A stretch of DNA of 64,000 nt from positions 197,594,001 through 197,658,000 of the forward strand of contig JBITNC010000001.1 in NCBI GenBank assembly GCA_050084985.1, given 5' to 3'. The translations under genes were made by a program, and so were the position numbers. Position 1 is the stretch's first letter. Each line of letters opens with the position of its first letter. The stretch comes from Nageia nagi (lineage: Eukaryota > Plantae > Pinophyta). Shown here piece after piece: positions 1-64,000 of this stretch. The notes beneath the pieces are model-generated. The model searched no databases. It was not told where the DNA came from and saw only the letters and a program-made list of their open reading frames with translations.

Positions 1-367
1 AATGCAATATCTACCTCATTTCTTGATGACATTATTTCATGTAACCTATTAAAATGATTAGTAGAAGTGTCTCCATATATTACGAAAGATAAATCAACAA
101 TCCCAAACTTATGATAAAAATTATGCCTTATACAAGGTTTCTCAAATTTGGGGACATTACATAATTTGAAAAATAAAATACTCCTAATCTAAGTACTAAA
201 GATCACAATGAACAGGCATAAGGGATTGTGTTTAGATGTACCAAATTAGGGACATTATAATCTTTGCAGGTTTGTATACAAAAATATTTTTGGTGAATTT
301 CATTTAGCATGGTGAATTAATTATTTGCAAAAGATATTGCACTAAAATTCCTAGATACCTTTATTAC

Positions 368-373
<6 letters not shown>

Positions 374-422
<49 letters not shown>
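374..422. repeat. (AT)n microsatellite
   Basis: Uninterrupted AT dinucleotide run of about 24 units. Confidence 0.95.
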
Positions 423-426
<4 letters not shown>

Positions 427-429
427 CTC

Positions 430-2311
430 TAATAATTTTATGGAGCTAGTCAAAAATATTAATCCTCAAGGTAACTTGGCCAAAAATAATTGGCCTACCT
501 TAAATCCTATAAATTCCCTCCTCCAAATTATTTTGGAGTCTTATATTTGGTGTCCCAAAATAATTGAGCAATACTATTTTAACCTTATGGCTTCAAAATA
601 AATTTTGAAAAAATTCACCACCAAAATAAAGCATTATGTCTTGCACAAATAATAAAAGATAATGTGGACAATAGTTATGTCTATTGGAAGTATTATTTTC
701 AAACTTTACTATAAATAATATAGATTTTTTATGGAAAAATACATCTCTCTCATACTTTCAAAATTATTCTCGTGGCTCGTGAAAAGAGGAGCCTTATCAT
801 CCCACTTATTTTCTCTCCAATTTTATAATCATGTGTTTTCCTAGTTATAGCATTTATTTGCTATAATTTGTGATATTATTTCTTGGTTACATGAAAGCCA
901 CCATACATTTTATTTTAGTGAAAGTTATATTAAATTTTAAGTCTTTAGTTTGTGAATGATGTTGATAAAATTTTATTCATATGCTCATGTCTTTATGCCT
1001 TAAAAATAATCCTTTTAGGCCAATAGTGTCATTTTAAAATTAATATAATAAAAAAAATCTCTTTTGATAATATCACATGTGGTGACTAGAGGGAATAATG
1101 GTATTACATCCCTTACATTATAAGGCATACCTCCCCCTTTGAGCAAATATCTTCTCCTTTTCTTCCCAACTTAACCAAAGGGAATTATTGGGTACTAAAG
1201 TTTGACTAGTTAATTATGTTTACTAGAACCCTTTGTAAACTAAAGCTTTTTCCATATTCTTTACTCATTCTCACCTCCCTCAAATGCTCATGAATGTTTG
1301 AGTTTGGGAACATCTTGGAAAAGATTATGTCATGTTTTTAAGGTAATGGGTGACTTTCATAATCCATTTCGAAGGACTTTTATTCATTCCAAGTCATTAC
1401 CTTTAATTTAGAAGAATTAGGATCTATCTGAGAAGGTGTCAATAAAATTGGGATTCTAAGGGAAATTTCATATACTACATGGTTGCAAAAATACCTTTGT
1501 AGTTATCAATTAAGTAAGATTATCAAATTGTTCTTTCAATAGTTTTTACTCTATTGATAAGTGGATTAATGCTTGAAGTCTAGTTATCCCTTCTCAATGA
1601 ATCGTTCTTACTAATCACAAACAGGTATGGAGGTACCCATGTGCTATCATTTTGGAACCCCTTAGCATCATAAGTTTTGATGAGAAAATGATTTGACATA
1701 TATTTTTACATTTGTATAGAGATAATTTTAGAAAGGGAGCTTTGATATTTTACTAATACTTTGTTGGCCTTTTCTATGAGTTGAATAACTTGTCGATTAA
1801 GTTGATTGTGTTTTCATTACAACTTATCAAATTCCTAGAGTAAATTGAGAAACACATACTCTATGTATGCAATCTTTGCTCAATTATTTTCCCCTTAAAT
1901 TCCATTCTTAATATTTTCTTAAGTTGTAGGGAATATATATGTATTTGAATTAATAAAAAGATTTGAAGAGGCTCTTGTTTTGAACCCATTCATCCTTCGT
2001 ATCTCACTTTGAAATGTCCTATTGGAATGGGATGCAAAATAATGGTTGATATACAATAAATCTTATCGAGTTTTCCCATCCTAGTTGGGTTTCATAGAGA
2101 GTCTTCCTATTGGAAAAGTTTTGTGTGTGTCATATTGCTCAATAAGGAGTTTGAATGCACTCTATGATGTCATATTAGATGCATGCGAGACATCATAAAT
2201 CATATTAAAAATCTTAAGAAAATTGAATGTTGATACAAATGTGGTGTTATCCATCTGAGTGATGATCTTTTATCATTTAATTTGGTGCTAGATCCCATTT
2301 CTCCCAATTTA
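430..2311. mobile_element. Highly decayed LTR-retrotransposon-like sequence that received the MULE insertion
   Basis: No intact ORF. Composition and short motifs resemble decayed retroelement DNA, which resumes after 15536. Family not assignable. Confidence 0.3.
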
Positions 2312-2321
2312 TTTTCTAAAT

Positions 2322-3590
2322 GGTGTTGGCTATCTAGCCTCTAAAATTCCCCCTTACTTTGACATGTTATCCCATTGGTATGTATGCCATGGGGGTTATA
2401 TGCACTTTGATTATTCTAGCCTAAATATGCTTCATTTAACCCTCCATATGCATGGGTTGTTGGGTCATTCTTGTCATGGCATGGCATCTCCCCATGCCCA
2501 TCTAGAATTAATCAAATTTCAATTAACCTCTCTAGAAATGCCATTTGATTAGTCTTGTTTAAATGCTTTTTGATTATGCAATATTAACCACCATTCAATT
2601 AACCCTTGATATCGAATGACCATTTGTGTCTAAGCATCATTTGATTAACTTAGAAATCGATGATGCTTGATTAACCCTATAGAATCGATGATATTTAATT
2701 AACCTCAATTATCTTGGGCTCTCCACTTTGAATATATATTGAGGATATCATTAATGGCATGGGTTAATCAAACTATATTTATGTGTACTATACACAAGTC
2801 AATTAACTCACACATTGTATTAGCCTGCCTCAAATTTACCATTGTACACTAATCGATGATGTTCAATTAACCTTAATTATATCAAGCTCTTCATCTTGTA
2901 TGTATCTCGAGTATATCATTAATGACCTTGGTTAATCAAATTGTATTTATGTAGCATATATGTAGTTTGATTAACCCATTCATCATATCATCCCACCTCA
3001 TATTTCAATGGGTGCCAACTACCGTACACACATCCATTAATGCAAAGGTTAATCAAACTATAATTATCAAGTTAAATGAAGTTTGATTAATCCTTCTTAA
3101 ATTTAAATGAAAATATGATCATTCTCATTCTTGTTTTATGCATGCTTAGATGTGGATGTTACAAGGAGCTCTCGAATGGGTAGCAAAGCTTAATACCAGG
3201 CAATTTTTTCAATTCCTTGGCTCTATTTATTCATTTTCTAGTTGATGAGTGTCCATGCATGCATGTCATTGGATTTTTATTGTGATCATTGCATTCCATG
3301 AGAGCACATTTTGATGATTTAAATACTAGGTAGTTTTTCAATTCCTTAGCTCTATTTGTTCATTTTTCAATTGATGAGTGACCATGCATGCATGTCCTTG
3401 AGTTTTTATTATGATCATTACATTCCATGAGATTGCATTTCGATGAGGCATTTCATACAAAACTTGACCTACCCTTTTAATGTATTCATTTTATGCATAT
3501 CTTGTGAGTATTGTAGTCCATGAATCTCAATCTTAGTTGTATAACCCTACTTGGTCCATTAGCAATGTATATATAATGATTTGTACACAA
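2322..3590 (+). repeat. Left terminal inverted repeat (~1.25 kb)
   Basis: Block-by-block reverse-complement match to 14270-15526, e.g. CCCCATGCCCATC / GATGGGCATGGGG and ACCCTACTTGGTCCATTAG / CTAATGGACTGAGTAGGGT. Contains many TTGATTAACC motifs. Confidence 0.85.
3405..3530 (-). pseudogene. PLS-class PPR gene fragment within left TIR
   Basis: Minus strand reads SWTTILTRYA*NEYIKRVGQVLYEMPHRNAISWNVMI, matching the PLS-PPR pattern SWTAMIAGYAQNG..EEA..LFDEMP.RNVVSWNAMI. Confidence 0.75.
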
Positions 3591-3916
3591 ATTGCTACTA
3601 GGTTTTTGAATTAAAATTTTAATTCAAAATCCATGCTATCCTATTCTAGAGGCTAGATAGTCTAGTTTCTTAGCTTATTCAAAAGTACTTTGTTGAATAT
3701 CTTAAGAAATAAAGCACACCATAAATGAAAGTCCTCATTCATAATATTTTGTAAGAAATAAATAAATGGAAATAAGCTCTTTGATGTTTTGGGATATAAT
3801 TCTCTTTGCTTTAATTAATATAGTGACTTCATTTAATTAATATTGTGACTTCATAAACTTCCATATGTAGGGAATTGGACCATGAATGAGGACTATAATT
3901 GACATCCTTAACACTT

Positions 3917-4161
3917 GATATAGAGCCCTAAATGGAGCTAATACTCCTAGTATGAGGGAATTAAGGGTAAAGGAATAGAAATTATCACATACGTTGCACT
4001 TATTTTTGAAGTATTCAATTTGGCTTTCAATATACTCATACTTGAAAAGCCAAACTAGATACTTTAATAATAAGCAAAATGTTTATGGTAAATTATATTC
4101 CTTTAGCCTTAACTTTGCCCTTGTCTTAGGAATGAGTTAGCTCCATAAAGAGCTTTGTATC
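3917..4161. repeat. ~245-bp imperfect palindrome (foldback hairpin)
   Basis: GATATAGAGCCCTAAATGGAGCTAA pairs with TTAGCTCCATAAAGAGCTTTGTATC. TAAAGGAATA pairs with TATTCCTTTA. TTGGCTTTCAA pairs with TTGAAAAGCCAA around a short loop near 4037. Confidence 0.8.
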
Positions 4162-4179
4162 GGCTACTACTAAATTTCT

Positions 4180-5420
4180 TCAATACACCAATAATCAACT
4201 ATATGGATGGAGAGCTATGAAGGTACATTGTTTAATGTCTTCCTCAAAATGAAACATTTGTAATTCTCAGGATTGAACTTTCATAATTCATAGACTATGA
4301 ATATTGACATCTACAAGCTAGGTTAAATACCAAATATTTGTTTACAAGGTTAATCAATTGAAGGAAAATGAAGGGCATTCTTCAAATCATTTTAGTACAA
4401 AAAATTGTATTTGTATCATGCATATTATCAAAATCACTAGGCCTCATTTGTTCTTCCACATGTATTTTGCATGCAAGTAGAACATAATTTTTTTGTATGC
4501 AAGTATAACACATAACTTTTAGGGGGTATAAATTTGTTGGTTGAGGATGGTTTGTGGATATTGCAATATTTGTTGATAAATTTTGGTTGAGAGATGTTAT
4601 TTAAACATAAATATACTATGAAAATGACAAGGTTACATGGAAGTAAATGTATATCAAGTAAAACTTTGAGAGTGATAGATGTGTATATATTTAATAGTGA
4701 TTTAATGAGACTTTGGTATTTGATTATCTATTCCTACTTAGCTTCCAATTGACATGGAACTAGAAACAAAAAATTTAGCAGCCCTAATTAGTAGGTGGAT
4801 TTTGAAGGATTTTCTTTGATGGGTATGATCATTAATGATTAGTCAAATCCTAAATTATTTATCCAAGTAACTAACACTTACTTTAACTACACTTTATATT
4901 TGATCTTGATTCCTATTTAGCTCTCACTTAATGGACCTTTCATGTATTCTTCCACATTTTGTATAAATATATAAACTAACTTCCAATGTTGACACAAATT
5001 TAGATCATTTAAGTCTAGATGATTTACAACGTTGCCTTCAAACACATTTTGATGGTTTGATTAAACATTATAAGGAGAAGGAGGAGCAGGTCCAAATCAT
5101 TGAAGGGGAACCAAAGTTAGAAAAAGATGAAATACTAAAATTGACAAAAGAGATAAGTTAAGAGAGGGACTTGCAAACATCCTAATCAAGGTTAAAGATC
5201 TTGAACTTGAAATATTTCTTCTGGGCGGTGAAAGAACTAAAAGTGTGAGGAGTTAGATGGGTTGTAGAAGGTTTTTAGTATGATAGATTTCATTTATTTA
5301 GTTATATATGCAATAAATTATACTTATCTTTTTTAAATGAGCTTGACCATGCCTGTGATGTGCAGGATTGACAAGGAAATATTGGGCAAAGTGGTTATCA
5401 AAGAACATGAATTTTTGATA
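4180..5420 (+). pseudogene. Degenerate multi-exon MULE internal gene, coiled-coil-like product
   Basis: Several short GT..AG intron-like segments (acceptors TTCTCAG ~4270, TACTTAG ~4741, TATTTAG 4920, TGTGCAG ~5365). The segment ~4985-5255 reads LDHLSLDDLQRCLQTHFDGLIKHYKEKEEQVQIIEGEPKLEKDEILKLTKE..., with stops and frameshifts. Confidence 0.45.
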
Positions 5421-6077
5421 CATTTATGCAAATTTTGTATGCATTTAGATATTTGTATCAATATATATCTCTAAATATTATGGATACATTGGCTATATGT
5501 CTTTACATATTTTGGATACAACCATTATATCTCTGAATGTTGTGGATACATTCTGAAGTTACATATTAATGTATAATATAGTTTTTACAACCTAAATAAC
5601 AATGGCATATCTTGTTACAATTAAATTCTGTGACATGGTGTATTGGTTTTTGATGTGTAGCATTTTCAATATTCTATATTTTGAATGTGTAGTATTTTAA
5701 ATGTGTTATGTATAATATTTTACTATTGTTATGATAGTCATTATATGCAATTTTTCTTATGTATAATATGTTACATGTGGAACTATGTGATAATTGAATA
5801 CAAATGTCCAATATACTATTTAAAAAAATGTACATCGTATTATTTTACAAAATGAAACTTTGAAATGAGGCATGGAAATTCATGGAAAATTAACTAGATG
5901 TGGGTTTCTTTTGCATGCAATAGTGATAAAAACCTTGATAGACATGTTTATAAAATTTGCAAACATACAAAATATAAGTGGTTTTTTTACAAGATGCAAA
6001 AATAATTTCATGGGATGCAATGATTGTAGAATATGCAAGGAATGTTTGTAGCAAGAAAACCATTAAAGTGTTTTAAA

Positions 6078-6635
6078 AAATGAAATATTTTTGCATTAGT
6101 GTAGATAATGTACATTAGTTAGTGTATTATATGCTTTTGTCACCAATCTAGTTAAGGAGGGTTATCAATACTTCACATCCATGAATGAAATATTTGCACA
6201 CATAATGGAATAAAACATGTATGGTTAATATTCTTATCCATGTAAGGAAATCATTTAATTGTTCAAATAAATGAAATATTTGGGCATTAGTGTAGATGAT
6301 GATACTTTAGTTAATGTATTATGCTTGTGTAGCCACATAGATCTAGTTAAGGAGGGTTATCACTACTGCACATCCATGAATGAAATATTTGCATAGATAA
6401 TGGAATAAAACATGTATGGTTAATCTTCTTGGCCATGTTAGGAAGTCATTTAAGTGTTTGAACAAATGAAATATTTGGGCATTAGTGCATATGATGATAC
6501 TTTAGTTAGGGTATTATATGCTTGTGTAGACAAATAGATCTAGTTAAGGAAGGTTATCAATACTTCACATCCATGAATGAAATATTTACATACATAATGG
6601 AATAAATGGTTAACCTTATTGGCCATGTTAGGAAT
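6078..6635 (+). repeat. Tandem repeat, ~192-bp unit x3
   Basis: AAATGAAATATTT(T/G)(T/G)GCATTAGTG...TCTAGTTAAGGAGGGTTATCA...CATCCATGAATGAAATATTT recurs at ~6078, ~6269 and ~6464. Confidence 0.9.
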
Positions 6636-6701
6636 TTTAAATAAAGTAAAAGACTATACTAATAAAAACTTAACACTTAATGTTTTATATGTTTGATTAA
6701 C

Positions 6702-7130
6702 CAAATTTGGGTTATATGAAGTTCAGTTAACCCTTTATATGCATGAAGAATTCAAGTTTGGGTTATACATAGTTTGATTAACCCTCAATATGTTCATAGA
6801 ATTTTCTAGTTTGGGTTATACATAGTTTGATTAACCCTCAATATGTTCATCGAATTTTCTAGTTTGGGTTATACATAGTTTGATTAACCTTGTATATGTT
6901 CATCGATTTTTCTAGTTTAGCTTATACGTAGTTTGATTAACCCTATATATGTTCATCAAATTTTTCAAGTTTAGGTTATATGTAGTTCAATTAACCCTAT
7001 ATATGTTCATCAAATTTTTCAGTTTGGGTTATATGTAGTTTGATTAACCCTTTATATGTTCATCGAATTTTCTTATACACAATTTTATTAACCCTTTAGT
7101 TTAGGTTATACATATTTTGATTAACCCTCT
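6702..7130 (+). repeat. Tandem repeat, 53-bp unit x~8
   Basis: AGTTTGGGTTATACATAGTTTGATTAACCCTCAATATGTTCATCGAATTTTCT. Units start at 6755, 6808, 6861, 6914, 6968 and 7021, with degenerate flanking copies. Confidence 0.92.
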
Positions 7131-8989
7131 ATATAGTTTGGGTTAGGTTCCATTTGAGTAAACACAGTTTGATTACTCACTATTGGTTATATGAAATTTG
7201 ATTATAAGTGTTGGTGTTAACAAAAAAAATTGCATTATTTATTGTAAGCAAATTTTGAGCAAAATACAAGAAATGCAAAATTTGCTCAAAACTTGTTGGT
7301 AGCAAGAAATGCAAATTTGGCTCAAAACTTCACTTACTCACTAAAATGATTATGCAATTCATGAAGGCAAATCAATCTAGCATACAAGGATAATGTAACA
7401 TCTCTATTCCTCCATTTCATGAAAGATACCAAAACACCTAACAATTATGATGCCAAATCAATCCAATATACAAAGATGATGGTAACAACTATGATCCCAA
7501 AGCTAATGAATAATGGTAATGTACAATGGATGCTAATAAAATTCTATTACATCCCAAAGTATATAATCCTTATACAAAATAATTTATACAAGTCTACTTA
7601 GATAGTTTTAGGTTACCAAAAGACATACATATAAAAGTGTATTATATGATAAATGTCTATCCTTCTTGTTCCTTGTAAAACTATTTTGATCTTTTAACCA
7701 CTTCTCTCTTTCTTTTCCCTTCAACCCATAGGGAGTTATAAAAGTGTGTTTTACTCTTTTGGATGGTTTCTATGTACATTCAATGTTTTCTTCACTATCA
7801 GGTATATCTTGTGATATTAAGTTGAGTGAAAACTACAATTGGTTCATCATATGTGTGGATAGAATTTGACCTTGGGTCAAGTTTTTGTATACATTGTTCA
7901 ATCATTTTGTAATAAAAAAAATTTATGAAGTATTCTTTATAGTCTTACTTTCTTATGCATTTTAGTTTTCCATTATAGTATAATTATGTTTTCATGCCAA
8001 GTTTTAGTATAAAATATTTTGTACTATCATTTGGAAAATGATACCCATCAATATCAATTACATAGTATATATCCTCTTCCATCAACAAAATAAAAAATAT
8101 GCATCCCAAGTAACTACATAAACTTCTATTTGACCATTTTGTATGAAGTCTTCCTACATAGAATCAAATGAGTCAAGGCCACTCAGATATGGACATAGTT
8201 GATTGATAATTTCTAATATGAACATGATAAAATATTTAGCTCCCATTGAGAAAGGTCAAATTTTTCTCTACAACAAATTAAACATCTCAAACTGTCCATC
8301 TGGGTAATTTTTTATAGTATTCTTTGCCACACATATCTCTCCACTCTGCACTTCCATCATTATAATTTTATCAAGTGCTTTCTTTGATGGCAATATTCCT
8401 AGGTTTTTATATAACTAATTGATAATTTCTAAAAGCAACATCCTATAATCACTTGAACCGTTAACACCTTCATTGTACTAGTATTCATTTTCCTTGAAAT
8501 AATTTGTGTAGAGTTTTGTGCTTTTATCCTTGGTCATGAACTGTTTGGGGTAAAATCTACCAGATTGGCTAATATTGGGTTTAAGAAGAATACCTCCACC
8601 CTAGGCCTGCATGGGACCATTAAAAAGATCAATTATACTCAAACATGCTAAATAATTAAATTGATACATTAAAAATTCTCCACATTAAAGTTAATATGTT
8701 GAAATTGATACATTACCTAGTGTTTGATATTTTGTGGAGGATGTGAGACTTTATAATAGACCCCAATGTTATTTTCTTTTGAATTAGTTTGAACTAACTC
8801 ACCACATGTCTACATGGACCAAAACAAATGGAGTATTAGATAATGGTATAGACATACATCAAAGAGTAGTTGAAAATGGCTATCTGAAACAATTTTACAA
8901 ACTTTTATGCAAGTGTAATTTTCAAGTGTAAAGGTAAACTCTACAACCTGAGTGACTTTTATCATAATATTCTTGGGATGAATCTCAGT

Positions 8990-9960
8990 TTATGTCCCCT
9001 TCCCTTCATCTACATTTGCATTTGAACTTGTTATTTTTTGCATAGCACTTTCTTGTGTCACATACAAAATATTAAACTAAGGACAATGATAAAATTATAA
9101 ATACAATAGCTACAAGTATAGTGCAAATGAACTATATACTTGATCAAAATACTACCATCTACATTTTATTTTATCCTATTTTGTGTCCCCTTCCCTTCAT
9201 ATGCATTTGCATTTGAACTTTTTATTTTTTACGTGGCACATTTCTATTTCACAAACAATTATGATAAATGATACATTGGAGGATAAATATTAAACTAAGT
9301 CCAATGATAAAATTACCAATACAATAGCTATAAGTATAGCACAAATGAACTATATACTTGAATCAAACTGCTATCATATGCATTTTCTTTTATCCTATTT
9401 TGTGTCCCATTTCCTTCATATGCATTTGCATTTAAACTTTTTGTATTTTATGTGGCACATTCTTGTTTCAAAATAATTATGATAAATGATAAATAGGAAG
9501 ATAAATATTAAAATAAGTACAATGATAATAATATTCCAAATACAATAACAATAAGTATAGTACAAACAAACTATATACCTTAATCGATGTTCTACAATCT
9601 ACATTTTCTTGCATGATACATTCAATAGCACTAACCTATGGAATATAGAATTATGAGAAATACAACTATAAATATTAAGCTAAGTACAAAACTCTTTACA
9701 AGGCTAGCTCTTCGGTGGAAGTAAACACAAACTATATACCTAATTCAAAGTACCATGATCTGCATTTTATTGTGTCCCCTTCCCTTCATCTACATTTGTA
9801 TTTGAACTTTTTATTTTTTGTGTAGCACCTTCCTATCTCATATAGAAGGATAAATATTAAACTAAGTACAAAAATCATTACAAGGCTAGCTCTCAAGTGG
9901 AATAATGAACAAACTATATACCTTATTCGTATTGCCACAATCTGCATTTTCTTCATTTTC
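8990..9960. repeat. Imperfect tandem repeat, ~190-220-bp unit x~5
   Basis: TGTCCCCTTCCCTTCAT..CATTTGCATTTGAAC and AAATATTAAACTAAG..AACTATATAC recur, e.g. at ~8993, 9184, 9403 and 9773. Confidence 0.85.
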
Positions 9961-10059
9961 ATGTATCCCATTGCATTCATTTAATGTCTTCCATTTTCCT
10001 GTGTTGCATTCCCCACATATTGAATAAAAGGTGTCTGTATGAAAATATCAATATGCAAA

Positions 10060-11305
10060 GATGTGCAATGTCATAAGACAACTAAGCAACAAGATCAAGC
10101 TATCCAATTTAATGTTATTACAATACATACTTATATGCTCACCTCATGTATCAAGCTTAAAATATGAGAAGAGTTTGTCTCATTGAAAGGTTGAGCATTC
10201 TCTACCAATGCATTAGTCTCACCACCTCTTTGCATGGAGCAAAATAAGTGGATTATAAAATATTAATGACATTATCAATTTCAAAAAATATGTCATAAAT
10301 GTAATATGCATATATGTGCAATGTCATAAGATAACTAGGAACCAAGATCAAGCTATGTAATTTAATGTCATTACAAGATGCATTTATATTCTCACCTCCT
10401 ATATCGAGCTCAAAACATAAGAAGATTTTATCTCATTGAAAGGTCGAGCATTCTCTATCGATGCATTAGTCTCACTACATCTTTGTATGGAGCAAAATAA
10501 GTGGATTATAAAATATTAAGCACTTTGTAAATTTTGAAAAATATCTCATAAATGCAATTTGCATAGATGTGCAATGTCATAAGAAAACTAGACAACAAGA
10601 TCAATCAATCTAATTTAATTTCATTACAATATGTATTTATATGCTCACCTCTTGTATCGAGCTTAAAACATGAGAACAGTTTGTCTCACCAAAAGGTCGA
10701 GCATTCTTTATCGATGTATTGGTCTCACCACCTCTTTGCATGGAGAAAAATAAGTGGATTATAAAATATTAACAACATTTTCAATTTCAAAAAATAACTC
10801 ATAAATGCAATCTATGTAGATGTGTAATGTCATAAGACAACTAGGCAACAAGATCAAGCTATGTAATTTAATATCATTATAATATGCATTTATATGCTCA
10901 CCTCTTGTATCGAGCTAAAAATATGAGAAGATTGTATCTCACTAAAAGGTTGAGCATTCTCTACTGATGCATTGGTCTCACCACCTCTCTACTTGGAGCA
11001 AAATAAGTGGATTATAAAATATTAAGGACATTATCAATTTCAAAAAATATCTCATAAATGCAATCTGCATAGATGTGCAATATCATAAGACAACTAGGCA
11101 ACAAGATCAAGCTATGTAATTTAATATCATTACAATACACATTTATTGCTCACCTCTTGTATCAAGATCAAAATATGAGAAGAGTTTATCTCACTGGAAG
11201 GTTGAGCATTCTCTACTGATGCATTGGTCTCACCACCTCTTTGCATGGTACAAAATAAATGGAGTATTGAATATTAATGATATTTTTAATTTTGAAAAAT
11301 ATCAC
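10060..11305. repeat. Tandem repeat, ~253-bp unit x5, each carrying an 87-nt exon-like segment on the minus strand
   Basis: ATGTGCAATGTCATAAGACAACTA...CAAGATCAAGCTA recurs at ~10061, 10314, 10568, 10820 and 11073. Exon-like segments: 10143-10229, 10396-10482, 10649-10735, 10902-10988, 11154-11240. Confidence 0.92.
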
Positions 11306-14269
11306 AATACTAAAGAAGAAAATAAATAATAATTAGAAGCTCACCTCCTCATGTGGGGGACTCTCTAACGATAAATTTTCATCGCTAGCACTTCTACCTT
11401 CTCTAGCATTGGTATCTCCATGATCAAAGATTTCATATTTAGATCTATCAACATATTTAGAATCTTTGAAATGTATGATAGATGGTTCTCTTCATGCTTC
11501 CAATTCCTCCAAGGATATAGGTATAGTTCTACCCTAAACATGGAAAATATACATTAGCACAATAAATAACTACAAAAATATGACTACCAAAAAATAATGC
11601 ATGTACCTTTATGTGTTCATTTATCAAATGTACCTTCCAACGAGCTTATCTTTTTTCCTATGAATCATAGTTCATCATATCTATAGCAATATTTTCCTGC
11701 TTCCATTGATAGGTCTAATTTTGAAGTCACCTTCTCCTCAGTCATAGCCACCTTCACAAATCTATTTTGTTTGGATTTATAATTGTTGCAAAATACATTT
11801 TCAGGCTTTGTTTTCTTTTTAAGTATATTGCTAGGTTATACATTGATGGTATTGAAGTTATTATTATTGTTAGCCTACCCCTTTTCAGTTCTAGTATATA
11901 TGGTAAACCTTCATGTTGGTCCCTCATATAGTTATTAAAGTCCATATGCGACCAAATTGGCAAATGTGGATAAGAATTACATCTACCAATCTCACAGTGG
12001 TATCTCAACTTGCCACTCCTCTTGCTAGTATGCCATTTGCCTTGTAGACCATGTGCATACTTAGTGTTATCTTGTTACAAGTGAACATGATCAAACATAA
12101 TAAGTAAATTGTTTACTTGCATACTTATAATATTATTTCATAAAGAAATGTTGAAATGAATACTAATCATTTCAAAGTTAAATGTTGTCACCATAAGCTA
12201 GACCATCAATTGAAGTTTTTCTTATACCTATGCATTATTAAAACACATTAGTCAATAAACATTGCATGTATAATGATTCATACCAAGAATAATGCAATAC
12301 AAGGAAATGAAAGTGTTGTTTACTTGAGAACAAGCATAAGATCTTAAATTTGTTATTCTAAGTATCTCAAATGAAAGGGAGATATTTTGAGTTGTTTATT
12401 TTAAAATTGTTAGTAATTTCTAATTTTTCATGATGAATACTTTGAGTAATTAAAAATATATGATCATGTTGTTTTTGGTCATTTGGGGAATTTAGCTTAT
12501 CCATTTACCTATCATTTATATTTATGAAGATTTGATCTTATCAAATAATAAGGATTATTAGAATGCCTTTCCTATTTTTATGAGGATTGGAAAACTCTAG
12601 ATATGACATTATAAAACCTTTTTAAGATACTTTATACTAATGAAATAAATAATTGAAATTTTTTGCACATTAGATATCCATTAGTGCCAATTTTTTATCT
12701 ATCCTTGAAAAGGTACATCCTTACATATATCCTTTGCGTAGTGTTTTTGATCCATGTCATTTTTTTTCTCATAAATATGAAGGTACATATATTTAAATGT
12801 GTTCCATTGATGATCAAAACTATTTTGAATTTTCTATCTTTGAAATATAGTGTAATATATAATGATCCTCATAAATGTAATTGGATTGATTTGACCTCTA
12901 GCTTGTTTCTTCAATGTAGCAAAGATTTATGACTCGCATACAATTGTAGAGAGAAGATATGACCTACGCTTTGACGATGGTGGTAGAAAAATATAGTGTT
13001 CTTGGTATCCCTTATAGATTTAATACAATAATGAAATATGTGAAAGCAATCATTAGATGTAAAACCAAGTTAATATATATATATGTACTTATATGCACAT
13101 AATGAGTTACTCGTAATAGAAGTTGCAAGGTCATATACTTCTATGCATTCCCAAGGATAACAACATGCTTTACAAAGATAGCTCTTTAAAAAAAATATTA
13201 GTTTGGTGATTTTAACACAAATAATTTTTAGGTGTAAATCCAAAATTTGGATTTGCATATGCTTTAGATGTGATTTGAGATGGATTTAAGTGAGCATTAT
13301 GATTCTCTAGAAAAGGAAAACTTGAAAGTACTATAGAAGCAAACACTATTGTGATGTGGAAACACCATATTAAAATTATCATGATTAATGAGGAGAAAAA
13401 TGTTGCGGCATACAACACTTCTTAGTATATTTAGGATTGTTATATGTTGATATAATATTGCCCAACAATTAGAACACATTAAAATTTGGACAAACTTTAT
13501 CATTGGATTTTTTTAAGAACATGATTTATTTAAGAAATTTAATTTGACATTGGCCATACACTCATGAACTTATTCTTGGAAAGAGAGTAAGGTTTCATAT
13601 ACTCCATTTTAAAATTGACCATACAAATGGTAAGGAATACTCTATTTTATATTTTCAATCATATAAACTAGATGTCAAATAATTTGTAATCATACCAACT
13701 AGATTTAACAAACCATTTAATAACATAAATAATTATGAAACAACATGGTTTCAATCAAATTTGTATATAAAATACTTATAAAGAAACAAATATTTTAGCA
13801 TATAAATGTTAAAATCATAGAGAGAACTTGAGAATTTGTGTACTAATTATATTTAAAAACTAACAACCCTTATTAATTGTCTACTTAATCTAAATAATTC
13901 GTTTTAGCTTCTCAAATTGAAAATAAATATTTTTTTATTTATTAATATGTTTGCTAGTTTGATCCCTAGGGTTTAAATTAATTTTCTTGTAATCCTTTGG
14001 AGTAGGGATTGCTCTATCAAATTCATTCTTCTTCTGCAAATTAGATTTGATTTTCTATAGGTAGGGAAAATACAATCCAACTATTTTTCTAAATCTATGG
14101 CCTCTCCAAGCATTAGAGAAATAGTGAACTCATAGAAGCAAGGGCATCCAAAATGCATGGTGTTTTCCCATAGAATTAAACGTGTATTATATGAGTAAAG
14201 ATGGGTAAATGTAAATAATTTAAGGCACCATAATTTAATCGCATGAGTGACTCTAATCACGTTATTCTT

Positions 14270-15526
14270 GGTATGAATCATTTGACATACATTACTAATG
14301 GACTGAGTAGGGTTTTATAATTGAGATAGAATCAAAGCTCAATGATTTTAAAACTAACCATAAAGAGACAAAATTTGAGCACAAGGATTTGAAATGCATG
14401 ATGTCGACATATTTTCATTGATAAGAATAATCATACGATATGCACAAAATGGATACATTGAAATGGGAGGTTAGAATTTTGATGAAATGCCTCATCAAAA
14501 TATATTTTGATGGAATGCAATAATGGGAGATTATGAAATTGATGAGTAGCCTCATCAAAATGTACTTAGGAATTTTTTAATGACATACTACAAGAAGCAT
14601 ACTTTCATGGAGTGTAACACAAAAAACTTGTATGCAAAAAAAACCCTAAGATGCACTTGAACATTCATGTATTGCAAAATGAATAAATAGATATAGAGAA
14701 TTGGAAAACCTACCTGGTATTGAGCTTCGATACCTGTATGAGAGCTTCCTACAACATTCACATCCAAGCATGCACAAAAATAATAGGAATGAGAATGACT
14801 CTTTTTATTTTATTTAAATGGAGTTAATCAAACTTCATTTAATGGGTTATACAACATTCTATTAATCTTGCAATCCTTCACACATGTTAAACCATAGTGT
14901 GTTGGAGGTTAATCAACCTAGGTATAGCTTCTAATTGAAGTTTGATTAACCTCCACATTAATGGATGCATGTATGATGGTTGACACTCATTCAAATTGAG
15001 GTAGGCTGATATGACATGCAGGTTACTTGACCTATGTATAGTCCACATAAATATAGTTTGATTAACCTAGTCTATTAATGATGTCCTAGATATGCGTTCA
15101 AAGTGGAGAACTCAATATAATTGAGGTTAATCGAATATCATCGATTCTACAAGGTTAATAGAGCATCATCAATTTCTAAGTTAATTGAGCTATTCTTAGC
15201 CTTGAATGGTCATTTGATATTAGGGGTTAATCGAATGATGGTTAATCTTGCATAATCAAAGAACATTTATACAAGAATAATTGAAAAAAAAAAATTTAGA
15301 GAGGTTAATCGAACTTTGATTAATCTCGGATGGGCATGGGGGATGCCATACCATGATAGGAATGACCTAAAAACCCATGCAAATGAAGAGTTAAATGAAC
15401 CATATTTAGGTTGGGGCAATCAAAGTACATATACTCCCATGGCATGGCTTGACGGGTCATGCATGCATACCGATAGGATAGCGTGTTAAAGTATGGGGGA
15501 ATTCTAGAGGCTAGATAGCCAACACC
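14270..15526 (-). repeat. Right terminal inverted repeat (~1.25 kb)
   Basis: Reverse complement of 2322-3590, diverged mostly by transitions. Many GGTTAATCAA motifs. Confidence 0.85.
14390..14570 (+). pseudogene. PLS-class PPR gene fragment within right TIR
   Basis: Plus strand reads IIIRYAQNGYIEMGG*NFDEMPHQNIF*WNAIMG. Confidence 0.75.
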
Positions 15527-18500
15527 TTTTCTAAATTTGTATTACAAAATTTGATGAATGCCACAAATATGGAGACATATTGTAATGGATGGTTTCATTA
15601 TAGAATAATTTAAATAATTGAATTACATCCTTTTTCTCGATTTTAATTAGTATAATTTTAAAATTATAACGATATGACTCTTTTTAATAGTAACATTTAT
15701 GCAAGCTTTGATGATACCATCTTTTTAGTATGGGTTTATTAATTAAATTAAATTTTAAAGCTTTATTGTGAATTGGAAGGTGATGAATTTAATTACCTTA
15801 TGATTTTATGAAATAAGTTTAGTTGGGATAATGAGATGTTATGGATTTAATAGAAATTTTCCATTCATTATACTTAATCTCATTTAATTAGTACTATTAT
15901 GTACTTTATAGAGATGAATTGTAAAAGATGTGGATAACTATATGAATAAGAATGGTGAATTGAAATACATTTTAATGATTTTTATAAGTTTCTTCATGAT
16001 CGAGGAAGAGAGGTAGTCCTTAAGTGAGACCTTGACCCTATATAGATCAAGAACATAGCATTGAGTAAATGTTTGCCTTTCATAAGTTGAAATTATTTGA
16101 TATAATGGATTGGATTGAACAATCACGCATCTAGGATAGGATGCATGTTATTCCACTAAAAGAGTTGTCTTGATCCTCAATATACTCATAACAAAATCCT
16201 AGTATACATTTGGACTAAAAAGATGATAAAGTTTTGAAGACCCATAAAATGAATAAGATTGATCATGATGAACTCTTGTATACAAACCCTACAATGATTA
16301 ATATTCATCAATAATGTGGAAACTAAATAATAATCAAACAAGTTGTATATTTATACAAGGTGTTGTTGTATGTTATTTTCATAGTAGATCAACATGATGT
16401 ATCTCTATCTTATTTGTGTTAAGTCAATAAGTTTACATTTGATTACAAAACCTTGAGTCATACTTGTCTTCAAGATCCAATAAAGGTTTTAGGGGTATAC
16501 TCATTGATGTTACCTTTATGATGTAATTGTATAAGTTTCTATTCAATGAATAAATGGGATAGATCATTGTTTTGATAATTATTGGTCTATATTGAACGAA
16601 GGATATAATAATTAAGATATTACTATAAGAGAATAGATTCAAATTTAAAATGATAAATTTAGTTGTTAAAATAATAACAACATCATATGAGTAAGATAAT
16701 TAGTTCATAACCTAAATAAAAGCATCACTAAGATGAAAGCCATAAGTATCTTTATAGAGGACCATAAGTAAAGAGAAAAATATAATCTAAGGTGGTACAT
16801 GCTTAATCTCAAATAATGATCGATATAGATCAAATAGGTATGACACCTAAGGATGTAAACTCATAATGGAATGATAGCATATAATATAAATAATAGATCA
16901 AATCATCATGTGGCTAATGTAACATAGCATGCTATATTGATATGGATGGATTCAAATAGGACCATATGAGAAATGTAACAAATAGATACACTAAGGTTTT
17001 GTGTGTCTAAGAATATATGGATTATTCTATAAACTTTTCAAAGTGTTTGATATTATAAGTGTCAATTTTTTTTTGTGAACATTATTTGAATTTAAGTTAT
17101 AATGTTTGAAGAAGAAGATAGCAATTATAATGCCTTATATAGTGATGTTGGAATAAAATATGCACCCTTGGTTAGTTGAAAAGAAAAAATAAGGAGACTT
17201 AACCAAATATAGTGATCATTGGCTAAAGAATACTAATGATTGATGGTTGACCTAAAATTAAAGTCAATTGTGTGAGAATTCTTGTTATGAATTCATTAAT
17301 TGTTTACAACGACCATCAAAAATTTTGGTTCCTAATGTTAAAGAAGAGTGGACAAATTATTTGTTATGATTATACTAAACGATGAGATAATCTTATCCTA
17401 AAATATTTCCTGAGTGAGGACCACTCTATGCTACACTCCCTTACTAGGATTAGCCACCTTAAATATTTCTCAGGACTTATTATTACCCTTTGGTAGAGTC
17501 ATACTTTTAATGTTTTATTCCTTCTATCTAGTTGTGCATGTGGTATTTTTATTGTAAAGCATTGTTGAGTATATTTTATAAGATATTTTCTTGAGTATGC
17601 TTTACTTCACATCTCTTCATGAGCACACTTGGAATGACTAATGCCATTAAGTTTTATGACTATAGTTATGATGTTTTGAATGTATAATATAATTGTTTAT
17701 GAATATATGTTGATAAAGATAACTTAGATTTATTTTGAGATGTTATGTATTCTCACAATTAGATAAACCTAGAAGACCAATAATTGGTTCAACACTAATT
17801 ATTTCTAGGAGCGGTAATTGGGGTGATTTTTACTTTATATCCTTTTTAATAAAATGATTAGACAAAAGAAACCACTCAAGGATATTATTGATATGTTGAC
17901 CAAAATATCCATGGCTTCCTAAGATATGGGCATGGGGATGCCAGAAAACATGTTAAACCTAGCTAATATATATGGATAGGTTAGTATTCCATACCACTGA
18001 CAAGTTGTCAAATAGGGATAATAGATAATAAAATTATGATTACTAGGTGATGGTAACTTGTATTCATATTTCCTATGGTTAAGCATATACGAATATGATG
18101 ATTTTTCCATAAGGCGATGATGTTATACCTATATTTGATGGAAGATTACTTTAGGACAATCTATCTACACCTATGATATGAAGGGTTATTCATTGAGTGA
18201 AGATTTATAAGCTTATGGACAAGCATTCTCTTGGGTGATATGTGCCCCAAGTAGAAAACCACAACACTATGACTAGATTGTTCATAGGAAAAATCATGGA
18301 AAAAAATGGTGGGATCACTTATGTGGCATATCCACAATAGGGAGATTATTGTGAAGTGAACATTAAAAAGATTTTTATGAGGGTTGGTTAATTTGGATTT
18401 GGCCAATATTGCCACATGGGTGCTAACTAGCTAACAACATTGACATGCTCATGTGGATTACCTTTTTACATTCCCAAATTATTCAAGTGGTAAAAAAAAT

Positions 18501-18649
18501 AGGTCTAAATTTTAGGGTTTTGATGAAGTTGAGACTAGGTAGAGAGCTACAAAAAGTAACCCTCTCATCTCTAATTTTCTTCAGGTCCTTTATAGAAGAA
18601 TTGTCTGGACATTGAATTTCCTTAATACTATTGTGGGTTCTGTGTCTTA

Positions 18650-21365
18650 AAGTGGAGACATGGAAGAACTAAGTGTTCCTATCACCCTGCTTCAACAAAT
18701 TGATTTCCAACTTATACTTCCACTTTAGCTCTTCTTGTTCAAGAGTGTTATGTCAATGACCTAGTATTTCCCTTTCTTTCTAATGAATCTTTTGCATGCA
18801 TCTATGCTTTTGAAAATGATCCCCCATTACTTTCATTTGATCTTAAATATATGCTTTCCTCTTGGGAAAGAAACTAAATGTTTCTCTATTCCAAACCTTA
18901 AGATTTTTCTTGATGAATCTTAGTTCCTTTTCTCTTTGGGAAAGGGGCAATCGTAAAAAGCTCTACTTACACCAATTTTTTATATGATCTTTGAGGTTGT
19001 CATGTATTAACCACATCATTTCAAAATGGAAGGGGAAATTGAATTATCTTCTTTGCTCCTATGTTTCCTACAACAAGGGATCATGATCAAAGCTAAGTTT
19101 GGGATAGCCTATGAGTGTGGAGTACACAAACTTAGTAATATAGTCTTACAAAATTGGCAATCTATTTAACCTCTCTCAGATGTGAAACTCACCACATATT
19201 CCATTAGTCCAAGTAAACTTGGTTCTTCTTATTTACATATCCATAAGATTATTCTCGTTGATGAAATAAATAAAGTCTCTCATGCTGTCTATGAATCCTT
19301 CCACTTCCCATTTTATTAGAAGGATATATTGAAGAATTTAAATCTCTTGCTAAGATCCAGCTAATGCCCAAAAATGCTTCCCTCGTATATTCAAAAGAGG
19401 ACTAAATAGTTTTCCTCCCAGCATAAGTAGTTGGAGCATGCACATTTGTAATGATAAATATTTCCTTGGTATCCAAGGAAGTGAAAAGAATAGAACCAAA
19501 ATTAGAACTAGAGACAATCAACCTACCTTCCAACTTGTTACTATCCTACAAGAACATAGATCCCTCGTATTTGTCTATGGCATGAATAGCAACATACTAT
19601 GATTCTGTCCATATTTTTTTTAATAGAGAGGGATTTCCCTTCAATAAATTTCATCTCTTGAAGTAAAATAATCTATGATTTTATATCCTTTTTCAAAGCT
19701 ATTATTCTTTTGTATCTTTTGGGAGCATAGATCCCCCTTACATTCTAAGTTAGGATTTTCATTGCTATAGGTTTTTTCCTTCCCCCATCCCTCAAAAGGG
19801 TAGCTTGGGCTCCCTTTTCAATGTTAGCTTTAGTTTCTTGGAGCCTCACAAAATCTTTTAAGGGCCTACCTAGGTGTTCCTTTCCAATATTTCCATGTGG
19901 TTTCTTCTTTTGGTTTCTTATTCAACTTAGGGTTCTTGGAGTTTGAATCCTATTCCTCTCCCCAAAAACCTTCTAACTGCTATGAGTAATTGTATGGGAG
20001 CAAGGTTTCTCTCAAGTTGTACAATAGGGACTCAAAATTTCTTCTCATGTTGACCCTCCACTAGTGCAGGGAATTAGGTTTTTGGTACTGGTTCCTACAC
20101 ATCACTTGGATTCTCCACTTGTATTACATGCTCTTCTTAGGTATGTTATATAATTTTTCCCTTTATGTAATTAAGATTTCTTCTTATGATCTAAGTGCTC
20201 TTCTTCCTTTTCCTTCTCTTCCAACATAGCCATCAAGACTTCCCCTTTTAATAGTTGGGAGTCTATAACATGTAACATAACTCTCTCATAGGCAGAGTTT
20301 TACTTTTTTGGTTCCTTATCCTAAGGCTCCACTACCTCTAAACTAGGGATGGCATTGTGCATTAGAAATATGTTGTCTTCATTTTCCTTTAAAGATCCTG
20401 AGGTTTCTCCTTTATCTTGTATATGAGATGGGTATTTTCCTACTTATTATTCTTTTTTTGTTTACTTGTTTCCTCACTAGGCACCATGAAAAGGGATGGC
20501 CCTTCTACTTGTAAACCTCACATGTTTGAGGAGGATTCTCATACTCTATTGGTTGGGTCTATTCACCTAACTCAAAAAGTAAGTTAATAGAATTAGGTAG
20601 ATTGGTCATGGGGTAGATGCTAACATAGAGTCAAACAAATATCATGCAAGATTTGGCCCTGATGGCCTTATTGATGGTAATCATATCCCCTATCTAGTTA
20701 CCAATCCCTGCTAGGACTTCATCATGCATGTATTGTAATGGTATCCCCAGAAGCCTTACCCAAATTAGGACCAAGGTAATACTTTGGGTATTAGGATCAA
20801 AATTAGGCTCCCACTTCTTTAGAAAAATTGCTTATTTTTAAACCATCTATGACCCACCATACAAAACATTTTTAAGATATCCCAAGAAAAACTTTATCAT
20901 AAAGAACCCATTAGGAAGAGCAACAACATCAAATATTCCTTTAATTTTCCACTTCTAGAAGGCCCATTGTTTAATTGAATCAATGTTCGAATAGGGTACA
21001 ATAAACTTTTTTATCAAGTTTAGAGTCCCTTCCTCAGTAGTAATCTTGATAATTTCTAGAGGGATCTTGAGTTTTCCATCCAAAGCTTTCAGTTTAAAAC
21101 AAGTTTCCAGAGGAGAAATAATGGCTCCCCTTACCACTTGGGTATAGGAGAGTTTCTTCTTTCTTATTATATTCTATTCATGTGGACCCTTAATATCCAA
21201 AGGCTTTGGGTACATCATCTCCTCTAAAATCATATTGGAAATATCCTTAACTATTGAAGGATATTCTCATTAGTTGATGCTTTGGATCTGATATCCTCGA
21301 TCGATCACCATTCGACCTTCAGGCCTACCATGCCTATGTTTGCTCTCCATGCTTTGTACCCCTCC
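18650..21365 (-). mobile_element. L1-type LINE remnant (ORF1 DUF4283-like region plus ORF2 endonuclease), lacking RT
   Basis: ORF1 motifs LPNGFF..., FLKKWEPNFDP and LIWVRL (20540-21000). ORF2 start MKILT*NVRG at 19762, then FIITNVHAP (~19450) and FHFEMMWL (~19020). Confidence 0.85.
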
Positions 21366-21389
21366 ATAAATTGGCTCTTTTTTATCGCT

Positions 21390-21690
21390 CATGTATTTTT
21401 CATACATATCTACAAGGATTGTTATTACAATTTCATACAAAAGAAACCAACATCTAATTATTTGTTCATGAATATCGATGCCCCATTTTAAAGCTACAAA
21501 AATTGCATATATAGTCAAAATACTTGTAATAGTTGTTTAATCTAGTGTGAAACTAATCAATTGCATTTTCTAAAAATACTTAAGAGCCACTAAACCATGC
21601 TCATTCTATGCATATCCTATGATCATTACATTCCATGAGATTTTCTCTTCTAAAAAGATTTGTAGCTTCCTTAAGAAGCCCAAAATTATT
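21390..21690 (-). pseudogene. PLS-class PPR pseudogene fragment
   Basis: Reads ISWNVMIIGYA*NEHGLVALKYF*KMQLISFTLD*TTITSILTIYAIFVALKWGIDIHEQIIRC...ILVDMYEK, a typical P-L-S motif succession with premature stops. Confidence 0.85.
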
Positions 21691-22161
21691 TGAATTAAAT
21701 ATTTTTAGATTGTGATCAAACTATTTGAAGTAAATTTTTACTTGATATTATTGACTTATTTTACTTAATATTATTGATTTATTTTCTTTGAATTCCTAGA
21801 TATGAATTACTTATTGTGTAAAAGGTCTACACTCAATGGAGAAAGTAAGGGTGTTCCATTAGTATTTTTGTAGTTTTGTATGCATAGTATTTCATTGTGG
21901 GATATCTATGTCTATTTTGATTTTATGATGTATGTACAATATTTAGAGTGGTAATATCTCCAAAAAAAAGAACAAGGAATTAGATGCAAATGATAATTGG
22001 GGTTGTCACAATAAATTAGGAGCTATTGGTAGAGACCTCACACATCGATAAATGCTTGAAATTTGATAATGTTGTTTAATAGTGGTTGATCTAGGCATAG
22101 TGGAATTGATTATTTTTTTATTATTGATAGTGGTGTATTATAAAAAATGGTAAAATCTACT

Positions 22162-24327
22162 CACTACAAACATAAGAAGGCAACCCATACCATAAATGAA
22201 TTAAATAGTGAGAATACTCGAAATAAGATTGATTATACTTCAACTATATTCGAGAATAAGATATGCAAGAAGGTATGTAGATTGCACAAGAAATTTACTC
22301 ATGATGTTGTTTACTCATTATTATCATAATATATGGCATAACAATATTTGGATGGTGTCCAATGTATGGTTGTTGATATATGGTCAGAACACACTTCAAA
22401 CTCTAAATATCATATAAAGAGAGGACCAATAAGATGTTTACCATATTCAACAAATACATATAAGGTGGAGTGTACATATTAAAATGGTACACATTTATTC
22501 CTCATATTTATGTTTGTTCCTAATTTTCCTACCAACATGTTAGTTAGTTTATCGATTGACCTTGTCTAATGAATCCACCAATTCAGAATTGATCAATTGA
22601 TCCTTGAGATTATTTTTAGTATTTATTTCTACTTTCTTGTATTCATCTTGGAATAGAAAAAGCTTGCTATATAAGGTTCCAATTGTTAGTTTTCTTTGTA
22701 TATATATTGAAAATAAACCTAATTGCTCATTTTTGAATTTCTTTAATTTAGGCAATTGTGTGAAACCCTAATTGATCTTTACAATCTATAAGTATGCCAA
22801 TCCCTCTCCTTTTACAACCTTGATTTTTTAAGCACTCATTGCACTATCAAAATGATTCTATAATTATCTTTGAGTTATTAAGCACACTACTGATATTGTT
22901 GTTCTACTATCTTTATTTAATTTAACTTCATCTTAGGGTTTAGGCATAAATAATCATAGTTATGTAGATAACTTTTTGTATTGCATGTTAGATTAGGTAA
23001 ATCATAGCAAATTTCAACTAAAGTATTATTTGATGCATGATGAATCATAATGTAAATCCATTAATGTATGTTTTATTTTATATTAGATTTGTTATTTCAT
23101 GGTTAGTTTTATAATTTATCTTATGCTTTTTACATGATAATGTAGGTATGTATTGATAATATTTTTTGAGAATGTGTGTAAATAAGATTTGAATAATAAC
23201 ATGTATTCAAGACCATGAGGATTAAATATTAAATAAAAATATGGATGCAACTTGAAGAAGATGACAAATATACCATTACTAAAGCTTCATTACTAAAAGT
23301 GGATATTATTGAAAAATTATTATCAAAGTTTACAATCATTATTCAAAGTTTATATATCAATGAATAAGACCTCTGGGCAATTCTAAATTAATAAGAAGAT
23401 TATACATAATGATGAGGTCACATGACACACAATAAAATTATCCATTATTCAAAGTTTATCTATTTACTAGTAAGTTGTTGAGCAAGAGTAGAATTATCAT
23501 TGTTATCAAAACTCCATAGTAGAGAAGATATCATTGTTGTCAACACACCATTGTAGAGAATAGATATGAAGTCTAAAAAATGTACAATGAAGACCAACAA
23601 TGAAGTTCGATAATGAAGAATGAAGGCTGAAATGTAAGATCAAGGAAGATAATGAAGTCCGATAAAACAAGATAAATAATGATATTGAAGTCCAAAAATA
23701 CAAGGTGAAGTCCAAAAGTGCAAAGTGAAGTCTGAAAATAGCCAATGATGTTCAAAAATGAAAGGTAAAGTTTCATAATGCATGGTGGAGTTGTGATGGC
23801 AATATATCATCACAAAATAAATCAGTCATATTTATAGAGAAATAATTATTAGTATAGGAATAAAATTAATTTGATTTATTTTTTATTTTATAGTGCTCAA
23901 AATAAGCTTTACAACAAGTATATACATGCCTACCTTTGTCAAAACATTACCTAATAAATGAAGCTATCTATCAAAACATATCAAAAATAATTAGTCAAGC
24001 ATCAAAAACATTAGTCGGGGGTCAAAAACATTATTCAGGAATCATAAAATTTTGTCGAGTATAAAAATGAAGCTACTTGGAAGTAAAAAATGTAGAGAAT
24101 AAATTATGGGCATTTATCTGATAAGTTTTGAGCATTTATGCACACTTTGTTGAGCATCAATGAAGGTTGTTGAGGGTCAAAATACGCATAGTAAATGTCA
24201 GGTATTTATGAACAGTAAATGTTGGGTGCTTATACACAAGAAATGTTGGGCATTTATGTGTGTATAAATGTTGAGCATTTATGCATTGTGAATTTTGGGC
24301 ATTTATCACTATCATATTCTGTAGTAG
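22162..24327. mobile_element. Possible decayed non-autonomous CACTA-like element
   Basis: CACTACA at 22162, degenerate TGTAGTA end near 24320-24326, and ~7 subterminal TGTTGGGCATTTAT-like repeats at 24100-24307. No matching 3-bp TSD. Confidence 0.3.
23565..23775 (+). repeat. Degenerate TGAAGTC-motif cluster
   Basis: About 8 copies of (A/G)TGAAG(T/A)C at irregular spacing. Confidence 0.5.
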
Positions 24328-27164
24328 TTATGAAAATGACTATCAAACGATCATTTTTATAGCGAAAAGGATCGTATGACCACTCGTTTTCCATCTATCA
24401 GATATAATCTATCCAATGAGGGAGTTCTTAGTGTATTTGGATAGTTGTATGTCTATATATATATAAGATTAAACATGTGGGAATTTCTTACTCTCATTAT
24501 TTTTGTAACTGAAACTGAAGAGGTTGTAATTGAATGGCCATCATTAGTAAATTTATTGATCAAAAGTGGTTTGTGGATGAAATAGAAAAACAAATTAAGT
24601 GTATCCTAGCAAAAACAAGGTGATTATTTCAATAAAGTAACTAAAAAAGATGGTTGAGGATAGTTGCAACTGAGAACAATCGACTAGAATGGTTTGAGAA
24701 TAGCCAAGTAAAAGTGTGGATGATATGGAGATGATGTGCTGCTATTGAGGTGTGTAGGCAATGAGAGGTGTTTCAAAATGCAGAATGTTATTACAGAAGT
24801 GTATGCCAAGCAAGAAGGGTGGATTTGCAGAGATAACAAGATAAGGAGGATTATTAATAGTATAGTGGAAAATTTTTTGCTAAGACAAAAAAGATACTGG
24901 AAGTTCTAAATTGTTTCAAATGGCAACGCTTCATTTCTCAATAGTGTCGAGTTGGGGGAGGCTATAAAAACCGTCTTAATATATTTAACTAATGTTTTAC
25001 ATAGTTTATTAAGATGTATCAATTCTTCAACCACTAGCAATTAAGGTTTGATCTATACCATTTTCTCATATGTTGTATATGAAATTTCTTAGACTTCATG
25101 GTTAAACTTGTTATGAAGCATGTGAATTGAGATTTCCATCAAATTTCATGTTTTTCCTACTCATATTAGAACTAAAGGAATTCCTTCCATTTAAGAAAGA
25201 TATATCATTTCTTTGTTTAAAATTGAGGAATATCGAGACATTTATGCATAAAGACATGAAAAATTCATATATTACCAATAAAGGATTTTTCCTTCATTAA
25301 ACTTGAGAAAATAGTTTTGTGACCATTGGATCCCAAGTAGAACTTCTCATAGTATTATGGCACAAGCTCTAACAAGGTTGTTTGGATCAGCTTTGCTAGT
25401 GTACTTATGTAAGCTAAGTATCAATAATGTTAATAGATAATATGGGGTTATTTGTGATGAGTCCTTGAATTACTACAACCAATTGTTAGAAGTTCAATTG
25501 TGATAGAAGAAAATTTTGTAGTTGAGATTTTTATTGAAACTTTTGAGCTATTAATAGAATTATTGATATTGAGATAGTCATAGTTATGTTTGGTGGAGTT
25601 ATTAATATATTATTAAGGAAGAAAATAGATTAATTAGGAGAATAAGATATAATATGGAGGCATGAATTGTGAGGTTGCAATATTTCAAAATTAAAAGCAT
25701 TACAATGGAGTAAATTGAATTGAATGTTGCTTTTAGTTTGAGTGTCTAGGTAGAATTACGCAAAAGTATCAAGGACAAGGATGGCAAGGGACATTAAGAT
25801 GCATAATTGGGACAAGGCATGGGCACCCATACTTATAGCAAGTCAAACAAAAACATAGAAGAACATGAAGATGTAGCCAATCTAAGTTCTTTCATACAAT
25901 GAAGCACAATACATAACAAGAACTAAAACTATGAAATTAGGAGATGCTAACATTATCAATCTCCAATTTAATGAAAAATAATGAAATTCCCTAGGTAAGG
26001 ATAGGGATGGGAATGAGGACGTTAGGGACAAGGTTGATCCCTTGGGGTTGGGGCATGTATCCCCATATAAACTTAGTGTTTAGTGTCTTGATTTTGGAAG
26101 TTGAATTTGTTATATCTTAAATTCTTTAATGCTATCCATTAAAGCAAACATCAATTGAGCTTTCTTATCTTTTGATTTTTTGAAGGAGTTAACTAATTGA
26201 ACATGTTTTCATTGTACAAAAAATTTATTGCTTTGTGAAGTATTGTATCGCACAAATAATGCTTTTTATCTTTTAATCAAGCTAATTATTTCCTCTAGAT
26301 ATTTAAAGGGCATCCCCTAATATTAAGATCTCAAAGAATTAAGGATAATGTCAAGCAAAAATCATTTCCAAAATGTCTTTTAAGTTTTCAACCTCAATAG
26401 AGGACTTCAACTTGATGAAAACGTCATCGAATGCTCAAAAAAGTAGAGAGACAAAATTTATAAAATAAATCGAACACATTCAATAGTAAGCCCAAAACAT
26501 AAAAATAATTCAATAAGGAGTAAAAATGAAGGAATGAGCATCCTTACTGGTACAAAGTTGGAACAAGCTTCAATTGCTTTCTCAAAGGCAATGATTGATG
26601 AAACACCAAAATAAATGTCCTTTTAATTGTGCCCCATTTACAATAATCAAGAAAATAGGACTATTTAAACAAACAAATTTTCCTCAATCAAATATTCATG
26701 TAATAACTTCATATATATATATATATTTGTATTATGTTAAATCTCTCAACAAACTATTATTAATATATAATTTTCTAAATACACTTTTTATATTTTAAAT
26801 ATATATTCTATAATGTATTAAATGAGATTCTAATTCGAATCCCACAAAACCCAATCAAATATTCATGTAAGAACTTTTCATTCATATATATATATACATA
26901 TGCATGCATCAATTATGCTTTTTCAATGAAATCCTGAATTCAAAACACAAGCAAATGCTCTTTAACTTGTGTAATAACTCCACCTATGATAGTTATTTTT
27001 ATAATTCTGTTTCTCCATACATAGATTAGTTTTTAAGTTATTCATTTTTTTATAAAGGCCATCAGAGGATTGCTACAGTTGAAAATTGAAGGGCCTGTGG
27101 TGTCCCTATCCTTTGAAAATATTTGTTCACCAAGAGATCAGAATATCAATGGTATAATGACAAA

Positions 27165-27478
27165 TGTTACTAGAAGCCAATTTCTAGGACTAACTGCAGA
27201 TAAATGCCACTACAATTACAACAATTTATGTAAATATCATCATGGAATGTCCACAATTTTATGTGAGATATAGATAATCCACTTACTAGTCATAGCACAC
27301 AAAGAATCAGTCAAACATAGCATTCATGTCACTGGAAGCCAATTTCTAGGACTAATTGCAGATAAATGCTACTGCAATTACAACAGTTTATGCAAATATC
27401 ATCATGGAATGTCCACAATTTCATGCGAGATACAGATATCCACTCCACTTACTAGTCATAGCACACAAAGAATTAGTC
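27165..27478. repeat. ~150-bp direct duplication downstream of the helicase stop codon
   Basis: GAAGCCAATTTCTAGGACTAA..GCAGATAAATGC..CATGGAATGTCCACAATTT..CCACTTACTAGTCATAGCACACAAAGAAT at 27165-27312 and 27327-27478. Confidence 0.9.
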
Positions 27479-27888
27479 GAGTAGGACATTACAAACTATT
27501 GAGACGATTACAAATAAAAGAACAGAAGAATTTAAAACTGCTGCATCAAATTCATACATGTTCATCTCCACAAACCTCAGGCATTATCAAATTTATTGTG
27601 CTCTCCTTGTGCGGAAAATTGGTCGTAGTAAGGAGATATGGTTCGATTGTATGTTGCGTTTGAAGCAATATGCATCCTTGCACCAGTTCTTCTGTTATGC
27701 CATTTATCTACTTGTGTCTCGAGCCATACATATTAACATAGTAATGTAGAAGTAGATTCTGTCACCACTTCAAATTACCAGAAAAATGTGGTTCTTCATG
27801 ATGAGCATTTGAATAAATGCCAAATTGTTCGCACAAGGCTACAAGACAAATATACTAAGGAACACAAGATCTTGCAAATGTCTACTTA

Positions 27889-27948
27889 TTATGCAAGACC
27901 TGCATCTTTTAAGACAGTTTCGAAAGCTTCTTCATTATTCCAAGGCAC
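27889..27948 (-). CDS. LOS4: RH38 terminal coding exon
   Basis: CATGCAG|GTGCCT. Reads [19 protein letters not shown]. Confidence 0.93.
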   Translation of the reverse strand: MPWNNEEAFETVLKDAGLA

Positions 27949-30900
27949 CTGCATGGTAACAACAATAACATAGTAGATAATGAGGGAGAAATCTTCAAAA
28001 ATTGTACAACCATTTTTTAACACGTCTGCTTAATGTCTACAAAGAAATAGCAATGACACGTATTATACATTACCTCAGGCACCTGTCGCTGAAAATGCCT
28101 CTCAATCATAGACATCATTTGCTCATCTTGATCAGTAGAGAGAAAATTAAAAGCAGCTCCTGTAAAAGACAAATTTTCAAAAACCATTCATAACATTGAT
28201 ATAAAACTCATAATTTCTTTCCCTGCATTCTAAGGAAGGAGATTACACACCCTTGCGACCAAAACGCCCACTTCGACCGATACGATGCAAGTATACTTCA
28301 TAATCAGGGCCATAGGGTGCATTATGTTTTACAGGGAGATCAAAATTGACAACCAAGGTTACCTGTGTTGACATCCACATTGTGAAAAAATTAACCGTGA
28401 TTATTAAAACAAAACATGATCTTCAACTAGAAAGCCAAGCAAATTGAGACAAGCACCAAAAGCAAACCTGTGCTTGGTCAAAACCTCGTGCTAGCACATC
28501 AGTTGAAATAAGTATTTTTGTCAATCCTGATCTGAATTCCTTAATTACACGGTCCCTGTCCTCCAGCTTAAGGCCACCTTGAATAGAAGTACACTTGTAG
28601 CCCTCTGCCTCTAATTGGCTATGCAACATGCTTGCACTTGCTCTTGTCCGAACAAAGATAATCGACTGCCCAAGTTTTTCAGCCAGTGGAAAAATTCTCT
28701 CCTTCAACACCTCAACTTTAGCAGATTCATCTGGGCATTTCACACGATACTGTTTTATAACATCTAAGGATAACTCCTCCTTCTTCACAAAAACTTGATT
28801 TGCTTTTGTAATCACTCTAGTTGCAAACTGCTTCACATTTTCATCAAAAGTCGCTGAAAAGAGAAGAATCTGCATAATTGACAGCATAATTTCAATTTAA
28901 CATTAAGAGATAGTCATCATCATATGAGACCTCCAGAAAATTTATACTAACATGTATACAATACACACAAACTTTAGCAATCATGTATATACAATTTTAC
29001 TGTTAAAAAGTCACATGTATCATAATAGCTGCAACTATCAGATTCAAAAATTAAAAATGCATTATTTGTATTTTGTACTTTAAAAATTAAGCATATTACA
29101 AGATTTAAACTAAAAGTCTAATTTAATTATTTGACAATGTAAACTGACGAATAGAAGCACCAGTTTACATGAAAAGACCAAGCCAAAACGACATGTCCAA
29201 CATAGTTATCATCCAGTCGAAGTTCACTTAAAACAAAATATTGTTTTGCCTTAATTCGGATTACAAACAATTAAAATGATGAAAACATTATTAAAAAAAT
29301 GAATATAATCAGAAATCTGTTTTTCCTGAAATCTCATACATTTGTCAATATAAACATTTCACAAAGTTCACGATAAAATCATTTCTCTTTTTGTTTTCTA
29401 TTTTGATTATAAATTAAAACACGTGCATTGGACGGAGATGTGCAAAGAGAGAGAGATGGCCAGACAAAACAAACCAGTTGGACTGCCAAACAAATTTGGA
29501 CAGAACTGAAACCAATGGTGTCCACTCTCAACATATAATGGAGTATACACTAAAATACCACGCAACTGACATACAAAAATATATACATCTGATAAAAGAT
29601 TCATCCATCATGTTTGGGCCCAGCACCATTGTCAACAAACTGTATATTCTCCAAAATCCTCCATTAAGACACTCTTGGACTGCCTGTCACTCTCAAGTTC
29701 TGGCTCAGCTGAATTTCTTTTCCATTTTCAGTTAGTGTTGCAATTTAGTCAAATATGCAACATGACCATCCAAAATCAATGCTTTACTTTTTTAATTTTT
29801 TTCTTTAATCTATATATTAACAATGAAAAACAATTTTCCGTTGAAGAAATCTCCCAAAAGCAGGAACCATCTCCTATATCAGGAGATGCCATACAAGATC
29901 ATATGGCTTACCTGGATTTCAATTAATGCACTCAAAGTAGGCAAATAGAAGGTAACTTACAGGACACAGCATACATTCCACTCTTTGCAACAATAATAAT
30001 AACAGAGAGAATGACAATCAACACTTCAATTGCTGAATCAGAATATCATATACAGAAATGCAAAATCCTCAATCTTTAGTAATGCTAATCTGAGAGGATC
30101 AACTCTACCAAACAACTTTGAAAGAGCTTACTCTCAAAATATTACCAGTGGAAAACAGAAATTATTATTAATGATTGTTCATTACGCCCACTAGATCACA
30201 TAACATTTTTATTTAAATATTTCAATACTCATAGCTCTAATCTCCAGGCTCCAGGCCCGCTTATCCTAATCTGAAGGCCCAAACTAATCCAATACAAGAT
30301 AGTTTACATATTGGAGCCAAGACATGCCCTTTCCCTTCAGAAATCTTTGTCCTCAAAGCTCCAAATTTTTGGGGGATATCCATTTGTTCCCATGTGGCAT
30401 CCTCTTTTGGAAGATCCTTCCATTCAATATGAACTTTACCAACACTTCATTGTCTTAAGCTCCTCTCCCTTTCCTTCAATACTTTTCTGATTCAAGCACC
30501 ATTTTTCCTTCTTCGTCCAATTCTTGAAGCTTCATTTTTGTTTACACCTTTTGCACAAGAAACATGAAAAACATTATCTATTTTGGATGTAGGAGATAAC
30601 TCCAACTGATATACCACTCCTCCCACTCTTTGAATCCCCTTGTATGGATCATAGAATCATGGAGCCATCTTTTATTTGGCTTTTTCCTTGTGAGAGTATT
30701 TTTATATGGTTGCAATCTCCAAAAAAATGGATCTTCTACCTCAAATGGTGCTTCGTCCTATACCCATTAATTTTTACCTTTGTTCACGGAGATTGTCACC
30801 TTCTCCACCTTATAAAATCTAGGAAGAGATAGTGTCACAGATGGTGGTTTTTGACCATATAGTGCTTCAAAAGAAGACATTTTGGTAGATGAATGATAAG

Positions 30901-33900
30901 TAGTGTTGTACCACCATTCTGCTAAAGAACCACTTCACCCATTGATGTTGTTTGTCTTGTGCAAAGCATCTCATGTGTTTATTCACCACCTCTGTTTGCC
31001 CATCTGTTTAACGGTGATAAGCTGAGCTCATGTTAAGTCATGCCCCACTCAACTCAAATAATTCCTTCCAGATTACTTATGAAGATAAGGTCCATATCAC
31101 AAATTTGATCCAAGATTATCTTTGCTACCTTGCTTGCTGTAAATGGATGTTGCAATGCACAACAGTGTAAATACTTGAAAAGTCTATCCACTACCTCCAA
31201 AATGATTATCTTACCATTTGACTTAGGAAGACCTTCAATGAAGTGCATGCAGATATCTTCCCTACCTTTGTGTCGAGTCGGTCATGGGTGTAAAAACCCT
31301 CATGCCTTTGTTGTTTCCCCTTTTTAATGTTGACATATCTCACATTCTTAAACAAATATTTTGATATCTACTTTCATTCCTTGCCAATAGAAGAGTTAAA
31401 TGACAAATTGGTAGGTTTTGATAAAAACTTGAATGTCCTCCTAATGGAAAGCATTAAGTTCCTGCAAAATCTGGTTCTTGACTCGGAATGCTTAACCAAG
31501 AATACCCTATCTATCTGTGGAATTTCAACATTTCCAAATAATGGCCAACAAAGAAAATAAATTGCAATTATGGAAATAATCAATTATCACTGTTGCAGTG
31601 AATGGAATTGAAAGAACGGAATAAAAATAAGAGCACACTGAAGCAATCCTTTGACTTAACATTCTTTGGTTTGACCCTTTGACAAGTTTCACATTCTACC
31701 ACAAAGTTTATGATACCCTTCTTCATCCCTTTTTAAAAAAATTGTTTTATCCTTTGATACCTCTTTGCAAATCTTGAATGCCCTACCATGGGGGATGAGC
31801 GCAGTTCTTTGATTAACCTACTTTGCAATTCTAGATTATCCAGGAGGACTATTCTGCCCTTGTACTTCAATATTCTGTCATCCCACTCATAATCATTTTG
31901 ATCCTTATTTGAAGTTTGAATATCTTTAACGAGGATTTGGAGTCTTGTATAGTTTTTCGTTCTAATGGCATGTAATATAGGACCATCTTCTTGTTGACAA
32001 GAGAGGGCATCAATGACCACATTTTTTCCTCTTCTTATAGATAATCCCATAATCATACCCTAGTAATTTGTATACCAAGTTTTATTGCTCTGAAAATGAA
32101 ACTCTTTGCTCCAAGAAATATTTCAAAATATTGTGATTTGTATACCCTAGAAAGTAAGGTCCGCATTGTTTTATTGCTTGTAAAATGGCCATCATTTATG
32201 TTTCATATGTTATTTTACCCAAATTCTTCATTGAGAGTCCCTTGCTCATGAGTGTAATTGGTCATTCTTCTTGCATCAATGTAGCCCCAATGCCATTTCG
32301 CAAAGCATCACTTTCTATCACGAATGGTTTGGACATATATGGAGTAGCAAGTACACATGTTGTTATTGACTCCTTTAGTGCCTCAAAGGCTTTTTTTGGA
32401 ATCCCAAACCATGCAAATGAATTATTCCTCAACATTTTTGTTAATGGGGTATCAATTTTCCCATATTTACAAACAAAATATTTGTAATATCCAATGAAAC
32501 CTAAAAACCCACAAAGCCTCTCAACTCCTTAACTCCTTTCAATACAATGTGCCCTAGATACTCTAATTCAATGATTCCATATGAGCACTTTGATTGCTTG
32601 GCATACAATGTATGTCTTCTCAACAATTCCAAATGTTGCAAATGTTCTTCCCACATCTTGTTGTAGACCAAAATATCATCAAAAGACCAAAATGAACTTG
32701 CATAAGAATGGTTTAAAGATAGCATTCATGAAGCTTTGGAATGTTGATGGATAATTTGTCAATCCAAATTGCATGACTAAGAACTCACAATGTCCCTCAT
32801 GTGTTCTAAAAGTTGTTTTTGGAGTATCCTCATCCTTAATTATGAATCTTGATCTTGTGATATCCTAATCACAAGTCTTAACTTTAAAAAAACAAGCTTC
32901 GTGCAATTCATCTATGACAAGGATGGGAAATTTATCCTTAGCAGTGAGCTTATTGAGGGTTCAAAAGTCCATAGCCTCTATTTTATGGCTCGAAAATCCA
33001 CTCCTTATGAATTAACTATGGAAATTACAATTAATGGACAATGTTAGGCAAAGTCACTAACACAGTCAACCTAAATATTTCCCTTTGCCAAGATAAATCT
33101 CTTCCTACCTCGTCATCCTTTTCTATATGTTGTATTATTTGAGATGTTTAAAGATCCTACTTGATGAGCCCAAGCAGGAGTACGACATAAAATAACTAGA
33201 TTGTGGCTCCATATTTCATATGTTCTAGAAAGTGCATTTACACCAAATTTTCTTTACATTTATTGTATTCTATCTCAAAATCATAAATTAAGCATCTTGG
33301 TTACTCAAGTTTCTTTGCCTTTCTTGTATTCTATCTCAAAATCATAGCTAAGCATCTTGGTTACCCAATTTTGTTGTTCTAAACATCAATCATTATTCTA
33401 GGAAATACTTAAAGCTACTATGCTCTACTTTGATTTTGCAATGCCTTCCCATCTCGTATGGCTTCCACTTCTCCATAGCATGAAGAATTTCTATCATCTC
33501 TTTTTCATAAGTGAGCTTCCCCAAATTCTTTACAAATAGTTGTTTTTTGACAAATGCCAATTGGTGCCCCTCTTGCATCAACATTACTCTAATTCCTGTC
33601 CCTAAAGCATCACCCTCATGTGTAGCCAACATTGGTGTGAAGAATATTGCTTTCTTCAATTCTTCAAATGCTTGAGTTGCCATTTCCAACTAAGTGAATA
33701 CCCTTTTATTTTATAAACGATGTCAATGATGGTGCTATCTTTCCATGGTCCTTATAAAACTTCCTATAGGAACTTATAAGACCCAAAAATTCTCTTAGGC
33801 TTTTAGAAGTTTTTAGTAGTGGCCAAAATATGTCCCAAGTATTCCACTTTTGAGACTCCAAATGAACACTTGGACTCAATATAAACCTAATCCACATGTT

Positions 33901-36900
33901 GGACTGCTCTAAACCAGAATGTCATAAAAGAATACCAATCCAAACTCTTTTAACAATGACTTGAAAACAATTTCATAAGACTCTTTGAAAAGTAGATGGA
34001 GCATTTGTCACTCCAAAAGGCATTATCAAGAACTTATTGTGTCTTTTCTGAATTCTGAAAACAGTGTTAGGGATATCATCCTCTTTGACGCTAATTTGGT
34101 CATATCCAAATCTCAAATTCAACTTTGTAAAAACATTTGCCCCATGTACCTCATTCAACACATCCTCAATAACAGGAATATGATACTTATCTTTGATGTT
34201 AGTTCAATAGAGTGGATGAAAATCTGGATAAATCCTCCATAAATAATCTTTTTCCTTCAATATGACTGAATATAGGCATATGCTTGGTCTTACTATGCCT
34301 TGTTCCAACATTTCCTGCACCAATTTGTCAATTTACACTTTTAAGGCTGGGTAACTATAAGAATGCTCATTATGAGGTTGGCTGCCTACCATGAGGTTAA
34401 TAGCATGATCATATGTTCTCCTAAAAGGTAACCCCTTAATTCTTGGAACACTACATCACATTTTACCAAACTTTTGTCCACATCCCACTGCATGTCTTGT
34501 TCCAATTGCATACCTTCTGGCTGTCCTATTTCCGCACAGTCAATTTGAGCAAAAACACCATCATATCCCTTTTGTATTAAATTTTCCATTTGGTGACAAC
34601 CTACCACCCTACTAGGTAGGGACTTCATTCCTTGCAATCTGATTGTTTTCCCTGTTCCACCCATTGTATTGAGAAAATGCACACAACTGAACTGAGATGT
34701 TTATTGATAGATGACAATATATAGTCTGCTGGAGTTTACATAGCATGAGCTCCATGTGATGGCTTCCAAACAAAACAAAAGCTGACAAAACAATGTTATC
34801 ATGACAATACAGTTGTGGATTTATTCCACCAATCCAAACAAACTACTACAGTACAAACATACATGTTCTAGGCTATTACAACTGCAATCCACAGAGTGTA
34901 TGATGCTCAGAAAATGGACAAGAAAAACAAGAAACATGCCTAAACAGGAAACTGCCAAATTGGCTATTAACTAGGGAAGACTATAAATAAGTCCCCTTGA
35001 AGCTGAGGGGACTTACTAGGAGGTTCCTCAGCTTCAAAAACTGATCTTTGACAATGCCTTTGGTAAATATATCAGCAATATTATCCAAAGTATCAACATG
35101 GATAAGCTCAACAACCTTCTTGTCCACCATGTCTCGGGTGAAATGATACATTATATCGAAGTGCTTGGGCTTGCTATGGTGAATTGGATTTCGTGCCAAT
35201 TGGATGGCACTCTTGTTGTCACAAAACAAGATTGTTGGACCACTTTGTTTTTCACCAAGTTCCTCTAGAACCTTTCTCAACCACAATGCTTGGGCACTAG
35301 CACCTGTGATGGCAATATACTCAGCCTCGGTTGATTAAAGAGCCACTGTGCTTTGTTTCCTGTAGCTCCATGTGATCATACTTGTCTCAAGACTGAAACA
35401 TTGGTCGGATGTACTCTTCCTATCATCAATGTTGCTCCCCCAATTAGAATCACTATAGCCATGTAGTTTGACATCTCCATGTTTGAGGTAGTGGATGCCA
35501 AAATCAGTGGTGCCATGTACATATCTTAGAATTCTCTTGGCTGCCTTGAAGTGATTCTCTAATGGATCACTCATGTATCTTGACACAAGTGAAGTAGCAT
35601 ATGCAATATTAGGCCTTGTGTTTGTGAGAAACATGAGACTTCCTACAAGACTTCTATAAGTGGTCACATCAACTTTCACTCCCCCATCATCCTTACAAAG
35701 AAGCTCACCATGAGTAATTGGAGTGGGTAGTGATTTACAATTTTCCATGCCAAATTTCAACCACATATCTTTGGCATATTTACATTGGCAAATGAAAATA
35801 GCTTTGTCACTTTGATACACTTCCAATCCTAGGAAATAATGCATCAAGCCAAGGTCTTTCATTTCAAATTCATTCATCATTTGCCTTTTAAATTCTTCAT
35901 TCATTTGTGAGGAACTACCCATATAGATGAGATCATAAGCATACAAGAAGAATATCATTACCTTTCTTCATGATGTAGAGGGTCACTCTTGCTCCTTTGG
36001 AATCCGTATTGGTGAAAGTAGCCATCTATCCTTGAATAACATGCCCTTGGTGCTTGTTTTAGGCCATACAATGCCTTCTTCAATTTGTAGACTATATGCT
36101 CTTTCCCTTGAATCACAAAGCCTTGTGGTTGTTTCACATAGACTTCCTCTTGCAAGTAGCCATTCAAAATGCACTTTTCACATCTATGTGCATCACTTTC
36201 CACCCTTTATGGGCAGCCAAAGAAAGGACCAACCTGATTGTCTCTTGCCTTGCTACCGGTGCAAAAGTTTCTTCATAATCAATTCCATACTTTTGTTTGA
36301 ACCCTTTTGCAACAAGCCTTGCTTTGTGCCTCTCAATGGTTCTATCATTGTTATATTTGGTCTTATAGACCCATTTACATCCAATACATTTATTATCTTT
36401 TGGGAGTTCCACAAGCTCCACAAGCTCCCATGTATCATTCTTCTTATGGAGTTTATTTCATCCTCCATTGCCTTCAACCACAAATGGTTAGTACATGCAT
36501 CTTCATAACAAGATGGCTCAACATCAATATTAGCCATAAGAGCATAATTTACAATATCTCCTTTAGGTTCATTATTTTCATCACCATACCTATGTAGATT
36601 TTCAAGTCTTTTGACAACTTCATCTATATCCTTTGCTTGAGATCTTGTTGTTCTTCTTTGGAAATTTGCATCCAATATTTGAGATATTGGATGATTTTGG
36701 AGTGTTTTGTCCAATTTCTTGAAGTTCTCTTTTGCTCGACTTAAGCTTTGTTTTGCTCTACTTAATGAATCTTTACTACTTGAAGAACTTGAAGGATTTG
36801 TAGAACTTGGAGTAGTACTTGGAGAACTTACTTGATCATACTTGAGCTGAACTTTTGGAGAATCTTGTTGGCTGGGCTGAACATGTGCATTGTTGGATTG

Positions 36901-39900
36901 ATCACTTTTGGAAACTTCATTGGCTGATCCATCATTAACAAAGAGTTTTTGATGACCATACCTTCCCCTTTCATCAAAAATTACATCTTTAGAAATCACA
37001 ATTTTCATTGTTATTGGATTGTAGAGTCTATATGCTTTGGAATTTTCACAATAACCAATAAATATACATGCTTGACTTTTTGGGTCAAGTTTCCTTCTTT
37101 GTTCATCTAGAATGTGATCATATGCTAAACAACCAAAAACTCTAAAATGGCCAACATTTGGCTTTCTTGCATACCAAACTTCATAAGGGGTGATATCCTT
37201 CAATGATTTAGTTGGGCTTCTATTTAAAATATAGACAACACTCCTACAAGCATCAGCCCAATACATGTAATGTAAATCTTTGGAATGCATCATGCTTCTA
37301 GCCATGTTCACTATTGTTCTATCTTTCCTTTCACACACACCATTTTGTTGAGGGGTAAAGGCTGTTGTGAGTTGCCTTTTAATCCCACAATCTTCGCAAA
37401 ATTGGGAAAATTCATTTGAAACAAACTCTCCCCCTCTATCAGTCCTTAAGCATTTTATATAATAGCCACTTCAATTCTCCACTTTGTTTTTGAATTTCAC
37501 AAAACATTCATATGTTGGATCTTTAGTTTTCAAAAAATAAATCCAACACATTCTCGAGTAATCATCAATGAAAGTGAGGAAATAGGAATTCATACCAATA
37601 CCTTTTGTTTGCATTGGACCACATATATCCGAATGCACCAATTATAGAAGATGAGGCTCTCCATGCTTGGCTTCTTGGAAAGCTTGATCTATGGTGCTTG
37701 CCCAAAGCACACCCTTCACATACCCAATTACATTCATTCAGCTTTGGTAGCTCATGTACCATTTGTTTGGATGTCAATAATCTCAAGCTAGCATCTCTTA
37801 AATGCCATAATCATCCTTTGTCCTCAATAGTCACATTAGCAAGTTCTGCCCCTTGGCGACCAAATTTAAGAGGAAATAGCCTGTTTTTTGCTCAATGGAA
37901 GTATAGGTACCAGCTTATGGCCTCTACTCTTATCATATATCACACATTTCCTATCTTCAAATACGAGCTTATGATTGTTTTCCATTATTTGCCCAACATT
38001 CAAGAGATTATGTTGAAGTTTGGGAGTGTAGTAGATGTTTCTTACCCCTTTGTTCCTTCTTTGGTAGGTACCTCCATGGCATCCATTCCTTCAACTTGCA
38101 ATGTGCTATTGTCACCAATCCTTATCTTGGATTTGTAGGAGTCATCAACATGTGCAAGCAACTCCATCTTGCCAATCATATAGTTGAATGCTCCCGTATC
38201 AAGTAGCCATGTCTCTTGCATGCTTTGGTCAACCTTCCCAAATGACAAAAACAAATTTCCATCCTCTTCTCCATAGTTTGCACTTCTCTCTTCTTGAGAA
38301 GCTTTAATTCTACAATCTCTTTCATAGTGTCCAAATCTATTGTAGTAGTAGCATTGCTTGCCATTTCTTGATTGTTGTTGTTGTTAGCCTCCATGGCCTC
38401 TCCCTTGTGCAGCCCCTCTTCTTCCTCTTCCTCTTCTACATTGGCCTCTCCCTTGGCCTCTTCCATGACTACTCACATTGGTTTCACCTTCTGTTGATGC
38501 AAAAGCCTTCTCATCAGCACCTCCAATATTTGAAGATGATGTTTCTTGTAGTCTCTCCTCATGGGACATCAAGGAGCCTATGAGCTGATCAAAAGAGAGA
38601 GTAGTAAGATTTTTTCTCTCTTCTATAATGATAGCTAAATGGTTCCATCTTGGAAGAAGGGACGTCAAAACTTTCTTCACAACAACTTCATTTGAAATTG
38701 TTTCTTCAAATGTCTTCATCTTGTTGACACATGATTGCACTCTAACACAATAATCTCCAACTCTTTCATCTTCTTGCATCTTTAGATTCTCAAAATCTCT
38801 CTTGAGCAAGCTTCCATTGGAGTGCGCTTAGGGATTTCCAAGAGCTGCTCTAGCCGCTTCGATGAACCCAAAGCGTCGAAGCACCTCGGGAGTAGGGGCT
38901 AACGTTTCGAAACATCTGAGATGCTCCGAGAGCAACTGGCCGCAAAAAAATTGCACATGATTTAAAAAAAAAAAAATCAAAACTTAAAATAAAAAGCATA
39001 GTTTGATACTTGATAGTTATTGTTTTGCCATTTTGGGCTTTTGGCATTTTGCTACTATAACATTATGACTCATTTTGATATTATGACATTATGTACTACA
39101 CTGATTCAGACTTGTTTGTCACTTAATAACATTATGGCTCATTTTGATTTCTCATTTCTGCCTTTCAGATTCATACTTGATTAATATTATCATTATGTTT
39201 TGTAATTTAAATTCATACTTGATTTATATTTGAAAATTGATAGTAATAATGAATTAGAGTCGCTCCCTAAAAATGAAATTCATACTTGATTTATAAATTC
39301 ATACTGGATTTTTTACTAGCCGCTCTGCCTCCCGAATCAGAACCGCTCACTAAAAATGACCTTTGCCGCTCCCGACTCATGGTGGAACATTGCTCTTGAG
39401 AGTTTGGATCTTCACTTGCTTGATATGATCATTGCCTTGGTATCCATCTTTCAATGCCTTCCATGCCTCTTGAGCTGATGTGCATTAAGATATCTTTGGA
39501 AAATACTTTTGTCCAAGGCCATTTGAAGATAATACAAGGCACAACTTCCTTTCTTGCAGTTCTATCAGCCCCTTGCAATGTGCTCCAATCAATAGGCTCA
39601 ACATAGCCATTTTCAATAACCTATCAAAATCCTTTGCCTATGAGTAGAGTCTTCATCTTGATACTCCAATACTTGTAGTCTTCACCATTGAACTCAGGAA
39701 TAGGCCATGAGTTGTTGCCATTTGATGCCATTGTAGAATGCTCAAATGCAAAACTGAGATGACAACTTTGAAAGCACTTGATAAGGACTTTCAAGCTTCT
39801 CCCACTCTAACCCAATGACTATATTGGCTTTGATACCAAAATGAGAAAATGCACACAATGTTTATTGATAGATGACAATATATAGCCTGCTAGAGTTTAC

Positions 39901-42900
39901 ATAGCATGAGCTCCATGTGATGGCTTACAAACAAAATAATAGCTTAGCTGACAAAACAATGTTCTCATGACAATACAGTTCTGGATTTAATCCACCAATC
40001 CAAACAAACTATTACAGTACAAACACACATGTTGTAGGCTGTTACAACTGCAATCCACACTGTATGATGCTCACAAATGGACAAAAAAAACAAGAAACAT
40101 GCCTAAAATGGAAACTGCCAAATTGACTGTTAACTAGGGAAGACTATAAATGAACCAGATTTCCTATCAGTTCTGCTCAATTTCTAACATGTATTACACA
40201 ATTTCTAAAGATTCATGGTTATATATCTCAATGTCCCTAGCCATTAAAATCCAAACACTACATCAGCTCCTCCCAAGTTCAGTACAAATATGGAATTTTT
40301 CCATCATTAATTTGACATTAGAAACTCTACCCAAACAATCTGCATTATCACCATTGGCAATCAAGACCTTAAATTTTTCCCTATTTACATACAACCCTAT
40401 ACGCTTTGCCATGTTCGTACTAATAAAATTATGTTTAATTCTAGAATCAATTAAATCCTATACATCTTAGTTTTTAATATAACATTGTACCTTGATAGTT
40501 TGGTGAAGGGTAACATCCATAAGTGCCTAGATTGATAAGCCAATCAGTTCTTCTTATCCATGAACTGGAGGTTCCCCTTTTGAATCTTGGTCATCTTCTT
40601 CTATTTCTATATGAAAGTTTTTCATGCATCATAAGGATGAACATGATGTCATTTTCTTTCCATTTGAAGCATAACACATTTGCCTATCATCTTCTTTATT
40701 GTTGGCATTTGCCCTCCTAGGTATAATTTCCCTTCTTACTTGTGGTTTTTTAGTATTGATCTTGTGTACAATTGCCTTGGACACTCTTTTCAATTCTACT
40801 AAATTTGTGGGGTTGACAATGCTAAACCTCATTCTTGATATCTTCACGTGCCCCATTTTTGAAACATGCCAAAACCACATCTTGATCCAATTGCCTTGCA
40901 AAATAGAGTGCTAGTGATTCATTACAGTAATCTTCAATAGTTAATTTGTGTTTGGTTTCCATCACTCTTACTACATATGAAGTTCAGTCTCCATAATTAT
41001 AATTCATCAAATCATTTTTTTAAACCTGTACCTATGAAGGGGTGGTATAAGATCTCTTTGATTCTCCAATAAACCAAGTTAGTGGTCCCATGTTGAAAAT
41101 GATGCCGATAAAAAGACTCAACCTTGAGGTAGAACCTTATAGAACTTCAAATAATACTCCATTTTTATGATATATCCTCTGAAAAAAATGGTTGATTGAT
41201 CTAAGAATTAGCACATTATCAGGCCAAGAAAGTTTTTGCAAAATATTATCCAAATTGATATATCAATTAAAACCAAACGTGAAGTCCTAACCAGTTATTT
41301 TAGTTATTAACCAACCTTTCCAAGAGGAGATGTATTTGTCACTCCACAAATACTTCAAAATCTTTTTTAAAAATTGTGATCTGTAGATACCTTCTTCCAA
41401 TCATCCACTTCTTGTTCCTACTTTATCTATTCTTGCTTACAATTCCCTTTGACCTATCACACCATTAACATATTCCAAGGTGAAAACTTCTTCGGTGCTT
41501 TCATGGGTGACTCTTGCTCCATTCAGTATCATGGTCATGGAATCAAAGCTATTAATCTGGTCTGGACATGGGTTTGCATTTTGGTTACCAATCCCAATTT
41601 CTTCTCCTTCTATAATGTTGGTCAATCTGATTGCGATCTCTATACTAAAGTTTCTAGCGGATTTAGGGTTCAGGTCTCAAATCTAAAATTGTCTTTTCTT
41701 GAAGGGTTATATGACATATATTGTTGTGATTGTCTCATCAAGGATATTGAAAGAATCCTCAATATATAATACCCCCACTTCGAGAGGGTGAAAGCTCCCA
41801 AGCATCTTTAAAGAGCCAAATCTCAAAATAGCATCAGTAGAAGACAGAAGTTATATCACCTATGATTGTTCATGATGCCATTTGGATCACATCACATCCT
41901 TATTTATAAATGTTAGAACTCCTAGAACTAATCCCTAGGCACTAGTGCCAGCTGATAAAATACAAGATAATAGACGTGGCTGTAACAAGGCCGTAACAAC
42001 ATTCCCTGCTTTGATATTATCTACTATATTATATGTATTATTTTATTTTGCATAATTTTGATAAAATGCAAGTGATTTCCCCATCATAGCAAATATCTCA
42101 CAAAAATGAAACTTGAAATGCCTCAAAATTTAAAATAAATTTTGAAGGCCAAAAGTATAAGTAGTTTCCTAAATATGTTTACCTCAAGAAATAAATTGAA
42201 CCTAAGATAAAGTTTACTGTTTCAAGGATTCTTAACATTTCAAGTTAAATAACATTTCATAAAAAATTTCAACATCAATGTCAAACTAATTTGACTTCCA
42301 ATACCCATGTCATCTGCAATACTTTCTTCCTCATCCTATGATATTTTATTGGTCAATGCATAGTTTGAATGTGGTGGTAAAAACGAATATAAGCAAAACA
42401 GCTATAGATGCATTACACAATAGTACTCCAAGTTCATTGCAATAAAGAGAAATAACACAAGGTGAAATTCTTAATAAATATCTCATCATAAGTATAAATA
42501 GGCAAGGGAGCTAAGTTACCTTAGGTAACTTACACCTACCTCAAAAATAACACAATGGCCATATTACACACTACTTGCTTGAGACAATCATCACAAATTT
42601 ACTAAATATTCTCAATACTCATGCAGTTCCACTCTCATGTCTCATTTAAATTACAATATCTAGCATCAATGTCTTTGTTTATCTCTTTAAATTAGAGAGT
42701 CCCACATCCAAGACACGCCTTGTTCAGGATTATGGGTGTATCAGGGCTTAAGCATCATTTAAGTAGTAATGTTACAGTATGATATCATTAACATATCAAA
42801 TGACTTCTTAGAATCATGCCTCACCTTCCAACCATGCAAATTTTTTATATAGTTCAAAAACATATACCCTTCCTACATATGACACGTAATATGATAATAC

Positions 42901-45900
42901 AATAATTCACTATTAAGACACACTGTATATTCCATGTATCTATGTAAACTACCAAAGATCAAAACCTTGCCAAATTCCAGATGTTTTTCTCTAACCATGA
43001 CTCTTAACATTTACCTTTGACTTGTATACCAATCGATTTCACAACTTCCCTTGTGGGACTTTTGAAAATGAGAATCAAGATTTAAAATTACCATTTAGTT
43101 TGCACTTATTCATGGTCTTTTTCACAGCCTTCCTGTTCAACATTATTGCTTGGTGGAAGTGTTTAATCCTAATATGTGGTGATAACTTGAGGTGCATGCC
43201 ATTGTAGGAAATTATCTAGTTTGATAAACAAAAAAATACTCTAATTAGCCTATTCAGCCACCCTCAATGGGGATTTAAGAAAAGGAAGATGCCCATAGCC
43301 TATTTCTTTGTTTTCCCAAAAGTGCAAAAGTAGATGAGAATGTTTTAGTTTGGTTCCTGATGGAGGAAACTTGAAGATGTGATCTTGGCACTACATCAGC
43401 CACTATACATTGTGGCAAAGTGATCTGCATGATTTAGAACCTTCAGCAGCTTCATAATCCACGATTATATTCTGATCATGATGTGATTTTCACATATTTT
43501 GCAGCAATAAATGATAGGGAAAAAATGTTTCCACCTAGCTATGTTTTACAGGTAAACCTGGCATGTTGCATGTTTTTATATAAACAGAATCAATATGAAA
43601 CATGAGTTGTTCTTCAAAATGACTCCAATGAACAGGTCAGATAACCAATGACCAGATCGGATAACTTTGACTGCAGAATACATCAAATAGTTTATACAAG
43701 ATTCAGTAAATGCTAATGGAAGACAAAATTATTGCGAAGGTAAATACAAGGCAAGGCAACAACAAACAGAGTGAATTTTAATGTTGACCAGTTCAACAGA
43801 TACAAGATGCATTTGTAATCATGTTTAGGGATTTCCTTGATTGCCAATCAAATATACTGTCGTCCAGTGCAGTGTTGTCCAGCAGTCAATTACATCCCTA
43901 CTGGGATGGCAATGCTGGTTTAGATGCAGAAGATATGCTCGATGACAAATAATCAAAGCTCCCAGTATACTCTTGAGCTACGCATGCAGTCCAGGCACGA
44001 CAAGCAACCAGACATGCAACCTATGCCAGTCAAGGCAAACATCAGGTTGGCAGGCAGGCCAAGGCATCCTCCAGGTAAATTGCCCATGTGGACCTAAGAC
44101 AACAGGCAGGTGGCAAAGAAGAGGCCTAGGGTAGACATAAGGAGAAAAGAAAATCCAACGTAAACAAGAGCCAAGGCATGCATTTAAAGAAAACAAATAT
44201 CCTTATGTACAGTTGCAAAGAGTTATATTGGAAAGGGTTACTGGATTCAATTAAAAAGCTCACAATATATCAAAGCACAACAAATGGACATTTAATACAA
44301 GAATGGTCTCCACAACTTGGATATAGGAAAAATACAGAATAAAGCATACATGATACTAGACACAAGACAATGACTATGAACGTATTAGAACCTTTTTCAT
44401 AAATGAATAAACAAAAACCGCCCAGATGCTAAAATGACACAAGACTATGACTGAGCTAAAACAGGATTCCAATAATCATGTAAAAATGCACACAGCATCA
44501 GACCCATTTATAGGACCCTTTGGCAGCTATATTGACTGTACATATCTTTATCCAGTAACTATTTTTGAAACTAATTTTCTATAAGGAAATTAAATTTTAG
44601 CATACCTGACAATCACCTTGGCTTTTCTGAATATCCTTTATAATTCTCAATGAATCATCTTTAAAACCATCCTGTTTCCAAAAAAACAAGAAATGAAACA
44701 CAATCATTGGCAGAAGAACCAGGAACTAAATATACTACAAAAATGTCTTCAAATCTAAACAACCAAGATCTTTATAAGACAAGTAAAAACCAAACATCCT
44801 ACTGAGATGTTCAACGAACTTGAATTTCAAATAATTAGTCATTATAAACATCAAATATTCCTCCAAATTATAATCATCAAACGACATTGCAATTTTGAGA
44901 CCTCGTGCAAGATTAGAGTTCAAGTACAACTCCATTTGATACAAAGTGTGAAACGGGCTTCAAAATATATATCTTTTATTATCAATGGAAATTTTAAATA
45001 ATTGAGGATTTGAAAAATCAGATACTCTTGTAAGAAGTGGATGATTCTTCAGTTATCAAACGTTTTAAGTAGGAATGGAACAAGTTAATGAGGTGTTAGA
45101 TCGCCTTGGATACCATATTGACAGTTTTGTCACAGAAGTCAAGACTGACACAGGTTAGCCAAGTGAGAACTATATATTGTTAGATACATGTAATACCATT
45201 TACCCTTGTAAATATTGTTCTGAGAATCATGAAATTGTATTTATTCTATATTCCTTTCAATGAAGCAATTCCCTGGTCAGGATCTTTAGTTTTAGTCAAA
45301 ATACTGCTTTCACTTTCTTTCAATATACCAATGTTATTTCTTTCAGAATTTTACTATGTTTTTGTGACTGAATTTTAGCCCAATATAATTTAAGTTCTAC
45401 ATTAACATGATTGTTTACATTAGAATGTAAGGTCCAGCCCTTGTTTCCTGATTAGTATATGTACATTGTAATAGTATGTTGATGTTAATAAATAATTAGT
45501 ATGTTGATGTTAATAAATAATTTTCTATCAGTCATTAGTGCTGTTTTTCTCATTCTTATGTGATGGAATACCTACTCAAATGCACCAAATACAAAATATG
45601 CAAACATGCAACCTAGAACAGATCTGAAATTATAATTTATTTTTCTGATTTCTCAAATAAATATAAGTGTTGATACACAAACTTCACTTTTTCAAGGTTC
45701 TGAACTTGGTATAAAGTTATAAACTAATCAGAGCACAAACAGTGAATGGAAATCCACCATTACAGAAGATCTACATAGACTAAATATTATTTCCCACTTG
45801 TGAAAAAACAACACCTTCAGGAATGCAATTACAGACTTCTATTTATATTCTGGACACACAATCAGTCCACACTAGCTTGGACGAACTGTTACATAATATT

Positions 45901-48900
45901 ATGAATTACAACCAACCTCCCACCCACAGGTATGAAAGCTTATTTGTTGCTGCCAGATCAGTATAAGCAACTTCAGAACTGATACTAGTGAGCCATGCAT
46001 GGGGCGTTGAGCCTTTCCAGATATGGATCTGCACACCAAGCCTATCAACGTGCCACAAGGGAGTGTCTTATACCCAGCGACTTCAGATCAGCAACAGATC
46101 AGGTCCCATGTCCCTGATTAAGATTGTATTGTGGTCTTTTATCTACAGATCTAGTGACTTTCAGCCAGAAGACCTCCTGAAAGTAATGGCAGATCTGAGC
46201 AAACCTGACTACATCCCTGTTTCGAGCAAAAGTGTCTCTCAAAATGGTATATTAACAGACCCTGGTTTGACGTCTGACATCAAATAACATATGTTTTCCT
46301 TCAAAGTGGCAAAGAGATCTCCTAAAACTGCAACGAGTCTGTTCTCCTTGGGGTATTGTTGTGAGAGCTCTAAATAGTGAAGCATGCAAGAGCAATTGCA
46401 GATCCTGATGGAATCTGCCTCCAAGCAGGGTAGTAAATCTTCAGATTTCTCCTCCAACCTCCACTAGATCAGTTCTAATGGGAACCCCTTCTGCAAATCC
46501 TCAACCAACAAGCTAAGGCCAAAAGCAACGCTCTCCAAATATATTTTCAAAATTAGCCAACTCCAAATGAAAACCTAATTCCTCTTTTATAATTTAGCTC
46601 AACACAAGAATAGGTCTTGATCATTGATTCATGTAGAGGGTGGAGATTAAAACATTTTTTCTGCCAACTCCAAATGAAAACCTAATTTCTCTTTTATAAT
46701 TTAGCTCAACACAAGAATAGGTCTTGATCATTGATTCATTTAAAGGGTGGATATTAAAACATTTTTTCTTTAAAGTAACCCTAAAAGCTTAATAGCTCTC
46801 AATTCTTTATCTCATCTTAAATCAATGGTTGCGGCTTAATCTTGCAAAACAACTTAAAGTACCTATTTGAGCACATGCTAAATTTCTAATTTTTAGTCAC
46901 TTTATTAAAATAAGACATAACACCCCTTAAAAATAAAATAAAACATTCCTTAAACTAATATTTACAAAACTAAATTAAAATAGGACATTACACCTACAAT
47001 CGTATCTGAGCACCAAATGGTCATGAAATGGGGTCAATAGTGAAAAAATATCTGTATCAAACAATATTGTGCGACATCAGTGTGTAGGAGACAATCATGT
47101 TTTACAAGCCAGCTACAATGTCTGAGACAAACATAATGTTCTAAATGAAAGAATGTTGTAGTCCAATCAGAAATAGAGATATATTCAACATAAATTCTGG
47201 ACGCACAAGTACAGTGACCACTCCAAAGTTGAATGCAACAATCCAAGGCAAGTGATTATAAACTCAATAAAGATGTGCAAAAATGGAAATGTTTATTGTG
47301 GCCTGTGAATATGGCCCAATAGGTGAAAAGTAACAAGAAAAGTGTCAAGCTATGATAAACAACATTCAAACGGTGGACATATTCAAGATTAAAACTCATG
47401 AAGACAGAGACAGACCATTGACAGGATAAGATATTGTCAGTAGACATATCACCATGAAAGTATAGAACCTATGTTGCCAATATGTAGAAAAACATATTGT
47501 AGAGGAGGCACCTCAATCCAAAGATCCACTTGAAATATTTACACAAAACTACATAATTTGTCACGGAATACATGAATGCCTTCATCTTTAAATTTGTAAA
47601 CAAGAACATGACTGATTAAAAATATAGATATCAATTTCAAACCATTCGCTGTGATGCAAAGCATATCCATTTGTTCCTAGCAGTCATAGTTTGTAGAGAT
47701 GTCTAAGACCAAATGATGTTTTATTAGAGGATTGAAATCCTTTAAATGAAAAAATACAAGTTGCTGCTGACTGATTCATTATTGAATTAGAAGGATTTGC
47801 AAATCATTTTCTGAACACTTGAGAGGTAACTTTTCTTCCATATTTCTGCAAAACCTCCTGTATTCGAGTTAAAATCTTCTGCAAATGTTTTCATGTTTTG
47901 CCTAGGAACCAGGACCATCACCATCAATAAAGTTTTTAGTGAAAAGATAAAATAAAAAATTAAACAAGATCATTACTAAATGTTTACTTAGAGAGTGTGC
48001 TTGACATTGTGCAGTGCTTAGGCTTTATGCTCTAGGTTTTTCCTTTTCATGTCTTCACACTCAATACATTATGAGAGTTTGCAACATAAAAATCTGTCTT
48101 TACTATTTAACACTTGTCACAGTTCACAGTTTTTTAAAGATGTAAACAGATCTCTTGACCTTCACTTTGAATATCGCTATCCACTTCTATAAAGTTATTT
48201 CTGAGAAAGTTTGAAGTTTATTATCAAGCTATCTGTTTTGAACACCATGGAAGTTTGAGATGTAATTTTGTATTGAGAGAAATAAGAGATAATTGTCATT
48301 TTGTTCTGTTCCTACATGCTTTGCCAACATGGATCAAATAGACTTTAAGATTGGCATCCTCCAAATGGCATAAAGCCTTGCATGTGAAAAAATATTTTCA
48401 AATCCATCTTATCACTTTAGCCAGTATGCTACATTGATCATCGTTTTATGTTCTTCTTGATAACGAGAAAGAAGTTTTCCAATGAGAAAATTCACATAAA
48501 ATTAAAACCTTGAACAGAATCCGGCATGATATATTGAAATTGGTTCTTCCATCATCCAAAGACGTGTGATACTTGAAAGCAAATTCATTTTAATAAGTGG
48601 TGTCAGATATGGGAATACAACTTTCCATATTCCAGACTATAGAAAACAATTGAGTTTGTAGGGGTGGCAATCATGATAAGTCCCAATAATGACTTGAATA
48701 GCTGATGAGTGAAATACTCCTTATGATCACCCTGGTTACAATTAAACCAGAAATATTGATCTAAATCTTCATTATGTGAAAACAGATGGTCAATTGATAG
48801 ATATCGCTTGAGGCAAGTCTTTAGCCCAGCTAATGAGCAGTTACCATTTTGACATTGCAGACTCAAAACCCATGTGTTGCCATCTTTACTGCTAGAATTC

Positions 48901-51900
48901 AATGTTTTGTAGAAATTGACTTCTATTTTGAGTTGGAATGTATAATGCATTATTGTAAAGGTTTTGTAATAATCTTCTATGTAAATTCACTAATACTTAA
49001 GGGTATCATTAGATACATTAAGTATTTAAGTGAATATGATAATGTAACTTGTTCTACACTCCATGTCATGAGCATGCCCCTTGGGTAAAAGGAAATACAT
49101 GTCATGCCTTTATACATTGGGTAAAAGGGTGATCCAAAGAGGGATTTGGCCTATAAATAGAAGGCTCCCTCTTTGTGATCATACACCAATTTGTGAAGTA
49201 AAGTTATGCTAGAGGATAGTGTTTAGGAGATGAGAATAGGAGGATTTTAAGAGTTCATATTTGTGAAAGAAGTGAGATCTAGTTAGTGGATGTACTCCTA
49301 GTTGGAGGAACCACTTACATCTTGTGTTATGTTGTGAGATTGCTTTGTGAGTTATCTAGATGTGAATTGTGAGCTTTTATGAGATCTTGGTTGTTTAGGA
49401 TTGTTCATGTTATATTGCAATCTCTTCATCTTGTGCATGGTGTGGGCTGATCATAAAAGACAATTCCTTTTTTGTTTTAACTTTTTAGGCTTCTGGGAAA
49501 TATGAAGCTCTGTCCATGGGCTATAGTATTGATTTGGAGCAAGGCATGATGAGGACCTGCTTCATCACCAGACTTGTAAACAGAAGGAAACATTGTATAG
49601 CATTGTCTGAAAAAGATATTCTATACCATCACATCACTGAAGACTGTATCATTGCATTCACAAAACTTGAATCACAGTCTTGTCACTTACGTGTTCACAA
49701 CTGAATTCTGTCCATGATGTTAATTGGGATGATATTTTAGGGTCAATCCATGTAAACACCTAATAAAAGCAAACGCTCAATCTGCATAGGGAGGAAAGTG
49801 GTCTTTTTATCTTTAATTATGAGAACGTACATAAGTTCACCCAAACCAATTATCAAGGATGTAAAAATAAGCTTCTGTTCTTCCAAGGTCTGAGAGGAGC
49901 AAGAAGGAAAAGTTAAACTCCACATCACATTATTACTTAAGACATTAGTCCAGTAATGAAGGATCGCTATTCTAAATGCAAGAAGAAAGACAAATATCCC
50001 GACGTATATGACAATTTTTATTTGCATCATCCCATGTGTGCTTCAATACAAAACTTACATCCCTATTATATGTAAGTATGTGTGCTTAAATACAAGGCTT
50101 ACATTTTGTTTAAAATTATCAATGTCTTCTGACTCGTCAAACAGAAATACTCAAACTATATGATAGAAAAATAAAATTACACTATGTCAGTAAATGAATT
50201 TTGTTTAAACAAAAATGTTACCTGAGCCAGCATATGATCTGCTTCATCAAAAACAAGTATACTGATGTATCTCATACTCAGGACTTTTGCTGACATCCAC
50301 TTTTTCAGTGTCCCAGGCGTGCCAATAACAACATGTTCATTCACTGGAGCACGTCTTGAGGAGGAGACATAACTTCCAATGTCAGTAGGCACAGCACACA
50401 CTGAGGTTATACCAGTGTACTTGCCCATTTTCATGAGGACTTCTTGATTCTGTAAAAAGACCACAATGGCATAAGTGTGATGTCAAATTCACTCATAGGA
50501 TAAACATTTCCAGTGACAACATAACAATTATGTAAATTAACAATTACGAACCTGCATTGCCAACTCTCTAGTTGGGCAAACACAAAGTGCCTGTGGTGCG
50601 CTAACCTTGGTATTAACTCGACTTAACATACCCAGAACAAAACAAGTAGTCTTCCCTGAGCCATTGTGAGCTTGAGCAATTAAATTCTGGTAAGGTGGTG
50701 TGAGAATCATTGGAAGAGTTATCGCTTGTATCTTGCTTGGCTTCTCAAATCCCATCTCTGAATAAACCCCCCTTAGTAGTTCAGATGAAAGGTTCAAGTC
50801 CTCAAATGTTTTTGCTGAAGAATAAGGAGTATCACCAGCAATAACCTGCATTGAAATATAATAGTATAAACTTTATCAAGAATCAGCTTGAAGGACTGGG
50901 CAAAAGATGTAAAGAAAAATTGACTAGATTATTCATATGCAGGCAAAAACTCAGAAAACCACTTCCCAATAGAACCAATTAGATTTCATTAATTTATTTA
51001 AAAAAAATGCTTCAATTTAGACTTGGATATTATAACCATGGCAGACTCCAACGCTATTAATCTGTAGGCTCAGCATCTGCCTGACCAGATCCAGAAGTCT
51101 TCCCATATGCTCTACACAAATGATCCTAATTACTTGATTATAGCTTTGTGTTGAAATCAATAAATTATGAACCTTGGCTAACAACTGAACATCCAAACAA
51201 GTACCAAAAAGAATTTTCTCACTGACTTATAATTGTTATGTCTAAGCCATGACACATTACATTATGATTTTTTCCCCAATCAGTGCGCTAATAATCAAGA
51301 TAACAAATACAGGAGCATAGGGTTGTCCAATCACAACCACACTACCCTTACCTTCCATAAAGCAAATTGAGTGTGGATGGTGCCTATAAAGGTAACCCTA
51401 CCTGATACGGATAGTGCTAAAGTTGTATATTTGAATTCATGTGGCAGTCTCTGCTTGTGCTTTACTCTAATTTTACTATTCAAAATTACAATGACAGAGA
51501 AGCCATAGGAATTAAATATGGTCTCCAATAAAACACAAGACAGGTACATATAATGTGATTAGGAAAAGCAGTTCACTAATCTTATGGTACTTGTTAAGAA
51601 GATGAAGAGAATCAGCCATTTTTGCATTGAAGGAAAAAGTCATAGACAACGGAAATTAAGTCAACTAGAAATTTGTTCAAAGAGAAGAATGCCAAGGAGA
51701 GAAATAATTTAGAGTTTCTAATATCCTCGCTAAAGAGACCAGTTGCTATACCAAGATTTGGCTATATTTAAGTTTCATTTATTAAGAGTAAGTATTCAAG
51801 ATGTTGGAAAAAACCCCAGATTAAAAACGGTTTGGAGCTGGGAGGTGCATGCCAGATATCATCCTCACATCATTGAGTTGGTCATAGAGCTAATTAGTTG

Positions 51901-53225
51901 ATAATGACTGACGGGATGTGTCCCTTGTTAAATAATGTAATCACCCAAAGTTGTGCGTTTGAGAAGGCTCAATGGTTGAGTAGTTGACAATCAGTTGTGC
52001 CAATTAGGTGATTTAAGTAGTTGAGAAGCTATCTGTTATCAGTTATATAATCCGGAATACCGTATACAACACACATATTTTGAAGTATTACAAACACTTT
52101 GCATCTGCATACAATCAAACTGCTTGGTTTATAGAATACTTGATCAAGCAGTTACAAAGAAATAGAACTGTAAAGAAAAATCAAGTAAATCGCATATACA
52201 ACATTACTGTAGAATCAAAGGCAATATTTGATAAAGTTCGTTATTCTGTAAAATCCAAGAGAATGTTTGACAGTTTTTTAAAGAAAGGGCAGACCTAAGA
52301 ATGGGAGACAGCTAAAGACAGAAAATGGGAAATAGACCTGGGCATGAGAAACCGAACTGTGCAGTGTGAAGTGTGTAATAGGTTGCACAGCAATTAAAAT
52401 ATAAATATTGCATAAATATTACTTCAGAAATTTTCTGGTAGAACCTAGAGCTCATGATATATTCCAGAAATTTTTACATTAGCTCTATTAAAAAGACTGA
52501 TAAAACTAAAAACACGCAAGGTACTGTCGTCATCTGGATAAAACAAAAAAGCCCTAGACACTGCTGCTATTCTATTGTGTATAATATAACTATCATGTAA
52601 TTGCAAAAACATGTGTTGGAAAACTCTGCCTATATGCTATTATGCTGTTCAAATGTGTCAAATTTTGTGTTTCTATATAAACTTAGCAAACAGAGTTTGA
52701 CAAGAAGCAGCAAGATAAGCTTTTAAAGATGTCAAATACCAGCAAGACAAGTACCAGAATCGAATAAAAACCGCATGTTGCATTCAAAAAACAACTTATT
52801 TGCAATGAAATTGCAAAAAGGGTCGATGTCTGAACACCTTCTACAGGTTAAAAAGAGCTCTCACCAGTCAATTGGTGACCATAAGAAATGTTAGTGCTGA
52901 ATCACGTAACTAATAAATAAACCAAACATGCAAAACAAAAGATAACTGGGGATATTTGAGGATTTCATACCGCCTGGATATGTGATTCATCTGAGTCAGG
53001 TGAATCATTTTTCACCACAAGTTCAGGACTGTCCACAGTTGCCTGGTCATGGATCTTTAATGAACTTATATCTAGTGCACTAGAAACCTCATCATCCAAT
53101 TCCTCATCCCCCCACCTCTTTTTGTCTGGTGTCTTACTCTCATTTACTGGTGATGAATCCTTGTTTTGTTCTGTTAAACTGTCTTCTCCATCCACCGTTG
53201 TCTTCCCCTTCTCATCCTCTGCCAT
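27889..53225 (-). CDS. LOS4: DEAD-box ATP-dependent RNA helicase 38 (Dbp5/DDX19 mRNA-export helicase), spliced CDS of 8 exons, 500 aa
   Basis: Exons 53225-52971, 50845-50552, 50449-50222, 44671-44606, 28869-28468, 28362-28251, 28159-28074 and 27948-27889. All introns GT-AG and phases compatible. Motifs: Q (GFEKPSKIQ), I (AHNGSGKT, diagnostic of plant RH38), Ia [32 protein letters not shown]. Confidence 0.95.
28074..28159 (-). CDS. LOS4: RH38 coding exon 7
   Basis: TTACAG|GAGCT ... CCTGAG|GTAATG. Reads (G)[28 protein letters not shown]. Confidence 0.93.
28251..28362 (-). CDS. LOS4: RH38 coding exon 6 (VNFDLP, motif VI)
   Basis: ACACAG|GTAACC ... AAGG|GTGTGT. Reads [37 protein letters not shown]. 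Ends in phase 1. Confidence 0.95.
28468..28869 (-). CDS. LOS4: RH38 coding exon 5 (SAT, motifs IV and V)
   Basis: ATGCAG|ATTCTT ... GCACAG|GTTTGC. 402 nt. Confidence 0.95.
33263..33368. repeat. ~61-bp-period duplication in the Gypsy RNase H end
   Basis: TTGTATTCTATCTCAAAATCATA..AAGCATCTTGGTTAC at 33263 and 33324. Confidence 0.85.
38807..39392. mobile_element. Non-autonomous hAT-type element (MITE), 586 bp, inserted in Copia gag
   Basis: 8-bp TSD CTCTTGAG at 38799-38806 and 39393-39400. Imperfect TIRs CAAGCTTCCA / TGGAACATTG. Subterminal CCGCT repeats. Removing the element and one TSD restores gag [16 protein letters not shown]. Confidence 0.92.
39825..39838 (-). other. Primer-binding site (tRNA-iMet type) of the Copia element
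   Basis: Minus strand TGGTATCAAAGCC, 3 nt inside the 5' LTR boundary. Confidence 0.85.
44606..44671 (-). CDS. LOS4: RH38 coding exon 4 (66 nt, [22 protein letters not shown])
   Basis: AAACAG|GATGGT ... TGTCAG|GTATGC. Supplies the conserved DGFxDDSLRI segment between DEAD and SAT. Too short for the ORF track. Confidence 0.95.
45576..46992 (-). mobile_element. Solo LTR (~1.4 kb) in RH38 intron
   Basis: 5-bp TSD CCTAC at 45571-45575 and 46993-46997. Minus strand starts TGTAATGTCC and ends GGTGCATTTGA (degenerate ..CA). No internal coding domain. Confidence 0.75.
46556..46769. repeat. 107-bp tandem duplication inside the solo LTR
   Basis: GCCAACTCCAAATGAAAACCTAATT...GGGTGGA.ATTAAAACATTTTTTCT at 46556 and 46663, with about 4 mismatches. 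Confidence 0.92.
48950..49453 (+). mobile_element. Possible solo LTR remnant
   Basis: LTR-like architecture: CCTATAAATAG TATA box at ~49150, TG-rich downstream part, ends GTGTGGGCTGATCA. No TSD or 5' boundary found. Confidence 0.4.
50222..50449 (-). CDS. LOS4: RH38 coding exon 3 (GTPG, DEAD)
   Basis: TACAG|AATCAA ... GCTCAG|GTAACA. 228 nt. Confidence 0.95.
50552..50845 (-). CDS. LOS4: RH38 coding exon 2 (Q motif, motifs I and Ia)
   Basis: TGCAG|GTTATT ... ATGCAG|GTTCGT. 294 nt. Confidence 0.95.
52971..53225 (-). CDS. LOS4: RH38 coding exon 1 (acidic N-terminal extension, KKRWGDEE)
   Basis: ATG at 53225, acceptor TGTAG before 53245, donor GCG|GTATGA. 85 codons. Confidence 0.9.
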
Positions 53226-53814
53226 TCAAAACAAAATAACAGAACCTACACCACCAAAAAAAGATAAGTTTAGATAATAAAGATTCAGATACTCAACACA
53301 CACAAACCAAACAGTATGCTCCTAGTTTTTTTGAAATTAATCAATAACCCAACTATGACATCGCAAATGCATTTCAGATTTATATTTAAATACAAATGCA
53401 GTGATTGGTGAAACTGTAAGCCAAATGGTCTAACTGATATTTAAGAGCTAAAACAATTTTCTCCCACCCAAAAAGAGAAATCTATGATGATCTAGAACAT
53501 TCGAAATCAGGGTATGCAATTTCTACTTTCGCTTTAAACAACTGGACAGTGATTGATTTGTTCCAAACAACAACAGGACCTAATTTGATGAAACTTAAAA
53601 GCTGCGAAGTTATGACCATTTTAGACCTTGAATAAATGCAAAGAGGATTTGGAACCAAATTCACCAAGTATCTCATGAAGTCAAAGGTCAGATGCACTTC
53701 AATTGAGTAGTACGCTGTAGCTGACATGCATGAACGCATACTCAACCAAATGCAACGAAAGATGAAATGCCCTGATAAAAGAGAATGAACAAGTTAGGGT
53801 GCATAGAAGCTTAC

Positions 53815-53940
53815 CTGTAGATTATCAAGGACTCTGCGTATCTCTAGAGATAGTTGAATCTTGCAGCAGGTGCAAGAGGCAGAGTTTCCAGGCTTGTCTA
53901 GATGGATCGCTTTAGATTTAAGCAAGCAGGTCACAGGATT
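53815..53940 (-). other. LOS4: Probable non-coding 5'UTR exon of RH38 (intron 53246-53814)
   Basis: Consensus donor CAG|GTAAGC at 53815/53814. The segment is relatively GC-rich and has no ATG. Transcription start approximate. Confidence 0.7.
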
Positions 53941-55699
53941 TCTGAAATTTATTAATAGGAAAAACAAAAATAAAACAAAAAATAGGATTTCTTTCTGATT
54001 TTAATTTTAATTTTAATTTATACATCCTAAATTCATCATTCATGTGTGTAGCTTTCTTTCTAATTTTAATTTTAATGTATATATTTTGTGTGTATAAGAT
54101 GTTTTATTGTAGAGTTAGTTGTTATATTGTAATAAATTAATTGATTATCTTAAAACAAAATGAAATTAATTGCATGATAAAAAGTTTGATTATATATATA
54201 TATATATGGGGATTATATAAAAGGAATATTTAATTTAGAGAGGTGAATTTTGTATATATTATTTTTTATTAATGGTAAATTATGTTAATCAAAAAAGGGA
54301 TTATTAGGCTCCTTGCACTTTTACAATAAATATCTCCTCGAGAAAGAAAATATTATATGTCATCTCAGATAATAAATTACAAAGAGTGTAGCAAAATGGC
54401 CTAACATATCAAAGTGAAGCATACATTCACCACCAATATATCACAAATATCCATTATACTCAGCCTCTATCTTTTAGATACAAAATTACCATTACATGCT
54501 AGTTGATCCTAGTTATAAGTAGTATCAAAAAACCATCTATGGACTCGCTTATTTGAGATGCCACTTTACATCCATCTAACACACAAAGTTGAGAATAAAC
54601 TAAGGAAACATTACCCCTCAGAAGACTAAGACCATAGAACACACTATTAGCATTTCAAATGAGGATCATATCCTCATCCACTTTAAACTTAAAGGCCAAA
54701 TTTGCATAATTCTCCTTATAGAACTCAATATGTGACTTAACCTCCATAAGGACTGCGAGGGGTGCTCTTGACTAAATGGTTTTGTATTGTTCACTTCACT
54801 CTCCCTTTCTTGTAATTGCTTCAAACAACATCTTGTTGTGCAAAGCTCTAGACTTAGGTATCAGTATTAGGATTGCCTTAGCCCCTCTCTTTCCTGAAGT
54901 GGGAATGCTTATAGTTTTAATTGGTTGGTCTTTCACCTCCACTCATTGAGTCTCGGCACGTCTCTGCATCTTCTTGGTTGTTGCATCAATTGATAAATAC
55001 TTATTACTTATTACCTTACCTATGAGAGAGGGATCATGATAAATACTTATTACCTTACCCGGATGATCATTCATATGCTAAGACCTGATATGTCACTAGG
55101 ATGGAACCTTGGAGAAAAAAACTTAATAGACATGATGGATCTACAAAGTAGCTTGGATGCTTATGATAGCACAGACAAAAGGATGGAAAAAACATTTATA
55201 TCTTAATAAAGCTTGAAATCAATAAATATTTAATGATGTATTCAACCTCTCTTTGTGTGCATGTGAGATAGAACAAATGTATCATCTATTAAATTTTATT
55301 TTACTTGGGTATATTTTTACTTAAGTTTTTATAGGAGATTAGGTGTATTTCATTTTTCTTTTTCCTATTATATTTCTAACTCTTAGCAACTTCTTGTTAT
55401 GATCCTCCAATGTGTGTTATTTGCACCTTTTCATATTTACTCATGGTGGTTATATAGAATAATCAATCAGTTTTGAAGCATTTTTCTTGAGATTTTTGCG
55501 GTGTTTGCATCTTTGTGATCTTGGGCTTGGAATTGTGTTTTTGCCTTTGACATTGTTCCTTTCATGATACCAAAGTTGATCATATTTATTTTTCAAGCAC
55601 TTTAATGGTTTTCTGTTAATCATTTTCATATGATATCTTGGGCATATGGTCTTTGTTTGGGTGTTGTTTGTTGTATTATAAAGAAGGGTTTGAGATCTT

Positions 55700-58600
55700 C
55701 TCAAATAAATTGATTGTAAGCTTGAATGATAAAGGAAATTTTAGTGTGACATTTCTTTTTAAAAAGGTAATAAAATCTAGGTGGGGTTTTATGTTTGTGT
55801 GAATTTTTTCACCCCTTGTATTGCTTGATTCGCCTTCTTTCAACAATGATGAATTATTCTACCATAACAACAATAAATGAACCATTACCTCCACATAACT
55901 ACCATACATGAAAACCAAGAATGCTTCACTTAAAGGCACAAAAAGGGCTATCTCTCTTACTTATAGAAAAAACACCCCAATTTGAAAGTGAGTATAATTT
56001 GTTTATTCATAAAGGCAAAATGTATGAGGCAATGGGATAAATTAGCATGAATGTAAGTGAAAGTCTTTAGTTTCACTTACATGGATGTAATATATCTTTT
56101 GAATGTTGACACAAATTGGAAAATATATTTGGTAAGATTGATCACATAAGGTCTATTCAAGCTTGATGCAAAACTCACATTACTTTCTCCTGATGATTTC
56201 CTCGTAATTATTGATTATCTCACCAAATTCAAAGAACTCCTAGCATAATTAAGAGGGAGTGGTAAAAATAAGGAAGATAAGGAATGTGTGTATCTTATTC
56301 TTTCAATGCTAAGGGAACCTTTCTAGATTTTTGCTTCTACATTTCTTTCTATAATGGATGCACTTGGAAAATTTTTATACTACTTAACTTAGAAGAGTTT
56401 TGTAAATGATTTACTAGGGAAGAAGTCAAACTTTCAACTCTTGAGTCTACTACCTCTATCAAAATCTTTAGTTGCATCTAATTCCAAATGGAAAGGTAAA
56501 TCCAAACCTAAATCTAAACTCATTTCCACTCCTATTCAATTAGGTCGAAAAGAATTCTAAGTCTAAATACCCTTATAAGAAAAAGAAGAAGGCTAATGCC
56601 ATTTGCACTTATTGTAAGAAAAGTGGTATTGCTACAAATAAGTGTTGGAAGAAATTATAAGATTTAGAGGAAGCCATGAAAAATCATGAAACTAATGCTC
56701 TAAAAGAACATGCTAAGGCCCTAAATATTCAAGGAAGGTCCACTAAGTCTTCCACTAAGTCTTGCTCACATATATTGGGTTTTATACTTAGAAGCTACTC
56801 ATCATATTACTTCTTCTAAAGAATCATTTTTCTCTCTTTCTTCAAGTTCCACATCTAGCATTGAAGTTGGAGATTCATCATTTATTCATGTCCAAGGAAA
56901 AATTATTTTATTTACAACTCATGGAGTAGAAATTATAAGTCTAAAGGAACTACACTCACATATTTCTCAAGGAGTTGTTGATCATAATGCATAATTGTAT
57001 TTTTTCGAGGGTTTTGATACTTCTTCAAGTTCATGTCTTATTGGTCATGCAAATTTTGAGAGCAAACTTTGGCATGAGATATTCGGATGTCTCAATTATA
57101 GGTATTTGAAGGAGTTAACCACTCATAATATGGTTGTTGGGTTACCTAAGGTCTCTTCTCTTGATAATGTTTATCTTGGTTGTGCACTTGGAAAACAACA
57201 CCAATAAGCTTTTCCTAAAGGTAAATCTCATAGAGCATCTTCACCCCTAGATTTGTTACACAATGATTTGATGGTCTTTCCCACTTCTTCTTTCAAAGGA
57301 GCTAAGTATGTATTGACCTTCATAGATAATTTTTGAAGGCATACTTGGGTGTATTTTCTCAAGTATAAAAGTGATATTTTCTCTCACTTCAAGGTTTTCA
57401 AAGCTTTATCTAAGAATCGAGATTCTTCATGCATAAAAAAACTTCACAAAGATAATGGGAGGAGTACTTTAGTACTAATTTTTCATATTTTCTTATTTTA
57501 TATGGGATTATTCATCAATATTTTATCCCTCACACATCACAACATAATGGTGTGGCAGAGAGGAATAATTATACTCTAAAGGAGATGACTAGTTGTCACC
57601 TAATTGTATGATGCATTCTAGAGATTTACCACATATTTTTTGGGTTGAGGGAGTTTATTGTGCAAATTATACTTAAAATCATACACTCCACAAAGCTCTT
57701 GATCATATGAATCTGAAGGAGGCTTTGTTTGGGATTAAGCTTGGTGTCTTATTTTTTTAAGTCTTTGGGATTCATGCTTAGGCACAAATTCTAAAGAATA
57801 AAAGGAAGGCTTTGGATAATAAGAGTAAGTCACTCAATTTTATTGGCTATTGTAAGGATATGAAGGCTTAACAACTTGTTGATCCTACTACACATGATGC
57901 ATTTTTCCACACTCATGTTCAATTTGATGAGCATCTTCATCCCAATGATTATTCATATTCTTGTTCACCTTAACTAGATGTTTATCCCATGGTTGATTTA
58001 ATTGGGCATGATTATAGAGATTATCTTAATGTTGAGGATACTACTACACCTGTTGAGGATTCTACACCACTTATTGAGGATCTTGCACCTGTTGCCACCA
58101 TGACTAGGTGGTATGCACTACCATTGAGTGGGGAGCTCTTTTTATTTAGGATCTTACACCTTCTATACATACCCATTCCATTGGTATTAGCCTTATTTGT
58201 TAGTTAGTTGAAAAAGTGATCCTCAACTTTTTTCAAAGGCCCATGGGATACAAGAGTGGGATGATAATATGGTTGTTCATGAGAATTCTTCTTTGATGAA
58301 GAATAATACTTGGGATTTTATTTCTCTTCCTAATTGGGAAAGATAATTTGTTATAAATGGGTTTATTGAACAAAATATGCAATAGATGGGTCCATTGATA
58401 ATTACAAAGCTTGTCTGATGGATAAGAATTTTTCGCAAGTTGAAGGATTTGATTACATTGATACCTTTACCCATGTCATTAAGATGAGTTGTATTTGGCT
58501 TGTACTTACACCTATTGCATCTTAGGGATGGTCCATTTTTCACACACATGTGAAGAGTTCCTTTTTGCATAGATATTTGCAAGAAGAGATCTACATGGAG

Positions 58601-59145
58601 TAGCCTATTAGTCTTCTTGAGTATTCATCACTTATTTGTAGACTACAAAAGTCTCTATGTGATCTCAAATAAGCTCCTTGAGCTTGGTATGAGAAAATGG
58701 ATTCTTTCCTTCTCTCTATTGGCATTATCAAATTTCATTCAGATACTAAAGTCTACATTTGGTGAGATGGAGAGGATATCACTATACTTGTTCTTTATGT
58801 TAATGATTTGCTTCTTATTAGAAGTTCCTCCCTCCATATACAAATTATTCAATATTCTCTTTTAGAGAGATTTTAAGATGATAAATTTGGGAGTGGTACA
58901 TTACTTTCTTATTTTTCTAATCACATAGACTGCCTTAGGGATCTCTTTATGTCAACAAAAGTATACATTGGATATTATTTAATGCTTTCATATGGCTAAT
59001 TGCAAGTCATATCTTATGCCATTCTAGTCTATGGTTACATTGAATTCTTCTTACACATCACCTCTTTATGGTACTACTTTACATTATTAGTTGGTGAGGA
59101 GTCTTTTGTATTTTACCCATACTCATCTTGACATCTCCTATGTTT
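55700..59145 (+). mobile_element. Decayed Ty1/Copia internal region, truncated in RT
   Basis: gag (CVYLILSML, zinc knuckle CTYCKKSG ~56605), GAG-pre-integrase SKLWHEIFGCLNYRYL..CALGKQHQ, integrase (WVYFLKYKSD), RT remnants to ~59140 (THLDISYV). Confidence 0.85.
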
Positions 59146-59199
59146 TAAGGAGTCTTAAAAAAAAATAGTAAGAAGATTTATTTCTTATCTTGGTGATAA

Positions 59200-62100
59200 G
59201 TGTATGCCTTTTACACAATTTCTTAGCTTGGTTATAACTGATATGCTTGCAACAACATCATGTGATGAAAATAGTAACAAGAATGAGCTTGTGGCACTAG
59301 TTGAGTAGTGTGAGGACAAGACATGGAAATTATTCTTTGATGGCTCCAAATGATTACAAGGGGTTGGGAAAAGAATTGTGCTAGTATCACCTAAAGGTGG
59401 TAAGATTCCTATGGCCTACAAGTTAAATTTTGAGTGCATAAACAACATGGTTGAGTATGGGGTTTTAGTCTTGGGATTAAAGGCAACAATTAACCTTGGA
59501 ATCAATCAGTTGAAAGTTTATGGTGATTCACAACTTGTCATCAACCAAATCAATGATGTATATAATACAAAAGATGAGAAATTGTAGCCATATAAGGATC
59601 TAGTAGCTGTAATGGTTCAAAGATGCTTCACACAAATTTTATTTGAGAATATTTCAAGGAACAATAACAAATTTATAGATTCTATGGCTAATGTTGCTTC
59701 ATTAACACCTATCTCAGTTGAAGATGAGGAAACCATTGTCAAAATCAATAGCCTTAAACATTGTTATTTTTTAGATGATGATGAATTTGAAGGGTTCTTC
59801 AATAGAAAGCCATTCATATGTGTTATTCTCCCATTTGCATGCATGGTATGCTAAAATATACAAATACCTCAAGCAAGGAAAGATTCCATATTCATGTCAA
59901 TCTAAGTTCTTCAAATGAAGGTTGAAACACATGACTACGAGATATATCATTATTGGTGATATTCTTTACAAAAGATCATTTTAGGGTACTTTGCTTAGAT
60001 GTCTAAATGAAACTAAAGTAAATAAGGCTATGGAACAAGTACATGATAGCATAAATGGAGATCATTTCAATGGTAAAGCCATATATCATAAGCTCTTAAG
60101 ACTAGGATATTATTGGTCATCTATGGAAAAGGATTGCATTTTACATATTCAAAAATGTGAAAAGTGTCAAAAGCATGCTAACTTGAAATAAGCTCCTTTA
60201 AGTGAACTAGCCATAATGATATCACCTTGGCCTTTTGCTATTTGGGCTTTGGTAACAATGGCTATAGTTATCAATCCCAAATCTAATGAGGGACATAAAT
60301 TCATCCTACTTGCTATAGAATACTTTATAAAATGGGTAGAAGTTGTACCTTTAAGATATTCCAAAGGGCCTCAAATTATGAAATTTATGACCAAAAATAT
60401 CAAAGCTAAATTTGGTGTTCCATCTAATGTAATCATGGGTAATGGAAATAATTTTAGAAGCAAACAAGTCAAGGAATTTTGCAAGAGTTTCAAAATCAAA
60501 TAAAGGTTCTCATCAACATACTATCCACAAGGCAATGCATAAGCAAAAGTAACTAACAATATAATTATCAACATTTTATACAAAATAGTTAAGAAAAATC
60601 ACAAAGATTAACATTCACAACTTATATATGCATTATGGGCATACATAACAAGCAACATATCAGCTACAGGTTGCACTCCATTTTCATTGGACTATGGAGA
60701 TGAGACAATCTTACCATTGGAGGTAGAAATACCATCATCGAGGCTGTCTCTAGAAGGCATCATTAATTAGGAAGAGTGGCATAAAGAAATATTAAGGCAA
60801 CTAGAAGGATTAGATGAAAAGAGAATCTATTCCTTAGAACATCTCAGATCTTATCAAAAAAGAGCCAAGAAAGAATATGGTAAGAAGCTTGTACCAAGAG
60901 AGTTCCAAGTGGGTGATTTAGTACTCATAGAGAATCACCATAAATCACATGCTAAAAAGTAAGACAAAGGAAAGTTTGAGACCAATTGGGTTGGTCCCTA
61001 AGACCAAGTATCTAAACAATGCATACATGTTGGTAATAGTTTATGGAAAAGTTGACAAATTTTCAATAAATATAAAATACCTCAAGCCCTTTTATGCATA
61101 AGAGAATCTTGTCACATAGGTCCTAAAGTTCAGCCTTCTATCAATTGTTAGTATCAGGGTACTAGCTCCATTTTCATTTTGTTGAGCTAGCACTCGCACT
61201 AGCTTTTTATGTAAAAAAATCACTCATACCATAGAATAAAAAAATGTCATTTAAATGCAAAAAACATCATTTTTTCCTTTTTTCAAAAAAATTTGTATTT
61301 TTCTCAAAAAAATGAAAAGGTGCCATTTTTTAAGACTAAAATACGACATTTAAATAGCCAAAAAATGCCAAAATTTGGGGAAAAATGTTGAATGTGTGGA
61401 AAAAATGCGAGTTTCCTAGCCTATTTGCAAGACTAAAAAAACATGTCTAAATGCAGAAGACACCAAAAAAAACAAGGAAAATAACTTAAAGCCCCCATTG
61501 TACCTACCATTTTTTCCTCCAAAAGATGTCGTATTTTTTTAGTTATCATATTTAATGTTTAAACGGCCAAAAAACACAAAAAAACATGCACACAAACCTT
61601 ATCATACTTGCCATTTTTTATCATTTTTTCCCAATTCGATAATTTTTTGTCACTATTTTTTCCCATTTTTTAATCATTTTTTTGTATTCATGAATTTAAA
61701 TTCATAAATTTTTGTCATATTCAACATATTTTGATTGTTTAATGGCCATTTTTTACGTATTTGGTCTCAAACTGTATTTTCAAAAAATCATCTTTTTATT
61801 CTATGACTCATCATAGCATCTACATAGGTTTTATTAGCATATTTAAAAAAAAAAATTACAGGAATCATGGGTCACATTCAGGTCAAATAAACCATATGGC
61901 AACTTTAGATCTCAGTCAATCATATGACATTTCAAGACCAATGATATTAGTTTAATCAATCGTGTAGATGATACCTTGAGCAATTTTATTTCATTATCAG
62001 ACACCACACATATGTCAAACATCTCATAATAGTCACACCTTAGTGCCAAAAAAATTGCAGGGTGAGAATCAAAGTGAGGCTTAGTGCTCATGCTACCTTC

Positions 62101-63735
62101 CACACCCACACTAATGTTAGCATTAATGCTAACATTTTTGCATCAAATCACACTATTCATCAAAGGTAAGTCCATATACCATTTTCTACTCTCTTACCTC
62201 TACATTCATGATCGTAATTCAATCATATCATACTTCGTTATTTTCTTAACACATCATATCATTGTTGGATAAATGTTAAATAACTATCATTATTTTTTAT
62301 CATTTGGTTGGGACTAAACCATCCATTTTTCTTAGATTAGCCTGGTGATTGGGATTAATCTAATCATCAATCTAATGGCCACATTATCACTAGCACTATA
62401 GTCATGCATAATTGGGAAGTATTCAAACCAATCATCTCTTAATCACATTTAAGAATGGGGAATGTACCTCATGATGATGAACAACATATCACATAACATG
62501 ATTGGAAAATATTCAAACTAATAATGTCTCTTATTCATCTAAGAATGAAGCATTGAGTATTTATGTATTTGGTGTTCTCAAGATGATGTATGATATTATA
62601 TTAATTTCATCCTTGCTCTAATATTGTTATATCATTTGATGAAATGCCATGATATTACTCTTACTAATTACTGTTATATCTTTTATGAGTTAACAATTAC
62701 ATATGTGCTTGGAAATGTGTGTCTCTCATTTTCAAGTTTCATTATTTGCTCTTGGTTGATTCTACTACATGCAAGTTATTACATCTCACAACCAAGGTAA
62801 ATAAGGGGCACTATACATCATCAAATCCTTGATAATTCGAACAACTAAATAAGGTAAGTGTCAAATTTTCCTTCTCTTTACTTTTACTTCCTTTGCAAGC
62901 ATAATATCATTTCAAAATTTAATTTCATTATATTTATAAAGCGGGGCATCTATTGACACCTAAAAGTGGTACCCTTAATATGATCCCACTTAGATGCAAC
63001 TTGGCATACACATTTAACCATATTTTAGTCATATTTTACCTTTATTACCATATATTTTTTAGGTTGTGTTCTTATGTTTTATGTTAGGTACACTGAGATG
63101 ACTTCAACCTATATTCAAGGGGTCAAATGGTGATATCATGCTTGATATAAATGTAAGTATCTCTAACATGGGGAAAGCATGTCAAAATTACATCTTGATA
63201 GCTAGTACCCTACACTTCAGTGTTTCTAAATACCACCTATTGAGATTGGAATCTTATTATCACTCAAGTGAATATCTATCATCCATCTCTACAATCATAT
63301 GCTTAGTTTGAATTGTCATCATATTTTTTATCATCGATCCTTGTTGGTGAGCCTCATTTCTTAAGAACATTCATGCTTGCACTACCATTTGTGCTCGTAC
63401 TGAGCTCATAGTGTCTCTTATATAGTTGGCCTTGGGGTTAGTACAACAAAGTCACTACTCTTTGACAAGTTCATCTATCATTCCTTCAACCTCGATACAG
63501 GTAAGGAAACACATGTATTCATCTTTCACTTGATTACTTTCTCTTTAGTGCATATAGCTCATTTTACACCTTAACATCAATGTAATTTGTTATATTTGTT
63601 ACTACATTCTTATATTCCCTTATTCATGTATATTTATTTGAGTCAATTAGCTTAGATAAATCATACAATAAATATTTATATGTATTTAGTTCATTTAGGA
63701 TAAAACCCTAGGTGATACCAAAACACATATCAATA
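59200..63735 (+). mobile_element. 3' half of a Tat/Ogre-type Gypsy element: additional RNase H, integrase, long 3' UTR, PPT, 3' LTR
   Basis: WKLFFDGS..IVLVSPKG..NNMVEYG..GDSQLVINQI (additional RNase H), GYYW..CEKCQKH and PWPFAIW (integrase). PPT AAAGCGGGGCA at ~62938. LTR 62951-63735 bounded by TATTGA...TCAATA. Confidence 0.85.
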
Positions 63736-64000
63736 ATGATAAGTGTTAGGAGGCCTTTAAAGACATCAAGAATTATTTTCTCAATCCTTTGGTTTTGATT
63801 CTAATTAATTTTGAAAAGGAAGAATGTATGTATATTTTAGATATAATATTTTCCTTGGGGTAAATACTTTGTCAGTAGGATGAACATCTCAAAGAAAGGG
63901 CCATCTACTATCTTAGCAAAACTCTTTTGGACTATCAAACAAGGTACACTCCAATGGAAAAGCTTTTTCTTGGTATTGTATTTGCTACTAAAAAGTTGAA
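63736..64000 (+). mobile_element. Second Gypsy (Tat/Ogre-like) RT-RNase H connection fragment
   Basis: Reads EAFKDIKNYFLNP...ERAIYYLSKTLLDYQTRYTPMEKL immediately after the LTR end. Confidence 0.8.

Follow-up and report, generated by a model that had tools for sequence, protein, structure and literature searches.

The 64,000-nt stretch of Nageia nagi contig JBITNC010000001.1 that we analysed (hereafter the window) contains an element of 13,205 bp at 2322-15526, bounded by long terminal inverted repeats (TIRs) and a target-site duplication (TSD), with tandem arrays and PPR gene fragments inside. Its features, in window positions, are the following.

2312-2321, unstranded: left TSD copy, TTTTCTAAAT, read directly; flush with the terminus and equal to 15527-15536
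2322-3524, plus strand: left TIR arm, first 22 bp perfect, with weak homology on to 3586
3341-3490, minus strand: left-arm PPR fragment (PLS-class) in the inner arm, phmmer match to 9kfx_A (E 1.9e-8)
4433-4941, unstranded: 509-bp segment missing from some other family copies, with contig joints from 4432 to 4942 in three of three runs
5860-6606, plus strand: internal PPR pseudogene fragment, a single frame with about 12 stops, S-type and then L2-type motif
6053-6606, plus strand: 195-bp tandem array (x2.9), an amplified L2-type PPR motif
6690-7126, minus strand: 53-bp tandem array (x6), built on GGTTAATCAAACT, the motif that also studs the TIR arms
8952-9953, unstranded: ~218-bp tandem array (x2.5), found by TRF at 9067-9607 (84%) and extended by repeat families D4, D7, D12 and D15
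10049-11303, unstranded: 253-bp tandem array, 5 copies about 85% alike
11699-12074, minus strand: longest open frame (106 aa; the frame itself at 11757-12074), the 'C2H2-like' piece of the original prediction
12118-12292, plus strand: a third copy, incomplete, of the innermost part of the TIR, in opposite orientation to 14262-14444 (inverted pair I8; 65% by blastn across 188 bp)
14414-15526, minus strand: right TIR arm, last 22 bp (15505-15526) perfect, with weak homology from 14271
14448-14525, plus strand: right-arm PPR-derived stretch, homologous to the left-arm piece (tblastn E 0.003)
15527-15536, unstranded: right TSD copy, TTTTCTAAAT, read directly

The terminal 22-mer GGTGTTGGCTATCTAGCCTCTA is found at 2322-2343 (+) and 15505-15526 (-) as a perfect inverted match, and these were its only two matches in the window when up to three mismatches were allowed (0 expected). 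The terminal sequence begins GGTGTTGG and is not CACTA, and the termini also differ from the hAT consensus. Direct repeats abut both termini only at a TSD length of 10, and not at 8, 9 or 11, and TTTTCTAAAT is identical on the two flanks; the perfect 22-bp inverted termini and the exact 10-bp TSD that had been read from the sequence at the outset were both recovered.

The two arms were aligned by gapped blastn against the reverse complement, in which 2322-3524 pairs with 15526-14414 (E 2e-153), or 1203 bp with 1113 bp, at 77.6% identity over ungapped columns. The inverted homology had been put at about 1.25 kb; the alignment gives about 1.1-1.2 kb, with weak extension to 3586 and 14271. The TIRs of maize MuDR measure roughly 0.2 kb, and those of the element are about six times longer. 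The arms exceed the 100 bp expected of the TIRs of Mutator-like elements (MULEs), and they are also longer than both surveyed MULE ranges, which are 100-500 bp in one case (PMC3310237) and 14-500 bp in another published survey; long TIRs are a hallmark of MULEs (PMC3310237, PMC5499845). The TSD and the outermost 22 bp have stayed perfect, so much of the 22% divergence between the arms was probably present in the family already. A composite of two small elements was also considered and ruled out, since neither arm carries the terminal 22-mer at its inner end.

All 17 copies of the 13-nt motif GGTTAATCAAACT in the window fall within the element (0.2 expected), and subterminal copies of 9-13 nt number 8-9 per arm in both orientations. 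A foldback TIR is made up largely of short repeats; here these motif copies are joined by 28-bp and 129-bp tandem duplications in an arm that is mostly non-tandem. There is a weak alignment between the 53-bp array and 2812-3095 in the left arm. Tandem array accounts for about a quarter of the element, and the claim that such arrays lie in its middle was borne out by the 195-, 53-, 218- and 253-bp arrays, which would have expanded through slippage or unequal exchange. In Muta1, a MULE, subterminal repeats boost transposase binding, cleavage and excision (PMC5499845).

In three public DNA runs, contigs accumulate on the inner side of the left terminus, which points to an old family with many copies. 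The summed depth of contigs, which covers 1400-7300 only and is not a copy count, was 0-14 in the left flank and 70-570 in the terminus bin, stayed high through 7300, and reached its peak of 5900-8760 at the left-arm PPR fragment. The roughly 7000 aligned contigs were mostly less than 90-95% alike and included deletion variants. Element-related sequence occurs as many diverged copies in related plants. A full-text literature search with the terminal and motif strings returned unrelated primers only, and a transition-tolerant pattern built from the first 32 bp, scanned against metagenomes, gave one unrelated low-complexity chance match. The stretch was absent from the RNA runs searched, an absence that is not proof of silence, and Rfam and tRNA scans of the whole window found none.

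Judging from sequence similarity, the recognisable coding remains in the element are fragments of PLS-class PPR genes only. Within the internal fragment, 5869-6048 matches the PLS9-PPR 5iww_D (E 1.7e-10) and 9kfx_A (E 1.3e-7), the latter a synthetic PPR-DYW protein from the PDB that was used as a phmmer target, and 6271-6393 matches residues 335-369 of 9kfx_A (E 3.2e-7); the reading frame is maintained through the stops. The left-arm fragment holds the motif EMPxRNxISWNxMI and sits in the 129-bp tandem duplication (3205-3446). A 31-aa open piece of the right arm (14379-14471), adjoining the PPR-derived stretch, had no match in the PDB search. In the atlas search, PPR was the family of every Pfam-assigned match among the matches listed. 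Pack-MULEs are non-autonomous Mutator-like elements that carry pieces of host genes (Jiang et al. 2004, as summarised in PMC3310237 and PMC5499845), and such pieces were found here, with PPR matches at E 1.7e-10, 1.9e-8 and 3.2e-7. The PPR cargo makes the element Pack-MULE-like, a known phenomenon. The PPR pieces may have been picked up in Pack-MULE fashion, and one captured piece would have become built into both arms, lengthening the TIRs.

The original prediction had further placed two decayed, convergent spliced genes in the element, a claim that the coding analysis did not uphold. The longest ORF, at 106 aa, is at chance level (mean maximum of 107 in composition-matched simulations), and none of 117 stop-free pieces of at least 38 aa matched a Pfam family, C2H2, RING, MULE and SWIM included (best E 0.005, which is noise); ten hand-picked pieces likewise gave only noise. 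The MULE, DBD_Tnp_Mut, SWIM and Peptidase_C48 domains were found in none of the 117 pieces, and the hAT, CACTA and PIF transposase domains in none of the stop-free pieces searched with Pfam. MURA-type signature regexes, a weak test, gave no match. The piece at 4967-5158, offered as part of a coiled-coil gene, had no homologue in a protein homologue search, and the opposing gene, described as C2H2-like plus RING-like, left both of these profiles unmatched in the 117 pieces. The accessory or anti-silencing module that they were proposed to form is likewise unsupported, as the supposed frames are no longer than chance and match nothing. No gene was detectable on either strand, and with it no MuDR-like arrangement in which a mudrA-like gene and a second gene converge from the TIRs. 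The terminal open frame 2322-2549 had no homologous protein. Open frames running inward from the termini (76 and 68 codons) were rejected as coding evidence, each having a chance of 5-9% at the local G+C of 40-45% and the two being mutually homologous. The protein searches used single stop-free pieces of the element, unspliced and unrepaired, and Pfam is insensitive on pieces this short; it missed the PPR pieces found by the PDB search, so a badly decayed transposase remnant may still be present.

We consider the element likely to be a non-autonomous DNA transposon from the Mutator-like (MULE) superfamily, old and immobile, in a gymnosperm genome, and it is best read as a decayed long-TIR MULE in the style of Pack-MULEs and foldback elements, a fresh example of an already known kind. 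As no transposase was seen, the superfamily call depends on TSD length and end architecture. MULE TSDs range from 9 to 11 bp (PMC3310237) or from 8 to 10 bp (PMC5499845), and the 10 bp found here fall within the 9-11-bp range of the former; no MURA-type DDE transposase was found in the element, and non-autonomous members need none. The earlier description of the locus as a Mutator/foldback-like element that has long TIRs and lacks a recognisable transposase is backed by the TSD of 10 bp, the length of the arms, the subterminal motif and the multi-copy status. The whole 13,205 bp inserted as a single unit at an AT-rich site, creating the 10-bp duplication, and, since the element has no recognisable transposase, it would have been mobilised by one supplied in trans.

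Of the other readings, the one that fares best, though we think it unlikely, is a dead autonomous MULE, perhaps with two genes, in which the transposase and/or an opposing accessory gene has become unrecognisable, for example on the minus strand at ~14270-11700. The 106-aa frame has no Pfam, PDB or atlas match, and a search of 1.84 billion representatives gave P0001 as its sole match (82 aa, E 1.5e-10, 58% identity). P0001 comes from a 1386-bp Logan contig and matches 11699-11945 of the element; it is an ORF from another copy of the element's family. In tblastn of P0001 against the element, the copy here has one frameshift and P0001 is uninterrupted. That the frame at 11757-12074 (-) has an uninterrupted 82-aa homologue elsewhere speaks for a former gene, of which the P0001-like frame would mark the 3' end, and the 2.5 kb between the right arm and the longest frame would suit a gene of transposase size; there is precedent for MULEs that have two genes and fast-evolving ORFs on the opposite strand (MuDR; Abermu ORFR, PMC9168764), and the insensitivity of Pfam on short pieces points the same way. 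However, P0001 itself has no Pfam family, no usable atlas match and no other homologue among 5.8 billion proteins, and its 58% protein identity is about the expectation for neutral DNA that is 80-85% alike. The chance-level open frames and the lack of any match to the four MULE-associated domains or to a MURA-type motif also argue against an autonomous ancestor. We consider it improbable that the minus strand at 11.7-14.3 kb holds what is left of a protein gene that is specific to this family and lacks known relatives, whether a mudrB/ORFR-type accessory gene or a transposase that escaped recognition.

A TIR transposon of another or undescribed superfamily, with a 10-bp TSD by chance, appears very unlikely. 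No transposase ties the element to MULEs, its arms are longer than the surveyed MULE range, and scattered subterminal motifs in both orientations are also known from, and classic for, hAT, CACTA and P elements. Against this, neither an 8-bp (hAT) nor a 3-bp (CACTA, PIF) TSD can be placed flush with the termini, which are not CACTA, and capturing gene fragments and having very long TIRs are characteristics of MULEs. Among plant superfamilies, 9-11-bp TSDs are made only by MULEs (PMC3310237), which also include foldback-type ends (PMC5499845). That the locus is no transposon, but a local inverted segmental duplication with a coincidental 10-bp flanking repeat, is barely credible: the arms are only 78% identical and this copy gives no sign of mobility, but at this base composition the probability of an exact 10-bp direct repeat abutting perfect 22-bp inverted termini is about 4e-6, three runs show a step up in depth at the terminus, GGTTAATCAAACT is restricted to the element, and another copy lies in a public contig.

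Read as a decayed long-TIR MULE, the element can be set beside several known systems. It resembles Pack-MULEs in its TSD of the 9-11-bp class, its long TIRs, its lack of a transposase and the gene fragments (here PLS-class PPR) that lie between and within the TIRs. It differs from them in its arms of 1.1-1.2 kb compared to the usual 100-500 bp, in having one captured fragment that belongs to both arms, in being a quarter tandem array and in its gymnosperm host. With Muta1 of Aedes aegypti, a foldback-type MULE, it shares a terminal motif and many short subterminal repeats, and Muta1 likewise has non-autonomous derivatives that are moved in trans (PMC5499845). The Muta1 repeats, however, are tightly tandem in a TIR of the 145-bp class with ends that are 97% identical (PMC5499845), whereas in this element the motif copies are spread across 1.2 kb in either orientation, identity between the arms is 78%, and there is an additional motif-bearing 53-bp array. 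Maize MuDR and barley Abermu have at least two ORFs, one on the opposite strand (PMC9168764), and their layout of genes running inward from the TIRs with repeats between them is the one that had been proposed for this locus; in contrast to them, the element has no demonstrable mudrA-like or other gene. Tomato and other plants have MULEs whose TIRs are multiple or tandem (PMC3310237), and these are similar in their enlarged or compound ends, which the extra internal partial TIR segment (12118-12292) recalls, but the terminal motif of the element is unrepeated, so its arms are not stacks of whole TIRs.

DNA transposons of gymnosperms are thinly catalogued, and ConTEdb lists no MULE class for three conifers. 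The element reveals no new accessory or anti-silencing module, and its value is mostly one of annotation, as a clean and complete representative of a gymnosperm Mutator-like family that has very long TIRs and carries PPR fragments. Its 1.2-kb TIRs exceed the published survey range of 14-500 bp, the extra length being partly the host-gene fragment in both arms. By dispersing PPR-like fragments, elements of this type could lead to overcounting of PPR genes, and the fragments could also seed small RNAs against PPR genes.

The original prediction of an element bounded by inverted termini and a 10-bp TSD proved real. The termini are perfect inverted copies of the 22-mer GGTGTTGGCTATCTAGCCTCTA (2322-2343, forward strand; 15505-15526, reverse strand), which matches nowhere else in the 64 kb at up to 3 mismatches, with none expected. 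The ten bases outside each end (2312-2321 and 15527-15536) form the exact TSD TTTTCTAAAT; direct repeats are flush with both termini only at a length of exactly 10. The inverted arms pair over 2322-3524 and 15526-14414 (gapped alignment, E 2e-153), with a weak continuation to 3586/14271, and are 77.6% identical across 1074 ungapped columns (135 transitions, 106 transversions). The intact TSD and first 22 bp, set against arms that are 22% different, make it probable that much of the divergence between the arms is older than the present insertion. The left arm is made longer by a tandem duplication of 129 bp (3205-3446). The possibility that the arms are two complete small elements was rejected, as their inner ends carry no further copy of the terminal 22-mer. 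The innermost TIR segment also recurs as a partial third copy at 12118-12292 (65% over 188 bp), in the opposite orientation to the right arm, an arrangement that recalls MULEs with extra TIRs. Stop-free frames also open both termini in the same phase (76 codons at 2322-2549, forward; 68 codons at 15323-15526, reverse); no homologue was found, the chance of each is 5-9% at the local G+C, and we take these frames as coincidence.

Features within the element
3341-3490, reverse strand: PPR piece in the left arm, matching a solved synthetic PPR-DYW protein (E 1.9e-8) via the motif EMPxRNxxSWNxMI
5860-6606, forward strand: PPR pseudogene fragment, one reading frame kept across about a dozen stops
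6053-6606: 195-bp tandem array, 2.9 units
6706-7073: 53-bp tandem array, 6 units
8952-9953: tandem array of about 218 bp
10049-11303: 253-bp tandem array, 5 units
11757-12074, reverse strand: 106-aa frame, originally called C2H2-like
14448-14525: PPR-homologous stretch in the right arm, by homology to the left-arm piece

Judged by homology, the inner part of each arm originates from a PLS-class PPR gene; a direct PDB search with a neighbouring 31-aa right-arm piece gave no match. The first 60 codons of the internal fragment at 5860-6606 resemble both PLS9-PPR (5iww_D, E 1.7e-10) and the synthetic PPR-DYW protein (E 1.3e-7); one unit of the 195-bp array aligns with residues 335-369 of the latter, an L2-type motif (E 3.2e-7), and the best matches in a protein-language-model search were PPR clusters. 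The four tandem arrays make up about a quarter of the element, with units 84-89% alike. Another decayed PLS-class PPR fragment lies outside the element (21270-21690, reverse strand; 79% DNA identity to 5853-5956; PLS9-PPR, E 1.5e-5), and such scraps seem to be scattered through the Nageia nagi genome.

Pack-MULEs are non-autonomous MULEs carrying host gene fragments, and non-autonomous members do not need a transposase. Since the element has a 10-bp TSD, long TIRs and host gene fragments, and of the membership features lacks only the transposase, we read it from its sequence as a non-autonomous long-TIR MULE, now decayed, which supports the MULE-like assignment first proposed. It would in the past have been mobilised in trans by a MURA-type transposase and have decayed later. 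Among plant DNA transposons, MULEs are defined by a 9-11-bp TSD and long TIRs (PMC3310237; PMC5499845); foldback-type ends occur commonly among its members (PMC5499845). The arms exceed surveyed TIRs (14-500 bp), part of the excess coming from the built-in PPR fragment and duplications. With at most 1 mismatch allowed, the window has 17 copies of the motif GGTTAATCAAACT where 0.2 would be expected. None falls outside the element; both arms and an internal array (6690-7126) carry the motif, which runs in either orientation, and its 9-nt core has 8-9 copies per arm. In the MULE Muta1, subterminal repeats raise transposase binding, cleavage and excision (PMC5499845). Candidate relatives are other long-TIR MULEs reported from the same genome, one with TTAACCCT-type motifs through its ends.

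The two convergent, decayed spliced cargo genes of the original prediction (one coiled-coil, one C2H2 plus RING) were not borne out. The longest ORF (106 aa) is what composition predicts (mean longest open frame 107 aa in 300 composition-matched simulations); frames of at least 45 aa are in excess (82 versus 58 simulated), probably due to repeated units and duplicated arms, which are mutually non-independent. With each protein query a single stop-free piece, Pfam searches of all 117 pieces of at least 38 aa gave a best E of 0.005 among 117 tests and no MULE, SWIM, C2H2, RING, PPR or other transposase family. Pfam is insensitive on such short pieces, missing the PPR pieces, so the element may contain a very decayed transposase. 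No homologue was found for the coiled-coil piece (4967-5158). For the 106-aa frame there was no PDB match, and of 1.84 billion representative proteins just one, P0001, was related to it, at 58% identity. This unnamed singleton of 82 aa comes from a Logan contig of 1386 bp and aligns to 11945-11699 with one frameshift in the present copy. P0001 itself had no Pfam family, atlas relative or further homologue. Neutral divergence between copies would probably leave roughly 58% identity; the 11699-11945 region is part of the repeat family, but gave no evidence of a present or past gene.

Over 1400-7300, comparison with contigs from one air metagenome and from two DNA runs, both of related organisms, points to an old family whose many copies have diverged and suffered deletions. 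Summed contig depth, which is not a copy count, rises from 0-14 in the flank to 70-118 in the bin with the terminus and is 70-1380 across the interior, with peaks of 5900-8760 and about 3800 over two PPR-derived stretches. Most contigs are less than 90-95% alike, and contig joints reveal copies without 4433-4941 and other segments. In related plants, depth at the PPR-derived 3370-3566 and 5734-6127 is 10-100 times higher than elsewhere in the element, reaching 8760 against 70-570; either PPR motifs from anywhere in the gene family match at 80% identity, or the fragments have been multiplied by transposons. More than 1000 contigs of the repeat family came from the air metagenome (run X3); the presumed source is pollen carried by air from a wind-pollinated relative. 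One metagenome-scan match, sought as the end of another copy, was spurious. No RNA run contained the 1400-7300 stretch, which is not proof of silence.

Features around the element
28200-28890, reverse strand: exons of a DEAD-box RNA helicase gene (Helicase_C, E 1.5e-15; helicase motif near 28287)
33393-33689, reverse strand: Gypsy-type RT-RNase H fragment (RT_RNaseH, E 1.3e-8)
34697-40151, reverse strand: Copia-type LTR retrotransposon (gag, SH3-like integrase tail, RVT_2)

The window is AT-rich plant DNA (28-38% G+C), and about 13 kb separate the helicase exons from the element downstream of them. The LTR ends of the Copia-type retrotransposon, spaced about 5.16 kb apart, are 91-94% alike, more so than the arrays or arms of the MULE-like element. 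Young local tandem duplications were also seen at 46556-46769 (107 bp, two copies, 96%) and 27164-27478 (about 160 bp, two copies, 90%).
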